NCBI GenBank assembly: GCA_021778515.1
Contig: JAJYCJ010000004.1
Location: forward strand, 7,092 to 71,091
From: Acidobacteriota bacterium
GTDB lineage: Bacteria > Acidobacteriota > UBA4820 > DSQY01
DNA length: 64,000 nt
Direction: 5' to 3'
In this document: positions 1 through 64,000 of the stretch, piece after piece
How positions within the stretch are numbered: the stretch's first letter is position 1
How the letters are laid out: the number at the start of each line of letters is the position of its first letter
Position numbers and translations under genes: made by a program
The notes under the pieces: generated by a model
Databases searched by the model: none
The model's input: only the letters and a program-made list of their open reading frames with translations
What the model was told of the DNA's origin: nothing

Positions 1-974
1 GCGAGCGGCGTGACCAGGAGGCCCGCCTCGGTCTCCACGACCACCTGCCCGACGAGGCCCCGAACGAGGGTCCGCGCGCCCGTCGTGATCACCAGACAGC
101 CCCTGCACTCCTCCATCCGCCCGGGCCCCCACGCGGCGTTTCCCTCCGAATCCTTGGGGAGCAGCGCGTAGAGCGCCGGAAAGGTGCCCACGTCGCTCCA
201 GGGGAAATCGGCGGCCACGACGACGGCCAGCCGGGTCCGCTCCATGACGAGCCGGTCGAACGGGGTCGAGGGCAGGGCCCTGTACGGCTCCGGCTCGGCC
301 CCGTTCAGCCAGGCCTCGGCGGCCTCCCAGTACCCCGGACAGTGGGCGGCCATCTCCTCCCTCAAGGGCCCCAGCGGAAGCAGGAACATACCCGAATTCC
401 ACGACGCGCCGGGTTCGGCGAGGAGGACCTCGGCCCTCTCGCGGTCGGGCTTCTCCACGAAGCGGCTCACCCAGAAGCCTTCCCCCGCGGGAGCCCCCGG
501 CTGGATGTAGCCGTAGGAGGTCTCGGGGCCCGTGGGCCTGATGCCCAGGACGCCCAGCGCTCCGCGATCGCGGCACAGCCCGGCCAGCCGCCGGATCGTC
601 GCACCGAAGGCCGCGGTGTCCGGGACGTGGTGGTCCGAGGGGAGAACCAGCAGCAACCCTTCAGGCCCCGCCTTCGACCAGGCCCGCGCTGCGGCGAGGG
701 CCACGGCCGCCCCCGTGTTCCGGGCCGCGGGCTCCGAGAGAAAATTCACGCCCGGGGCCGCGCACAAGCCCTCCAGCGCCGCCGGACCCACCGCCGTGAG
801 AGATTCAGGCTCCAGCGTGAGGGCCCTCTCCACGCAGGCACCGTACAAGGCCCCCAGGGGGCCCATGGGGATGAAGGGCTTGGGGCGCGCGGGCGAGGAG
901 AGCGGCCAGAGTCGGGTCCCCGACCCTCCCGCCAGAATGGCCACGTGAAGGCGCGCCCCGCGATCCGCATTCAC
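1..974 (-). CDS. manC: Mannose-1-phosphate guanylyltransferase (GDP-mannose pyrophosphorylase), partial; C-terminus lies beyond the window start
   Basis: Minus-strand translation from the GTG at 972-974 gives VNADRGARLHVAILAGGSGTRLWPLSSPARPKPF..., the nucleotidyltransferase G-rich loop (LAGGxGTRLWPLS). The frame stays open to position 1, so the ORF is absent from the provided table because it runs off the edge. A TGA 21 nt upstream in frame makes the GTG the first possible start. Confidence 0.6.
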   Translation of the reverse strand, partial: MNADRGARLHVAILAGGSGTRLWPLSSPARPKPFIPMGPLGALYGACVERALTLEPESLTAVGPAALEGLCAAPGVNFLSEPAARNTGAAVALAAARAWSKAGPEGLLLVLPSDHHVPDTAAFGATIRRLAGLCRDRGALGVLGIRPTGPETSYGYIQPGAPAGEGFWVSRFVEKPDRERAEVLLAEPGASWNSGMFLLPLGPLREEMAAHCPGYWEAAEAWLNGAEPEPYRALPSTPFDRLVMERTRLAVVVAADFPWSDVGTFPALYALLPKDSEGNAAWGPGRMEECRGCLVITTGARTLVRGLVGQVVVETEAGLLVTPL

Positions 975-1029
975 TGCATTCCCCTCCGCATGATTCCGAG
1001 CTCCGGCTCCTTCATGGTACGCCTGGATG

Positions 1030-1533
1030 CTACTTCAGGACGAACCGGTCGGCTTCCACCGGGAGCGATCCCCCCAGGTACTCCAGGAGCAGGCGCACGC
1101 GGTCCTTGGAGGGCATGGCCTCGAGGACCGTCCCCTCCATGCCGGCGAAGACGCCCGCTTGAAACCGCACGCGCTGGCCCACTTGGAAGGCGGGGTCGGG
1201 ATCCGGGCGGAGGTAGCCGCGCCCGCCCTCGCGCTCCCGCCAGTGCTCGACGAGCTCCGGCTCCACGCAGGCGAGCTGTTCGCCGAAGGTGAGCGGTCTG
1301 AGTATCCCCGGAAAATAGCGAACCCTCGCGAGCTCCACCTGCGGCGACAGCAGGACGAAGAGGTAGCCGGGGAAGAGCGGCTGGGGCGAGGAGCCCGTGT
1401 ACCGGTTCTTCACCCTGGGGCAGTAGCCCTCGAACCCCTCCTCCCCGAGAAACACCAGGGCCATCTGCTCCTTGCGGGGTTTGGTGGCCAGAACGGCCCA
1501 GACCCGCCTGGCGCTCGACAGGTCCGCCAGCAT
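1030..1533 (-). CDS. NusG-paralog transcription antiterminator (UpxY/LoaP-like; NGN + KOW domains)
   Basis: 167 aa. WAVLATKPRKEQ matches the N-terminal NGN domain, and the C-terminus is KOW-like (GQRVRFQAGVFAGMEGTVLE). Its ATG is directly adjacent to the DegT stop. Specialised NusG paralogs are typically embedded in polysaccharide clusters. Confidence 0.6.
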   Translation of the reverse strand: MLADLSSARRVWAVLATKPRKEQMALVFLGEEGFEGYCPRVKNRYTGSSPQPLFPGYLFVLLSPQVELARVRYFPGILRPLTFGEQLACVEPELVEHWREREGGRGYLRPDPDPAFQVGQRVRFQAGVFAGMEGTVLEAMPSKDRVRLLLEYLGGSLPVEADRFVLK

Positions 1534-2697
1534 CTAGCCTCTTCCAGCGTAGAAGCTCCGGATCCCCTCGCACACCTCTTGCACCTCGGCCTCCCTCAGC
1601 TCGGCGAAGATGGGCAGGGCCAGGACCTCTGCGGCCGCGCGCTCGGTGTGGGGAAGCGCGCCCTGTGCGTAGCCGAGGAACCGGAAGCAGGGCTGGAGGT
1701 GGAGAGGTACGGGGTAGTAGATCATGGAGCCGATCTGCCGGTCGGCGAGGTGCGCCTTCAGCTCGTCCCGCCGCGCCGCGCGGATGACGAACTGATGGTA
1801 GATGTGGGTATAGCCGTCGGGAGCCTGGGGCGCCTGCACCGAGGGGATGCCCTTAAGGCCGCGCCGGTAGAGCTCCGCCACCTCGGCGCGCCGCCGGTTC
1901 CAGGCGTCCACGTGGGGCAGCTTGACCCGCAGGACCGCCGCCTGAACCTCGTCCAGCCGGGAGTTGTAGCCGATCTCCTCGTGGAGGTAGCGCTCCCTGC
2001 TCCCGTGCACGCGGAGCATGGCCAGGCGGTCGGCGAGGGCCGCATCGTCCGTGGTCAGCAGGCCGCCGTCCCCCGCCCCGCCCCAGTTCTTGGTGGGAAA
2101 GAAGGAGAAGGCGCCGAGGTGGCCCAGGGTGCCGACGCGCCGGCCCTTGTACAGGGCCCCGTAGGCCTGGCAGGCGTCCTCGAAGACCTTGAGGCCGTGA
2201 GAGTCCGCCACGGCGTTGAGGGCGTCCATGTCGGCCGGCAGGCCGTAGAGGTGAACCGGCAGCAGCACGCGGATGGGCACGCCCGTGGCGCGGTGCACGG
2301 GGAGCCCCTCGGGGCCCTTGCGGCACTCCTCCTCCAGGAAGCGCTTCACCGCGGAGGGGGAGAGGTTGAAGGTCTCCGGGTCGATCTCGGCGAAGAAGGG
2401 CCGCCCGCCCGCGTTGTGGATGGCGCCGGCCGTGGCGAAGAAGGTGAAGGAGGTGGTCAGCACGCCTTCGCCCTGTTTGAGTCCCAGGGCCCTGAGGCCG
2501 AGGAGGAGGGCGTCCGTGCCCGAGGCCACTCCCACCGCGTGGGCCGCCGCGAGATGGGCCGCGGCCTCCTCTTCCAGAGCCTTGCCGTGTTTTCCGAGGA
2601 TGAAGTGCTGGGTTTCGAAGACATCCTGAAGGGCCCGCTGCACCGCTTCGCGGATCTGGGCGTGCTGCCTCGTCAGGTCTAACACCGGTACGCTCAT
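1534..2697 (-). CDS. DegT/DnrJ/EryC1/StrS family PLP-dependent sugar aminotransferase
   Basis: Family-typical N-terminus VPVLDLTRQH...FILGK, and GSGTDAL plus a lysine-containing motif (FSFFPTKNWGG). The second ATG at 2697 has an AAGGAG RBS 9 nt upstream; the table ORF starts at 2724. Confidence 0.85.
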   Translation of the reverse strand: MSVPVLDLTRQHAQIREAVQRALQDVFETQHFILGKHGKALEEEAAAHLAAAHAVGVASGTDALLLGLRALGLKQGEGVLTTSFTFFATAGAIHNAGGRPFFAEIDPETFNLSPSAVKRFLEEECRKGPEGLPVHRATGVPIRVLLPVHLYGLPADMDALNAVADSHGLKVFEDACQAYGALYKGRRVGTLGHLGAFSFFPTKNWGGAGDGGLLTTDDAALADRLAMLRVHGSRERYLHEEIGYNSRLDEVQAAVLRVKLPHVDAWNRRRAEVAELYRRGLKGIPSVQAPQAPDGYTHIYHQFVIRAARRDELKAHLADRQIGSMIYYPVPLHLQPCFRFLGYAQGALPHTERAAAEVLALPIFAELREAEVQEVCEGIRSFYAGRG

Positions 2698-2822
2698 GGG
2701 CTTAGGCTCCTTCGACAAAGGCATGCTTATAGCACAGCGCCCCCCGCGAGTAAAGCATTTCAGGCCCCTTTGAGGGGCCGGCGGGGCCGTGGTATGGTTG
2801 GGGCAGAATCGGAGGCTCGATC

Positions 2823-3902
2823 ATGGATTCCACGGTCTTTCAGAAGCTTCTCATCAGCGCCATCCAGAGGGGCGCTTCGGACGTCCACCTGCAGACCGGC
2901 CACCCCCCGATGATGCGGGTCAACGGCGAGCTCCTGGAGGTCAAGTACCACCCCCTGGAGCCATCGGAGACGCGGGCCATCGCCGAGGAGATCATCGCCC
3001 ACACCTACCAGAAGCCCGACGTGGCCATGCTCTCGGAGCTGGACGTCTCCTACGGCATCGAGGGCCAGGGCCGCTTCCGCGCCAACATCTTCCGCCAGAG
3101 GGGCAGCCTGAGCATCGTCCTGCGGGTGATCCCCATTACCATCCAGAGCTTCGCCCAGCTCCACCTGCCGCCCGTCCTGGAGCAGATCGCCAACCTGCGG
3201 CGGGGGCTGGTGATCGTCTCCGGCGCCACGGGAAACGGCAAGTCCACCACCCTGGCCGCCATGGTGGAGTTCATCAACGAGACGCGAAGGGCCCACGTGG
3301 TGACCATCGAGGATCCCATCGAGTTCCTGTTCCGCCACAAGATGTCCATCGTGAGCCAGCGGGAGCTGGGCAGCGACACCCCCTCCTACGCCTCCGCCCT
3401 CCAGGCCGTCCTTCGCCAGGACCCGGACGTGATCCTCATCGGCGAGATGCGCGACCTGGAGACCGTGGAGACCGCCCTCAAGGCCGCCGAGACGGGGCAC
3501 CTGGTGCTGGCCTCGCTCCACACCACGGACTGCGTCAAGAGCATCTCCCGCCTCATCGGCATGTTTCCGCCGGACCAGGAGACCAGCATTCGCGGACGGC
3601 TGGCCGACGCCCTCATGGCCATCGTCTCCCTGCGGCTCATGCCCCAGAAGGGCGTGCTCGGGAGGATTCCGGCCGTGGAGGTGCTCCGCGTGACGCGGAC
3701 CATCCAGGAGTGCATCCGGGACCCCTCCAAGACCTCCGACATTCCCGAGTACATGGCCAAGGGCGCGGAGATGTACGGCATGCAGACCTTCGACCTGCAT
3801 CTGCTCCAGCTCGTCAAGGAGGGCAAGGTCGAGCTGGAGGCCGCCAAGCTGGCCTCCAGCAATCCCGCCGAGCTCGAGCGCGCCATCCTCATGGAGGGGT
3901 GA
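2823..3902 (+). CDS. pilT: Type IV pilus retraction ATPase PilT
   Basis: 359 aa. Walker A GATGNGKSTT, a PilT/GspE-family secretion ATPase fold (RFRANIFRQRG, VILIGEMRD), and a PilT-like C-terminus. GGAGG RBS upstream. Confidence 0.9.
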   Translation: MDSTVFQKLLISAIQRGASDVHLQTGHPPMMRVNGELLEVKYHPLEPSETRAIAEEIIAHTYQKPDVAMLSELDVSYGIEGQGRFRANIFRQRGSLSIVLRVIPITIQSFAQLHLPPVLEQIANLRRGLVIVSGATGNGKSTTLAAMVEFINETRRAHVVTIEDPIEFLFRHKMSIVSQRELGSDTPSYASALQAVLRQDPDVILIGEMRDLETVETALKAAETGHLVLASLHTTDCVKSISRLIGMFPPDQETSIRGRLADALMAIVSLRLMPQKGVLGRIPAVEVLRVTRTIQECIRDPSKTSDIPEYMAKGAEMYGMQTFDLHLLQLVKEGKVELEAAKLASSNPAELERAILMEG

Positions 3903-3922
3903 GGCGGGGGGCGTGCAACGCG

Positions 3923-3946
3923 AGGCGACAGTCGGTGCTCTGTCGC
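3923..3946 (+). terminator. Stem-loop downstream of pilT (ggcgacag...ctgtcgcc), no U-tract
   Basis: An 8-bp perfect inverted repeat 20 nt after the pilT stop. It is not followed by a T-run, so it is a hairpin or attenuator rather than a classic intrinsic terminator. Confidence 0.3.
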
Positions 3947-4045
3947 CGGCCGCCGGCAGCCTCCATCCCCCACCCCGCACAGCCCCGCGCATCCCACCAC
4001 CGCGAAGGACACCTGTCCAAAATAGGCCGTCTTGCCGACTCCAGA

Positions 4046-4420
4046 CCACGGCTAGGTCTGGGCCGCGCCAAGGGCGCGCCGCTGGGGGCCTGGTCCGGGC
4101 GCGTCCACGCGAGCGTGGCCGTGCTCCGTCCGCAGGCCCTCAGCCGCCCTTCGGGCGCCAGTCCCAGCCTCATCTAATGTGAACCGTCCCCCCACCCTCC
4201 ACAGGTGCGCCGGCGGCGACGGACCTCCTGCTTCGTCAGCTTTCGGCGTCCGCATCCTCAGCGTACATTCAGTACGCTTCCGGTGCGGCCGCCTCACCTT
4301 CCTCTCATGAGGCCCATCGGCGCCGGGACGCGCCTTCCTCCGCTTCGCTCCGGAAGGCAAACCCCCTCACATGCGAGCTGAAATGTTTTGGACAACCATG
4401 ACCGCGAAGGACCCCGAGGC
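4046..4420. repeat. Copy A of a ~350-bp structured repeat element (inverted relative to copy B at 43787-44156)
   Basis: The reverse complement of 4046-4360 aligns at ~85-90% identity with 43841-44156, e.g. tgccttccggagcgaagcggaggaaggcgcgtcccggcgccgatgg versus tgccttccgaagcaaagcggaggaaggcgcgttccggcgccgatgg. Weaker similarity continues to ~4420 / ~43787. An internal hairpin agcgtac-NNNNN-gtacgct keeps its stem while the loop differs (tgaat versus tccct). Table ORFs 4052..4360(-) and 43832..44062(+) are translations of this repeat. Confidence 0.7.
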
Positions 4421-4870
4421 TGCGGGCGGTTCTTGCCCTGCCCGCGGCTCCCGCCTCGCCCCCCTTGCAGGGCGGCCTTCTCCTGTGCTACACCATCCCC
4501 ATTCCCTGGCAGAGCGACACCTGAGCGCGCATTTCATCGGACCGGACGGTAAGGGCCAATGGGGACGAGCGGCCGCGCCGGCGAGAAGCCGCGCCGGCTG
4601 GGGCCCGTGCCGACCGGAGGGGGGGAGTGCAAGGTACAGAGGGGATGCTCCGGGGGGATTCCGGAAGACAACAGGAGCGTGAAGCGCCGAGGTTCGGCCC
4701 GGCTGGGTACGCGCCGAACTGCGTCCGCGGCCGTCCTTCCCTTGCATCCGGCGCCGGGTCCGGGCCTCCCCGCTTTCGGGCCGGCTTCCCGGGGGCCGAT
4801 CTCGTGACCTCCCGCCGCCCATCCGTGCCCCTCTTCGCGGGGAGGAAGGGGCCCCCGCCGCAACGCGGCG

Positions 4871-5079
4871 ACACGTGCGCAGAAATCGCCAAGTCGCCGC
4901 GTCCACTTCGTGAAAGGCGCTCAAAGATCGCCAGGTGTACGCCTCACCTTGGTGATAGGTGCGCGAGAATCGCCGAGTCACCGCTTCAACTTGGTGATAG
5001 TTGCACAGAAATCGCTAAGTTACCGCCTCCACTCGGCGAAACCTGAGCACGAATCGCCGGGTGTAGGCCTGCGCGCGGG
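4871..5079. repeat. Degenerate 42-bp tandem repeat, about 4.8 copies (consensus roughly GCrCAGAAATCGCCrAGTcACCGCyTCmACTTGGTGATAGgt)
   Basis: Units at 4877-4918, 4919-4960, 4961-5002, 5003-5044 and a partial unit 5045-5079. Pairwise identity is ~70-75% with a conserved AATCGCC core. The array lies ~190 nt upstream of the CDS at 5272. Confidence 0.75.
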
Positions 5080-5271
5080 AAAAGCAGCGCATGAAGGCGC
5101 GGATCAACGCTTCGGAAGGGGGAGAACCCGGCCCGAAGCGCGGGAATCGGTCGTGGTCGGTCCGTTATGGGGGCTCGGCGGACCGGATGAGGCACGAGAA
5201 GCGTTGGGAGGCCTTCCGGGGCCGGGGATGGTCCCCGGCGAGGGGGCCAGTTGTGCACAGAGGAGGGACAC

Positions 5272-5946
5272 ATGCGGTTGCCGAGTCAGAGCTTGAGCGC
5301 GGAGACCCTGTTGGAGACCTTCGGCGTCTATCACGCCACGCGGGTGGAGGCGGACCCGGACAAGAAGGAGATGGCGGACGCCTGGACCAAGGCGCAGGAG
5401 CGCCTGAACGAGCGGCTGAAGATGCACAAGGCCGCCCAGAAGGCCACCATGCGGGCCATGGCCGTGCGCGACGCGGAGGACGAGGCCTTCGACGACGCGG
5501 TCAAGGCCTTCGCGCTCGCCGTCCTGAGCAAGGTGAGCAACAGCCGGAAGGCGCCGCTCTTCCGCAAGTACTTCCCCGACGGCATGTCCGCCGTGGTCAC
5601 CGCCCCCCTGGAGGCGGAGCTGCAGAAGGCGGGCGTGATCCTCTCCAAGCTGTCCGAGGAGGAGGACGAGAGCCTCAAGGCCTTCAGCGGCACCCTCTCC
5701 ACCGCCATGGGCAACCTCGCCACCGCCATGGACGCCCACCGCGCCGCCCTCGACGCCGAGCTGCAGGCCTACGGCATGCTCACCACGGAGAAGGTGAACT
5801 GGCTCGATGCCTACAAGCGCAACTACCGCCAGCTCACCAGCCTCTACTTCAAGGACCCCAAAAAGGCCGACGGCTACTTCAAGCCCGCCCCCAAAGCCAA
5901 GAAAGGCAACGGGGACGAGACGCCCCCACCGGCCGCCGCGAACTGA
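5272..5946 (+). CDS. Hypothetical alpha-helical protein (no recognisable domain)
   Basis: The ORF is host-like in GC (~65%) and predicted all-helical with a Lys-rich tail. The ATG at 5272 (MRLPSQ) is preferred over the table start at 5251. It is followed by a hairpin plus short T-run near 5999-6042. Confidence 0.55.
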   Translation: MRLPSQSLSAETLLETFGVYHATRVEADPDKKEMADAWTKAQERLNERLKMHKAAQKATMRAMAVRDAEDEAFDDAVKAFALAVLSKVSNSRKAPLFRKYFPDGMSAVVTAPLEAELQKAGVILSKLSEEEDESLKAFSGTLSTAMGNLATAMDAHRAALDAELQAYGMLTTEKVNWLDAYKRNYRQLTSLYFKDPKKADGYFKPAPKAKKGNGDETPPPAAAN

Positions 5947-5998
5947 TGGAGACAGAGAAACAGAGAATCAGCGAAACAGGGAGGTAACACGCCCATCC

Positions 5999-6042
5999 AC
6001 CCCGCCCGCCCGGTCCGACCCCGGGCGGCGGGGGGCTTTTCG
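5999..6042 (+). terminator. Putative intrinsic terminator after the 5272-5946 CDS
   Basis: GC-rich imperfect hairpin cccgcccgcccgg-tccgacc-ccgggcggcgggg followed by gcttttcg. Confidence 0.3.
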
Positions 6043-6289
6043 AGGAAAAATGACCCAAATTCACGACAGGGAGGTAGGCGGTGAGAAAGGAAGAAGCGAA
6101 AGGGGCTAATAAGAATGAGCCATGTGGAACAGACGTCGTGCGGAGTTCGATATTTCCAAGTAGTGCAAAGACACGACAATTGACTCCATTCGCAGGCATA
6201 TTGGAAGGCGGGGGCATCCGAGCCCCCAAGGAGACCAAGGCCTCACATTGGAGCTAGACTGAAGACCTTAGAGCGAGGAGAGTTCTCCG

Positions 6290-9200
6290 GTGGACATTCA
6301 ATCCGCGACCTACCGTGGCTATCGAAGGCAAGCCCTATATGTTCTCTGGCGGTTGCTCACAGACGAAGATGGACATTCGCGTCTATATCGTCCAGAAGGA
6401 GAAGAGGATCTCGCAGTTCTCGATTTGAAAGAAACACTTCTGGAGGCCGTACAAGTCAAGGACTATAGTGCACCGCTGTCACTTTCGGATCTCAAGCCTC
6501 GGAGCCCGGATGGTTTCTTTGCTAGGATGAAGCAGCGACTTCACGATCATCCAGGGTGCCGACACATTCTAGCCAGCTTTGGGCGGATCGGCCCCGAACT
6601 GACTTACGCGATTGCGGCGCAAGGCTCTCTTCGGAATACCGTCGCCGCTCGACTCCATGATAGGAACCCCACAATCACATTGGCTGAAGGCGAGCGCCTG
6701 TTAGGTGAGCTAAATGATAATCTGCAATTCCTCGACGAGTCCACTATGTCAGCGGATATCAAAGCCGCGTTGGCCGACACGATGGCAGGCGGCCATTACG
6801 AAAGCACGATGAATCTGCTTATGTATTGGGTCTTTGAATCGGCCGAGCGGAAGAGCGTCCTGACAAGGGCGAGTCTTATCAAACAGATTACTCGTATAGC
6901 CGAGTATCTGGGCGTCCTTCGCGACCATAATAGGGAATGGATGACCGTGATCAGGCCACTGGAGAACAAGGCCCTCAGTCAAGATGAGTTCGACAGGCTG
7001 CGTGAAGAGTACCGCCGTGGTGCCCAGGCACGCTGGGAACACATACTTGCAGATTTGGACCACCCGCGCAAGGCGCGGTTGTCCGAGTTGCATAAAAAGA
7101 TCTCCCGTCGCTCTGTAGTAGTGGTAAGAGGTGCCTCTGGCCAGGGCAAATCATCCTTGGCGTTTCGATACATGCAAGACTATGTGCCGGACGGGCTGCG
7201 CTTCAACGTCTGCGTGGTCGAGGATAGACTTCATGCCTTAAGCATCGCCAATGCGTTGCGGGGCCACGTTGCGCGGCTTCAGCTAAGGGCAGTAGTTCTG
7301 ATAGACCTATCACCCATTGATGCGGGGTGGGTAGATTTAGCACGTGAACTCGTAAGGGGTGGAATGAAGGTGCTTGTCACGGTGAGGGAAGAAGACTTTC
7401 ATCGGGCCGCATCCATAGTGTCTGACCTGGAGTACGAGGAAGTGGTGCTGGATTCGCTTACGAAAGACGAAGCTGAGCCGATTTTCAAATCCCTTACAGC
7501 CGGAGAGCGCTTGCCCTCAACTCTCGACTTTGAGGACATTTGGTGCCGATTTACTTTGACGGAAACCGGCCCGCTTATGGAGTTTACACACCTAATAACC
7601 GAAGGGAGGACGCTCACCGAGAAGATTTCCGGGCAGATAGTACGTCTTCAAAAGGAATCCAACGACTTCAGATGTATCAACGGTATCACTGCCGCTCACT
7701 TAAGGCTGTTGGCACTTGCGGCCATAGGCAACGCCGCAGAATGCCGCATGAGCCTTAAGAGCATGTGCGGGCAGTGTGGATTGGATCCCCTTACCAATCC
7801 ACTGGCGCCTTTTGAGGGTGAGTTCCTTTTGCGGCAGGCGGAATACGGAGGCAAGACAGTGGTCGTCGGTCTGCACCCGCTTCGTTCTAAGGCGGTAGTT
7901 AGCGCTCTATTCGCGGGTTGCGAAGAAGATTGGGGGCGGTATGCAGCTAGCTGTCTGGAGCATGTACTCGACGAAGATATCGAAAGGTTCATGTTGCACT
8001 CCTTTCTGGGGCATCCAGCATGTAGCGTGTCATTGGAAGCAGCGGTCCACGAATTGAAGCTGCGTTCCTGGACGCAGGCGGGCGGCCTGGCTCGGGCCCT
8101 GGTCTGGGAAGGAGTAAATCGCTATGAAAGGGAGAATCATGAACAACTTGAGGCCGCCGTTGCTAAACACGACACGGCGTGGTGGTTCCTTTGCGATTCT
8201 CTCGTGGGCCTGGAAAGGGTCAACATAATAGAGCGAAGAAGAGAAATGGAGGAGATATCCCAGAGAGAACTGCCTTGGTTCGAGCTCACTGACAAGAAAA
8301 GAGTCTTTGATCCGCTACGCGGCTGGGCTCAGCAGATCACGCCACCATCGGGGCAACCTTCGTCAGCGTTGGATTGGATCATGCTGGGCGAACTTGCGTA
8401 CTGGATCGGTAGCAATAGCATTAGCGGTTTGCTCCACCGGGCCCTGCTGGATGTGCTTCCGACGGTTCTTCCGACAAACCTCACCATTGAGGAGTTGGGA
8501 CTGTTCATCTCTGGTCGTTATCACATGCGGGATTCCGCCTTTTTGGATTGGCATGCCCAGAAATGTGCGGAGCTCTCAGCTCGGTTCTTGCGTGAGACGA
8601 ATTCGACCTACCTAGTTGACCAGGCGGACGAAGTAAAGGTGTACTTCCCTGTGTTTTCTACGCATCATTCTACCAACAACGGGAGTGATGATAGCGACTT
8701 GCATGCCGCGGCCGTCAGGCGCATCGATTTGCTCCGGAAGCTATTTCCACAACGGGCGACGTATGGCTCGCAGGGACTTGGCATCGAGGCAGTGTCCGCA
8801 TTCTATCCCCATGACCCCACATACAAGGCGATTCCAGCCAAGAATTTGCCACCGGAAAGGGGCGTTCGACTCAATCGCATCTTCCTGAACCTCGTGGCAT
8901 TTAGGCTCCAGCGCGCCGACTCATGGAGGTCCTACGCTGAGGCGCACTTCCAACTGCGGAGCAGTATCTGTGCTTGCTTCAGGGCCCTCTACCGTGCATG
9001 GGAGTTGCTCCTTGATAGGGCAACGGACAGGAGCCGAGTTGCTCGCAAGTTGCCTATCGAAGAAGTGAACCAAGTCTCGCAGCAGTCAAAAATGCCTATG
9101 CTCCCATGCAACGCGGTCGATGAATGGGGCTTTGCATCGGAATTGCAGGGGACGGCCACGGATGAGATGGGTGGAGCCCCTGTTGATGGACGTGTCCCGC

Positions 9201-10459
9201 ATATAGCTGTTCGCGGAAGCCTAAAACGCTTCCAGCCATGGCATGAGATATGGAGGGATTACGAATCAAGTGCGAGGAATGTTGTTAGCGGGATAGGCGA
9301 TACGACGGCCTCTCTGCTGAATGGAGAAGAACCGGCTGGCCACGACTCCAGGAGCCCTGATCGTGGGCGACTACTTCTGTACAATTTGGCGAGAGCGTGG
9401 GAGGCATTAACGGGAATGCAACGTGAGTATGGGCATTGGTTTGGGGTTCATGAAGACCGCGGAAAGCTCGCCGAACTGCAGGACCACGAAGCGCGAACCT
9501 ACCGGCATCTGTGGGCCATTGCCAGTGAGGTGATTTATCCGAGAGTAAAGGATAGCCAACATAGTATCAGCGGCATCGAAAGAGAAATCTCTGTTCGACG
9601 GAGAAACTTTCTGGCTAGCCTGTCCAGAGAACTAAGTGCGGTGCTTGTAGGCGTAGGAAGCCATCGCATAGAGTGTGGACCACTAAATATCGATGGAAAG
9701 AGGTGCCTCGTGGTTGTTTGTGACCATGAATCCGCTGCCAGCATGGAGGCTCAACGAGAGGCTGTGGTGCTTGCTATTTGGCGTGCAACACGGAATGGCG
9801 GGTGGCGCCCGCTGGAATGGACTCCAATTAGCGTTGAATGGCCGCACGTCTTCGTGACGCACATTCTTCGAGGGAGGGCGCTTGCTAGTGCGGGTACCTT
9901 TCTTTCATCGTTCGTGCTTTTCGGCATTGAGAAGGACTTCGAGATCAAGGCTCACCACTTGGCAGACCAGCCAGTACCGGAGAGAGATTACTTGGCGACT
10001 GGCGTTATCCTGTGGGAGTTGCCGGTGCTATCCGGTCTTGGAGCTTTCGTGGGAAGTGTCAGCGCCTTCATGCTGACTGTCATGCAGGCCTATTCCATTC
10101 TTGCCTTAGCGCAGGAGAAGGGCCTATCGAGTGAGGACCTGGAGGCAGGCCTCGAATCGTACGGAAGCGAAGTTCGTTTGTTGCGCGAAACTGTGGTGAA
10201 TGCATTTGAAGAGTTGAAGGGACTGATGCAGGGCATGGATGCGCAGAAAGGCCTAGAGCAACTACGCGGAACGGAGTGGTCGTTGCGGCTGGAATCGCTT
10301 TGCCGAGCTCCCTTGTTACTTCCTCCCTTCGAAGATGACCGTGCTATTGTTACCGTGGCTGGCCTCGCAGAGTGGCTGGAACAATGTGAAAGAAGCCTCT
10401 CTGGAATTCGGACACTAGGTCAAGAAGTCGCGGATCTTGCCACCAAGAGAAGCGCATGA
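6290..10459 (+). CDS. Giant (1389 aa) STAND-like P-loop NTPase with an N-terminal PD-(D/E)xK-like nuclease motif; candidate Avs-type antiviral defence protein
   Basis: GTG start with a GAGGAG RBS 8 nt upstream. Walker A VVVRGASGQGKSSLAF at ~aa 270, a hhhhD Walker-B-like VVLIDLSP ~60 aa later, and a ~1000-aa alpha-helical C-terminal region. The N-terminus has a D...(Q)xK arrangement (VLDLKETLLEAVQVK) reminiscent of Mrr or restriction-endonuclease folds. GC is ~52% against ~67% in the flanks. Confidence 0.8.
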   Translation: MDIQSATYRGYRRQALYVLWRLLTDEDGHSRLYRPEGEEDLAVLDLKETLLEAVQVKDYSAPLSLSDLKPRSPDGFFARMKQRLHDHPGCRHILASFGRIGPELTYAIAAQGSLRNTVAARLHDRNPTITLAEGERLLGELNDNLQFLDESTMSADIKAALADTMAGGHYESTMNLLMYWVFESAERKSVLTRASLIKQITRIAEYLGVLRDHNREWMTVIRPLENKALSQDEFDRLREEYRRGAQARWEHILADLDHPRKARLSELHKKISRRSVVVVRGASGQGKSSLAFRYMQDYVPDGLRFNVCVVEDRLHALSIANALRGHVARLQLRAVVLIDLSPIDAGWVDLARELVRGGMKVLVTVREEDFHRAASIVSDLEYEEVVLDSLTKDEAEPIFKSLTAGERLPSTLDFEDIWCRFTLTETGPLMEFTHLITEGRTLTEKISGQIVRLQKESNDFRCINGITAAHLRLLALAAIGNAAECRMSLKSMCGQCGLDPLTNPLAPFEGEFLLRQAEYGGKTVVVGLHPLRSKAVVSALFAGCEEDWGRYAASCLEHVLDEDIERFMLHSFLGHPACSVSLEAAVHELKLRSWTQAGGLARALVWEGVNRYERENHEQLEAAVAKHDTAWWFLCDSLVGLERVNIIERRREMEEISQRELPWFELTDKKRVFDPLRGWAQQITPPSGQPSSALDWIMLGELAYWIGSNSISGLLHRALLDVLPTVLPTNLTIEELGLFISGRYHMRDSAFLDWHAQKCAELSARFLRETNSTYLVDQADEVKVYFPVFSTHHSTNNGSDDSDLHAAAVRRIDLLRKLFPQRATYGSQGLGIEAVSAFYPHDPTYKAIPAKNLPPERGVRLNRIFLNLVAFRLQRADSWRSYAEAHFQLRSSICACFRALYRAWELLLDRATDRSRVARKLPIEEVNQVSQQSKMPMLPCNAVDEWGFASELQGTATDEMGGAPVDGRVPHIAVRGSLKRFQPWHEIWRDYESSARNVVSGIGDTTASLLNGEEPAGHDSRSPDRGRLLLYNLARAWEALTGMQREYGHWFGVHEDRGKLAELQDHEARTYRHLWAIASEVIYPRVKDSQHSISGIEREISVRRRNFLASLSRELSAVLVGVGSHRIECGPLNIDGKRCLVVVCDHESAASMEAQREAVVLAIWRATRNGGWRPLEWTPISVEWPHVFVTHILRGRALASAGTFLSSFVLFGIEKDFEIKAHHLADQPVPERDYLATGVILWELPVLSGLGAFVGSVSAFMLTVMQAYSILALAQEKGLSSEDLEAGLESYGSEVRLLRETVVNAFEELKGLMQGMDAQKGLEQLRGTEWSLRLESLCRAPLLLPPFEDDRAIVTVAGLAEWLEQCERSLSGIRTLGQEVADLATKRSA

Positions 10460-10552
10460 GCCGCGGCCTGCCGACATGCCTTCTGTGATAGGTGCAGTCC
10501 TTGTGAATATTTGGGGGTAGATCGTGCATTGGCACATTGGGTTCATTCTGCT

Positions 10553-10690
10553 CGCTGCGTGGTGAGCCCTTCTTTGCGTCTCGCGTCTCGCCCTCGCGCG
10601 GCACACCTTCAGAACCCCGCGCCAGGGCCTCCAAAGCACGGGCCAGTCCCGCATCGTCCAGCTCGTGGTGGGTGACGAAACGAATGGAGG
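10553..10690 (-). pseudogene. Decayed duplicate of the 3' end (~25 codons plus 3' flank) of the threonine-aldolase gene at 12726-13757
   Basis: The minus-strand translation [24 protein letters not shown] matches [26 protein letters not shown] of the intact gene. Nucleotide identity to 12672-12805 is ~80%, with a 1-nt indel that removes the stop. Table ORF 10350..10703(-) is this fragment fused to junk. Confidence 0.7.
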
Positions 10691-10818
10691 GAAAAGGGGT
10701 CACCCATTAGTCGGCCCCTGTCAACAGGCGGACTTCCATCTTGGCGGCCTTTGCCCTTAGCCGCACTCCTCTTGCCCTTTGCACAGGGCCAGGCGGGGAG
10801 GGAGGGTCAGGGGAGGGA

Positions 10819-10878
10819 GGGTCAAGTCTTCACTGTTAGCGTCTCGGATCACCAGCCCTGAAGACCTGGCCGCGATTT
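10819..10878. repeat. Direct repeat R2 (~57 bp), second copy at 12408-12470
   Basis: caagtcttcactgttagcgtctcggatcaccagccctgaagacctggccgcgatt versus caagtcttcactgtgagcgtctcggaccactaaccctaaagacctggccccgatt, about 85% identity. The first copy is preceded by a tandem gggagggagggtca x2. Confidence 0.7.
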
Positions 10879-10989
10879 TGCGCTCCTCGACCCCTTACCC
10901 TGTCCTGCCTTCCCCCGCGTCCTTCGCGTCTCCTTGGTGAATTCTTCTGCCCCTGTGCGTGTTTCTCAGTCTGAAAGGGAGAGAACACC

Positions 10990-11442
10990 ATGGGAACGTG
11001 CAGCATCCGTCACGAAGTGGGGATCAAGGCGTCGCCGGAGGCGGTCTACGGGGCGCTGACGGAGGTCGAGACGCTGGCGGCCTGGTGGACCTCGGACACC
11101 CGCGGCGAGGGCTCGACGGTCGGGGGCGTGCTGGAGTTCTGGTTCGGCGGCTTCTGCCAGGCCTTCGAGGTGGTGGAGCTTCGGCCCGGAGGGCTCGTCC
11201 GCTGGAAGGCCACCCGGAAGGAGACCCTGGAGGAGTGGGCGGGGACCGAGGTCAGTTTCGCCCTGAGCGCCGACGAAGCCCAGTGCTGGGTGGAGTTCGC
11301 CCATTCGGGATGGCGCGAGGACACGGAGTTCTTCGCCCACTGCTCGACCAAGTGGGCGGTCTTCATGCTGAGCCTCAAGGACCTCTTGGAAACGGGCAAG
11401 GGCCGTCCCGCGCCCGACGACGTGCCGATCAACCACGATTGA
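10990..11442 (+). CDS. SRPBCC-superfamily protein (AHSA1 / activator-of-Hsp90-ATPase-like)
   Basis: 150 aa. The N-terminus IRHEVGIKASPEAVYGALTEVETLAAWW and the overall pattern match the AHSA1/START-like SRPBCC fold. Confidence 0.75.
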   Translation: MGTCSIRHEVGIKASPEAVYGALTEVETLAAWWTSDTRGEGSTVGGVLEFWFGGFCQAFEVVELRPGGLVRWKATRKETLEEWAGTEVSFALSADEAQCWVEFAHSGWREDTEFFAHCSTKWAVFMLSLKDLLETGKGRPAPDDVPINHD

Positions 11443-11617
11443 GCGGATGGAGGCCTTTGCGGCGTGATCGCGTGATCAAGAGATCAAAGGATCGGGGCGG
11501 GCCTTCGAAGAACCTCCCGCCCCCTGTTTTTCCACTGGCTTGCCCACCTGCTCGCCTCGAGACTGGGGAGGCGCGCCTGAGGGCAAAACGCAAAGGGCTC
11601 TGCGGGAGGTTGGAGCG

Positions 11618-12373
11618 ATGAGCGGGTTCGCGGCGACGAAATTCGAGTTCCGGCACCGTTTCTGGTTCATCTTCGCCATCTTCTTGATCGCGTACGAACT
11701 CGGCCACTTCTTTCCGGGCAACGCCGGCGCGGTCCTCGTGGGCCGCTTCGTCCCGAAGGGCTCACCCCTCTTCCCGTTCGGGCTGCACGCGCTCTTCGGG
11801 GTCGCGGCCCTGGTGGTTCTGGCGGGCGCTGCCCTGCGCACGTGGGGCACGGCCTACCTGAGCGCGGGGGTCATGACGGACCGCCGGCTGCACTCGGAGA
11901 GGCTCACGGCGGACGGGCCCTTCCGCTTCGTCCGAAACCCCCTCTACATCGGGCTGGTCCTGATGGCCGCAGGCCTGAGCGCGACGACCGACGTCCCGGG
12001 CGGGGTCGTGCTAGTTGTTCTCATGGTTCTCTTCGTCCTGCGTCTCGCCCTGCGGGAGGAGACCGGGCTGGCCGAGGCCCAGGGAGAGGCGTACGAGGCC
12101 TACCGGCGCCGCGTGCGGCGCTTCCTGCCATCGCTCCGGCCCCGGCTTCCAGCGTCCGGGGCCGCGCCCCTGTGGCGCCAGGCGTTCGTCGCGGAGTTCA
12201 TGGTGTGGTCCTTCGGCATCGCCCTGGTCGCCCTGGCCGTCAGCCTGAACGGGCGCCTCTTCTGGGAGGTCTTCGCCGTGGGGCTGGTCTCCGGGATGAT
12301 CACGTATTCCTTCCAGCGCCGGCGGACCCGGCCGGCCCCGAAGGCGGGAGGCGAAGAGCCCGACGCCGGGTGA
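11618..12373 (+). CDS. Isoprenylcysteine carboxyl methyltransferase (ICMT/PEMT) family membrane methyltransferase
   Basis: It has multiple TM helices and the family signature LTADGPFRFVRNPLYIGLVL (GPF/Y-x3-R-N/H-P-x-Y). The ATG at 11618 has a GGGAGG RBS 8 nt upstream; the table ORF starts further upstream at 11540. Confidence 0.75.
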   Translation: MSGFAATKFEFRHRFWFIFAIFLIAYELGHFFPGNAGAVLVGRFVPKGSPLFPFGLHALFGVAALVVLAGAALRTWGTAYLSAGVMTDRRLHSERLTADGPFRFVRNPLYIGLVLMAAGLSATTDVPGGVVLVVLMVLFVLRLALREETGLAEAQGEAYEAYRRRVRRFLPSLRPRLPASGAAPLWRQAFVAEFMVWSFGIALVALAVSLNGRLFWEVFAVGLVSGMITYSFQRRRTRPAPKAGGEEPDAG

Positions 12374-12407
12374 GGGAATAGGAAGAGCCAAGGGGGCCGT
12401 ACTGGTC

Positions 12408-12470
12408 CGGGATCAAGTCTTCACTGTGAGCGTCTCGGACCACTAACCCTAAAGACCTGGCCCCGATTCT
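12408..12470. repeat. Direct repeat R2' (partner of 10819-10878)
   Basis: See R2. Confidence 0.7.
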
Positions 12471-12510
12471 ATTTGGTTAGGGCGAATGCTCTCCTTCGAA
12501 GGCCCGCCCT

Positions 12511-12545
12511 CGTCCTCATCTCGGCATCTCCTCATCTCCTCATCT
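12511..12545. repeat. 8-bp tandem microsatellite CATCTCCT x4
   Basis: catctcgg catctcct catctcct catctcga. Confidence 0.6.
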
Positions 12546-12725
12546 CGACCTTCCTCCGTGGCCTCCGTGCCCTCCGTGGTAAATTCCATTTTCATGGGCC
12601 CGAATCGCGCTCTGGAGAGCGCTCCTACAGGGCTTTCGAGAGCCGTGTTTTCCTCTGTGTCCTCTGCGTCTCTGTGGTGAATCCGTTTCCTCGCGTCCCG
12701 CGTCTCGCCCCCGCGCGGCACCCCT

Positions 12726-13757
<1,032 letters not shown>

Positions 13758-13800
13758 GGGGCACCTCCATGAGGGGTCAGTATACGGGAGAGGCGAGAGG

Positions 13801-13880
13801 CGATGAAGGGATTGGGCGATTGAGCGATTGGGCGATAAGCGATTGAGCGATTGAGCAATTGAGCGATGAAGCGAAGGGCG
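13801..13880. repeat. Tandem 8-bp repeat GCGATTGA (about 7 units, degenerate at the ends)
   Basis: gggattgg gcgattga gcgattgg gcgataa gcgattga gcgattga gcaattga gcgatgaa. It lies in the divergent intergenic region between ltaE and the ABC transporter. The same unit recurs at 39864-39913 and 55387-55420. Confidence 0.75.
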
Positions 13881-14038
13881 AGAGGCGAAAGGCGGCCGCA
13901 GCCAGCTTCTGATCCCCAATTTCTCTGCGTCTCTGCGCCTCTGTGGTCGTTCCGCTTTTCCGATTTTCGATTTTCCCCTCCCCCACCTTGCCGCGCGCTT
14001 CCCGGCAGGGTATCCTGGGGCCGTAGAGCGCGGACGCG

Positions 14039-14962
14039 ATGGATCATGTGCTGCAGGTCACCGAGCTAAAGAAGTCCTTCCGGGGGCACCTCTCCATCGG
14101 GGTGCACCACGTGTTGGACGGCATCAACCTCTCGGTGCCCAAGGGGGTCATCTACGGCTTTCTGGGTCCCAACGGCGCCGGCAAGACGACCACCATCAAG
14201 ATCCTGGCCGGCCTGCTCTTCCCCGACGCGGGCGAGGCCCGGATCTTCGGGAGGAGCTCCACGGACCGCTCCGTCCGCCGCCGCATCGGTTTTCTCCCCG
14301 AGACGCCCTATTTCTACGACTACCTCAAGGGCGCCGAGCTGCTCGCCTTCATGGGCCGCCTCTACGGCCTCTCGCCCTCCCAGCTCTCGCGGCGCGTCCC
14401 CGAACTGCTGGAGACCGTGGGCCTCAAGGGCCAGGGCAAGCTCCAGCTCCGCAAGTACAGCAAGGGCATGCTCCAGCGCATCGGGCTGGCCCAGGCCCTC
14501 ATCCACGATCCCGAGCTGGTGATCCTGGACGAGCCCATGAGCGGCCTGGACCCCATCGGCCGGAGGGAGATCCGCGACCTCATCCTCTCCCTCAAGGAGC
14601 AGGGCAAGACGGTCTTCTTCTCCTCCCACATCCTGGCGGACGCCGAGATGCTCTGCGACCAGGTGGCCATCCTGGTCAAGGGCCGCGTCGTTCAGGAGGG
14701 GGTTCTGGAGGTGCTGTTGGGCTCGGAGGTACGCTTCTGGGATGTCACCCTGGGGGGGCTGGAGACCTTCTCGCCTCCCCCCGGCTGTTCGGTCCTGACC
14801 CATCGGGGCGGCCAGGTGCTGGTGCGCGTGGAGTCCGAGGCGATCCTCCAGGCGCTTCTGGACAAGGCGAGGGCCGAGGGGGCCTCGGTGCGCTCCGTGA
14901 TGCCGCACAAGGCCTCCCTCGAGGACCTGTTCATGGCCCAGATTCCGGGAGGAGGAACATGA
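14039..14962 (+). CDS. ABC transporter ATP-binding protein
   Basis: Walker [14 protein letters not shown] signature [13 protein letters not shown], Walker [13 protein letters not shown], and an H-loop. Confidence 0.9.
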
Positions 14963-15759
14963 CGCCCGTGGCCATCACGCCGAGGCTGACCCTCGTCCAG
15001 GTCTACGCCATCGCCAAGAACACCTTCAAGGAGGCCGTGAGGAGCCGGATCTTCTACATCCTGCTGGCCTTCGCCGTCTGCCTCCTGCTCTTCTCCTTCG
15101 TGATGGGGCTCCTGGCCATCGGGAGCCTGCGCCGCGTCATCCTGGACATGGGGCTCTCGACCATCGCCTACTTCTCGGCGGCCACCGCCATCTTCATCGG
15201 CATCGGCCTCATCTACAAGGAGGTGGAGCGCAAGACCATCTACAACGTCCTCTCCAAGCCCCTCTCCCGAAGCAGCTTCATCCTGGGCCGGTATCTCGGG
15301 ATCATGACCGTGCTCCTGGTCAACCTGGTGGCCATGACTCTCGTCCTGGCGGGGGTCCTGGCCTCGGTGGGGGCCTTCACCGCCCGGATCTTTCCCGCCG
15401 TTGGATACATCTACCTGGAGCTGATGATCCTCTCCGCCGTAGCCCTCTTCTTCTCCTCGGTCAGTTCGCCCGTGGTGAGCGCCATCTGCACGGTGGCCTT
15501 CTACCTCATCGGCCACACGAGCTCGAGCATCCCCTCCTTCCTGGTTCCGCTGGTGCAGTCCGATTTCGCCAAGCGCGCGCTTCTCCTGCTCTACCACCTC
15601 CTGCCCGACCTCAACCTGCTCGACATCAACAACTTGGTGGTGCACGACATCGCGACGGCCCCCGGATTCGCCGTACGGGGGGTCACCTACACGCTCCTCA
15701 TGGTGGCGGCGCTTCTTCTGGCCTCCTCGCTCTGCTTCAAGCGGCGCGACCTGGTGTGA
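14959..15759 (+). CDS. ABC-2 type transporter permease
   Basis: 266 aa with six predicted TM helices, translationally coupled to the upstream ATPase (ATGA overlap). Confidence 0.8.
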   Translation: MTPVAITPRLTLVQVYAIAKNTFKEAVRSRIFYILLAFAVCLLLFSFVMGLLAIGSLRRVILDMGLSTIAYFSAATAIFIGIGLIYKEVERKTIYNVLSKPLSRSSFILGRYLGIMTVLLVNLVAMTLVLAGVLASVGAFTARIFPAVGYIYLELMILSAVALFFSSVSSPVVSAICTVAFYLIGHTSSSIPSFLVPLVQSDFAKRALLLLYHLLPDLNLLDINNLVVHDIATAPGFAVRGVTYTLLMVAALLLASSLCFKRRDLV

Positions 15760-16631
15760 GAGTGCGCACCCTGGCGGGAGTGCTGGTCATCGTCCTGCTG
15801 CTCGCCGCGGTGGTTCCCCTGCACCAGCAGATGGTCGCCCTGCACGATACCTACCCCAGCGAGTTCCGCTCCTACTACATCCCATCCAGCGCCTACCTCA
15901 AGGTCGCCTGCCTGGGGCAGGACAACTTCGCGGCCGATCTCATCTTCATCTGGTCCATCCAGTACTTCGACCGGTACAAACAGAGCGTGAGGGACACCTA
16001 CCTGCTTCATACCTACGACGTGATCACGGACCTGGACCCCCGGTTCTACGAAGCCTACATCATGGGGAACCTCTTCCTCAGCCTGGACAAGCGCTGGGAC
16101 ATGCTCTACTCGCTCTCGAACAAGGGGATCGCCGCCGACCCCAAGGACTGGCTCGTGGCCTGGGACGCAGGCACCTACGCCTTCTTCCAGGCCCACGACT
16201 ACGCCAAGGCCCTGAAGTACTTCCACATCGCCTACGCCAGGAATCCGAACCGGCCGATCCTCAAGGACATGCTGGCCAACGCCTACAAGTACCAGGGGGA
16301 CTACGAGAGCTCCCTGCACTACTGGAAGAGCATCGCCCAGGAATTCGCGGGCCAGGAGGAGCACCAGGCCTCCTATTTCCGCTTCGCGGCGGAGCGCAAC
16401 ATCTTCGATCTGACCATCAAGATCGACCTGCGCAACCTCACGAGCGCCGTGGCCATGTACCGGCGGGCCAAGGGGGCCCCGCCCCCCACCCTGCGCGCCC
16501 TGGTGAGCTCGGGCTACCTGAAATCCCTGCCCGTCGATCCCGACGGCAAGCCCTACCTCTACGACCCCACGACCGGCGCCGTGACCTGCCAGACGCCCTT
16601 CAAGTTCCGCGGGAAGTTCGGCCAATGGTGA
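15756..16631 (+). CDS. Hypothetical secreted or membrane-anchored TPR-like protein, third gene of the ABC operon
   Basis: GTG start overlapping the permease stop (GTGA). It has an N-terminal hydrophobic segment then a helical repeat-like region, and codon usage is consistent with its neighbours. Confidence 0.55.
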   Translation: MRVRTLAGVLVIVLLLAAVVPLHQQMVALHDTYPSEFRSYYIPSSAYLKVACLGQDNFAADLIFIWSIQYFDRYKQSVRDTYLLHTYDVITDLDPRFYEAYIMGNLFLSLDKRWDMLYSLSNKGIAADPKDWLVAWDAGTYAFFQAHDYAKALKYFHIAYARNPNRPILKDMLANAYKYQGDYESSLHYWKSIAQEFAGQEEHQASYFRFAAERNIFDLTIKIDLRNLTSAVAMYRRAKGAPPPTLRALVSSGYLKSLPVDPDGKPYLYDPTTGAVTCQTPFKFRGKFGQW

Positions 16632-17404
16632 CCCTCTCCCTCGCCTTCGCCTTGCTCTTCGGGCTGGTCCTGGGCTCCTTCGCCAACGTCCTCATCCACC
16701 GCCTGCCGCGGGGCGAGTCCATCGTGAACCCGCCCTCCCATTGCCCCCATTGCGGGAGTCCCATCCGCTGGTTTCAGAACATCCCGGTGGCCTCCTGGGT
16801 ATTCCTGCGGGGCCGGTGCGCCGCCTGCGGCGGCCCCATCGCCGTGCGGTATCCAGCCGTCGAGGCTTCGGTGGGAGTGCTTTTTCTTCTCTCCGCCTGG
16901 GTCTGGGGCCCCACCTTCGCCGGCGCGGCGGCGGGTCTCTTCGCCCTCCTGTGCGTGGTGCTGGGGCTCATTGACCTGGAGCACCAGATTTTGCCCGACC
17001 GCCTCACGCTCCCCGGCATCGCGCTGGGGCTGCTTTTTTCGCCCTACCTCCCCTGGACCAACCTCACCGATTCCCTGGCGGGCGCCGCCCTCGGCGCCGC
17101 CATCCCCGCCCTCCTGATCACGCTCTACGCCCTGTTCGGCATCGAGGCCATGGGGTGGGGGGACGTGAAGTTCCTCGCCATGGTGGGCGCCTTCCTGGGC
17201 TGGCGGGGGGTCCTGCTCACGATTCTCGGGGGCGCCCTGCTGGGAACGCTCCTGGGCGGCGGATATCTCCTGCTGACCGGCAAGGGCCGCCGGACGCCGC
17301 TTCCCTTCGGAACCTTCCTCTCGGCGGCCGCCCTGGCGAGCCTCTTCTTCGCGGGCCGGTTCTGGGCCTGGTACGGGGCCCTCCTCGGCCGCCTCTCCCC
17401 ATGA
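16625..17404 (+). CDS. pilD: Type IV prepilin leader peptidase (A24 family)
   Basis: The N-terminal tetra-Cys motif SHCPHCG...CAACG and the VLGSFANVLIHRLP segment are typical of PilD, and the protein is polytopic. Confidence 0.85.
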   Translation: MVTLSLAFALLFGLVLGSFANVLIHRLPRGESIVNPPSHCPHCGSPIRWFQNIPVASWVFLRGRCAACGGPIAVRYPAVEASVGVLFLLSAWVWGPTFAGAAAGLFALLCVVLGLIDLEHQILPDRLTLPGIALGLLFSPYLPWTNLTDSLAGAALGAAIPALLITLYALFGIEAMGWGDVKFLAMVGAFLGWRGVLLTILGGALLGTLLGGGYLLLTGKGRRTPLPFGTFLSAAALASLFFAGRFWAWYGALLGRLSP

Positions 17405-19149
17405 GACTGCTCAAGCCCGACACGAGGCGGCTCCTGGTCTGGGCGCTGCTGGCCACCTGCACGCTCTTCCTGTTCGCCTCGGGGAGCGGCCTCGTCACCC
17501 TGTCGCAGTCGCTGGCCATCCAGCGGAAGGCGGTCTCGGACCAAGCCCTCCTCCTCGGCAGGAGGGGGTGGAAATCCCTGGAGGCCAGCGGCTTCCGGCA
17601 ACCTTCCGAGCCGTCCTGGCGGGTGGCCCTCCTGCCACCAGACCTGCCGCCCTCACCCATCCAGCCCCAGGGCATGGCCCTGGTGTTCGGGACGCGGGTG
17701 CTGTGGACCGAGCCCGCCTTCGCCCCGCCCAGGGTGGACGCCCCGCCGAAGGGGACGGAGGAGGTGATCCGGCAGGGAGGCCGCTGGCTCTACCTGAGGA
17801 GTCTGGAGGACGGCCGGCTTCTGATGGTGACTTTCGCGGCGCCCGCCTACGAGCGGCTCCGGGGCCGGTACGTCCTGCTCTCGGTGTTCGAGGCCGTGGG
17901 GCTGACCCTGTTGGGCCTGCTGTGGATCTGGCTGGCCCTGAGGCTCTACCGCTCCTACCAGGGCCTGGCCAGCACCGCGCGGGATGCCAGCGAGTACCTC
18001 CCCCCGCCTGGCGGGGGTTCTCCCGCCCTGGCCATGGTGGAGGTCTTCCAGCACACGCTCCACGAGCTGAGGGCTCGCAGCGACGAGCTGGCCGAGCTGC
18101 ACCAGCGGGAGAAGCGGAGGGCTGAGGAGGTGGAGGGGCTCGCCGAGGCCCTCTGCGCCAACCTCGAGGCGGGGTACCTCCGGTTCGACGAGGCGGGACG
18201 CCTCTCGGGCCTCAACGCCGCAGGCCGCTCCCTCCTCGGCCTGCCGACGGTCCCCAGGCTGGGTGACGCGGCCGAAGCCTTGCTCGCGGCCAGGCCGGAA
18301 GCCCTGGCCGCCCTGACGGAGTCCATGGACAAGCGGAGCCTGACCCTGCGGGAGGAGGTGCCGGGAGCCCCGGGTCTTCTCCTCCAGGTCGTGGGAATTC
18401 CGCTGTTCAACCTCCTCCACCAGCTCCGGGGATACCTCCTGATCATGAAGGACCAGACCTCGCTCTACCAGATGCGCAGGACGATACGCGAGCGGGAGGC
18501 CCTCTCCCGCCTCGGCGAGGTGGCCGCGGGAGTGGCGCACGAGGTGCGAAACAGCCTCAGCACCTTCACGGCCCACATCAAACTCCTGGCCCAGGACCGG
18601 CCGGAGATGGCCGGTCAGGCCCACTACCAGGGGTTGCTGGAGGAGGTCCGGGGGCTGGAGACGGTGGTCCAGAACCTCCTCTTCTTCGCACGCCCGCTGC
18701 CCCTGGTGACCGAGACGATTCCCATCGAGCCGCTCCTGGATGAGGAGGCGCAGGCACTCCGGCAACAATTTCCGGACCTCCAGGTGGAGGTCTCGGCCGG
18801 AGACGGCGACAGCGTTCGAGCGGACCGGGAGGCCCTGGCCAGGGCCATCCGAAATCTCACGCGCAACGCGGCCGAGGCTCATGTGCAGGGCGGCACGGGC
18901 CGCGGGCGCGTGCGGCTCTCGTGCGGCCTTGAGCCCGAGGGGGCGACGATCCGCGTGGAGGACGACGGGCCGGGCCTGAGTCCCGAGGCCGCGCAAGAGC
19001 TCTTCGTGCCCTTCGCCAGTCAGAAGCCGGGCGGCACGGGCCTGGGGCTGGCCATCGCCCGCAAGATCGTCCGGGAACACGGGGGGGAGCTCTCGTCCTT
19101 CGCCTCTCCGCTGGGTGGCGCGGGGTTCCAGATCCGCCTCCCTTCGTAG
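17401..19149 (+). CDS. Sensor histidine kinase (HisKA + HATPase_c)
   Basis: The start at 17401 (MRLLKPDTRR, ATGA overlap with pilD) is preferred over the table's 17155. Two TM segments, an H-box VAAGVAHEVRNSL, N box NLTRNAAEA, and G boxes DDGPGL and GGTGLGLAIARKIV. No response-regulator gene is adjacent. Confidence 0.85.
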   Translation: MRLLKPDTRRLLVWALLATCTLFLFASGSGLVTLSQSLAIQRKAVSDQALLLGRRGWKSLEASGFRQPSEPSWRVALLPPDLPPSPIQPQGMALVFGTRVLWTEPAFAPPRVDAPPKGTEEVIRQGGRWLYLRSLEDGRLLMVTFAAPAYERLRGRYVLLSVFEAVGLTLLGLLWIWLALRLYRSYQGLASTARDASEYLPPPGGGSPALAMVEVFQHTLHELRARSDELAELHQREKRRAEEVEGLAEALCANLEAGYLRFDEAGRLSGLNAAGRSLLGLPTVPRLGDAAEALLAARPEALAALTESMDKRSLTLREEVPGAPGLLLQVVGIPLFNLLHQLRGYLLIMKDQTSLYQMRRTIREREALSRLGEVAAGVAHEVRNSLSTFTAHIKLLAQDRPEMAGQAHYQGLLEEVRGLETVVQNLLFFARPLPLVTETIPIEPLLDEEAQALRQQFPDLQVEVSAGDGDSVRADREALARAIRNLTRNAAEAHVQGGTGRGRVRLSCGLEPEGATIRVEDDGPGLSPEAAQELFVPFASQKPGGTGLGLAIARKIVREHGGELSSFASPLGGAGFQIRLPS

Positions 19150-19352
19150 CTCTCGTACAGATTCCGCGAAGGAAATGCGGGTGGCTTCGGCCAAGGCCCA
19201 GATTCACGGGAGAAAAACGTTATCCCTTGGACGGGGAGGCCAAGGGCTTCTCTCTCCGAGTCGCAGGCCAAGCCTGCCGAATCGTCGCGTTGCCCTCCGG
19301 GGCCCCGCCCAACGGGCACGGCCCTCCGGGGCCCCACCCCACCCTTGGGGCT

Positions 19353-19495
19353 TCCTCCCCCGGATCAAGTCCGGGGTCGGAGGCAACCCAAATCCCTTGA
19401 CGGGTGAAGACCGTCTTTCACGGAAACTATCTTCCATCTGCCTTTCGGAGCCACTGCCATGTCCCATCGCGGGATTGGGGTCTCTTCCGGCTATG
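19353..19495 (+). promoter_or_regulatory. Conserved ~145-nt leader element (copy 1), shared with the region upstream of the TonB-dependent receptor gene (61711-61852, minus strand)
   Basis: About 75% identity over ~140 nt, for example cctcccccggatcaagtccggggtcggaggc / cctcccaggatcaagcccggggtcggaggc and cctttcggagccactgccatgtcccatcgcgggattggggtctc / cctttcggcgctacggccatgtcccatcgagggatagggtctc. Each copy ends ~95-115 nt upstream of its start codon. It contains predicted hairpins (cctcc...ggagg; tccc-atcgc-ggga). Confidence 0.45.
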
Positions 19496-19587
19496 GAACG
19501 AGCGGGCGCCCTGCGCTATGCTGATCGTCTTTCGGAGGGGCGGCCCGGAGGTCCCGGCCGCCTCAGAGCTCACACGGGGAGGTGCAC

Positions 19588-20661
19588 ATGAAGCGTTTCC
19601 TGATCGGACTCCTGGCGCTGTTGCCCGTGGTCCTGCTGGCAGGCGAAAAGCCCTGGTTCAAGGGCTCGCTGGAGCAGGCCGAGGCGGCGGCGAAGAGCCA
19701 GAACAAGATGGTCGTCCTCAAGTTCTACGCGGACTGGTGAGGGTCCTGCCAGAAACTGGACCGTGACGTCCTTACGCAGAACACGATGGATCGTTTCGAC
19801 CGCAACGTCATCTGGTATCGCGCCAACGTGGACCTTCCGGACAACAAGCCCCTCCTCAAGAGCTACCACGTCACCGGGATCCCCACCACCGTGGTTCTGG
19901 ACACGAAGGGGGCGGAGGTGGATCGCATCATCGGATACGACGGCCGGTCGGAGTGGCTCAAGACCCTGCTGGGTTACCTCTACGGCGTGGACACCCTGCA
20001 AGACTACCTCGATCGGGCCTCCGCCGCTCCGACCGTGGCCGAAGGGGTCACCATCGCCCAGAAGTACCTGGACCGCGGCGAGCCGAAGGAGTCTTTGGTC
20101 TGGGTGGATAAGGCCCGGGCTCTCAAGCCGGGGCCGGACGAGAAGGCCACGCAGACGCTGAGGTTCATCGAGGCGCAGGCCTGGCTGACCACCGATGCCC
20201 CGAAGGGAATCGAGGCCCTCACCGTGGTCGCCACGGATGCCAAGGACCCCAACGCCGCCGATGCCTTCGGCACGCTCTCGGGCCACTACCGCCGGGAGGC
20301 CAAGAACGCCAAGGACGTGGCCGCCAAGCAGAAGGCCGAGGAGAGCCTCATGGCCCTCTACAACAAGCTGCTTCCCTCCCACCAGGACGACGCCCAGTTC
20401 CTCAACGACTACGCCTGGCACTGCGCGGAGCTGGGGGTGGAGCTGGAGAAGGCCCTGACGGCGGGGCAGCGCGCCGCCGAACTCAGCAAGCAGGACCCCG
20501 GCGTCCTGGACACGGTGGCTGAGGTGTACTACAAGATGGGGAAGAGTGACCAGGCCGTGGCGACCATCGACAGGGCCCTCAAGCAGAAGCCGGGCGACAG
20601 CTACCTCGAGGGGCAGCGCGCCAAGTTCCTGAAGGCCGGCGGGAGCAAGGACAAGCACTGA
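19588..20661 (+). CDS. Periplasmic thioredoxin-fold + TPR protein with an in-frame TGA at the first position of the CxxC motif; candidate selenoprotein (UxxC), otherwise a nonsense pseudogene
   Basis: ATG at 19588 with a GGGAGG RBS, followed by a signal peptide MKRFLIGLLALLPVVLLAG. Then KMVVLKFYADW-TGA-GSCQKLD: the stop at 19738-19740 sits exactly where Trx has the first Cys of WCGPC, and the frame continues (same frame as table ORF 19786..20661). Downstream is the Trx cis-Pro motif YHVTGIPTTVVLD, followed by a TPR-like C-terminal half. A GC stem (GGUCC...GGACC) starts 1 nt after the UGA. Confidence 0.55.
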
Positions 20662-20730
20662 CCCGCTCGTGGCCTTCGCAGAGCGATCCTCGGCGCCCCG
20701 GTCGCGGTTGACGGCCGGGGCGCTTCGCGT

Positions 20731-23109
20731 ATGGCCGGGGAGGAAGGGGGGAATGTCTCCGTGAGGTCATGGGAGGCGCGCACGGCCGTCCTGGCCGCGT
20801 TTGCCGCGGGGCTCGGTCTCGCCCCGTGGATTGCTGCGCCCTGGTGGATTGCCCTGCCGGCCCTCGCTGTGGCCGCCCCGGTACTGCGCCTGCCCCGCCT
20901 GCGTCTCGCCCTCCCCCTGCTGGCGGCCATCGTGGGTCTGGCCTCGGGAGGGGCCCGGCTCCACTCCCCGGCTCCCGACTGGCTCACCCAGACCGTTTCC
21001 CGGGCCCAGGGCCCCACCTACTTCTGGGTGAGGGGCAAAGTCGTCGAGGCCGAGCCCTGGCCCGACGGAAGCCGGATCACCCTTCAGCTCGACCTCGCCC
21101 GCACGGAGTCGGCCTGGCTTCCCGATCACTCTCTCGTCCGGGCCTACCTGCCGATCCCGCCTCCCGCCGAGGGGGCGCGGCTGGAGGCGAGCCTGGGGCT
21201 CACCGCCCCCCGCTCCTCCTCCAACCCGGGACAATTCGATTCGGCGGCCTACCTCGAACACCAGGGCATTTCTCTCGTCGGAACGTGCCGGAGCGCCGCC
21301 CTCGTCCGCGAATCTCCTCCCGGGAGATGGCACCTGATCGGACGATACAGACAGGCCATCCGGTCCCGTCTGGAGGAGGACACGGGCGACCTCCGCGGGG
21401 CCCTTCTGGCGCTCCTGCTGGGCGAACGGGGGCTCCTGGACACCCAGAGCACCGCCAACTTGAGCCGGTCCGGCCTCCTCCACCTGATCGCACTCTCGGG
21501 CTTCAACGTGGGCCTGGTCCTGCTCCTCTTCATGGGGCTGGCCCACGCCCTCCGGTGCCCCCCCTCCTGGCGGGACGCGGCCGGGCTCGCCCTTCTGGTG
21601 GTCTACGGACTCCTCGTCGCGCCGAGCAGCTCCCTGTCGCGCGCGCTCCTGATGGCGGCTCTGTTTCTCCTGTTGCGCCTGCTCGCCAGGCCCCACAGCG
21701 CGGTCACGGCGTGGACCCTGGCGGCGGCCCTGCTCCTCGTCTACCGGCCCCAGTTCATCTTGGACGCCGGCTTCCAGCTCACCTTCGCGGCGACCTTGGG
21801 CATCCTGGTGTTCTGGAGCGCCTACCCCGCGGCCCTGCCCGCCAAAGGCCCGCTGGGTTGGTTGCTCAAGCTGCTCTGGGTGGGGCTCTCGGCCCAGCTC
21901 GCCACGCTTCCCATCCTGGTGATCACCTTCCACCGGTTCTCCCCGTGGGGATGGCTCGCCACTCCGGCCGCCTCCCTCCCGCTCATGGCCGTCCAGGGGA
22001 TCGGGCTCCTGTACATCCTGGGTCTCGGGTTCGTGCCGGGCCTGCACCAGGCTCTGGCCTGGAGCCTGGAGCTGACGGCCAGACCCTTCATGGCCATGGC
22101 GGAGGGACTGGGCAGGAGCGCCTGGGGAAGCTTCTTCGTTCCGTTTCCGTGGTGGGGCTGGACGGCTCTCTACCTTCTGGGGCTCGCCATCCTGGCCTGG
22201 CCGTCGCGCCGCCGGGCATCCGGATGGGTGCTCATCGGGGCCGCCGCCGTGGCCTTCTGGTCCTGGCCGACCGGGCCGGCGGTTCGGGACGCCCGGGGAG
22301 TGGCCCTCCTCGACGTCGGGGAGGCCTCATGCCAGGCCGTGCTCTGGCCGGGCGGTTGTTTTCTCGTCGACGTGGGCACCAGCGGCATCGAGGGCCCCGG
22401 ATCGGGGATCACCGTGATCGAGCCATTCCTGGCCAGGACGGGCGTGAAGGGCCTGACCGGCATCGTGCTGACGCACTGGGACCGCGACCACTGCGGCGCC
22501 GCGGAGGACCTGATCCAGGACCTCCCCGTTGGCTTTCTGGCTTATCCAGCCTCCGATCCACCCAAGCCCGATCTGCCGCAGCGAATCGCCGCGATAGCCT
22601 CGGCGAGGAACGTTCCGCTGATTCCGCTGACCCGCGGACAGGGATTCGTCACCTCGGGCCCCTCTTTCTCGGTCCTCGGCCCTGGGGAGCCGTGCGACCT
22701 CCCCGACGAGAACAACCGCAGCCTGACGGCGAGGCTCACGTTCGGGCCCACCGCGCTGCTCGCCACGGGGGACCTTGAACGGGCGGGCGAGCGCGACATC
22801 CTGGAGGCCAGCCTTCCCCTGTCGGCCTACGCGCTGATCTCGCCCCACCACGGGTCCGCCACCTCCAGCAGCCGGGCCTGGCTGGATGCCGTGGCGCCCA
22901 AGGTGGTCCTCATCAGCGTGGGACGGGCCAACCGCTTCGGCCACCCGTCGTCCGCCGTGCTGGCCCGCTACGCATCCTTGCCTGCCCGGGTCTACCGCAC
23001 CGACCGGGACGGCGCCCTCCTGCTGGACCTGACGGAAGGCCGTCCCATGGTCTACCGCCATCGGGACGGAGACTGGTCGCGACGGCTCTTTCGCCGCCTC
23101 TGCCCGTGA
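20731..23109 (+). CDS. comEC: DNA internalisation competence protein ComEC/Rec2 (with metallo-beta-lactamase domain)
   Basis: 792 aa with a polytopic ComEC domain. The C-terminal MBL domain has LLDVGEASCQAV...LTHWDRDHCG...ISPHHGS. The exact start is uncertain. Confidence 0.85.
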   Translation: MAGEEGGNVSVRSWEARTAVLAAFAAGLGLAPWIAAPWWIALPALAVAAPVLRLPRLRLALPLLAAIVGLASGGARLHSPAPDWLTQTVSRAQGPTYFWVRGKVVEAEPWPDGSRITLQLDLARTESAWLPDHSLVRAYLPIPPPAEGARLEASLGLTAPRSSSNPGQFDSAAYLEHQGISLVGTCRSAALVRESPPGRWHLIGRYRQAIRSRLEEDTGDLRGALLALLLGERGLLDTQSTANLSRSGLLHLIALSGFNVGLVLLLFMGLAHALRCPPSWRDAAGLALLVVYGLLVAPSSSLSRALLMAALFLLLRLLARPHSAVTAWTLAAALLLVYRPQFILDAGFQLTFAATLGILVFWSAYPAALPAKGPLGWLLKLLWVGLSAQLATLPILVITFHRFSPWGWLATPAASLPLMAVQGIGLLYILGLGFVPGLHQALAWSLELTARPFMAMAEGLGRSAWGSFFVPFPWWGWTALYLLGLAILAWPSRRRASGWVLIGAAAVAFWSWPTGPAVRDARGVALLDVGEASCQAVLWPGGCFLVDVGTSGIEGPGSGITVIEPFLARTGVKGLTGIVLTHWDRDHCGAAEDLIQDLPVGFLAYPASDPPKPDLPQRIAAIASARNVPLIPLTRGQGFVTSGPSFSVLGPGEPCDLPDENNRSLTARLTFGPTALLATGDLERAGERDILEASLPLSAYALISPHHGSATSSSRAWLDAVAPKVVLISVGRANRFGHPSSAVLARYASLPARVYRTDRDGALLLDLTEGRPMVYRHRDGDWSRRLFRRLCP

Positions 23110-23172
23110 AGACGGCAAGGGCCCCGCTCGGGTGGAGCGGGGCCCTCGTGCGCAGCCTGCTTGTGTTCGATC

Positions 23173-23688
23173 TCAGCCCTTCTGGCCGGCGGTATAGCTC
23201 TGCAGGAGCTTGGTGAACTCCTCGGTCATCTCATGCCCCCGGTACCGGATCACGCCCTTCCCATCCAGGAGGATCACCGTGGGGATGCCCTCGACGCCGT
23301 ACTCGGTGGCGATCTTGTTGTCCACGTCCCAGAGGACGGTGTAGGGCAGCTCCTGCTCCTGCTGGAACCGGACCACGTCCTCCCGGCTCTCCCGGAAGTT
23401 GAGGGCCACGCCCAGCATCCGGAGCCCCTTCTTGGCGTACTCCTCGTGGATCTTCTTCAGGTCGGGGATCTCCCGCTTGCAGGGGGGACACCACGTGGCC
23501 CAGAAGAACAGCAGGGTGGGCTTGCCCTCGTTCTTGAGAAGGCTCACCGGCTGGCCGCCCTGCACGGGCTGGAGCGTGAAATCCTCCGCGGCCTGCCCCA
23601 CGTCGGTCCCCGCGAAGACCGTGGCCATCGCCAGAACTCCGGCGAGGGCGGCGGCCAGGATGGTCGTTTTCTTAGCGTTCGATGCCAT
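23173..23688 (-). CDS. TlpA-like thiol-disulfide oxidoreductase (redoxin, WCPPC)
   Basis: From the ATG at 23688: MASNAKKTTILAAALAG... (signal anchor), LLFFWATWCPPCKREIPDL active site, and GIPTVILLD cis-Pro motif. Confidence 0.8.
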   Translation of the reverse strand: MASNAKKTTILAAALAGVLAMATVFAGTDVGQAAEDFTLQPVQGGQPVSLLKNEGKPTLLFFWATWCPPCKREIPDLKKIHEEYAKKGLRMLGVALNFRESREDVVRFQQEQELPYTVLWDVDNKIATEYGVEGIPTVILLDGKGVIRYRGHEMTEEFTKLLQSYTAGQKG

Positions 23689-24016
23689 GGCTACTCTCCT
23701 CGGAGGCGAATGATACGCCGGAAGCGGGACCGGCTGCAAGCCGCAACCGATGCTTCAGGCGGCGGCAGATGGCCTCGCTCGGGTTGTCCATGCAGTCCAT
23801 GCAGGAGTCCAGAGCGTCACGCAGTTTGGCTGGCGCCGGCTCGGTGGAGCGTCCCAGCGGGATGACCGCCTCCACCAGGACCCTCTGGGCTCTCAGCGCC
23901 GAGGCACAGGGGAGGCATGCCGCGCAGTGGGACTCGACCTCCTGTTTGCCGCGCTTATCAAGTTGTCCACGCAGGTAAGCACCAAGCTTGGCCCGCACCC
24001 GTCCGCAAGTTGACAT
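23672..24016 (-). CDS. Putative zinc-finger (zf-HC2) anti-sigma factor
   Basis: An HxxxCxxC motif (ESHCAACLPCASAL) near the N-terminus, located immediately downstream of the ECF sigma gene. Its 3' end overlaps the TlpA start by 17 nt. Confidence 0.55.
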   Translation of the reverse strand: MSTCGRVRAKLGAYLRGQLDKRGKQEVESHCAACLPCASALRAQRVLVEAVIPLGRSTEPAPAKLRDALDSCMDCMDNPSEAICRRLKHRLRLAAGPASGVSFASEESSHGIER

Positions 24017-24095
24017 CTGCATCCCTCCCAGCAGTGCGCATTCTCACCGCCCCAGCAAATTCCGGCGGTGCCCCGTCTGCGCCTCTTCCTCTTCT

Positions 24096-24686
24096 TCAGG
24101 CCCCCTGGGCCAGGGCCGGTACCACGAGCTGACCCCCCTGGTTCCAGCCGCGATCCGGAGTGTGCCCGCCGAGCTGCTTCTGCATCAGCTTCCGGGCCCG
24201 GTGTATGCGAGACATGATCGTTCCGATGGGGCAGTCCATCATGTCGGCGATCTCCCGGTAGGAAAAGCCGCCTACCAAGGATAGCATCAAAGCCTCCCGG
24301 TAGCCCGGGGGGAGCGTCTCGAAGGCGTGCTGGACGTCCTCCTTCAGGATGGAGTTCATCAGCGTCGCCTCGGGGTCGGCGGGCCGCATGCCCGTGTGCT
24401 CGACCTGGCTCTCCTGCGTCTCCTCGATGGACTCGAAATCCACCTCGTTCGGCCGCCTGTGCTGTTTGCGGTAGTGGTTGATGAAGGTGTTCTTGAGGAT
24501 GCGGTAGAGCCACGCCTTGCAGTTGGTGCCGGGCTCGTATTTGTCGAAAAACCGGTAGGCCCGAAGGAACGTCTCCTGGACCAGATCCTGCGCGTCGTCC
24601 TCGTTCCTTGTGATCTTCAGCGCCAGGTTGTACAGGAAGTCCAGGTGGATGAGGGCAGTCTGTTCAAAATAGGCTCGGGATACCAT
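24096..24686 (-). CDS. ECF-type RNA polymerase sigma-70 factor
   Basis: Region 2 ([44 protein letters not shown]) and region 4 ([40 protein letters not shown]). Confidence 0.85.
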
Positions 24687-24801
24687 GGGCTTTCCCCTTG
24701 CTCTTTTTGCTCTCTTTTTGCCGCCGTTCGAGTGGTCTGACGATTGCGCCTCGTTCGAACCCTGTGGTATAGGTTGAAATCCTTTTGCCGCCGGAGGTTG
24801 C

Positions 24802-25914
24802 GTGCTGTCCTATCTGTATGGAGCCTTGACCCGCCTTGCCGGCCTCTCCACCATCCGGAGAGCCGAACTTCTTGGCCAGGAGGACCTCCTGCTCCGGCTC
24901 CGCTCCGGGAGAAACGTCCCCGAGCTCCACCCTTCGATAAGCAAGGCCGCTGCCAAACTGGACTGGGAGGCGTGCGAACGCCAGGACAGGGAGGCCCAGG
25001 CCCGTGGAATCGAGCTCCTGAGCTGGGACGACGGCCGGTACCCCGCCGCCCTGAGAACCGTCCCCGATCCGCCCCCGGCTCTCTACCTGCTGGGCTCGGT
25101 CGAGGCGCTGGAAGGCCCGGCCGTCGCGGTGGTGGGCTCCCGCCTGTGCACCGTCTACGGGCAGAACGTGGCGCAGACCCTGGCGGCCGAATTGGCCCGG
25201 TCTGGACTGACCGTGGTGAGCGGCCTGGCCCGCGGCATAGACTCCTCCGCCCACGAGGGTTCCCTGGTGGTCCCCGGCAGGGCCGTGGCCGTCCTGGGAA
25301 CCGGGATCGACGTGCCCTATCCCCGGGAAAACGAAGGGCTCATGCGGCGGATCGTGGACCGGGGAGGAGCCGTGGTGACGGAGTTCCCGCCAGGCACCCC
25401 ACCGGCGCCCAGGAATTTTCCCATCCGGAACCGGGTTATTGCGGGCTTGGTCTGGGGCGTGGTGATCGTGGAGGCCACCGAGCGCTCCGGCTCTCTCATC
25501 ACTGCCCGTTTCGCCCTTGAAACGGGGAGGGAAGTGTTCGCGGTCCCGCAAAACATTACAAGCCGCACGGCTGTTGGCCCTAATACGTTGATCCAGAAGG
25601 GGGCCAAGCTGATCCAGCGGGGGCAGGACCTCCTGGAGGAACTGCCCGAGCATCTTCGTTGCAAGCTGAAACAGACGGAGGAGCCGGAGGGGACCGCCCA
25701 GGATTCGCTCTCGGAACCATCGGCGGCGAACCGGCGCCTGCTCGCGATCTTGAAGCCCGACCGGGGACTCAGCGTGGATGAGTTGTGCCGGAGCTCCGAC
25801 CTGCCCGCATCGGAGGTGCTCTCCGGCCTTCTCGAGTTGCAAATGGCCGGCGTCTGTGTAGAATTGCCCGGGATGCGCTACGCCCTGAAGGGCCGGATGA
25901 AGGAGCCCCACTGA
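24802..25914 (+). CDS. dprA: DNA processing protein DprA (Smf)
   Basis: 370 aa with the Rossmann-like DprA core [46 protein letters not shown] and the classic dprA-topA gene order. Confidence 0.85.
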
Positions 25915-28274
25915 TGTCTCAGACCCTCTTGATCGTGGAATCGCCGGCCAAGGCCAAGGCCATCCAGAAGTATCTGGGCAAGGGCTTCACCGTGAAGGCC
26001 TCCATGGGCCACGTGCGAGACCTGCCTTCCAACAAGATGGCGGTGGACGTGGAGAAGGACTTCCGCCCCACCTTCGTGATCCTGCCCAAGAAGAAGACCG
26101 CCGTGGCCGAGATCCACGCCGCCGCCCAGAAGGCCGGTGCCATCCTGCTCGCGGCCGACCCCGACCGGGAGGGAGAGGCCATCTGTTATCACCTCCAGGA
26201 GATCCTCAAGGATACGGGCAAGCCGGTGGGGCGGGTCCTCTTCCACGAGATCACCTCCGGCGCCATCCGGGAGGCCGTGGAGCACCCGATCGAGGTGGAT
26301 GCCCGAAAGGTGAATGCCCAGATGGCCCGCCGGGTGATCGACCGGCTGGTGGGCTACCAGATCTCCCCGCTGCTGTGGGACAAGGTCAAGAAGGGCCTCT
26401 CCGCGGGCCGGGTGCAGACCGTGGCTCTGCGCATGATCTGCGAGCGCGAAGGGGCCATCCGCGCCTTCGTGGCCGAGGAGTACTGGACTCTCACGGCCCG
26501 CCTCGAGGGGGAGGCCCATATCCCCTTCGAAGCCAAGCTGACCCAGTGGCAGGGCAAGAAGGCCGAGGTGCGATCCGCCACCGAGAGCGAGGCGGTCCTA
26601 CAGGGCCTCGAGGGGCGCCCCTGGGCGGTCTCCAAGGTCGAAAAGAAGAAGCAGAAGCGCTCTCCTCTGCCCCCCTTCATCACCAGCAAACTCCAGCAGG
26701 AGGCGGCCCGCCTTCTGCACTTTCCCGTGAAGAAGACCATGTCCGTCGCTCAGCGCCTCTACGAGGGCGTGGACCTGGCCGACGGGGAGACGGTCGGCCT
26801 CATCACCTATATGCGCACCGACTCCACGCGGGTTTCGCCGCAGGCCGTGGAGGCGGCCCGGGCGTTCATCCCGCAGGCCTTCGGGTCCGACTACCTGGCG
26901 CCCAAGCCCCGCCTCTACGCGCCGGCCAAGGCGGCACAGGATGCCCACGAGGCCATTCGCCCGACCGACGTGACCCGGACGCCCGATTCCGTGAAGGGCT
27001 CCCTCTCCAGGGACGAGCACGCCCTCTACCGGCTGATCTGGAGGCGGTTCGTGGCCTCGCAGATGGCCGACGCCGTTTTCGACGCTACCAAGGTCCAGGT
27101 GGCCTGCGGCGAAGGGACCTTCTCGGCCGCGGGATCGGTGTGCGTCTTCCAGGGATTCCTGGCCGCCTACGAGGTGGAGGAGAACGGCGAGAAGGGCGTG
27201 CTTCCGCCTCTGCGGGAGGGCGAGCCTCTGCGCCTCCTGGAGCTGACGCCCGAGCAGAAATTCACCGAGCCGCCGGCCCGTTACACCGAGGCCTCGCTCG
27301 TCAAGGCACTGGAGGAGAACGGCATCGGCCGTCCCTCCACCTACGCGGCCATCATCTCCACCATCCAAGAGCGCGAATACGTGGTCAAGGAGAAGGCCTT
27401 CCTCGTGCCTACGGACCTCGGCAAGATCGTGAGCGACATCCTCGTGAAACACTTTCCGGCCCTGTTCGATGTCGGCTACACGGCCAGTCTGGAAAACGAT
27501 CTGGACCAGGTGGAGAGCGGCAAGGAGGAGCGGTTGGCCCTGCTCAAGCGCTTCTGGGCCCAGTTCGAAAAGGAGCTGGAGGCGGCCAGGGGCAACATGG
27601 TGGACCTCCGAAAGGAGGGGCAACCCACCGACGAGGTCTGCGACAAATGCGGCAAGCCCATGGTGCTGCGGATGGGCCGATTCGGACGGTTCCTGGCCTG
27701 TACGGGCTACCCGGAGTGCAAGGGGACCCGCCCCGTGGCCGACGAGAATCCACCCGAGGTGCCCGAGGAGCACAAGACCTGCGAGAAGTGCGGGGGAGCC
27801 ATGACCGTCCGCCAGGGCCGGTTCGGCCCCTTCCTCGCCTGCGAGAACTACCCCGCATGCAAGACCACCATCAAGCTCCGGCGCAGCAAGGAGGGCAAGG
27901 TCGTGGCCGCCAAGGACGAGGTACTCGACGAGAAGTGCCCCGAGTGCGGCAACCCCCTCGTGAAGAAGCAGGGGAGGTACGGTCCCTTCGTGGCCTGCTC
28001 CAACTACCCCACCTGCAAGTACATCCAGAAGGAGACGGTGGAGGTCCCCTGCCCCAAGTGCGGCAAGCCCCTCGCCAAGCGCTTCACCAAGAGCCGCAAG
28101 GTCTTTTACGGCTGCACGGGGTATCCGGAGTGCGACTTCGTCTCCTGGTCCAAACCCCTCCCGGGTCCCTGCCCGCTGTGCGGCAGCCCCTACCTCGTGG
28201 AGCGCCGCGGCCGCTCGGGAGCCTCCAGGGCCTGCCCCTCCAAGGGCTGTACCTTCAGCGAACCGCTCCCCTGA
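25914..28274 (+). CDS. topA: DNA topoisomerase I
   Basis: Start [22 protein letters not shown] (Toprim). The ATG overlaps the dprA stop (TGATG). The catalytic Tyr region ITYMRTDSTR is present, with four C-terminal C4 zinc ribbons. Confidence 0.9.
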   Translation: MSQTLLIVESPAKAKAIQKYLGKGFTVKASMGHVRDLPSNKMAVDVEKDFRPTFVILPKKKTAVAEIHAAAQKAGAILLAADPDREGEAICYHLQEILKDTGKPVGRVLFHEITSGAIREAVEHPIEVDARKVNAQMARRVIDRLVGYQISPLLWDKVKKGLSAGRVQTVALRMICEREGAIRAFVAEEYWTLTARLEGEAHIPFEAKLTQWQGKKAEVRSATESEAVLQGLEGRPWAVSKVEKKKQKRSPLPPFITSKLQQEAARLLHFPVKKTMSVAQRLYEGVDLADGETVGLITYMRTDSTRVSPQAVEAARAFIPQAFGSDYLAPKPRLYAPAKAAQDAHEAIRPTDVTRTPDSVKGSLSRDEHALYRLIWRRFVASQMADAVFDATKVQVACGEGTFSAAGSVCVFQGFLAAYEVEENGEKGVLPPLREGEPLRLLELTPEQKFTEPPARYTEASLVKALEENGIGRPSTYAAIISTIQEREYVVKEKAFLVPTDLGKIVSDILVKHFPALFDVGYTASLENDLDQVESGKEERLALLKRFWAQFEKELEAARGNMVDLRKEGQPTDEVCDKCGKPMVLRMGRFGRFLACTGYPECKGTRPVADENPPEVPEEHKTCEKCGGAMTVRQGRFGPFLACENYPACKTTIKLRRSKEGKVVAAKDEVLDEKCPECGNPLVKKQGRYGPFVACSNYPTCKYIQKETVEVPCPKCGKPLAKRFTKSRKVFYGCTGYPECDFVSWSKPLPGPCPLCGSPYLVERRGRSGASRACPSKGCTFSEPLP

Positions 28275-28461
28275 GAGAATCGCGAAGAGCGCGTTGAAAG
28301 CACGCCCGAAGGCGCGCAGAAGCCTGGAGCCGGGGCGCTCCTCGCGGGGGCGTCCCCCCCTGTGCGGCCCCTGGCGGTTCGGACGGTGCTCCCACCTTCG
28401 TCATCCAGTCAGTCCGTGATCTTCCGCGCCCAGCGCGTGGCGGCTGGTGCCTCCCATCTCG

Positions 28462-28489
28462 CAAAAAAAGGAGGGCCTTTCGGCCCTCG
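28462..28489 (-). terminator. Rho-independent terminator downstream of lpxC
   Basis: Minus strand: gagggccgaaaggccctcc followed by ttttttt. Confidence 0.55.
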
Positions 28490-28520
28490 ATGGTTGGAGG
28501 AAGGAAGTTGAGTAAGGAGG

Positions 28521-29414
28521 TTACGCGAAAGGAGGCGCCAGGCCCAGGGCGGGGGACCAGCTCTCCTTGGAGGACTCGATCTGATTGGAGGCCATGGAGG
28601 TCCTGAGCAGCCGCGCCATCTGGGTGTGAAGACGGTGGCCGCCCTTATGGACCAGGAGATGGGCCTTGAGGGGGAATCCCGCCAGGGAGATGTCACCCAG
28701 GACGTCGAGGATCTTGTGCCGCACGAATTCGTTCAGGAACCGGAGGTCCGAGTTGAGGGCACGGCTCTCGCCGAGAACGATGGCGTTGTCCACCGAACCG
28801 CCGAGCGCCAGCCCCCGGACCCTGAGTGCCTCAACGTCCCGCATGAAGCCGAAGGTGCGGGCCGGGGCGATCTGGTCCACGAAGGTGTTTTCATTCACGG
28901 GAATGGTGAGGGTCTGCTGGCGGATCATGGGGTGGTTGAACTCGATGGTGTAGGTGACGCGCAGCTCGTCGGAGGGGAGGAGCTTGATCCAGCGATCGGC
29001 CTCTTTCACCTCCAGGGATTTGGTGACCCTGAAGTAGCGTCTCGTCCTGTTCTGGTTGATCACGCCTGATTCTCGAATGAGATAGACGAAGGGGGCCGCC
29101 GAGCCATCCATGATGGGCACCTCGGAGGCGTCCAGCTCCACCACGGCGTTGTCCACGCCCAGTCCGAAGAAAGCCCCAAGAAGGTGCTCCACGGTCTTGA
29201 CCTGGATTCCTCCGGCCCCCAGCGTGGTGGCAAAATCGACCTTGTTCACGTTGAGGGCGCTGGCGGAGATCTCGTATCCGTCCTGGTCGATCCTGCGGAA
29301 GACGATGCCCGTGTCGGGCTGGGCGGGCAGAAGGCGCAGGAGCACTTTTTTGCCGGAGTGGAGCCCGATGCCGCTGCATTCGATGCCTTGCCTGAGGGTT
29401 CTCTGGTAGTACAC
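28521..29414 (-). CDS. lpxC: UDP-3-O-acyl-N-acetylglucosamine deacetylase
   Basis: 297 aa. The N-terminus QRTLRQGIECSGIGLHSGKKV and motifs EHLLGAFFGLGVDN and HKILDVLGD are diagnostic of LpxC. Confidence 0.9.
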   Translation of the reverse strand: MYYQRTLRQGIECSGIGLHSGKKVLLRLLPAQPDTGIVFRRIDQDGYEISASALNVNKVDFATTLGAGGIQVKTVEHLLGAFFGLGVDNAVVELDASEVPIMDGSAAPFVYLIRESGVINQNRTRRYFRVTKSLEVKEADRWIKLLPSDELRVTYTIEFNHPMIRQQTLTIPVNENTFVDQIAPARTFGFMRDVEALRVRGLALGGSVDNAIVLGESRALNSDLRFLNEFVRHKILDVLGDISLAGFPLKAHLLVHKGGHRLHTQMARLLRTSMASNQIESSKESWSPALGLAPPFA

Positions 29415-29700
29415 TCCCTACCTCCGGGGGCTTTTTAGCAAACCCCATGCCAACTCCGGATCCTTTAGGGGCAGGGCCCCGGAAAAAGGCCTGTGACCAT
29501 TTTGCCACAAGGGCTGTGTCCATTGGGGACAAGGAACAGGGGAAGGCGGGAATGGGGGTTGTTCGCTCATCCCCTCCTCCCTGCATCTCGGCCCTTGGGC
29601 GCAGGCGGCCGTGACGCGCGGTCGAGCCGGGGTTCCCACGGCCGCCGTTGCCGGCTTAAACTCTCGTGAGGTGGACCCGGTCCATAGATCGGAGCGGTGT

Positions 29701-30249
29701 ATGCGGGAGGACCAGGAGCGATGGCTCGAAGCCCTCAAAGCCCGACAGGAAGATGCCATCCGTCAGCTCGTCCGGGAGTTCGGGGAGCCGCTCCGGCGCT
29801 ATTGCGCGGCCATGGTGCGAAGCCCGGCCGATGGGGAGGACCTGGCGCAGGAGGCTTTGGTGCGGTTCGTCGGAGCGGTGGACGCCTTTCGGGGCGAGGC
29901 CTCGGTCAAGACCTACCTCTTCCGGATCGCCCACAACCTGGCCCTGAACCACCTGGCCTCCTCCGCGGTGGTCCACGAGGAGTTGCCCGGCGAGATTCGA
30001 GAGGGGCCCTCGCCGGCCGCCTCCCCCCTCCACGCGGCCCAGAGCCGGGAGGAGGGCCGGATGCTGCGGGAGGCCCTGGCGCGCCTGCCGCCACAGCAGC
30101 GGGCCGTGGTGGCCCTGCGAACCTGGCAGGACCTCTCTTTCAAGGAGATCGGCGCGGTGATGGGCCTCGCCGAGGGCACGGCAAAGGCCCACTATTTCTT
30201 CGCGTTGCGTAACCTGCGTAGGCAGTTGGAGCCTGGCGATGAACCATGA
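29701..30249 (+). CDS. ECF-type RNA polymerase sigma-70 factor
   Basis: Region 2 DLAQEALVRFVGAVDAFRGEASVKTYLFRIAHNLALNH and region 4 QQRAVVALRTWQDLSFKEIGAVMGLAEGTAKAHYF. Confidence 0.8.
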   Translation: MREDQERWLEALKARQEDAIRQLVREFGEPLRRYCAAMVRSPADGEDLAQEALVRFVGAVDAFRGEASVKTYLFRIAHNLALNHLASSAVVHEELPGEIREGPSPAASPLHAAQSREEGRMLREALARLPPQQRAVVALRTWQDLSFKEIGAVMGLAEGTAKAHYFFALRNLRRQLEPGDEP

Positions 30250-30778
30250 CGAAGCCTTGAGGGCGTTGGTGGCAGGAGGGCCGGCATCGGTCGAGGCCGG
30301 CCAGCACCTGGCCCAGTGCTCCCGCTGCCGGGAGGAAGCTGCTGCGCTGAGGGTGATCGAAGCGGCTCTCCGTGAGGCGGCGCCGGCACCGGCGCCGGCC
30401 CATTGGCAGGAGACGCTCGTGCTGAGGCTCAGCGCCCGCCACCGGGCGGGGTCGGAACCCGGGCCCTGGACCGTCCTCCGGTGGCGGCCCGCCCTGGCCT
30501 CCGCGGCTCTGGCGGCGGGCCTCGCCCTGGCCTGGCTGGGCTTCCTCCCGTTCCAAAGCCGGCAGGCGGCCGTTTCGGTGGCGCTTGGGCCCGCCCGTCC
30601 CACCTCTTCGCCCACACTGACCGCCCGGGAGGCCTCCCTGCTCGACCTGGCCCACGAGGATTCCACCGCCTCCCTTCTGCAATGGAGCGAGACCTCCGCC
30701 GCCGAATTGGGACAGACGCAGACCGGCGACCTCGGGTACTACCTAGCCGCCACGGAATCAGGAGGATGGAATGGTTAA
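30239..30778 (+). CDS. Putative anti-sigma factor (HxxxCxxC zinc-finger N-terminus, one TM helix)
   Basis: Overlaps the sigma stop. It has HLAQCSRC and a TM segment LASAALAAGLALAWLGFL. Confidence 0.55.
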   Translation: MNHDEALRALVAGGPASVEAGQHLAQCSRCREEAAALRVIEAALREAAPAPAPAHWQETLVLRLSARHRAGSEPGPWTVLRWRPALASAALAAGLALAWLGFLPFQSRQAAVSVALGPARPTSSPTLTAREASLLDLAHEDSTASLLQWSETSAAELGQTQTGDLGYYLAATESGGWNG

Positions 30779-31286
30779 AGCCTGCATCGCCGCCGCACTT
30801 TTTGGCCTCGTGGTCCTGCCCGCCGCCGCCCAGATGCCGGTAGGGCCCCCGGCTCCGGGGCCCGGCGCCGGCCCCGATCAGGAAACCCGCCGCGACGTTG
30901 CCCAGCTCTACCTGGTCCAGCGCATGCGCGAAGCTCTGGCGCTGACGGATGCTCAGACGCTCAAGGTGATGGACCTCTTGCAGCAGATCGACCAAGCCCG
31001 CATGGACCACCAGGCGGCCATCCGGAGCTTGGCCTCCTCCCTCCAAGCCCAACTGGATGACCCCAAGACGGCCGATTCGGCCTTCAACGAGTCCGTGGAG
31101 AGCTTTCGGAAGGGGCAGGAGGAGTTCGAGCGGCAGATGAGAGGCCTGGAGTCCCGGCTTCTGGCCGTCATGACCCCGCGCCAGCAGGTGCAATTCCTCC
31201 TCCTCCGGCGCCAGCTCCTCATGCAGGGCAGGGAGGGGATGCGGGGAGCGGGCGATGACGGCCGGCCCGGCCGCCGGCGCCGCTGA
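30771..31286 (+). CDS. Periplasmic LTXXQ-motif protein (Spy/CpxP-like envelope-stress chaperone family)
   Basis: Signal peptide MVKACIAAALFGLVVLPAAAQ and two LTXXQ-like motifs (LTDAQTLKV, MTPRQQVQF). It is the third gene of the ECF sigma/anti-sigma module. Confidence 0.55.
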   Translation: MVKACIAAALFGLVVLPAAAQMPVGPPAPGPGAGPDQETRRDVAQLYLVQRMREALALTDAQTLKVMDLLQQIDQARMDHQAAIRSLASSLQAQLDDPKTADSAFNESVESFRKGQEEFERQMRGLESRLLAVMTPRQQVQFLLLRRQLLMQGREGMRGAGDDGRPGRRRR

Positions 31287-31292
31287 GGCACG

Positions 31293-31760
31293 ATGACGCC
31301 GAAGCAGGCGGATCGCCGCCCGCGGAGTCTGCTTCGCTCCTGGTGGCGAGGGCTCCTGGCGTTTCTGCGAAGGTCCCCCGGCGAGGAGCGGCCTTCCGCG
31401 GTGGGTAGCTGGGGCGAGGAGGTGGCAGCCGGCTACCTCGAGGAACGGGGATATTTGCTCCTTGAACGGAACTTTCGAATCCGCGGGGGGGAGGCGGACC
31501 TGATCCTGAGATTCGGAGAGTCCGTGGTGGTGGTCGAGGTGAAGACCCGCCAAGGGGGCAGCGCCGGTGCGGCGGTCACCGCCGTCACCCCGGAGAAGGC
31601 CCGGCGGGTGTGGCGGGCGGCCAGGGCCTATTGCCGCAGGAGGGGGATTTCCCTGGCCCGCCTCCGGGTGGACGTTGTGACCGTCGAGAGCGGGCCCGAC
31701 AAGGGTCGGCCGGTGGTGCGCCACTTTCCGGGCCTGCCTCTTCCGCGGGGCCGCGCCTGA
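31293..31760 (+). CDS. YraN/UPF0102 family putative endonuclease
   Basis: GEEVAAGYLEERGYLLLERNFR...GEADLI...VVVEVKTR matches the YraN PD-(D/E)xK core. Confidence 0.7.
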   Translation: MTPKQADRRPRSLLRSWWRGLLAFLRRSPGEERPSAVGSWGEEVAAGYLEERGYLLLERNFRIRGGEADLILRFGESVVVVEVKTRQGGSAGAAVTAVTPEKARRVWRAARAYCRRRGISLARLRVDVVTVESGPDKGRPVVRHFPGLPLPRGRA

Positions 31761-31935
31761 GCTCGCCGGTGTACCGAGTCCCTTTCCCTCCGTCAAATTC
31801 GCTTTACACACCAATGCCCTGATATTCAAGGCCATTTCAACATTGCACGTCAGAGGTGTCTCGGCCCTGATTCAGGCGCATCGGCGGGCCGTTCCCAAAA
31901 GCACGGTACTGCACTATTCTGGAGCAAGGGGGAGT

Positions 31936-31950
31936 TGGCACCCGTCTTGC
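31936..31950 (+). promoter_or_regulatory. Candidate sigma-54 promoter (-24 TGGCAC / -12 TTGC) upstream of the WYL regulator
   Basis: TGGCAC at 31936-31941, then a 5-nt spacer, then TTGC at 31947-31950, an exact match to the TGGCAC-N5-TTGC core. A GAGGGAGG RBS at 31961-31968 and a TTG start at 31975 follow, so the leader would be very short. Confidence 0.3.
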
Positions 31951-31974
31951 CTCTGGGGGTGAGGGAGGTGCTCG

Positions 31975-32850
31975 TTGGCTCCTGTGAAAAACAAGGCAGT
32001 CATTGACCGCGTTCGGCGCATCGACGAACTGCTCCGGCGGAAGGGTGAGAAGGTGACCCTCGTCCACCTGGCGGAAGCGCTCGGAGTCACGGCGAGGACC
32101 GTCTGTCGCGATCTGGATTTCATGAAGAGGGAGCTCGGGCTCCCCCTCGCGCACACTCCGCGCCGGGCTTACCACTACGCCATCCCGGTGCCTCCCCTGG
32201 ACACCTCCGATCCCATGCGAATGGCCAGGGCGAAACCCGCCGTCCCCGCCACGGGGGCCCTCAAGCGCCGACAAGCGATCGAGGCCATTCACCAGGCCCT
32301 CTACTCCAGCCGAAAATTGCAGGTCCGTCTGACGGCGGAGTCCGGTGAAGACTCCGGACCATTCGTGCTGCACCCCTTCTTCCTATCCAAGGTCGCCGGT
32401 GAATGGGTGCTCTTCGCGTTGCGCGCGCAGGACCGTGCACTCGTCAACATCCCGGCCCGCCACTGCGGCGAGGTGAAGCTCCTGGACGAAACCTTCGCGG
32501 ACTGCCCCCCAGGCCCCGCCAAGATGAGGGGAACCCAGGGGTGGCTGAGCAGGGGCAAGCTGTTCAGCGTGACCCTGCGCTTCGCGGACTGGGCCCGGTG
32601 GTCCGAGCGCCTCATGCTGATGCCCGGCCAGGAGATGTGGGTCCAGGACGGTCAGGTCCGCATCCGGTTCCGCACGGATGACCTCGAGGAGGTGCGCCGG
32701 CTCGTCCTGTTCATGGGCGAGGGGGTGACCGTGGAGGAGCCGGCCGTGCTCCGCTCCATTCTCCGGTTTCATCTGTTGCGGCTGCTCAAAACCTACAACC
32801 CACTTCCCCAGGATAGCGGGTCCGCGTCCTCCAGGGACGACTTGAGGTAG
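31975..32850 (+). CDS. HTH + WYL domain transcriptional regulator
   Basis: An N-terminal DeoR/HTH_11-like helix (VTLVHLAEALGVTARTVCRDLDFM) and a C-terminal WYL-like domain with the conserved WVL triplet (VAGEWVLFALRAQD). TTG start. Its 3' end overlaps convergent folC by 58 nt. Confidence 0.65.
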   Translation: MAPVKNKAVIDRVRRIDELLRRKGEKVTLVHLAEALGVTARTVCRDLDFMKRELGLPLAHTPRRAYHYAIPVPPLDTSDPMRMARAKPAVPATGALKRRQAIEAIHQALYSSRKLQVRLTAESGEDSGPFVLHPFFLSKVAGEWVLFALRAQDRALVNIPARHCGEVKLLDETFADCPPGPAKMRGTQGWLSRGKLFSVTLRFADWARWSERLMLMPGQEMWVQDGQVRIRFRTDDLEEVRRLVLFMGEGVTVEEPAVLRSILRFHLLRLLKTYNPLPQDSGSASSRDDLR

Positions 32851-34091
32851 CCGACCAGGTAGAGGCTGCCGGCCGCCACCACCAGCCCGTCGCTTCCCGC
32901 CCACCGCCGCGCTGCCGCCAGGGCCTCGCCGGGGTCTTCGGCCAGGTCCGTCACGAGCCCACGGCCGCGGCGCCGGATGGTTTCGGGCCGGGCGCAGCGG
33001 GCCATGGGAACTGCCGTGGCCCAGACGCGGCCGAAGGACGGAAAGAGCAGCTGCGCCATGACGCCGATGGGCTTGTCCTTCATGGCCGTGAAGACCAGGG
33101 CGCGGCGCGCCTCGGGCCGCCCCGCCACCCAGCGGGCCAAGGCGCGGCAGCCATCGGGGTTGTGGGCTCCGTCGAGGTAGGTATCGGGGGACCGGACCGC
33201 GAGTTCCAGGCGGCCGGGCCACCTCGCCCTGGCGATCCCCTCTCGGATGGACTCATCGGGAACATGCCAACCCAACTGCCTCAAGACCCAGCAGCAGCGG
33301 ACCGCCAGCGCAGCGTTGTCCACCTGGTGCCCGCCGGGAAGGGCGGGCAGGGGCAGATCCAGGGAGTCGCGGCCGCACACCAAGCGCCAGCCGTCGGTTC
33401 CGACGCTCACCCGGCAGTCGCTCGGGGGAAGGAGCCGGGTTCCGAGCCGCTCGGCCTCCCGCCGGAGGACCGAAAGAACCCTGGGGCCTCCGGCCGCCGT
33501 GAGGGCGGGCACGCCTGGCCGGAAGATGCCGGCCTTCTCCCTCGCGATGCGCAAGACGCCCTTGCCCAACCACTCCTCGTGGTCCCTGCCCACGTTGGTG
33601 ACCACAGAGACCGACGGATCGGCGATGTTGGTGCAGTCCAGCCGCCCGCCCAGGCCCACCTCCAGCACGCCCGCCTCCACCCGCTCCCGCATGAAGTGGA
33701 GGAACCCCATGAGGGTGAGCGCCTCGAAGTAGGTGGGGCACCCCTCCAGAAGGCCGCTCCCCATGGCGGCCTCGGCCGTCGTCCTCAGTCGGCTGGCCGC
33801 TTCGGCGAAGGCCTCCTTGCCGATGATCCGTCCGTTCACACGGATCCGCTCCCGCACGTCCACCAGGTGCGGGGAGGTGAAGAGCCCCGTGCGGTATCCG
33901 GCCCCCTGGAGGATCGCGGCCAGGTAGGCGGCCGTCGAGCCCTTGCCGTTCGTCCCCCCGATGATCACGGACGGGAAGGAGCGCTGAGGATCACCCAAGG
34001 CCCTCGCCAGGGCGCGGGTGTGATCGAGCCCGACCTTGATGCCCATCTCGATGAGCGCGTCAAGGTATCGGAGCGTTTGAGGAAAATTCAT
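32793..34091 (-). CDS. folC: Bifunctional folylpolyglutamate synthase / dihydrofolate synthase
   Basis: Mur-ligase P-loop IGGTNGKGST and DGAHNP motifs. Its start overlaps the accD stop by 4 nt. Confidence 0.85.
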   Translation of the reverse strand: MNFPQTLRYLDALIEMGIKVGLDHTRALARALGDPQRSFPSVIIGGTNGKGSTAAYLAAILQGAGYRTGLFTSPHLVDVRERIRVNGRIIGKEAFAEAASRLRTTAEAAMGSGLLEGCPTYFEALTLMGFLHFMRERVEAGVLEVGLGGRLDCTNIADPSVSVVTNVGRDHEEWLGKGVLRIAREKAGIFRPGVPALTAAGGPRVLSVLRREAERLGTRLLPPSDCRVSVGTDGWRLVCGRDSLDLPLPALPGGHQVDNAALAVRCCWVLRQLGWHVPDESIREGIARARWPGRLELAVRSPDTYLDGAHNPDGCRALARWVAGRPEARRALVFTAMKDKPIGVMAQLLFPSFGRVWATAVPMARCARPETIRRRGRGLVTDLAEDPGEALAAARRWAGSDGLVVAAGSLYLVGYLKSSLEDADPLSWGSGL

Positions 34092-34948
34092 GGAGCGGGG
34101 GTCTTCCCCGTAAAGAGGGCCAGCAGCCGGACGAGGGTCTCCCGCATCTGGTTCCGGTGAACGACCAGGTCGAGAAAGCCCTTCTCGAGCAGGAATTCGG
34201 AGCGCTGGAATCCCTCCGGAAGCTTTTGGCGGATGGTCTGCTCGATCACCCGGGGACCCGCGAAGCCTATGAGCGCCTTGGGTTCGGCGATATTCACGTC
34301 TCCCAGCATGGCGAAGGAGGCGGTGACGCCGCCCGTGGTCGGGTCGGTCATCACCGAGATGTAGGGCACCCCGGCCTCCCTGAGCCTCCCGATGGCCGCC
34401 GAGATCTTTCCCATCTGCATGAGAGAGTAGACCGACTCCTGCATCCGGGCCCCTCCCGAGCAGGAGATGACGACCAGGGGTGCCCGCGTGTGCAGGGCCT
34501 CCTCGGCCGCCCTGGTGAGCTTCTCGCCCACCACGCTGCCCATGGAGCCCCCCATGAAGGCGTATTCCATGCAGGCGATGACCACGGGCATGCCTCCCAT
34601 GGTGCCCCGCGCATTTAGCACGGCATCCTGACTGCCCACCTGCCCCTGATACTGGACCAGCCGGTCCTGGTAGCGCTTCTGGTCCTTGAATTTCAGCGGA
34701 TCCGTGGGGGAGACGGCCTCGTCGAACTCCTCGTACCGTCCCTCATCGAAGAGCCCTTCGCAGCGCTGGCGGGCCGAAATGCGGAAGTGGTAGTTGCACT
34801 TGGGGCAGACGTGGTTGTTCTCGATCACGATCTGGGCGAACATGATCTGCCCGCAGGACTCGCACTTCATCCACATGCCGGCGGGCACGTGGACGGAGCG
34901 CTCCTCGCCGTCCTGAAGCTCGGGTTTCTTCTTCTGACGAAACCACAT
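34088..34948 (-). CDS. accD: Acetyl-CoA carboxylase carboxyltransferase beta subunit
   Basis: From the ATG at 34948: MWFRQKKK...MWMKCESCGQIMF...NHVCPKCNYHFR (Zn ribbon), then the carboxyltransferase domain. The table ORF 34088..35887 is an artefactual 5' extension. Confidence 0.9.
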   Translation of the reverse strand: MWFRQKKKPELQDGEERSVHVPAGMWMKCESCGQIMFAQIVIENNHVCPKCNYHFRISARQRCEGLFDEGRYEEFDEAVSPTDPLKFKDQKRYQDRLVQYQGQVGSQDAVLNARGTMGGMPVVIACMEYAFMGGSMGSVVGEKLTRAAEEALHTRAPLVVISCSGGARMQESVYSLMQMGKISAAIGRLREAGVPYISVMTDPTTGGVTASFAMLGDVNIAEPKALIGFAGPRVIEQTIRQKLPEGFQRSEFLLEKGFLDLVVHRNQMRETLVRLLALFTGKTPAP

Positions 34949-35170
34949 GCGGTGATCTCCCGCACGGGAGTATATCCAAAAGCCTCCGGCCCGGCAAACC
35001 GAGGGCAGTTTGGTGGAGGGTGGAGGGTGGAGGAGCCGTCGTCCGAAGGGCGGCCGCGGGCATGCGAATGGAGCGCGGCCGCGCTCACTTGGACGCGCCC
35101 GGGCCAGGCCTCCAGCGCCGCGCCAACGGCGCGCCGCTTGTGCTACACTAAGCGGGTTCGGAGGAGCGCA

Positions 35171-35878
35171 TTGCGAATACTGCGTTTGATCATCTACGCA
35201 GGACTCTTCCTCGGTGGGATAGGCCTCGGGGGTTACCTGCTCATCCAATTCTCTTTTCTGGGCACCAATACGGCGGTACCGTTGGTCGTGGGGCTCACCG
35301 AGGACCAGGCGAGCTGGCAGGCCAGCCGCTCCCACCTCCAGTTCGCGGTCAGGACCGAGCGGTACGACCTGAAGGCCTCCAAGGGCACCATCATCAGCCA
35401 GACTCCCAGCGCGGGGATGACGGTCCGGCGCGGCATGACCCTGCAGGTCATCGTGAGCAAGGGGATCGAGAGCCTCGCCATGCCCAATCTTCTGGGGATG
35501 AGGATGGACGAGGCGCAGCTCCAGATCCAGCAATCCGGCCTTAGGTGGCTCAACACGGCCTACGTCCACGCGCCGGCGACCTCCTCGACCATCGTGGCGC
35601 AGGAGCCGCCGCCGGGCCAGACCGTCCCGAGGGACGCCGACGTCTCCATCCTCGTGAGCATGGGGCCTCCCTCCCTGACCTTTGTCATGCCCTACCTCGT
35701 GGGGCTGAACGCCCAGTCGGCGAAGGACCGGCTCCAGGCCTACGGCATTCAGTTCGCCACTCCGCAGGTGGCCCGAACCCCAGGCGCCCAGCCCGACACC
35801 GTGCTGGGGCAGAACCCGGGGCCGGGGATGCCGCTGCACAGGACCGATCTGATCCAGCTCACGGTGAGCCAGCCATGA
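35171..35878 (+). CDS. Membrane-anchored PASTA-domain protein (three PASTA-like repeats)
   Basis: TTG start with a GAGGAG RBS 4 nt upstream, TM helix LRLIIYAGLFLGGIGLGGYLLI, and three ~65-aa PASTA-like repeats. The start is uncertain. Confidence 0.6.
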   Translation: MRILRLIIYAGLFLGGIGLGGYLLIQFSFLGTNTAVPLVVGLTEDQASWQASRSHLQFAVRTERYDLKASKGTIISQTPSAGMTVRRGMTLQVIVSKGIESLAMPNLLGMRMDEAQLQIQQSGLRWLNTAYVHAPATSSTIVAQEPPPGQTVPRDADVSILVSMGPPSLTFVMPYLVGLNAQSAKDRLQAYGIQFATPQVARTPGAQPDTVLGQNPGPGMPLHRTDLIQLTVSQP

Positions 35879-36543
35879 GCGGCGCACCCGCGAGGCTCCT
35901 CGCCCCGAGCATTCTCTCCGCCGACTTCGCCCGCCTAGCCGACCAGATCGCCCTCGTGGAGCCCCACAGCGGCCTGTTGCACGTGGACGTGATGGACGGC
36001 CGTTTCGTGCCCAATATCACGCTGGGGCCGCCGGTCGTGGCGAGACTCAAGGCCGTGGCGACCCTTCCCCTGGACTGCCACCTCATGATCGAGGAGCCGG
36101 ACCGCTACCTCGCCGATTTCGCCCGGGCGGGAGCGTCGCTTCTCTCCGTTCACCAGGAGGCCTGCCCCCACCTCCACCGCACCATTCAGAGGATCAGGGA
36201 GGAGGGCATGCGCCCGGGCGTGGCGCTCAACCCCGCCACCCCGGTGGAGACCCTGGACCTCGTCCTTCCCGACCTGGACTTCGTCCTGATCATGAGCGTG
36301 AACCCCGGATTCGGGGGCCAGCGGTTCATCCCGGCGGCCCTGGACAAGATCAGGTCCCTCAAGAGGACAGTCATCGAGCGGGAGCTCGCGCTGGCCATCG
36401 AGGTGGACGGCGGCGTGGCCGAGGAAACCCTTCCTGCCCTTTTGGATGCGGGGGCCGACTGGTTCGTGGCGGGCTCAGCGGTCTTCGGCGCCCCCGATCC
36501 CGTGGCGGCCGCCTCTCGCCTGGAGGGGATGCTCCGTGGATGA
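35875..36543 (+). CDS. rpe: Ribulose-phosphate 3-epimerase
   Basis: From the ATG at 35875: LLAPSILSADFARLADQIALVE...LHVDVMDGRFVPNIT...MSVNPGFGGQRF. Confidence 0.9.
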   Translation: MSGAPARLLAPSILSADFARLADQIALVEPHSGLLHVDVMDGRFVPNITLGPPVVARLKAVATLPLDCHLMIEEPDRYLADFARAGASLLSVHQEACPHLHRTIQRIREEGMRPGVALNPATPVETLDLVLPDLDFVLIMSVNPGFGGQRFIPAALDKIRSLKRTVIERELALAIEVDGGVAEETLPALLDAGADWFVAGSAVFGAPDPVAAASRLEGMLRG

Positions 36544-36940
36544 GTGCAGGACCACGGTGCGGGTCCGGTATGTGGAGACGGACCAGATGGGCGTGGTGCA
36601 CCATTCCGCCTACCTGGCCTGGATGGAGGTGGCCCGGACCGAGTACCTCCGTCAGCACGGCCTCGCCTACCGGGAGCTGGAGGAGAGCGGGACCCGCATG
36701 CCGGTGCTCCAGGTCCACGTTCAGTACCTGCGGCCGGCCCGCTACGACGACGAGGTGGAACTGTTGGCCAGGCTGGCGGACAGCAGCGCGGTCCGCTTCC
36801 GGTTCGAATACGAGATGGTTCGCAAGGGGGACGGCGCCTTGTTGTGCCGTGGTTATACGGAGCACGCGGCGACGGACCTGCAGGGCCGGCCCCGCCGGTT
36901 GCCCAGGGACCTGTTTGCCCTCATAGGAGGTCGATCGTGA
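36536..36940 (+). CDS. Acyl-CoA thioesterase (YbgC / 4HBT hotdog family)
   Basis: GTG start at 36536. VRVRYVETDQMGVVHHSAYLAWMEVARTEYL matches the YbgC-like hotdog fold. Confidence 0.75.
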   Translation: MDECRTTVRVRYVETDQMGVVHHSAYLAWMEVARTEYLRQHGLAYRELEESGTRMPVLQVHVQYLRPARYDDEVELLARLADSSAVRFRFEYEMVRKGDGALLCRGYTEHAATDLQGRPRRLPRDLFALIGGRS

Positions 36941-37812
36941 AGAGTGCCAGGCTTCTCGCCGCCGCGCTGGTCGTCATGCTCTTGATGACCGCCGGCTGCC
37001 ATCACCGCCGCCCCAAGGGCGAGGTCGCTCCCAAGCAGGTGACGCCGGTGGCCGAGCTTTACTCCAAGGGCATGGAGGCCCTCCACAAACACAAACCGGT
37101 CACCGCCCGGAAGTTTTTCGATCAGATCGCCCTGCGCGAGGACGCCGGCGAATACCGGGACAAGGCCGCCATCGCCACGGCGGACAGCTACTACCAGGAG
37201 CACACCCTGGAGTCCTACGCCGAGGCCATCAGCCGGTACCAGTCCTTCCTGGCCTTTCACCCCACGCACCCCGATGCGCCCTACTGCCAGTTCAGGATCG
37301 GCGAGGCCTACTTCGAGGAGATCAGCACGCCCGACCGGGACATCACGCCGGCCCTGAGCGCGAGGGATGCCTTCCAGGCCCTGATCGAGAACTACCCCAA
37401 GAGCTCCTACGCGGTCGAGGCCAAGCAGCGGATCCGCTCGGTGAACGACTTCCTGGCCGCGCACGAGATCAAGGTGGGCGACTTCTACCTCCAGTATGGT
37501 CACCCCAAGGGGGCCATCGGCCGCTACCGGTACGCCATCGAGCACTACCCCACCTACTGGAACATGCCGCTCCTCTACTACCGCCTCGGCGAGGCCCTCT
37601 ACCGGGACAACCAGGACAAGGAGGCGCTGCTCTACTTCACCCGCATCACCCAGGAGGTCCCCGGGACCGTCCTGTCGAAAAACGCGCGCAAGCAGATCGA
37701 GCGAATCCAGAAGCACCAGGTCGCCAAGGAGAAGGAGTCCAAGGTCTTCAAGGAGCCGCTCGTCAAGCCCAAGGCCGAAACCAAGCACTGGTGGCAGTTC
37801 TGGAAATGGTAG
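36937..37812 (+). CDS. bamD: Outer membrane protein assembly factor BamD-like lipoprotein (TPR)
   Basis: GTG start overlapping the thioesterase stop, with an AGGAGG RBS. Lipobox LLMTAGC followed by TPR-like helices. YfiO/BamD-like. Confidence 0.7.
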   Translation: MKSARLLAAALVVMLLMTAGCHHRRPKGEVAPKQVTPVAELYSKGMEALHKHKPVTARKFFDQIALREDAGEYRDKAAIATADSYYQEHTLESYAEAISRYQSFLAFHPTHPDAPYCQFRIGEAYFEEISTPDRDITPALSARDAFQALIENYPKSSYAVEAKQRIRSVNDFLAAHEIKVGDFYLQYGHPKGAIGRYRYAIEHYPTYWNMPLLYYRLGEALYRDNQDKEALLYFTRITQEVPGTVLSKNARKQIERIQKHQVAKEKESKVFKEPLVKPKAETKHWWQFWKW

Positions 37813-37823
37813 AGGAGGGATAG

Positions 37824-39878
37824 ATGGCCCGCGACGACGACGGCAACCACTCCGGCTTCAAACCCGTGATCCCGGCCAGCCAGAACCTGCCCGAGATCAC
37901 GGTGAAGGCGATCATTCTGGGCATCGTGCTGGCCGTGATTCTGGCCGCGGCCAACGCGTACCTGGGACTCTTCGCGGGCATGACCGTCTCCGCCTCCATT
38001 CCGGCGGCGGTCATCTCCATGACCATCTTCTCCTTCTTCAAGCGCAGCAACATCCTGGAGAACAACATCGTCCAGACGGCCGCTTCGGCCGGCGAGGCGG
38101 TGGCCGCGGCCGCCGTCTTCACCATCCCGGGCCTCGTGATCCTCGGATACTGGAAGGAGTACAACTACTGGGAGACGCTCCTGATCTGCGCCCTGGGCGG
38201 GACCATCGGCGTCCTCTTCTCCGTCCCCCTCCGCCGCGCCCTGGTGGTGCACGGCGACAAGGAGATCAAGTTCCCCGAGGGCATCGCCACGGCCGAGGTG
38301 CTCAAGGCCGGCCAGGGTCAGGAGAAGGGCAGCCTCTCGGCCATCGTCTACGCCGCCCTCACGGGGGGGGTGCTGAAGTTCTGCCAGGACGCCGGGCTGA
38401 AGCTCTGGGCCTCCACCCTGGAGGTGGGCGCGCGGGTCGGTAACAGCATGGCCTACTTCGGCCTCGACCTCTCCCCCGCTCTCCTGGGCGTGGGCTACAT
38501 CGTGGGCCTGAACATCGCGATTCTGGTGTTCCTCGGGGGCGCCCTCTCGTGGTGGATCGCCATCCCGCTCTACGCGGCTTTCCACGGATGGCCCGCCGGT
38601 GCGCACGATGCGGTCGAGGCGGCCAACACACTCTGGAGCAGCCAGATCCGCTACCTCGGCGTGGGCGCCATGTGCGTGGGCGGCTTCTGGGCCCTGATCC
38701 AGCTCCGCAGCCAGCTCCTCACCGGCGTCAAGAGCGGGCTTCAGGCGCTGAAGGACGAGAAGGGCGGGAGCACCATCGAGCGGACGGACAAGGACATGCC
38801 CATGATCTGGGTCCTGGTCTTCTCGTTCCTGGCCATCATCCCGCTCTTTTTCATCTACCACCTGGTGGTGTCCAAGCTGGCCGTCAGTCTGGTGATGGCC
38901 GTGATCATGCTCATCGCCGGCTTCCTCTTCGCGGCGGTGGCCGGCTACATGGCCGGGCTGGTGGGCTCATCCAACAACCCCATCTCGGGGGTCACCATCG
39001 CCACCATCCTCTTCGCCTCCCTGGTCCTCCTGGTCTTCCTGGGCCGCGGCAACCCCGCGGGGCCCGCCGCCGCCATCCTCATCGGCGCCGTGGTCTGCTG
39101 CGCCGCCTCCATCGCGGGGGACAACCTGCAGGACCTCAAGGCGGGATACCTCGTCGGCTCCACGCCGTGGAAGCAGGAGTTCATGCTGGTCGTGGGGGTG
39201 CTCTCCTCGGCCTTCGTCATCGCACCCGTCCTGCACGTCCTGAACCTGAAGTACGGCGTCGGAATCCCCTTCAACGCCACCCCCGCCTGGATCCAGGCCC
39301 ACCCCAACCCGCTGCCGGCGCCCCAGGCCACCCTCATGGCGGCCGTCTCCAAGGGCGTCTTCATGGGTGGCCTCCCGTGGACCATGGTGGCCATCGGGGC
39401 CGTGATCGCCGTGGGCATCATCACCCTCGACCAGTACCTCAAGGCCAGGGGCAGCGAGTTCCGCACGCCGGTCCTCGCGGTGGCCGTGGGCATCTACCTC
39501 CCCTTCTCCCTCTCCACCCCGATTCTCGTGGGAGGCATGGTGGCCTACTTCGCCGCCAGGCTCAGGAACAAGGCCGCCAAGGGCGCCTCCAAGAGCCTGC
39601 TGACCCGCCTGAAGGCGGCCGAGGCGGACGGGGACAAGAAGGGGCTGCTCTTCGCCTCGGGCCTCATCACCGGCGAGGCGCTCATGGGCATCCTTCTGGC
39701 GGTGCCCATCACCCTGGCCGGCATCTGGCCCGTCCTGAAGGGGGACTTCCTCGCCCTCTTCCCTCAGCCCCCGCTGGGGGCCTGGCCCGGCGTCGCCGTC
39801 CTCGCCGTAGTGGTCTACGCGCTCTACCGCGTGGTGGCCAAGCCGACGAAGGAAGCGATGAAGGGATTGAGGGATTGA
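37824..39878 (+). CDS. OPT family oligopeptide transporter
   Basis: 684 aa, about 16 TM segments, and OPT superfamily motifs at the N-terminus (ITVKAIILGIVLAVILAAANAYLGLFAGMTVSASIPAAV). Confidence 0.85.
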   Translation: MARDDDGNHSGFKPVIPASQNLPEITVKAIILGIVLAVILAAANAYLGLFAGMTVSASIPAAVISMTIFSFFKRSNILENNIVQTAASAGEAVAAAAVFTIPGLVILGYWKEYNYWETLLICALGGTIGVLFSVPLRRALVVHGDKEIKFPEGIATAEVLKAGQGQEKGSLSAIVYAALTGGVLKFCQDAGLKLWASTLEVGARVGNSMAYFGLDLSPALLGVGYIVGLNIAILVFLGGALSWWIAIPLYAAFHGWPAGAHDAVEAANTLWSSQIRYLGVGAMCVGGFWALIQLRSQLLTGVKSGLQALKDEKGGSTIERTDKDMPMIWVLVFSFLAIIPLFFIYHLVVSKLAVSLVMAVIMLIAGFLFAAVAGYMAGLVGSSNNPISGVTIATILFASLVLLVFLGRGNPAGPAAAILIGAVVCCAASIAGDNLQDLKAGYLVGSTPWKQEFMLVVGVLSSAFVIAPVLHVLNLKYGVGIPFNATPAWIQAHPNPLPAPQATLMAAVSKGVFMGGLPWTMVAIGAVIAVGIITLDQYLKARGSEFRTPVLAVAVGIYLPFSLSTPILVGGMVAYFAARLRNKAAKGASKSLLTRLKAAEADGDKKGLLFASGLITGEALMGILLAVPITLAGIWPVLKGDFLALFPQPPLGAWPGVAVLAVVVYALYRVVAKPTKEAMKGLRD

Positions 39879-39913
39879 GGGATTGGGCGATTGAGCGATT
39901 AAGCGATTGAGCT
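39864..39913. repeat. Tandem 8-bp repeat GCGATTGA family (about 6 units)
   Basis: gggattga gggattgg gcgattga gcgattaa gcgattga gctaag. It overlaps the 3' end of the OPT gene and its downstream region. Confidence 0.7.
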
Positions 39914-39915
39914 AA

Positions 39916-39953
39916 GAAAGGGCGGAGCCCGTCGGCTCCGCCCTTTCTATTGT
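39916..39953. terminator. Bidirectional rho-independent terminator between the convergent OPT and TPR genes
   Basis: aagaaagggcggagcc-cgtc-ggctccgccctttctatt: a perfect 10-bp GC stem flanked by an A-run on the 5' side and a T-run on the 3' side. Confidence 0.75.
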
Positions 39954-40015
39954 GCCTTCTCACGATCCGCGGCTGCGGCCTGGCGCGGCCCGCTCGCTCC
40001 TCCTCGAGTCTTGGC

Positions 40016-40804
40016 CTAGCTCCACCTCTGTAGGAGCTTCTCGGCTTTCGCCTTGATGGAGGTGAATTCGGGGGCCCACCGCGGGTCGGGCGTCATATCC
40101 ACGATCGCCTTGACCTGCTCGAGGGCCTTGTCCTTCATCCCCTCGGCCTTGTAGGTCTCGGCCAGGTAGAGGCGCGTGAGAGCGTTGGTGGGAGCGCCCT
40201 TCAGCGAGGCCTCCAGATACTGGATGGACTTCTTGTTGTCGCCCCCCTTGAACCAGGGCAGCTTGTAGTACATCCGCCCCAGCACCCGGTCGGGGCCGTA
40301 GCCCTCCACCGCCGGGTTCAGCTCCTGGCACGTCTGCATCTCCTGCTTGATGCTCGGCACCAGGCTGAGGGACTTGAAGATCCCCTTGGCCTCGCCGTAG
40401 ACCCCGTAGAGCACGCCGAGCCAGAAGTGGCCCTCCACCCCCTTGGGATCGAGCGCCACCGCGGCCTTGGCGCGGTCGATGCCGTCCTGGAAGAGGGTCA
40501 TCTTCTCGTCGCCCGAGGCCATCGCGCGGGTGTATTCGCCGTAGAAGTAGCAAGCCCTGGCGCCCCGCCACAGGGCATCGTAGGACTTCGGGTCCGCCTT
40601 GGCCGCCTCCGCGAAGAGCTGCATGGCCGCCCTCGCCTGTTCCGGGTTGGCCCGCTGCTCGTAGGCCGCCTCGGCCCTCTCCAGCGGCGATCGGGCCGCC
40701 GGAGCCTGGGGCGGCGGAGCTTGGGCTGGCGGAGCCTGAGCGCACACGCCCATCACCCCCGCCGTCAGAAAGACCAGAATCCCCCACGAGACCTGTGCTT
40801 TCAT
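40016..40804 (-). CDS. Secreted TPR-repeat protein
   Basis: Signal peptide plus a PPAQAPP-rich linker, then TPR-like helical repeats. Confidence 0.65.
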   Translation of the reverse strand: MKAQVSWGILVFLTAGVMGVCAQAPPAQAPPPQAPAARSPLERAEAAYEQRANPEQARAAMQLFAEAAKADPKSYDALWRGARACYFYGEYTRAMASGDEKMTLFQDGIDRAKAAVALDPKGVEGHFWLGVLYGVYGEAKGIFKSLSLVPSIKQEMQTCQELNPAVEGYGPDRVLGRMYYKLPWFKGGDNKKSIQYLEASLKGAPTNALTRLYLAETYKAEGMKDKALEQVKAIVDMTPDPRWAPEFTSIKAKAEKLLQRWS

Positions 40805-40997
40805 GGGACACCTCCTGATGCTCCCACCTTACCACGGCCGGGGCCCGGGCGCCCTCCAGGTTGCAATTCCGAAAAAGAGCCGTGATGAACGGGCAACAGC
40901 CTCTCCTTAGCCTGAGCGTGACCGGCCATGCCCCGGAGGCGGACGGCAGGGTTCGGCCGATTCGTGAACCGGAAGAAGGACCGGAAAGGAGGCAGAT

Positions 40998-42308
40998 GTG
41001 AGGAGATCAGCGAGGCGAGTGGTGGCGGCGGGCCTGGCGGCCCTGGCCCTGACGGGGCTCTCGGTCTTTGCCCAATCGGCCGGGCAGTTGGACCCGCTGT
41101 TGAAGATCCTGGTCGAGAACAAGGTCATCACCCAGCAGCAGGCCGAGGCCGTCCAGGCCCAGTACGACCAGCAGAAAGCCCAGAAGGAGGCCCAGAGCCA
41201 GCAGGAGATCCAGCAGACCGTTCAGGAGACGGTCAAGAGCCAGCCCGCCAGCGTTCCCGCGGCCCTCAAGGGCCTGCACGTGGGCGGCACCTTCTACCTC
41301 TCCTACCAGAACGGCAACCAGTACGCGGGCACGCCCGGTGAGACGAAATCATACAGCCAGTTCGTTCTCAAGCGGGGCTACCTCGACGTGACGGATGACA
41401 TCACCCCCTGGTTTTCGGGCCGCATCACGACGGACGTCTATCAGAACTCGGCGCAGGACTGGCAGCCCCGGATCAAGTACCTCTACGGAAGCTTCCACTG
41501 GAACGGCAACAACGTCATCTCCCAGCCCTACGTGAACTTCGGCCAAGTGGTCATCCCCTGGCTCGACTGGGACGAGGCCGTCAACGGCTACCGGCTGCAG
41601 GACCCCATGTTCTTGGAGCGCAACAACATCCTCAACAGCGCTGACGACGGCGTCATCGTGGGCTCCAACTTCGGTGGCCTCATGCCCGCGGACTACCGCA
41701 AGAACGTGGACGGCGCGTACGCCGGCCGCTACGGCTCCTGGCAGTTCGGCGTCTACAACGGCAACGGCTATCACGGAGCGGAAAAAAACCAGAACAAGGC
41801 CCTCATGGCGCGCATTTCGCTGAGGCCCATCCCCATTGCGATGCCCGGCCTCCAGCTCACCGTCTTCGGCGTGAACGGCAAGGGGAACGTACCGAAGGTC
41901 GCCGGGAAGGACCTGCCCGACTGGACCGTCTTCGACGGCATGATCTCGTATGAAAACCACTACTTCACCGGCCAGGCCGAATATTTCTCGGGTAAGGGCA
42001 ACGAGTTCGGAACGGCCCTCAATCCCGATGGCAGCGCCCGCAAGCAGAAGGGCTACTCCTTCTTCGCCAACGTGCGCTTCCCCGAGGACGCCCAGTGGGG
42101 CGTGATCGGCCGGTACGACCACTTCGATCCCAATCCCGACGGGGGCTCCACGGTCGTGGACGACATCACCAAGACCTCCATCTTCGGCGTCTCCTACCGC
42201 TTCGTGGGTCAGAACATGGCGCTCCTGGACTACCAGGTGACGCAGCACACCGACCCGCGCATCCCCAACGAGAAGCGCGTGCAGCTCACCCTCCAGGTGA
42301 AGTTCTAG
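40998..42308 (+). CDS. Outer-membrane beta-barrel porin (phosphate-selective porin O/P-like)
   Basis: Signal peptide, an N-terminal Q-rich coiled segment, alternating amphipathic beta-strands, and a C-terminal ...LQVKF with terminal Phe. Confidence 0.7.
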   Translation: MRRSARRVVAAGLAALALTGLSVFAQSAGQLDPLLKILVENKVITQQQAEAVQAQYDQQKAQKEAQSQQEIQQTVQETVKSQPASVPAALKGLHVGGTFYLSYQNGNQYAGTPGETKSYSQFVLKRGYLDVTDDITPWFSGRITTDVYQNSAQDWQPRIKYLYGSFHWNGNNVISQPYVNFGQVVIPWLDWDEAVNGYRLQDPMFLERNNILNSADDGVIVGSNFGGLMPADYRKNVDGAYAGRYGSWQFGVYNGNGYHGAEKNQNKALMARISLRPIPIAMPGLQLTVFGVNGKGNVPKVAGKDLPDWTVFDGMISYENHYFTGQAEYFSGKGNEFGTALNPDGSARKQKGYSFFANVRFPEDAQWGVIGRYDHFDPNPDGGSTVVDDITKTSIFGVSYRFVGQNMALLDYQVTQHTDPRIPNEKRVQLTLQVKF

Positions 42309-42341
42309 AGATTCTGGTCCATCCCTTCACTCCCTCTCCTC

Positions 42342-42372
42342 CCACGGCGCCCGGTCCCCGGGCGCCGTTTTT
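42342..42372 (+). terminator. Rho-independent terminator after the porin gene
   Basis: ggcgcccgg-tccc-cgggcgcc followed by gttttt. Confidence 0.65.
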
Positions 42373-42474
42373 CTTTGGGGCTGCATTCGAAAGGTGCATG
42401 CTTGCAGGGGAGACAACAAACGCTGGGCATCACAGAGACGATGCCGGCCTTACTCGGCTTTGCCGCCATGGTTC

Positions 42475-43086
42475 TTAAGGGTGGCGACGCCTCGGTTGGG
42501 GACATTCAATCCTTATGGCTTCGACGGTGCATACAGGCATGGGCTGCTCGAGGGCATCGCTTCCGGTTTCGATACGGCCGACGAGCCTGTTCCCCTGCCT
42601 GACCAGAAGGATGATGGTCCAGATCTTTCCTGTCGACCACACGACCCTGATGCCATGGTCGCCATCAGGTGACCACGATCCGATCTGGAAATGCCGTCTC
42701 AACAGGGATGCTTCTCCGCCAAGGGGGGTCACGACGCGGCTTCCCTTTGGAAAACTGGGGTACCCCCCGTCATCCCTTCTCCTTGCGCTCTCCTCCAGAT
42801 GAATGGTTTCGGGCGGGGCGAAGGAGCGCAAGGATTCCTTGGTGTGCAATGGTGGAGCCCACGGGCCGAGCACGAGTCGGTAGCAGCCACAGAACTGTTC
42901 CAACGACCTCGCTGCGGCGCTCTGCAGTGGGGCTGAAATGGCGAGGCAGGCCATGCAAAAAATCAAGAAGAAGATGCTCCCCCTACAAGGCTTGCTTAAG
43001 CATCGGCTCTCAATCCCCTCTTCCACAAACCCACACGGATGAGAAGGCGTCCGTTTCAATCGACAGTTAAGAGCTTTCATTTGCAC
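42475..43086 (-). CDS. Hypothetical protein with an N-terminal hydrophobic anchor, in a lower-GC segment
   Basis: 203-aa ORF in a ~56% GC stretch. TM-like IFFLIFCMACLAISAPL then a beta-rich region. No homology recognised, so it may be non-coding. Confidence 0.25.
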   Translation of the reverse strand: MQMKALNCRLKRTPSHPCGFVEEGIESRCLSKPCRGSIFFLIFCMACLAISAPLQSAAARSLEQFCGCYRLVLGPWAPPLHTKESLRSFAPPETIHLEESARRRDDGGYPSFPKGSRVVTPLGGEASLLRRHFQIGSWSPDGDHGIRVVWSTGKIWTIILLVRQGNRLVGRIETGSDALEQPMPVCTVEAIRIECPQPRRRHP

Positions 43087-43400
43087 ACTGCGACAAGAAT
43101 GGCGGTGATTGCCGATACGGCAGCGATGACAGCCGCGATTATAGCGATGGCGTTGGCACGCCGCGCGATGGTGCGTGTTTCTGCTTCTCGCGCATCACGC
43201 CTAGCCGATTCCTCTCCCCTCAACCACACTTGCGCCCATGCGTCCCAATCTGGGCCCTTCTGTCTCCAATGTCCGGCAAGCTGAGCAGCGGAGACATCCC
43301 TCTCTCCCATACGGTTAAACTCATTGAATGCCTCATTTTGCGCCGGGCTACTGGTCATGCCGCCTCCTAACGCATATTCGGCCGATGACACGGGCCCCAC
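43077..43400 (-). CDS. Hypothetical small tail-anchored membrane protein (107 aa)
   Basis: A soluble N-terminal ~75 aa then a C-terminal TM helix IAIIAAVIAAVSAITAILVAV. Lower-GC segment, no recognisable family. Confidence 0.35.
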   Translation of the reverse strand: MGPVSSAEYALGGGMTSSPAQNEAFNEFNRMGERDVSAAQLAGHWRQKGPDWDAWAQVWLRGEESARRDAREAETRTIARRANAIAIIAAVIAAVSAITAILVAVCK

Positions 43401-43786
43401 AACGGCCGCATATCGTTGAAATGTGTGGCCTATCGCGGCAAATGTCCCCGCTCCCCTGCATGGTGACCTCTTGGCAAGACTAGCACACCTTCCTCGGCGG
43501 TGCTTAGACCGACGAAATGGGCAGACGGGATAGACGGCCAGGCGATCGCCGCTTCACCACTCCGTCCCCTTGCCCATCGCCCGTGCACCTCCCAAGTTTC
43601 CACCCATGGCCCCTCTCCCCGCCCGGCAAGAGCCGCCCAATGCGGGCATCCACCTGCGCGCCCGTGGCAGGGCAACCGTTTTTAGGGCCTTTCCCGCCCC
43701 GGTCAGATGAAATGGACGATCTTCCCGCGGGTGAAGCAGTGCTATCACCGCCCTGGACGATGAGGCAAGAGATGGAGACAGGGAGA

Positions 43787-44156
43787 GGACCATCGTGTCC
43801 CATGGCTTTCTAAAATGGCTCCAGACCTCCCTTGAGCGGTCTGCCTTCCGAAGCAAAGCGGAGGAAGGCGCGTTCCGGCGCCGATGGCCCTCATGCGAGG
43901 AAGGTGAGGCGACCACACCGCAAGCGTACTCCCTGTACGCTGAGGATGTGGGCGCCGAAAGCTGACGAAGCAGGAGGTCCGTCGCCGCCGGCGCAAACAC
44001 GGACGGTGGGGGTCAACGGCACACACCAGGAAAGCCGGGCCTGGCGCCCAAAGGGCGGCTGAGGGCCTGAGGACGGAGCGCGGCCACGCTGGCGTGGGCG
44101 CGCCCGGCTCAGGGCCCCAGCGCCGCGCCAAAGGCGCGGCCGAGGCCCGGCCACGG
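43787..44156. repeat. Copy B of the ~350-bp structured repeat element (partner of 4046-4420, inverted)
   Basis: See copy A. It lies immediately downstream of the rpoC terminator hairpin on the minus strand. Confidence 0.7.
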
Positions 44157-44159
44157 ATC

Positions 44160-44194
44160 GGAAACGGCGAGGGGGCGGGATCGCTCCCGCCCCC
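44160..44194 (-). terminator. Stem-loop downstream of rpoC
   Basis: Minus strand: gggggcgggagcgatcccgccccc then tcgccgtttcc (weak U-tract), 30 nt after the rpoC stop. Confidence 0.4.
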
Positions 44195-44224
44195 TGGGCG
44201 TGGCAGTCATGATGAGGGGTCAGC

Positions 44225-48739
<4,515 letters not shown>

Positions 48740-48757
48740 GGCACTACCCCCTCGACG

Positions 48758-53065
<4,308 letters not shown>

Positions 53066-53246
53066 CAGGCCTTCTCCTAAACGAAGCCGAAAGGGGCAAA
53101 AGGGTCATGCTCTGGGCGGATCGGTCCGGTGTCGCGACCGTGGGCCGTTGCTTCTCTTCGGACCGTTCCGCTGGTACCACATCCTCGGATCGCGGCCCGG
53201 GCGGAGACGTCCGGGCCCATCCGATTTCCTGTCGGGACTGGCTGCA

Positions 53247-53300
53247 CCCATTGTACAGGAAAAAAGGCACACGGGCAGGGTACGCCCGCAGGCGCCCTGC
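53247..53300 (-). terminator. rplL-rpoB intergenic attenuator or partial terminator
   Basis: Minus strand: gggcaggg-cgcctgcgggcgta-ccctgccc followed by gtgtgccttttttcc, the classic position of the L7/L12-rpoB attenuator. Confidence 0.55.
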
Positions 53301-53326
53301 CCGGCCTCGCACTGTCTAGGCACAAG

Positions 53327-53698
53327 CTATTTGATCTCGACAGTCGCGCCCTTCTCCTCGAACTTCTTCTTGATGGCCTCGGCCTCGTCCTTGGAGACCG
53401 CTTCCTTCAGGGTCTTCGGGGCGGCCTCGACCAGCTCCTTGGCTTCCTTCAGACCGAGGCTCGTGATCTCGCGGACCACTTTGATGACCTCGATCTTCTT
53501 TTCGCCGGCTGCCTTGAGAATGACGTCGAACTCGGTCTTCTCCTCGGCCGGTGCGGCGGCGCCAGGCGCAGCCATCATGACCGGAGCGGCCGCGGCGGCG
53601 GACACGCCCCACTTCTCTTCCAGCATCTTGCTCAACTGAGCGGCCTCCAGCACGGTCAGGGCGCTCAGTTCTTCGACGATCGTATTCAGGTCGGCCAT
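53327..53698 (-). CDS. rplL: 50S ribosomal protein L7/L12
   Basis: 123 aa with the Ala/Pro-rich hinge and the C-terminal domain [19 protein letters not shown]. Confidence 0.95.
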
Positions 53699-53720
53699 GG
53701 TGGAACTCCTCCTTCGTTAC

Positions 53721-54239
53721 CTACTCTACGGTTTGCTTGCCGCGCTCGGAGAGGCAGACTGCCACGTTCCGTGCGGGGGTTTGCAAGAGTGTCGCGAGTT
53801 TCGTGGCGGGCGCCTGCAGCAGCCCGATGAGCTGAGCCCGGATACCGTCGAGACCGGGCAGCTTGGACAGCACCTCCACCGCGCCGGCATCCACGGCCCT
53901 GCCGTCGATGACGCCGCCCTTCACCTTCAGGTTGGGATTCTCCTTGGAGAACTCCACCAGCACCTTCGCCAGAGGGATCGGGTCCCGCTGAGACCAGGCG
54001 ATGGCCGTGGGTCCAACCATCCAGGCATCGGCGCCTGAAAGGTCGGTACCCTCGGATGCCTTCTTCAGGAGGGTGTTCTTGACCACCCGCAAAGACCCCG
54101 AAGACTGCCGCACCCGGTCTCGAAGGCTGCTGATTTCCTTGACCTTGAGGCCCTTGAAGTCGACCAGGTAGAAGGCTTCATTCCCCTGGATCACCTCTCG
54201 GATCGCCTCTATCGCTCCCTGTTTCTCGGCCCGGTTCAC
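53721..54239 (-). CDS. rplJ: 50S ribosomal protein L10
   Basis: 172 aa, L10 family, in conserved gene order. Confidence 0.9.
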   Translation of the reverse strand: MNRAEKQGAIEAIREVIQGNEAFYLVDFKGLKVKEISSLRDRVRQSSGSLRVVKNTLLKKASEGTDLSGADAWMVGPTAIAWSQRDPIPLAKVLVEFSKENPNLKVKGGVIDGRAVDAGAVEVLSKLPGLDGIRAQLIGLLQAPATKLATLLQTPARNVAVCLSERGKQTVE

Positions 54240-54249
54240 AGCGCCCTCC

Positions 54250-54936
54250 TTAGAATCCAGAAACGTCCAGCCGGATGCTGGGACTCATGCTCGTGCAGAG
54301 GTAGGCGCTCTTGATGTACTTGCCCTTGGCCGCGGCGGGCTTGGCCCTTACCACCGCCTCGATGAGGCTCGTGAGGTTCTCCTGGAGCTTGCCTTCCTCG
54401 AACGACTTCTTGCCCACGGGGCAGTGGATGATCCCCGTCTTGTCCACGCGGAACTCCACCTTGCCAGCCTTGAGGTCCCTCACGGCCTGGCCCACGTCGA
54501 AGGTGACGGTGCCGAGCTTGGGGTTGGGCATGAGCCCGCGCGGCCCCAGCACCTTGCCCAGCTTGCCGACCTCCTTCATCATGTCGGGCGTCGCCACGAC
54601 GGCTTCGAACTCCAGCCAGCCGCCCTGGATCTTCGCCACCGCCTCCTCGGCCATGACCACGTCGGCTCCGGCGGCTTGGGCCTCCTTCTGCTTCTCGCCC
54701 TGCGCGATCACCAGCACCCGGACGCTGCGGCCAAGGCCGTTCGGCAGCACGGTGGTACCGCGCACCATCTGGTCGGCGTGCTTGGGGTCCACGCCGAGGT
54801 TCATGCTGACCTCAACGGTCTCGTCGAAGCCGGCGTAGGCCACCTTCCTGAGGAGCCCCAGCGCCTCGGGAATGGGGTATTCCCTGGCCTCGATCTGCCC
54901 CGCCGCCGCCTTGTATTTCTTTCCTGTCTTGCCCAT
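54250..54936 (-). CDS. rplA: 50S ribosomal protein L1
   Basis: From the ATG at 54936: [16 protein letters not shown]...; the table ORF has a 23-aa spurious extension. Confidence 0.9.
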
Positions 54937-54946
54937 AGACGGCTCC

Positions 54947-55372
54947 TTAGTCCACGATCTCCAGCCCCATGCTGCGGGCCGACCCCGAGATGGTGCGGAT
55001 GGCACTTTCGATGGAGGTGGTGTTCAGGTCCTTCATCTTGGTCTTGGCGATCTCTTCGATCTGCTTGTGCGTGACCCTTCCCACCTTGTTCTTGTTCGGC
55101 TCGCCCGACCCCTTGGCGATGCTCGCCGCCTTCTTGAGGAGGTCGGAGGCCGGGGGCGTCTTGGTGATGAAGCTGAAGGAGCGGTCGCCGTAGACCGTGA
55201 TCACCACCGGGATGATGAAACCCTCCTGCCCCTTCGTTTTGGCGTTGAACTCCTTGCAGAATCCCATGATGTTCACGCCGTGCTGACCCAGCGCCGGGCC
55301 CACTGGCGGGGCCGGGTTGGCGTTCCCCGCCGGGATCTGCAATTTCACTTCCGCGATGATCTTTTTGGCCAT
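54947..55372 (-). CDS. rplK: 50S ribosomal protein L11
   Basis: [36 protein letters not shown] is strongly conserved in L11. Confidence 0.95.
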
Positions 55373-55386
55373 GGCTCGCTCCGCTT

Positions 55387-55420
55387 GGCGATTCGGCGAT
55401 TGGCGATTCGGCGATTAGGA
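55387..55420. repeat. Tandem 7-8-bp repeat GGCGATT(C/G), four units, in the rplK 5' leader
   Basis: ggcgattc ggcgattg gcgattcg gcgattag, directly upstream of the rplK start. It shares the GCGATT core with the repeats at 13801 and 39864. Confidence 0.65.
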
Positions 55421-55465
55421 AGCCTTGTTCTGCCTAGTCGCACCTCGCGCTCCGCGGTTCCTCTC

Positions 55466-55987
55466 CTAAAGCTTCTCCACCTGAAGGAAATTCAACTCCA
55501 CCGGGGTCGAGCGCCCGAAAATGGTGACGAGCACCGTCAGGGTGGAGTGGTCCGGATTGACCTTGTCCACCACACCCTGGAAGGAGGCGAAGGGACCCTC
55601 GATGATCTTCACCTTCTCGCCCGGCTCGAAGGAGTACTTGGGCTTGGGTGCCTCCGTGGCCCTCGTCATGTGGCCCAGCACCCGGTCGATCTCCTCGGGC
55701 CTGAGCGCCTCAGTGCCGACGAAGCCGGTGACCTTGGGGGTGTTGAGCACCACCTGCTGGGTCTCGTCGGTCAGCAGCATCTGCACCAGCACGTAGCCCG
55801 GGAAAAACTTCTTGGTGGAGACGTGCTTTTTGCCGTTGCGCACCTCCACCACGTTCTCGGTGGGGATCATGACCTCCCCGAAGTGCTCCCCAAGGCCGAA
55901 GGCCTCGATCCGGTTCAGAAGGCTTTCCTTGACCCGGTTTTCAAAGCCCGAGTAGGTATGGATGATGTACCACTGCATCTCGGCCAT
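55466..55987 (-). CDS. nusG: Transcription termination/antitermination protein NusG
   Basis: From the ATG at 55987: MAEMQWYIIHTYSGFENRVKESL (NGN) and a C-terminal KOW GEKVKIIEGPFASFQGVV. The table ORF is extended 5'. Confidence 0.9.
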   Translation of the reverse strand: MAEMQWYIIHTYSGFENRVKESLLNRIEAFGLGEHFGEVMIPTENVVEVRNGKKHVSTKKFFPGYVLVQMLLTDETQQVVLNTPKVTGFVGTEALRPEEIDRVLGHMTRATEAPKPKYSFEPGEKVKIIEGPFASFQGVVDKVNPDHSTLTVLVTIFGRSTPVELNFLQVEKL

Positions 55988-55998
55988 GGCCCTTCCGC

Positions 55999-56208
55999 TT
56001 AATGAAAGAGTGAAAACAGCCTGTTGAGCAAACTGAAGATCACCTGATCGACGGCCCAGAGGAAGACGCCGAAGATGATCACCACCACGACAACCACGAG
56101 CGTGGTGTTCACGACCTCGTTCCTGCTGGGGAAGGAGGTCTTCTTGACCTCCAGCCGAACGTCCCTCAGGAATGCCGGCAGGGTCTGAAACCAATCCACT
56201 ATCTTCAC
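55999..56208 (-). CDS. secE: Preprotein translocase subunit SecE
   Basis: 69 aa with a single C-terminal TM helix, positioned between tRNA-Trp and nusG. Confidence 0.85.
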   Translation of the reverse strand: MKIVDWFQTLPAFLRDVRLEVKKTSFPSRNEVVNTTLVVVVVVIIFGVFLWAVDQVIFSLLNRLFSLFH

Positions 56209-56242
56209 GGTCGACCTCTTGTGACGGAGAAAAGGGAGAAAG

Positions 56243-56319
56243 TGGCAGGCGAGGAGGGATTCGAACCCCCAACATCCGGTTTTGGAGACCGGCGCTCTAC
56301 CAATTGGAGCTACTCGCCT
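56243..56319 (-). tRNA. tRNA-Trp (anticodon CCA), 3' CCA encoded
   Basis: Minus strand: aggcgagtagctccaattggtagagcgccggtctccaaaaccggatgttgggggttcgaatccctcctcgcctgcca. It has a 7-bp acceptor stem, an anticodon loop cuCCAaa, and a T-loop ggttcgaatcc. Confidence 0.9.
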
Positions 56320-56328
56320 GCAATCCGG

Positions 56329-56478
56329 TCACTTCACCTCTTTGTGAACTTGGTGGGAGCGGCAGAAGGGGCAGTACTTCTTCACCTCCAGCTTTCCCTG
56401 CTGTTTCTTCTTGTTCTTGGTCGTCGTGTAGTTGCGCCGCTTGCACGCGCCGCACTGCAGGTGGATGATATCGCGCAT
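56329..56478 (-). CDS. rpmG: 50S ribosomal protein L33
   Basis: Minus-strand translation [49 protein letters not shown] (49 aa, C4 zinc ribbon). Too short to be listed in the ORF table. Confidence 0.9.
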
Positions 56479-56481
56479 CGC

Positions 56482-57681
<1,200 letters not shown>

Positions 57682-57772
57682 CCGATCCGCCTCCGGCAAC
57701 CCGCCCTTCCGGCTGCCCCGCCGCCCTTCGCCTTCTCTCCCCCGGCTCTTCGGTCCCTACTGCGGGGGGGTG

Positions 57773-57848
<76 letters not shown>

Positions 57849-57962
57849 CGAAATGCCGCGATTAGGAGATGGGGAGATCGGGAGACCAGGAGGTCGCCTA
57901 TCGGCGAACCGGCCATCCCCATCTTCCTCACCTCGCCATCTCCTCATCACCTCATCACAACC

Positions 57963-58039
57963 TGGAGCGGGCGACGGGATTCGAACCCGCGACCCTCAGC
58001 TTGGAAGGCTGATGCTCTACCAACTGAGCTACACCCGCC
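57963..58039 (-). tRNA. tRNA-Gly (anticodon TCC), CCA encoded
   Basis: Minus strand: ggcgggtgtagctcagttggtagagcatcagccttccaagctgagggtcgcgggttcgaatcccgtcgcccgctcca, with anticodon loop ctTCCaa. Confidence 0.9.
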
Positions 58040-58130
58040 TGACTCCTGAAACAGGGGACATGGAACCCGGAGCAAGAGGACGAACCTCTATTCCCGTCCC
58101 TTTATCCCTTGTCTCCGATCTCTTTCAAAG

Positions 58131-58219
<89 letters not shown>

Positions 58220-58288
58220 GTGGAGCTTTCAGGGTCACAACCCGGTTTCCGGTCAACATGGCCTAGCCGGGAATTCTCGCTTCCCGCC

Positions 58289-58363
58289 TGGAGCCGATGA
58301 GAGGACTTGAACCTCCAACCAACGGATTACAGATCCGCTGCTCTACCGTTGAGCTACATCGGC
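58289..58363 (-). tRNA. tRNA-Thr (anticodon TGT), CCA encoded
   Basis: Minus strand: gccgatgtagctcaacggtagagcagcggatctgtaatccgttggttggaggttcaagtcctctcatcggctcca, with anticodon loop tcTGTaa. Confidence 0.85.
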
Positions 58364-58522
58364 GTCTCCGCGGGTTCCCCCGCGAAAACCGATATAATCT
58401 ACCACAAAAGTTTGGACCGTGCAAGTGTGCAAGAACCACAGCGGGCCAAGAAGGCAGTTCACGAAAAATCGGGCCCCGGGGATTGCTCCCCGGGGCCCCT
58501 TTTGAAGATGCTTGGCCGAAAC

Positions 58523-61500
58523 CTAGAAGGTCCAGCGGATGGCCACGCGGATGCGTCGGGCCTGCTGGTGGGCGATTTCCTTCTTGAAGTTGGGGTCGGT
58601 CTGGTGGTCGGAAGTGTCGATCGTGTTATAGGTTTGGCTCACAGCCGTGGTCCGCTGTTCGTTGGTGACGTTGAAGATGTCGGCGCGAAGGGCCAGGTTG
58701 CTCTTCCAGAGCTTGAAACTGTACTGGGCGCCCAGGTCCACGGACCATATGGTGGGCGTCCGGCCGGCGGTGCCGCGGGGGGTGCAGAAGCCCTCGTCCG
58801 TGCCATACGCCGAGTCGGAGCCCAGCTTGGAGATGGGCGTGCCGCTGTACAGGGTGAAGTTGGTCGAGAGTTCCAGTGGGATGTTGTCGAAGAAGTAGCC
58901 GCCGAAGAGCTTTATAACGTGGGTGCGGTCGTTGGGCATGAGGCCGTAGCCGTTCACGAGCAGGGAGGGGATGTCGTACTTGGAGGTGATGTTCGGGTCG
59001 AGTTGACCGTTGTCGTTGGAGAAGAGGCCCTCGTAGTTGCCCTCCAGGCGCGAGAGCACGTACGAGCCCTGCATCATCCAGTTCTTGCTGAAGCGCTTGT
59101 CGGCCGTGATCTCCAACGCACGGTAGATGCGGACCGGCTTCGGGAACCTGTACCAGTAGTTCGGGTTGCCACCGGCGTCGGGAACCCAAACGTTGGTCCA
59201 CTGATCGGGGTTCGTGACGATGTAGGTCGTGGCGGCGTCCACCGAGATATCCTCGATGATGCGACCGAGGCTGCGGTAGACGGCCCGGACGCCCATGGAG
59301 AAGTCGGGCCGGATCTCGTACTGAAAACCGAGGATCCACTCCTCGTTGTAGGAGCCCTTCAGCTTGCCACCGTTGGGCCCGCCCTGGATCTTGGTGGGGT
59401 AGAGGCCGGCGATGTAATCCGAGCGCGACCATGACGACTTCCCCATATATCCCGTATACGGGATGGTTAGGCCGGGGTCTTCGTACCAGGCGAAATAGAA
59501 ATATTCGTCGGTCAGGGCGCGGACGGCCATGTCGTTGGGGATGCGTTCGTAGTACTGGCCATAGAAGCCGTAGAGCTTGCTCTTGTTGTTGTGGGCGATG
59601 TCCCACGTGAAGCCGATGCGTGGGGCCCACATATCGTTGATGTTGACGTGGCGGGCCTGGCCCGTGGAGTAGCCGTGGCCAGGGTAGAGGACACCAGGGT
59701 TGTTCGTGTCGTTGTTCATGCCGCTCATGTGGATCTGGTCGAGGCGGAGCCCCACCTTCAACATAAAGTAGTCGGTGATATTGAAGTTGTCCTGCACCCA
59801 GTAGGCCGTGTACGTCTGCTTGGTGTTCTTGGCATTGTTGTTCATGAAACCACGGGCCTGGTAGACGAAGGGGGAGCCGTTAGAGGTCGGAGCCCAGGTG
59901 TCGACCGGACGCCAGCGAACCCACGCGCCGCCCGAGGTAGCCTGCCCGTACCAGGGGTTTGGGATCCACCCGCCGAAGGTGCCGTCGAAAATCTGCGAGT
60001 GCTCGCCCATCAGGTTGGGACCGGTATAGTTGTAGTTCTGGTCGTAGTGGATGTTGTAGTACTGGGCACCGTAGCTCAATTCGTGCCGGCCGTAGAAGTT
60101 GAAGAGGTTGGTGGCCTTGAAGCGGAACTGGTCGTTGCGCTCGTGTTGGTAGGTGCGGTTCTGGGCGCCGTAGCTGGGGCGCCAGTCGGTGAGGTTCACC
60201 GGCCCGCCGGCTCCACTCGTGAAGGCCCCCGCCACCGGGATCACCTGATATCCGGTGTAGGTACCAGCCCCGTAGTAGTACCCGTAGGCGTAGTTGTCCA
60301 GGCCCGCGGCCAAGCTGGGGGTGGTGTCTTGCTGCACATCGCGGCGGGAGACCACCAACTCCGTGAAGAACTTGGGGGTCCAGATGGCGTTCCATTGGGC
60401 GCTCACGGCCCAGTTCTTGCTGGTCTGCTTCGTGGGGGAGGCGCCGGCGTTGCCGACCGGGTTGTTCAGCCAACGCTGGTAGTCGCGCTTGAAGTCGTCG
60501 CCGAAGAAGGAGGCGGAGAGCTTGTGGTTCTCGCTGATGTTCCAGGTGATCTTCAGGGCGTACTGCGGGTCCTTCTGGGTGTCCTTGTAGGTGTCGGCCC
60601 AGGAGGGTCCGAGGCGGTCGTTCAGCAGGACGTAGTTCTGGCCGGCGGTGGTCTTATAGCCGATGTCGGTCTTGTTGTAGTCGTAGGCAGCGAAAAACCA
60701 GAGCTTGTCCTTAAGGAAGTATCCGCCCAGGCTACCGCCCACGTCATACTGCTTGAACGTGGTCTGGTAGGTGGAGATGCCGGGGTTGTTGAGGCGGCGC
60801 TCCTTGGCGCCCAGGCCGTCGTCGAAGTAGTAAGCGAAGAGGCTGCCGTGGAATTCGTTGCCGCCGCTCTTCGTGATGGAGGATACTTGGCCACCCAGCA
60901 AAGCACCGTACTCGGCGTCCATGCCGCCGGTCTTGACCTCAGTGGCCTCGATGAAGTCGAAGTTCAGGGCTGAGTTGTTGGTGCCGTAGCCCGTGGACGT
61001 GACGTCGACACCATTGATGAGATAAGAGTTTTCGGCGGCCGACCCGCCAGCGATGGCCGGGCTGTTGTTGATATCCCGGTTGCCCGTGGGGCTGGGCGCC
61101 GAGGGCACCGCGCTAGGCGCAAGGAAAGCGATGTTGGAAGAGTTGCGTCCCAGCGGGATGGAGTTGATCATCCTGTCGGAGATGTTGGCGCCCACTTCGG
61201 TCTTTTTGCTGTCGATAAGGGGCGCTGCTGCCGTCACTACGATTTCGGTCTTACCCTGGCTCAGGGTAAAGGGCAGACTGATGGTCATGCCCAACGGTAC
61301 CTCGATCCCCTTGCGGATTATGGTGTTATAGCTGGGGGCCTCGACTTTGACTTCATAGTGCTTACCGACGGGTAGGAAGGGGATGATGTACTGTCCAGAC
61401 AGGTCCGTCGCTGTGCCCTGGAATCCCTGAAGGGCCGGGCCTGTGACCTGAATCGTGGCGCCGACGACCGGCTGGCCGGCCTCGTCCACCACCCTCCCTT

Positions 61501-61594
61501 GTAGTCCTCCACCCTGTGACTGCGCCCTGGCCGCCACCCCGGTGAGCCCAAGGATGAGCAAAACAAGGGCACTCCACTTGAGTGCATTCCTCAT
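58523..61594 (-). CDS. TonB-dependent outer-membrane receptor with an N-terminal carboxypeptidase-regulatory-like domain
   Basis: 1023 aa. Signal peptide, then QGRVVDEAGQPVVGATIQVTGP (CarbopepD_reg-like), a plug and a 22-strand barrel, and a C-terminal RIRVAIRWTF with terminal Phe. Confidence 0.85.
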   Translation of the reverse strand: MRNALKWSALVLLILGLTGVAARAQSQGGGLQGRVVDEAGQPVVGATIQVTGPALQGFQGTATDLSGQYIIPFLPVGKHYEVKVEAPSYNTIIRKGIEVPLGMTISLPFTLSQGKTEIVVTAAAPLIDSKKTEVGANISDRMINSIPLGRNSSNIAFLAPSAVPSAPSPTGNRDINNSPAIAGGSAAENSYLINGVDVTSTGYGTNNSALNFDFIEATEVKTGGMDAEYGALLGGQVSSITKSGGNEFHGSLFAYYFDDGLGAKERRLNNPGISTYQTTFKQYDVGGSLGGYFLKDKLWFFAAYDYNKTDIGYKTTAGQNYVLLNDRLGPSWADTYKDTQKDPQYALKITWNISENHKLSASFFGDDFKRDYQRWLNNPVGNAGASPTKQTSKNWAVSAQWNAIWTPKFFTELVVSRRDVQQDTTPSLAAGLDNYAYGYYYGAGTYTGYQVIPVAGAFTSGAGGPVNLTDWRPSYGAQNRTYQHERNDQFRFKATNLFNFYGRHELSYGAQYYNIHYDQNYNYTGPNLMGEHSQIFDGTFGGWIPNPWYGQATSGGAWVRWRPVDTWAPTSNGSPFVYQARGFMNNNAKNTKQTYTAYWVQDNFNITDYFMLKVGLRLDQIHMSGMNNDTNNPGVLYPGHGYSTGQARHVNINDMWAPRIGFTWDIAHNNKSKLYGFYGQYYERIPNDMAVRALTDEYFYFAWYEDPGLTIPYTGYMGKSSWSRSDYIAGLYPTKIQGGPNGGKLKGSYNEEWILGFQYEIRPDFSMGVRAVYRSLGRIIEDISVDAATTYIVTNPDQWTNVWVPDAGGNPNYWYRFPKPVRIYRALEITADKRFSKNWMMQGSYVLSRLEGNYEGLFSNDNGQLDPNITSKYDIPSLLVNGYGLMPNDRTHVIKLFGGYFFDNIPLELSTNFTLYSGTPISKLGSDSAYGTDEGFCTPRGTAGRTPTIWSVDLGAQYSFKLWKSNLALRADIFNVTNEQRTTAVSQTYNTIDTSDHQTDPNFKKEIAHQQARRIRVAIRWTF

Positions 61595-61710
61595 CTCTTC
61601 ACCTCCATAACCTCCGAGATTGCACTACCTTAGAAAAACACCCCTCTCTTGGGTACACCACCTCCTTTCGACTCAACGGCACTACCGTAACAAAGGAGTT
61701 TTGGCTGTGT

Positions 61711-61852
61711 CAAGTGCATCGAGAGACCCTATCCCTCGATGGGACATGGCCGTAGCGCCGAAAGGTAACCACCCAGTGATTTTCTGAAAAACCGATCTCT
61801 ACCCGCCAACGGATTGGGGGCCTCCGACCCCGGGCTTGATCCTGGGAGGAAA
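61711..61852 (-). promoter_or_regulatory. Conserved ~145-nt leader element (copy 2), upstream of the TonB-dependent receptor gene
   Basis: See the copy-1 entry at 19353-19495. About 75% identity, in the same orientation relative to the downstream gene. Confidence 0.45.
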
Positions 61853-62189
61853 CCCACAAGGGTAGGGCGGGGCCCAGAAGGGCTAGACGTCGATTCAGCA
61901 GGCTTGGCCTGCGCACCGGACGGCAAATACCTGGGCCCTCCCCGGCCTAGTGGCAAGGCCTTTCCTCCGTGAACCTGAACCTGGACTGAAGCCCCCCGCA
62001 TTTCCATCGCGGAATTTGGGAGAGAGGGAGACGGGGAAAGACAAGGCCTAAGGTTGGAATGGGGTGCGGCCACGAAGACGGTGGAGGGTGGAGGGGTTGG
62101 GGAATGGCCGTTTCCCCCAGAATTCCTTCGATTCGATGGTGGATGATGAATGAGAGGCGGAGCCCGCCGGGGTAGTGTCAACTTTCTTT

Positions 62190-63620
62190 CGCACTTTTTG
62201 TATCCATTGCTGGTCCATGGGCTCTCCTGCTTCCTGCGGCCCCCGCGGGGGCCGCAGGAAGACCCCTACGAGCTGACCTCGCTCACCTCAATGACCTGCT
62301 CCGCAAGACGCTTCATGTCCATATAGCGCCGTGATCCCCACGCAGTGCTCGCCACGTGCCTGAGCCTCGCGGCCACGAGCATGAGGGCCGAGTGACCGTC
62401 GGGGAAGGCCCCCACCACGCGGGTCCTTCGCCGGACCTCCCGCATGACCCGCCCCATGGGGTTGTTGGTCCACAACAACCGCCAGTGCTCACGCGGAAAG
62501 GCGTAAAAGCCGAAGGTCTCTTGGGCGCCTTCACGGACGATGTCTCCAGCCTTGGCGAGCTTCATGTCCTTCAGCTTCTGCGCCACGGCGTAGGCCTTCT
62601 CCAGCGCTTCCCTGGCCCTTTCCTGCGCGTGGATGGCCTTCAGCGTGGCGGCCACCTCTCTCACCCGGCCCTTGGGCACCATCGTGAATACGTTGCGATA
62701 GAAGTGCACTGCGCACCGCTGCCACTTCGCCTCGGGAAAGTTCCCGCCCAGCGACTCGACCAAGCCAAGGCACTTGTCCGAGATCATCAGCTTCACGCCC
62801 GAGAGCCCGCGGCACAGCAGGTGCCTCAGGAAGCCCTCCCAACTCGCCTTGTCTTCCTTCGCACCCTCCGTCACGCCCAGGATCTCGCGGAAGCCCTCCT
62901 GGTTCACCCCGATGTCCACCAGCACCGCGACGTTCGCCACCTCGCCGCCCCAGCTCCGCTTGAGCCAGAGACCATCCAAGTAGACGTCGGGATACGCTCC
63001 CTCGATGGGCCGGTTGCGTCACGTCTCCATGCGTTCGTAGATTTTCTGATTGAGCCGGCTCACCGTGGACGGGCTGACCCGCGTTCCCCACAGGGCTTGC
63101 GTAATGTCTTCCACCCGCCGCACCGATACACCCGCCAGGTACATCTCGATCAGCGCTTCCTCGACCGAGCTCTCGCGGCGCTGGTACCGCCGGATGATCG
63201 CCGTCTCGAAGGGCAGGCTCCGAAGCTTGGGCACCTTCAGTGTTACCTGCCCCGCCTGCGTGTCCAGCTTGCGCGTGTAATGCCCCGCCCGTGTGTCCTT
63301 CCGCTCGTCTCGCCGCTCGTACCGGTTCGCCTGGCACAACGACGCCGCCTCGGCCTCCAGCAACCCGTTCAGCGTCTCTTCCACCGTGCCACGCACCAGT
63401 TCGCCCAACTCCGCACGGATCTTCCCCTGGTCGATCCGTACCAGTTCGCCGCCCTTCTCTTCGTCCCGCTCCATCTCCGCTCCTTCCCAGGGACTATCTT
63501 GGTCCCCTGTAACAACAGCAGTTACGAAAGTGCGAAAGATGGGGTACGTTATCCTGTCGATAAACATCCTTGGGGCTGCGGATAAAGAACAAAGACCAGC
63601 TACAGGGATGCGGCGACTGT
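62190..63620 (-). mobile_element. IS256-family insertion sequence (boundaries approximate)
   Basis: It contains a complete IS256/mutator-type transposase reading frame (62266-63567) inserted between two TonB-dependent receptor genes. A perfect palindrome cttcctgcggcccccgcgggggccgcaggaag (62228-62262) lies at the transposase 3' side. The terminal inverted repeats could not be delimited confidently by eye. Confidence 0.65.
62266..63567 (-). pseudogene. IS256-family transposase interrupted by a single in-frame TGA (63019-63021)
   Basis: Table ORFs 63019..63567 (N-terminal half, ...NQKIYERMET*) and 62266..62979 (C-terminal half, from LDGLWLKRSW) are in the same frame. Reading through the TGA gives ...ERMET-*-RNRPIEGAYPDVYLDGLWLKRSWGGEV..., matching the conserved IS256 segment where the stop replaces the Trp in WRNRPIE (TGG to TGA). 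Confidence 0.75.
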
Positions 63621-63644
63621 ATAAGTGGGCGATCTCGCGGGCCC

Positions 63645-63682
63645 ACCAAAAAAAGGGGGCCCCGGTGGAAGCCGGGGCCCCG
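63645..63682 (-). terminator. Rho-independent terminator downstream of the partial TonB-dependent receptor gene
   Basis: Minus strand: ggggccccggcttccaccggggcccc followed by cttttttt. Confidence 0.65.
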
Positions 63683-63709
63683 ATGAAACGCTCTTACAGA
63701 GGAACGGGG

Positions 63710-64000
63710 TCAGAAGCTCACTTTGACGCCCACGCGAGCGTACCTCGGCGCTTGGCGGGCCGTGGTCTTACCCCAGTTGGAATCGGGGGTGAGGTTGCCA
63801 GAGAGAACATCGGAGACGTAATTGGGAGTGATGTAAGCCGCCGAATAGTAGCTCGTTTGCCATTGGTTGTTGGTGAGGTTGAAGATATCGGCAAAGAGGG
63901 CAAATTCCGTGCACCACACTTTGAAGTCGTACTCGGCGTGTACATCCAGGGTCCAGGTACTGGGCATTCTGGTGGCCGAAGTCCTGGGCTGCATCATGAG
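63710..64000 (-). CDS. TonB-dependent receptor, C-terminal fragment (gene continues beyond the window end)
   Basis: C-terminal barrel strands ending ...RYARVGVKVSF with terminal Phe. The motif ALFADIFNLTNNQ parallels ALRADIFNVTNEQ in the receptor at 58523-61594. Confidence 0.6.
   Translation of the reverse strand, partial: LMMQPRTSATRMPSTWTLDVHAEYDFKVWCTEFALFADIFNLTNNQWQTSYYSAAYITPNYVSDVLSGNLTPDSNWGKTTARQAPRYARVGVKVSF

Follow-up and report, generated by a model that had tools for sequence, protein, structure and literature searches.

The structured repeat beside pilT and rpoC in an uncultured Acidobacteriota genome is very probably a MITE with IS4-family ends

Just beyond pilT (2823-3902, plus strand), and again beyond rpoC on the opposite strand, an Acidobacteriota genome carries a conspicuous, palindrome-rich repeat. 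The 64,000-nt window – by which we mean the whole stretch of DNA that was analysed – comes from a metagenome-assembled genome (MAG) and has a G+C content of 65%. Is this repeat a gene for a structured RNA that has multiplied, or a mobile element that happens to fold? The original prediction preferred a structured RNA and argued against a miniature transposon on the premise – a false one, as it turned out – that terminal inverted repeats (TIRs) were absent. The repeat is, with high probability, a 393-bp non-coding, non-autonomous DNA transposon (MITE) whose ends are those of IS4-family (IS4Sa-like) insertion sequences. Families of this sort are commonplace among mobile DNA, and no result obtained here demonstrates an RNA gene.

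The unit had been described as about 350 bp long and present twice. The pair is real, but the element measures 393 bp (4008-4400), and a third, partial copy lies at 35012-35133. The features of the window that bear on the argument are the following, L005 being a syntenic contig discussed below.

2785..2793, minus strand: empty target site, a single ACCACGGCC; the same 9-mer is duplicated around a 392-bp copy in L005
3999..4007, no strand: left target-site duplication of copy A, ACCGCGAAG, identical at 9/9 positions to 4401-4409 and directly abutting the element
4008..4400, plus strand: full-length MITE copy A, 393 bp, spanning HMM positions 1-393 (nhmmer score 411.8 against the family profile, aligned with 21 other copies)
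4008..4025, plus strand: 5' TIR of copy A, GACACCTGTCCAAAATAG, mutated in the first 4 nt relative to the family consensus CATGCCTGTCCAAAATAG
4050..4169, plus strand: module 1, the first long imperfect palindrome, made of nested GC-rich hairpins (RNAalifold consensus helices 3-7)
4207..4331, plus strand: second long imperfect palindrome, holding the hairpin AGCGTAC-loop-GTACGCT at 4260-4278 (RNAalifold helices 9-11)
4332..4358, plus strand: small hairpin 3, CCTTCC...GGAAGG (RNAalifold helix 12)
4383..4400, plus strand: 3' TIR of copy A (ATGTTTTGGACAACCATG), resembling the right ends of insertion sequences (CATTGCTGTCCAAAACAG in locus L154)
4401..4409, no strand: right target-site duplication of copy A, ACCGCGAAG
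35012..35133, minus strand: MITE remnant C, about HMM positions 57-192, both ends lost (repeat search and nhmmer)
43801..44171, minus strand: MITE copy B, 5'-truncated, HMM positions 24-393 (nhmmer score 322.7)

Globally aligned, 4046-4360 and the reverse complement of 43841-44156 are 84.7% identical (85-90% had been put forward), and the repeat search of the window resolves the similarity into two inverted arms, 4189-4363/43838-44012 (175 nt, 89%) and 4026-4168/44034-44176 (143 nt, 80%). The weaker homology reported to run some 60 nt further outward also exists, but it consists of the variable 3' hairpin and the TIR of the element itself; outside the element, the flanks of copies A and B are 50% identical, which is chance level. 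Copy A departs from the family at its outermost four bases, which read GACA rather than CATG. The exact PilT protein recurs in the NCBI assembly GCA_027388615.1 and on three ENA contigs, and copy A is identical in all of them. Copy B has lost its 5' TIR and retains a decayed 3' TIR (CCATTTTAGAAAGCCATG); it starts 54 nt past the rpoC stop codon (44225, minus strand), directly behind a GC hairpin that abuts the break. Remnant C lies between the divergent genes accD (minus strand) and a PASTA-domain gene (plus strand), and at the syntenic site upstream of accD in contig L019 a two-ended, 287-bp derivative stands in its place, synteny stopping at the element. Copy A is thus an insertion of intact length between perfect duplications, whereas truncation has left copies B and C as immobile remnants. 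As for the placement of the copies 3' of gene terminators, there are hairpins downstream of both pilT and rpoC, yet a scan for terminators returned none in 3800-5300 or at the rpoC-proximal site.

Once the copies are aligned together with their flanks, the family has clear ends: 5'-CATGCCTGTCCAAAATAG and CTGTTTTGGACAGCCATG-3', forming an 18-bp inverted repeat with a central mismatch. These TIRs are present on 17 full-length and 13 variant copies, and the 17 full-length ones – 85-90% identical to copy A – share a sharp start and stop that correspond to window positions 4008 and 4400 (blastn, nhmmer profile). Target-site duplication, a check proposed at the outset, gave a positive answer, with ACCGCGAAG on both sides of copy A. 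Across the window and the related MAGs, the duplication is perfect (9/9) in 15/30 two-ended copies and matches at 7-8 of 9 positions in 8 more; in most of the others it is shifted by one base, or the contig is a short-read one and probably chimeric. Even a mini copy that has lost the palindromes and kept the TIRs (L054) carries AGGGCGCCTT on both sides. Of the three options in the original prediction, the MITE-like one is therefore correct; it is backed by TIRs, 9-bp duplications, an unoccupied target site and IS4-family elements that share its ends.

The 15 perfect duplications have a G+C content of 44%, against 65% for the window, and are weakly palindromic (A occupies position 1 in 13/15 and position 8 in 10/15, and T occupies position 2 in 9/15 and position 9 in 11/15). 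The placement of copies after pilT and rpoC reflects this preference for AT-rich intergenic targets and has no link to either gene. The window also contains intergenic tandem arrays with an 8-bp period, of the GATTGAGC / TCCTCATC type, at 12513-12546, 13799-13874, 39854-39912 and 55387-55416; in related loci, many target duplications of the MITE and of insertion sequences lie inside such arrays (ATGATGGAT, ATCCCTCAT, ATCATCCCC), which may be preferred targets.

How far the family has spread was gauged by scanning one genome per species with an exact 27-nt pattern, taken from the part common to all three window copies. The scan returned 63 loci, 23 in JAJYLT01, 8 in JBMFSH01 and 8 in JBAWEQ01, the remainder being scattered single hits. 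The repeat is accordingly a dispersed family, with at least 39 loci (about 40) in three Acidobacteriota MAGs and another 19 in metagenomes, and all copies are intergenic; in viral contigs, the interior motif of the MITE was not matched. Among ~70 copies placed by a crude GC3-based gene call, orientation is unbiased: the upstream gene runs in the same direction in 25 cases and in the opposite one in 38, and all four arrangements occur. The shared polarity of copies A and B relative to pilT and rpoC, correctly noted at first, is therefore a coincidence.

Movement of the family can be read from an empty site. The contig L005 (JAJYLT010000018) is syntenic with window 3-3920, at 94% identity; between its degT-like gene and pilT lies a 392-bp copy flanked by ACCACGGCC on either side. 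In the window, the sequences that match the two flanks of this copy (94.8% and 97.6% identity) overlap at 2784-2793 with nothing between them, and the 9-mer occurs singly. At the other end of the time scale stands an ancient insertion common to two species-level MAGs (L023 and L039), both flanks of which are orthologous. Here the flanking coding sequence is ~95% identical, the flanking intergenic sequence 80-86%, the first 50 nt of the element 66% and its interior ~90%. Taken together, the empty site and the shared insertion indicate that the family has been active over a long period, and that at least some copies are old, with decaying ends. The corresponding empty site for copy A is unreadable in L005, because the whole of window 3920-12730 is absent there.

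In L005, which lacks this 8.8-kb segment, pilT is followed by ~150 bp and then by the gene found at window 12726-13919. The segment holds copy A at its left edge and a 1389-aa ORF at 6290-10459 with an unusually low GC3 (0.58) and no Pfam hit on record, as well as a duplicated gene 3' end (10570-10686 resembles 12687-12804); in appearance it is either an island that was acquired or an indel specific to the lineage. In the long intergenic region downstream of pilT, a 42-bp tandem repeat is present in 3.8 copies (4875-5033), and near window 5165 two public contigs from the same strain break off, which suggests a further assembly-breaking repeat there. A second inverted repeat pair, unrelated to the MITE, links 19233-19384 and 61820-61942 (75-83%; I4/I5); it shows distant similarity to a recurrent sequence flanking MITE copies at metagenome loci, and is probably another interspersed repeat family. 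Yet another, younger repeat family is represented by a sequence of ~114 bp found at 98-100% identity at many loci of the MAG JAJYLT01 (L035, in its right flank, as well as L026, L029, L040, L047 and L052).

The MITE family itself evolves through the gain, loss and swapping of modules. Two-ended deletion derivatives measure 126, 217, 287 and 331 bp, and longer variants 465-980 bp. In L061 and L046, an alternative hairpin (GCTTTTCGC...GCGAAAAGC) replaces hairpin 3; in L023, it is present in addition to the canonical one and beside it. The longer two-ended variants, which contain extra modules (this alternative hairpin being one), occur in L023 (6305-6769), L006, L048, L034, L065, L072 and L104.

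The presence of TIRs and target duplications raises the question of which transposase acts on them. Scanning metagenomes (JGI/ENA contigs) with the 18-nt TIR pattern returned 112 loci, of which 19 carry the MITE. Four others (L078, 1414 bp; L154, 1370 bp; L172; L113) combine the 18-nt left end of the MITE with an inverted right end, CATTGCTGTCCAAGATAG or CACTGCTGTCCAAGATAA, and an IS4 transposase, and in L091 the 18-mer left end lies next to a partial transposase match. All four encode the transposase, which measures 399-417 aa in copies with an unbroken ORF. The insertion sequences (ISs) in L078, L154 and L172 are 1.37-1.41 kb long, and their left end is identical to the consensus of the MITE 5' TIR – an identity that, for the first five IS copies, is partly one of construction, as they were fished with that very 18-mer. 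The IS in L078 is flanked by ATCCTTCAT and ATCATTCAT. The copy in L113 (1122-5887) extends over ~4.8 kb, its transposase gene being split by an insertion of ~3.4 kb. The transposase matches Pfam DDE_Tnp_1 (PF01609) and DUF4372, as well as the NCBIfam model NF033592, 'IS4 family transposase' (269 and 256 bits, with a cutoff of 115), and the IS4 signature Y-2-R-3-E-6-K can be seen as YRDRWEIELFFKVLK in the L078 ORF.

Because this first set had been fished by its end sequence, a second, independent route was taken through protein homology. The transposase belongs to a protein family of ~8000 clusters at E<=1e-60, mostly on contigs of IS length. Two members that were looked up, P0061 (L180-L182) and P0094 (L183), have the termini CACACCTGTCCAAAATAG and CATACCTGTCCAAGATAG, and in L180 and L181, which represent the same insertion, the element is bounded by a perfect 9-bp ATTGAAAAT duplication. 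Same-ended ISs with 9-bp duplications thus exist in other metagenomic contigs, at 41-63% GC. The nearest named plasmid relative of the transposase is ISPosp4-like, with 39% identity, and plasmid hits to the IS4 family are all distant (<=41%).

The published ranges for the subgroup IS4Sa (De Palmenaer, Siguier and Mahillon 2008; Table 1, PMC2266710) are CA------T for the ends, 8-10 bp for the direct repeats and 1150-1750 bp for the length. The partner IS, with CATGCCTGT... ends, 9-bp repeats and a length of 1370-1414 bp, is within all of them; on published ends, repeat and size ranges, its features therefore fit IS4Sa. Like other members of the subgroup, the putative parent has a single transposase ORF with DDE and YREK motifs, whereas the window element itself has no transposase.

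Within the window and ~0.5 Mb of related Acidobacteriota loci, tblastn found no IS4 transposase homologue, and none within the MITE copies, in line with the original description of the element. The missing homologue counts against the MITE/IS4 reading, although MAGs usually drop IS copies during assembly; a partner IS in the host lineage is therefore putative. A TIR search for the parent IS in the window and the 63 genome loci gave 24656-24674 as the sole look-alike; this 13/15 match to the MITE end lies within the N-terminal coding region of a minus-strand gene and was judged to be due to chance. Comparison of the interior of the MITE with those of the ISs detected no similarity beyond the ~18-nt TIRs; this, too, counts against the reading, as internal deletion alone would not turn any of the IS copies found into the MITE. 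A further 204-bp element in L103 (763-966, on a contig of 57% G+C) has the same TIRs as the MITE around an unrelated interior, which implies that these IS4-type ends have yielded more than one MITE family.

In the mechanism we propose, an IS4-type DDE transposase supplied in trans would bind both ends of the MITE and then excise or copy it. Insertion would proceed through a staggered 9-bp cut, the repair of which would generate the 9-bp duplication, and the preferred targets would be AT-rich, weakly palindromic (5'-AT.....AT-3') intergenic DNA. Judging by the shared ends, the transposase clade described above probably provides this activity, and the internal GC-rich palindromes are probably passenger sequence. 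If co-transcribed with pilT or rpoC, they could serve as mRNA hairpins, by analogy with other bacterial MITEs.

It is this folding capacity that lends some appeal to a different reading, which we consider quite unlikely: that the element or its interior is a structured sRNA gene family, or a 3'UTR-derived sRNA, with hairpins kept for an RNA function in trans or in cis and with mobility secondary or lost. The element does fold more strongly than shuffled sequences, but it does so on both strands (z = -5.0, -4.3 and -5.1), as DNA palindromes should; module 1 (4050-4169), with a single-sequence z of -5.0, even matches itself on the opposite strand (nhmmer). The hairpin at 4260-4278 that had been cited as compensatory-style variation does have the 7-bp stem AGCGTAC/GTACGCT in both copies, with the loops ATTCA and AGGGA (TGAAT and TCCCT on the other strand), but a loop that varies over a fixed stem is not compensatory. 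Across the 22-copy alignment, standard pairs occupy 98% of cells and both-side changes occur at 8 pairs, compared with 2.4 in shuffles; pair 46-160 is altered on both sides in 4 copies, and columns 249-283 switch from G-C (14 copies) to A-U (8) with no half-compensated copies. Nevertheless, 56/99 predicted pairs are invariant, the RNAalifold covariation term is -0.07, and the few covarying pairs behave as inherited subfamily markers: the orthologous L023 and L039 copies differ at them, and gene conversion between copies accounts best for this difference. On the A-strand, about 31 G-U cells were counted against about 17 A-C cells, but as a strand indicator these non-independent counts are not significant. 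Rfam 15 at the gathering threshold yields only 5 tRNAs in the window, with no hit at E<=1 in 3900-4500, and a scan for sigma-70-type signals found no promoter-like or terminator-like site at the copies. Together with the lack of orientation bias and the spread of two-ended derivatives devoid of most of the interior, these results leave the structured-RNA preference unsupported. One observation that the plain MITE reading does not explain is a deficit of private substitutions, which amount to 0.26 per paired as against 0.55 per unpaired column (p = 5e-6) and reach, in the interior, only about a quarter of their frequency in the TIRs/terminal 40 nt. This signal is real, is unexpected under simple neutral decay of a passenger and counts against that reading; it could stem from constraint, from gene conversion or from the removal of variants by short-read assemblers, as de Bruijn assemblers that pop low-coverage bubbles in multi-copy repeats would be expected to produce just such a deficit. 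Being confounded by gene conversion and possibly by bubble-popping, the selection test is not relied upon here, and at the orthologous locus the interior (~90%) is intermediate between intergenic flank and coding sequence. The same deficit, with the pairing kept through the G-C to A-U switch and the replacement of hairpin 3 by a different hairpin at the same position in L061 and L046 – each of which might also be cited for an sRNA – hints at a selected module, that is, an RNA hairpin cassette stabilising or attenuating neighbours (e.g. pilT and rpoC), or a protein-binding site, spread by an IS4-type transposase; this, too, we regard as unlikely.

Two further readings concern the kind of mobility, or whether there was any. 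GC-rich imperfect palindromes with modular variants, in numerous intergenic copies, could bring to mind palindromic elements of the REP/BIME or IS200/IS605 type (REPINs or PATEs), for which a tyrosine (Y1/HUH) transposase would recognise hairpins rather than TIRs. It is established, however, that elements transposed in this way (IS200/IS605, REP/RAYT) neither duplicate their target nor possess TIRs, whereas 9-bp duplications and 18-bp TIRs are the rule here, the TIRs are those of DDE IS4-family elements, and derivatives without palindromes but with TIRs, such as the L054 mini copy, are still flanked by a duplicated target; we therefore see next to no chance of such an origin. Equally improbable is that copies A and B, instead of being independent insertions, were left over from a larger segmental duplication or from a duplicated coding region, the latter originally named as the finding that would overturn the prediction. 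Copy A does lie at the edge of the 8.8-kb segment missing from L005, and that segment does contain other short duplications (families D5-D7), but the similarity between A and B ends at the element boundaries, the flanks beyond being no more alike than chance, and dozens of copies elsewhere have the same ends in unrelated contexts; such sharp common boundaries already refute the idea. A coding origin fails as well, and the initial description of the repeat as non-coding stands: there is no 3-base periodicity and no conserved ORF, and indels of 1-2 nt break the frame.

As a MITE, the element has familiar counterparts in Correia (Neisseria), RUP (Streptococcus pneumoniae), ERIC/IRU (enterobacteria) and Nezha (cyanobacteria). 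Like them, it is short, non-coding, multi-copy and intergenic, with IS-borrowed TIRs, target-site duplications, size variants arising by internal deletion and a strongly folding interior. It differs in being longer than most (393 bp compared with roughly 100-200 bp), in having an interior, unrelated to the partner IS, that combines two long GC-rich palindromes with a small hairpin, in duplicating 9 bp rather than TA or 2-3 bp, and in its host, a clade of uncultured Acidobacteriota. Effects on transcripts are documented for Correia and ERIC, and by analogy it is possible that the hairpins described here affect neighbouring transcripts.

Within the IS4 family, a parallel is offered by MIC231, a set of mobile insertion cassettes and MITEs that derive from IS231 in the Bacillus cereus group. 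Both are non-autonomous, with IS4-family ends (5'-CAT...) around an unrelated passenger, and MIC231 is mobilised in trans; the Acidobacteriota element belongs to a different subgroup and phylum, and carries non-coding palindromes where MIC231 carries genes. IS231 makes repeats of 10-12 bp (Table 1, PMC2266710). With REP/BIME and REPIN, finally, the element shares GC-rich intergenic palindromes in a modular arrangement, but REP sequences are RAYT-dependent and lack the TIRs and target duplications that it possesses.

What we describe is therefore a MITE/IS4 pair that had not been catalogued before, from a clade of Acidobacteriota that is uncultured and has received little study; the family is new, its kind well known. 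The value of identifying it is mainly one of annotation: it accounts for a conspicuous repeat beside the core genes pilT, rpoC and accD, and guards against miscalling it as an sRNA or an ORF. If the interior were under selection, which the present data do not establish, the family would be an example of a regulatory hairpin cassette spread by a transposon. The identification further draws attention to the element as a cause of broken contigs and rearrangements in these MAGs: copy A borders the 8.8-kb indel, and synteny breaks off at copy C. Lastly, with one insertion that predates the split of two species-level MAGs and one that is polymorphic between lineages, the family is usable as a marker of strain and lineage history.

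Follow-up and report, generated by a model that had tools for sequence, protein, structure and literature searches.

Among the antiviral STANDs, Avs3 and Avs7 carry a Cap4 nuclease at the N-terminus (Gao et al. 2022; Lee et al. 2026, PMC13581612). In SeAvs3 and SeAvs7, activation brings the Cap4 domains together as tetramers (PMC13581612). LmuA of Lamassu, with the catalytic lysine K57, is also activated by tetramerisation (PMC12663957). The Avs5 NTPase is assigned to Pfam nSTAND3 (PMC12931631), and the effectors are SIR2 in Avs5, PNP in Avs6, and AlbA_2 in Avs9 and SAMD9 (PMC12680541).

Herein, a 64,000-nt stretch of an Acidobacteriota contig, called the window, was analyzed. It encodes a 1389-aa protein in which a nuclease at the N-terminus is followed by a STAND NTPase and then by a C-terminal sensor-like domain, with the conserved catalytic and NTP-binding motifs intact (Table 1). 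Every testable element of the Avs-like organization proposed by the first-pass annotation (effector, NTPase, sensor-like region) was found, which supports the candidate antiviral reading. The protein is interpreted, with a probability of about three in four, as a stand-alone Avs-type immune receptor (antiviral STAND, bacterial NLR-like) acquired horizontally. It is thus a candidate one-protein sensor, switch and DNA cutter of the type used by bacteria for self-killing upon viral infection. The family is uncharacterized, and its 800-residue sensor resembles no solved structure.

Table 1 Features of the STAND gene and the surrounding inserted block (positions in the window).
Feature	Position	Strand	Remarks
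Composite ~8.8-kb insertion, pilT-like gene to ltaE 3' end	~3921..12710	.	blastn, junction alignments
orf224	5272..5946	+	Host-like GC3 0.96; without family match
GC-rich hairpin then CUUUUCG, after orf224	6000..6046	+	Hairpin proper 6000-6036; -32.2 kcal/mol
Low-GC tract, compositionally foreign STAND cassette	6050..10570	.	GC ~0.47-0.62, 100-bp windows
Shine-Dalgarno-like GAGGAG	6277..6282	+	7 nt 5' of GTG, read from sequence
ORF, nuclease + STAND NTPase + sensor	6290..10459	+	Single intact 1389-aa frame, GTG start
Cap4/LmuA-type PD-(D/E)xK nuclease effector	6290..6934	+	aa 1-~215; profile and fold matches
Catalytic motif P35-E36-G-x-E39-D40...E52-x-x-Q55-V-K57	6392..6460	+	aa 35-57
STAND NTPase: nucleotide-binding domain, helical domain, winged helix	7007..8059	+	aa ~240-590; Pfam, Foldseek
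Walker A G281-A-S-G-Q-G-K-S288	7130..7153	+	G281-K287 invariant, 103 sequences
Walker B strand VVLID339	7292..7306	+	D339 invariant; strand 335-339 in model
R366-E-E-D369 after strand 360-366	7385..7396	+	R366, E368, D369 invariant
H529-P-L-R532, winged-helix domain	7874..7885	+	H529 and R532 invariant
C-terminal sensor-like domain	8060..10456	+	aa 591-1389, ~800 residues
Weak terminator-like hairpin	10550..10567	+	90 nt past stop; 7 pairs
Decayed duplicate, ltaE 3' end + 39 nt downstream	10570..10686	.	85-90% identical to 12687-12804
59-nt direct repeat	10819..10877	.	Partner 12410-12468, 88%
SRPBCC/AHSA1-like gene	10990-11442	+	Host-like GC3, within inserted block
PEMT-like methyltransferase gene	11618-12373	+	Host-like GC3, within inserted block

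N-terminal nuclease

The N-terminus, described earlier as compatible with a PD-(D/E/Q)xK nuclease, was identified as such by both profile and fold. The PADLOC LmuA profile matches aa 6-271 with an E-value of 5.8e-8. Within the family, LmuA was matched by 20 of 34 members (best E 8e-15) and Pfam Cap4_nuclease by six. The AlphaFold (AF2) model of aa 1-620 (pLDDT 91.7) shows aa 6-96 folded as a canonical alpha-beta-beta-beta-alpha-beta core, with a helical part after it, and Foldseek matched the nuclease to LmuA (9hr5, 4.8e-5; also 9nxx) and Cap4 (6wam, 1.9e-4).

The residues of the catalytic motif are invariant or at least 91% conserved among 103 full-length relatives, the figure for D40, Q55 and K57 being 99%. 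In the model, beta2 begins with D40 and beta3 ends with QVK (DLAVLDLKETLLEAVQVK, aa 40-57). K57 is the putative equivalent of K57 in LmuA, as judged from profile and fold matches and not from a residue-level alignment.

STAND NTPase

The central NTPase proposed earlier is confirmed by matches to Pfam nSTAND5, nSTAND3, nSTAND1 and nSTAND6 and by the STAND fold in the structure matches. The nSTAND5 match lies at aa 240-373 and spans positions 2-140 of the 145-position profile; 31 of 34 members match nSTAND5 and 26 match nSTAND3 (E<=0.01). For nSTAND5 (PF25199) the cut-off is 34 bits; the window protein has a score of 24, and none of the five members scored reaches this cut-off (best 32.3 bits). 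The nSTAND3 (PF20720) cut-off is passed by P0097 and P0112, and that of nSTAND6 (PF25201) by P0097. On these profile scores, the family sits between the curated models nSTAND5, nSTAND3 and nSTAND6 and inside none of them.

Foldseek with aa 1-620 retrieved SAMD9 (1.3e-8), Avs4 (4.4e-8), EfAvs5 (2.1e-6), MalT, CED-4 and NLRP. The module is complete as a STAND NTPase. The Walker A motif GASGQGKS was correctly recognized in the first-pass annotation but lies at aa 281-288 instead of ~270, and the hhhhD box VVLIDLSP is located at aa 335-342, its aspartate being D339. R366 is presumably the sensor-1 arginine, based on the STAND 'hhhTxR' pattern, and the model topology suggests that H529 is the conserved STAND histidine at the 'MHD'-like position. 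A GPL429 motif is also present in the module.

C-terminal sensor-like domain

Structure prediction and repeat annotation of the C-terminal ~1000 aa, proposed earlier as a check, gave a confident compact domain (pTM 0.90) and no TPR signature in aa 591-1389. The domain is composed of helical repeats, long-helix bundles and two small alpha/beta inserts (~aa 774-850 and 1123-1206). The "very long helical C-terminal region" is therefore a large domain as described, but not a simple helical one. No overall match was found in the PDB (chains released up to April 2026). The only structural likeness is to four-helix bundles, including the ligand-binding domains of chemoreceptors and histidine kinases. 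Within the domain, a motif A-V-D944-E-W-G947-F is conserved, and the polar residues K846, R890, D944, N1032 and E1067 are invariant.

These features bear on the most credible alternative, which is nevertheless considered unlikely. It keeps the same architecture and the suicidal nuclease, but the sensor would respond to something other than a phage structural or replication protein: to a structure in nucleic acid, to a small molecule, or to a host factor that is modified or guarded. The protein could then serve mainly to counter plasmids or other mobile elements, or act in conflicts among such elements. The invariant charged and polar residues and the AVDEWGF motif could mark a small-molecule or nucleic-acid pocket and not a protein-binding surface, which counts against the Avs-type reading, but they could equally be structural or autoinhibitory contacts to the NTPase. 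Similarly, the lack of a TPR-like signature and the resemblance to four-helix bundles agree with this alternative, but the bundle matches are generic, with de novo designs scoring best. The effector is nearest to LmuA, and Lamassu is triggered by DNA ends and replication origins; some homologues are found on plasmids and some in predicted viral contigs; and host factors such as EF-Tu can join Avs sensing (SeAvs7, PMC13581612). Against this, 14 Avs families with triggers identified sense phage proteins (Lee et al. 2026).

Family distribution and genomic neighborhoods

The gene had been left without a close family, but it is not an orphan: the sensor is found in ~400 representative protein clusters, and every full-length sensor match carries the same N-terminal modules. 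The family is scattered over at least six phyla, the sensor being present in Planctomycetota, Verrucomicrobiota, Cyanobacteria, Bacteroidota and Chloroflexota, and the nearest relative is only 48% identical. Homologues carried by plasmids, and others on contigs predicted to be viral, likewise speak for acquisition and mobility. The members are all annotated as "hypothetical", which counts against the Avs-type reading.

No conserved partner or neighbor gene was found between the homologue loci. Defence or mobile neighbors (restriction, CBASS, Abi or integrase genes) are frequent, occurring at 5 of the 11 other loci, and count in favor of the Avs-type reading. The combinations seen are integrase, CBASS and IS; AbiEii, DUF4365 and HNH; HNH, integrase and terminase; GmrSD with two methylases; and SNF2/Eco57I-like genes, these on a replicon of 152 kb that is catalogued as a plasmid. 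Four of the 11 contexts have no defence gene within 10 kb, which is also counted against the Avs-type reading.

These four contexts, purely housekeeping, would fit a non-immune STAND of the mobile block, for instance a regulator similar to MalT or a factor in DNA repair or recombination, whose nuclease would act on specific DNA. MalT, Orc/Cdc6 and AAA+ proteins are among the structural matches of the NTPase, and defence and non-defence STAND clades are interspersed (Lee et al.). However, the protein has no DNA-binding HTH output domain, its effector is of the Cap4/LmuA type known from CBASS, Avs and Lamassu, no operon partner is conserved, and no housekeeping family was returned by NCBIfam and Pfam searches. 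Together with the sporadic cross-phylum spread, the foreign composition and the absence from the locus in close relatives, this makes a non-immune role improbable.

The gene and the inserted block

The ORF predicted by the first-pass annotation was recovered as claimed. Its GTG start is supported by the N-terminus VDIQSATYRGYR, which aligns with the family consensus M...DASATYRGYR. The gene has a GC content of 0.545 and a GC3 of 0.578, versus 0.665-0.715 and 0.91-0.96 in neighboring genes and a GC of 0.652 in the whole window; the earlier figure of 52% GC in a 67% genome thus exaggerates the contrast a little, although the difference itself is real.

The low GC is limited to the STAND cassette, and the variable block around it is much larger than the single-gene island first described. 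Its left border is the pilT-like gene (2823-3902). When locus occupancy was compared by blastn, two related Acidobacteria genomes lacked the block at this site, the pilT-like gene lying directly next to ltaE. In L014 (~94-95% nt identity), 147 bp separate the matches to window segments 2784-3920 and 12730-13791; in L015 (~72%), the matches to 14-3902 and 12742-13768 are separated by 44 bp. The gene is thus foreign in composition and absent from this locus in relatives.

The decayed ltaE duplicate noticed downstream is real, and the 3' limit of the low-GC tract coincides with it exactly. Upstream, the hairpin at 6000-6036 is present and terminator-like, but not significant (z = -1.25 versus shuffles), and the tandem array (42 nt x 3.8 copies) lies at 4875-5033 instead of 4871-5079. 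Terminator-like sites such as that at 10550-10567 are not above shuffles in number. No other defence gene or integrase was found in the block, which counts against the Avs-type reading. orf224 is not considered part of the system because it is unlinked to STAND homologues elsewhere. The SRPBCC-PEMT module is bracketed by the 59-nt direct repeat and the ltaE duplicate, and its two genes have no evident functional tie to the STAND gene.

An inactive passenger or decaying remnant, no longer functional in the host, is similarly improbable: the integrase is no longer in the block, no sigma-70-like promoter was found upstream on the + strand, and translation may be poor because the codon composition (GC3 0.58 versus >0.9) is far from the host's, but the promoter scan used the consensus of model bacteria only, the Shine-Dalgarno motif is good, the 4.17-kb frame is uninterrupted with every family-invariant residue kept, and 14 contigs, drawn from MAGs and metagenome assemblies of several samples, carry the identical protein (P0001).

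Proposed mechanism

The best reading of the Avs-type receptor is a single-gene, Avs-like abortive-infection system, in which the nuclease would be switched on by ligand-driven oligomerization. The mechanism is built by analogy with Avs3, Avs4, Avs7 and Lamassu LmuA, from which the ligand, oligomeric state, DNA substrate and abortive outcome are inferred. In the uninfected cell, the protein would be a closed nucleotide-bound monomer with an inactive nuclease. Upon infection, the C-terminal domain would bind a ligand specific to infection, for which a conserved phage protein is the likeliest candidate, and the NTPase module would be opened. ATP-bound protomers would then oligomerize, probably into tetramers, and the N-terminal domains would gather into an active dsDNA-cleaving assembly. 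By cleaving DNA indiscriminately, this assembly would halt phage replication and sacrifice the cell.

Comparison with known systems

Identity as Avs1-5, Lamassu or CBASS was rejected, with no AVAST model, LmuB/LmuC, SAVED or CD-NTase found. CBASS Cap4 (DUF4297 nuclease + SAVED) has the same nuclease fold; however, the window protein has no SAVED domain and its locus no CD-NTase gene, so activation by cyclic oligonucleotides is not expected. The N-terminal 270 residues find their best profile match in LmuA, and the position number of the invariant lysine, 57, is also that of the catalytic lysine in V. cholerae LmuA. Unlike in Lamassu, there is no LmuB (SMC-like) or LmuC gene nearby; the scaffold that activates the nuclease would be, instead of LmuBC, the STAND NTPase fused to it.

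Human SAMD9 chains are the top structural matches of the N-terminal half, with EfAvs5 also matched, and the nSTAND3 affinity of the family is shared with Avs5. In contrast to SAMD9 and the bacterial SAMD9-like Avs5, Avs6 and Avs9, the effector here is a Cap4/LmuA-like nuclease, and the sensor resembles neither the SAMD9 nor the EfAvs5 structures. EcAvs4 (PDB 8dgf) has the same nuclease-STAND-sensor layout and aligns with aa 1-620 over ~660 columns, at a sequence identity of ~12%. The Avs4 effector is Mrr-like, in contrast to the Cap4/LmuA-like one of the window protein, and aa 591-1389 show no similarity to its portal-binding sensor.

At ~1390 aa, the window protein is shorter than Avs3 and Avs7, its NTPase has nSTAND5/3/6 profile affinity, and its sensor is not built as a TPR solenoid. 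The 50 structural matches listed for the N-terminal half do not include SeAvs3. The PADLOC Avs/AVAST models match neither the window protein nor the family members, which counts against the Avs-type reading. Like Avs3 and Avs7, the window protein is a single polypeptide with a Cap4-type PD-(D/E)xK nuclease at the N-terminus, the STAND NTPase in the middle and a large sensor at the C-terminus, and by analogy its nuclease would be expected to be activated by ligand-induced tetramerization.

Coding capacity and composition of the STAND gene

A single uninterrupted ORF with a GTG start was confirmed exactly where the first-pass annotation had placed a 1389-aa protein. A GAGGAG motif lies 7 nt upstream of the GTG. 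The N-terminus of the protein, VDIQSATYRGYR, aligns with the starts of its homologues (consensus M...DASATYRGYR), so the assigned start is credible. The GC content of the gene is 54.5% with a GC3 of 0.578, compared with 66.5-71.5% and 0.91-0.96 in seven neighbor genes and 65.2% GC for the entire window. The low GC noticed at first sight is therefore real, and its figures (~52% in a ~67% GC genome) are revised to these values. An identical protein occurs on 14 contigs, among them the two NCBI MAGs GCA_027388615.1 and GCA_027388695.1. The features of the window are collected in the table.

Table. Positions of the features in the window. Those lying between the two breakpoints make up the variable block.
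Feature	Position	Description
Segment shared with L014, pilT side	2784-3920	contains the pilT-like T2SSE ATPase gene
pilT-like T2SSE ATPase gene	2823-3902	
Left breakpoint	~3921	right after the pilT stop
MITE-like repeat	4013-4396	~380 bp; terminal inverted repeats TGTCCAAAA ... TTTTGGACA
Tandem array	4875-5033	42-nt unit repeated 3.8 times (70% matches); shortly upstream of orf224
orf224	5272-5946	224 aa, Lys/Ala/Glu-rich, GC3 0.96 (host-like)
Hairpin	6000-6046	GC-rich, with a short U-tract
Low-GC tract	~6050 to ~10570	from 100-bp windows
STAND gene	6290-10459 (+)	1389 codons
ltaE 3' duplicate (decayed)	10570-10686	85-90% identical to 12687-12804
Direct repeat	10819-10877	59 nt, 88% identical to 12410-12468
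SRPBCC/AHSA1-like gene		host-like GC3
PEMT-like gene		host-like GC3
Right breakpoint	~12710	just 3' of the ltaE stop
Segment shared with L014, ltaE side	12730-13791	ltaE
Tandem repeat	13799-13874	8/16/31 nt, GATTGAGC-type, ~7 copies; intergenic, ltaE to ABC-transporter gene
Further copies or partial copies of the MITE-like repeat	35040-35133; 43838-44147	with 4013-4396, at least three copies in the window, 83-85% identity
Five clustered tRNA genes	56243-58363 (-)	Trp; Thr-Gly-Tyr-Thr; unrelated to the STAND gene

The Trp; Thr-Gly-Tyr-Thr arrangement of tRNA genes is found near tuf/secE-nusG in many bacteria.

An N-terminal nuclease of the LmuA/Cap4 type

Residues 6-271 match the PADLOC model of LmuA, which is the Cap4-type nuclease effector of Lamassu, with an E value of 5.8e-8. 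The same model is matched by 20 of 34 diverse family members (best 8e-15), and the Pfam Cap4_nuclease profile is weakly matched by 6. The structure of aa 1-620 was predicted by AlphaFold2 from 103 sequences with a mean pLDDT of 91.7. In the predicted nuclease module (aa 1-~215), a helix (6-24), three strands (31-35, 41-45, and 50-57), a second helix (76-86), and a further strand (91-96) form the canonical PD-(D/E)xK core. D40 starts the second strand of the model and Q55-V-K57 ends the third; DLAVLDLKETLLEAVQVK corresponds to aa 40-57. Conservation in the 103 full-length relatives is at least 98% for P35, E36, E39, D40, Q55, and K57, and 94% for E52. Foldseek matched the model to LmuA (9hr5, 4.8e-5; 9nxx) and Cap4 (6wam, 1.9e-4). 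The profile match, the predicted core, and the structural matches together bear out the PD-(D/E/Q)xK nuclease that had been suspected at the N-terminus. The catalytic lysine of V. cholerae LmuA is K57, and that nuclease is active upon tetramerisation (PMC12663957); K57 of the present family would be the equivalent residue. As in proteins of the Avs (antiviral STAND receptor) kind, the effector is encoded in the same polypeptide as the NTPase.

A STAND NTPase close to nSTAND3/5

The central module (aa ~240-590) was matched by Pfam nSTAND_NTPase5 (PF25199) at aa 240-373, and by nSTAND1, nSTAND3, and AAA_16. Among the 34 members, nSTAND5 was found in 31 (E<=0.01), nSTAND3 in 26, nSTAND1 in 12, and nSTAND6 in 8. 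The nSTAND3 cut-off was passed by the homologues P0097 and P0112, and the nSTAND6 cut-off by P0097. The gathering threshold of PF25199 is 34 bits; the window protein scored 24 and the best of five scored members 32.3. At the profile level, the relationship to PF25199 is clear and formal membership is missed. Weak nSTAND5 matches alone are non-specific, since the pilT-like ATPase also gives a sub-threshold match via its P-loop region (E 4.4e-4).

Walker A (G281-K287), Walker B (D339), a sensor-1-like R366-E-E-D369 after the fourth strand, G427-P-L429 of the helical domain, and H529/R532 of the winged helix are invariant or nearly so. The protein thus carries the Walker motifs, helical domain, and winged helix with conserved His expected of an Avs-kind NTPase. 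The motifs GASGQGKS and VVLIDLSP quoted in the first-pass annotation are present, with their positions shifted slightly to aa 281-288 and 335-342. The best Foldseek matches in the PDB were human SAMD9 (1.3e-8), EcAvs4 (4.4e-8), MalT, CED-4, EfAvs5, and NLRP7/9. These structures, the profile matches, and the invariant motifs confirm the proposed STAND NTPase. The NTPase of Avs5 is annotated as nSTAND3 (PMC12931631); together with the SAMD9 and Avs5 matches, this places the module closest to the Avs5/SAMD9-like region of the STAND tree.

Only the P-loop, and no further family, was recognized in the protein by NCBIfam and PHROGs. PDB sequence searches with the complete protein, its first 240 aa, and the 103-sequence profile likewise gave nothing beyond P-loop matches (UvrA and RNA helicase A), which are uninformative about the family.

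A large sensor-like domain with a distinct predicted fold

The C-terminal region (aa 591-1389) was modeled by AlphaFold2 with a pLDDT of 91.7 and a pTM of 0.90. Helical repeats, long-helix bundles, and two small alpha/beta inserts (~aa 774-850 and 1123-1206) are predicted. The very long C-terminal region described from the sequence is therefore a large helical domain in the model, and the inserts mean that it is not purely helical. Avs sensors are typically TPR-like helical repeats; this ~800-aa domain is confidently modeled and carries no TPR or Sel1 signature, and no TPR, Sel1, or HEAT match was given by Pfam anywhere in the protein. Non-TPR sensors do exist among STAND proteins according to Lee et al. 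(PMC13581612). When the model was compared by Foldseek with 350,542 PDB chains, nothing was found at E<=0.001 (best 0.26); the overall fold had no match there beyond generic four-helix bundles, and no similarity to the solved sensors of Avs3, Avs4, Avs5, and SAMD9 (8dgf, 9jap, 9zj*) was found.

Sensor conservation is below that of the N-terminal half (18-43% vs 35-56% identity). W594, W606, W679, P820, R890, P939, D944, and G947 are invariant, and K846, N1032, E1067, and W1075 are nearly so.

Distribution of the family

A word-indexed search recovered 240 relatives, of which the best, the identical copy aside, is 48% identical. Nearly all are 1350-1430 aa long, with query coverage above 90%. 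When the sensor by itself was used in an exhaustive HMMER search, 405 representative clusters were recovered at E<=1e-3, and the sensor starts at residue 540-620 in every full-length match. Shorter matches (~800-1150 aa) align collinearly and begin at internal Met or Leu codons, for example at a GPL-MEF motif. They are truncated gene calls, and effector-less variants were rejected on this basis. Since the full-length matches share one layout and the short ones are truncated, neither effector swapping nor a free-standing sensor is seen among the sensor-HMM matches.

Named sources are Planctomycetota, Verrucomicrobiota, Bacteroidota, Cyanobacteria, and Ktedonobacteraceae, which with the acidobacterial host gives at least six phyla. 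The annotation reads 'hypothetical protein' throughout, with two exceptions: an automatic 'DNA polymerase III delta prime' and an 'nSTAND3 domain-containing NTPase'. Mobile records seldom carry the family (3 of 72,556 plasmid records, one fragment in phage records, and two loci in IMG/VR). The unannotated 8.7-kb record MT836892.1 ('Bacteriophage sp.', human faeces) encodes at 5089-6897 a relative of the nuclease and NTPase half only, aligning to aa 5-634 with 25% identity. This relative may be a fragment, or a variant with another sensor.

Neighborhoods of the homologues

No conserved neighbor gene was found across the homologue loci. ORFs of 213-226 aa adjoin two homologues and were considered as orf224-like partners; they were rejected after all-against-all BLASTP found no similarity, and the STAND gene is therefore treated as a single-gene system.

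Clear defence or mobile-element neighbors lie within 10 kb at 5 of 11 non-window loci. The P0008 homologue has an integrase immediately upstream together with CBASS (SAVED, SMODS, and E2), HTH-M78, and IS66. Of the other four, one carries AbiEii, DUF4365, HNH, and RlaP, and another an integrase, a terminase, HNH, and ParB-methylase. A third, on a 152-kb replicon recorded as a plasmid, has SNF2-like and Eco57I-like genes, and the last has GmrSD with two DNA methylases. Two loci are suggestive (HTH-M78 with TIR-pentapeptide; a HerA-like ATPase), and four have housekeeping neighbors. A random gene has a ~1.5% chance of lying within 5 kb of a defence system (Lee et al., PMC13581612). Against this 5-kb figure, the defence neighborhood is strongly enriched in the present small sample of 11 loci, scored within 10 kb and classed by Pfam names rather than DefenseFinder.

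The HerA-like ATPase (HAS-barrel and DUF87; 6932-8671 of L099, Okeania sp. SIO2C9) lies ~1.3 kb upstream of its STAND homologue. One known defence system combines HerA with a DUF4297/Cap4-type nuclease; the position of this ATPase beside a Cap4-STAND fusion may be meaningful or coincidental.

A composite block between pilT and ltaE

The nearest genomes, found by a scan with the adjacent ltaE protein, are Acidobacteria. In the closest one (L014, isolate DBS2-1.bin89, ~94-95% nucleotide identity), the pilT-like and ltaE segments are separated by 147 bp. In a more distant one (L015, ~72% identity), they are separated by 44 bp. The locus comparison that the first-pass annotation had called for thus finds the block absent from the pilT-ltaE junction in both genomes. 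The breakpoints given by the junction alignments define a variable block of ~8.8 kb, which is larger than the STAND gene alone. Foreign composition within it is limited to the STAND cassette, and orf224 and the SRPBCC and PEMT genes have host-like GC3. The low-GC island first outlined therefore holds for the cassette and not for the full extent of the variable DNA. This composition indicates a composite block that arose in at least two events.

Insertion of the STAND cassette at ltaE by a simple site-specific event was considered and rejected. The ltaE duplicate is found on the right-hand side of the STAND gene and brackets the SRPBCC-PEMT module instead, so the history must again involve at least two events. 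The duplicate had been recognized before, and its limits are here corrected from 10553-10690. Two nested direct-repeat pairs flank the SRPBCC-PEMT module, the outer consisting of the ltaE 3' end and 39 nt downstream. The nested repeats suggest repeated recombination or integration at this site; the ltaE 3' end appears to be recombination-prone, with the block built there.

No integrase, transposase, or known defence gene was found in the block by Pfam, PADLOC, and PHROGs, and its ORFs of 80, 139, 224 (orf224), 58, 204, and 102 aa have no significant family in the same databases. orf224 belongs to the inserted block and is missing from the locus in relatives. The upstream hairpin that had been taken for a terminator is present; its fold energy is no better than that of shuffled sequences (z -1.25) and a consensus scan was negative, so a significant terminator was rejected. 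The tandem array exists as described, with limits narrower than the 4871-5079 first assigned. Each 42-nt unit contains an imperfect palindrome (TCGCCAAGT...ACTTGGTGA), and the array may be a set of binding sites. The assemblies L002 and L006 break inside the array, starting ~1265 nt upstream of the STAND gene. The ~380-bp element looks like a MITE-type dispersed repeat of the lineage; in L014 it is found elsewhere, at 12314-12703 between degT and pilT, and in inverted orientation.

Proposed mechanism and significance

With the nuclease, the STAND NTPase, and the large C-terminal domain all present, the overall Avs-like interpretation proposed earlier is supported. An Avs-type receptor is the most economical explanation of the architecture, intact motifs, and evolutionary behavior observed in this analysis. 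For ligand, stoichiometry, substrate, and phenotype, we infer the following scheme. The resting protein would be autoinhibited and nucleotide-bound. A ligand would bind the C-terminal domain, and the NTPase module would open and then oligomerise. The nuclease domains would assemble, probably as a tetramer, by analogy with LmuA and with SeAvs3 and SeAvs7, for which tetramers are described by Lee et al. (PMC13581612). DNA would then be degraded and the infection aborted.

The main rival keeps the same nuclease output and replaces the cue with a non-protein or host-derived one. In keeping with it are the Lamassu-like effector and the sensor, which is non-TPR and has invariant polar residues. Neither a non-immune role nor a dead passenger gene is likely in view of the conserved catalytic residues, the combination of foreign composition with locus polymorphism, and the identical ORF recovered from many samples.

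Tentatively, and with the odds against it, the gene may be the founding example of an unnamed Avs family, mainly of environmental phyla (Planctomycetota, Verrucomicrobiota, Cyanobacteria, Chloroflexota, and Acidobacteriota). Such a family would combine an LmuA/Cap4-like nuclease and an NTPase close to nSTAND3/5 with a ~800-residue sensor that is non-TPR and whose fold has no counterpart among solved structures. On this reading, the sensor, with its invariant polar constellation (K846, R890, D944, N1032, and E1067), could respond to a class of trigger beyond those mapped to date, among which are terminase, portal, major capsid, tail parts, polymerase, helicase/RecA-type ATPase, SSAP, and JADA; this trigger might be something other than a protein.

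The order N-terminal Cap4 nuclease, STAND NTPase, C-terminal sensor is already a well-established immune design, so the gene leaves the picture of bacterial immunity unchanged. Its value is in documenting a well-conserved monolithic STAND family of ~400 representative clusters, with a sensor that is confidently predicted yet, as modeled, unlike any solved structure, in phyla where NLR-like receptors remain untried experimentally. The identity of the trigger would add to the range of cues known for bacterial pattern-recognition receptors. At the pilT-ltaE junction, the clean presence/absence polymorphism also provides a natural before/after pair for gene acquisition in Acidobacteria.

Comparison with known systems

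In Lamassu, the LmuA effector is encoded with the SMC-like LmuB (and LmuC). The window block has neither, and the weak LmuB matches in 3 of the 34 members all fall inside the STAND proteins themselves; the system is therefore not Lamassu. Cap4 of CBASS is a nuclease fused to SAVED and adjoining a CD-NTase. The STAND protein and the window locus have no SAVED domain, SMODS, or CD-NTase gene, so this system is also different, and the CBASS beside P0008 is a separate neighboring system rather than a part of the STAND family.

The AVAST/Avs models of PADLOC-DB 2.0 gave no match at E<=1 for the window protein or at E<=0.01 for the 34 members. Because of this, and because the sensor is unlike the solved Avs/SAMD9 sensors, the gene is not placed in Avs1-5. 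Lee et al. (Nature 2026, PMC13581612) report 589 STAND clades, 198 of them defence-associated, and 684 sensor structural clusters, and characterize Avs7-24, mostly from Enterobacteriaceae. The families that the text of that paper describes do not include the present one. Its members are present in NCBI clustered_nr, which the pipeline of Lee et al. searched, and the family may therefore already be catalogued there as one of the unnamed clusters. The layout of the STAND gene product, Cap4 nuclease, STAND, and sensor, is that of Avs3 and Avs7.
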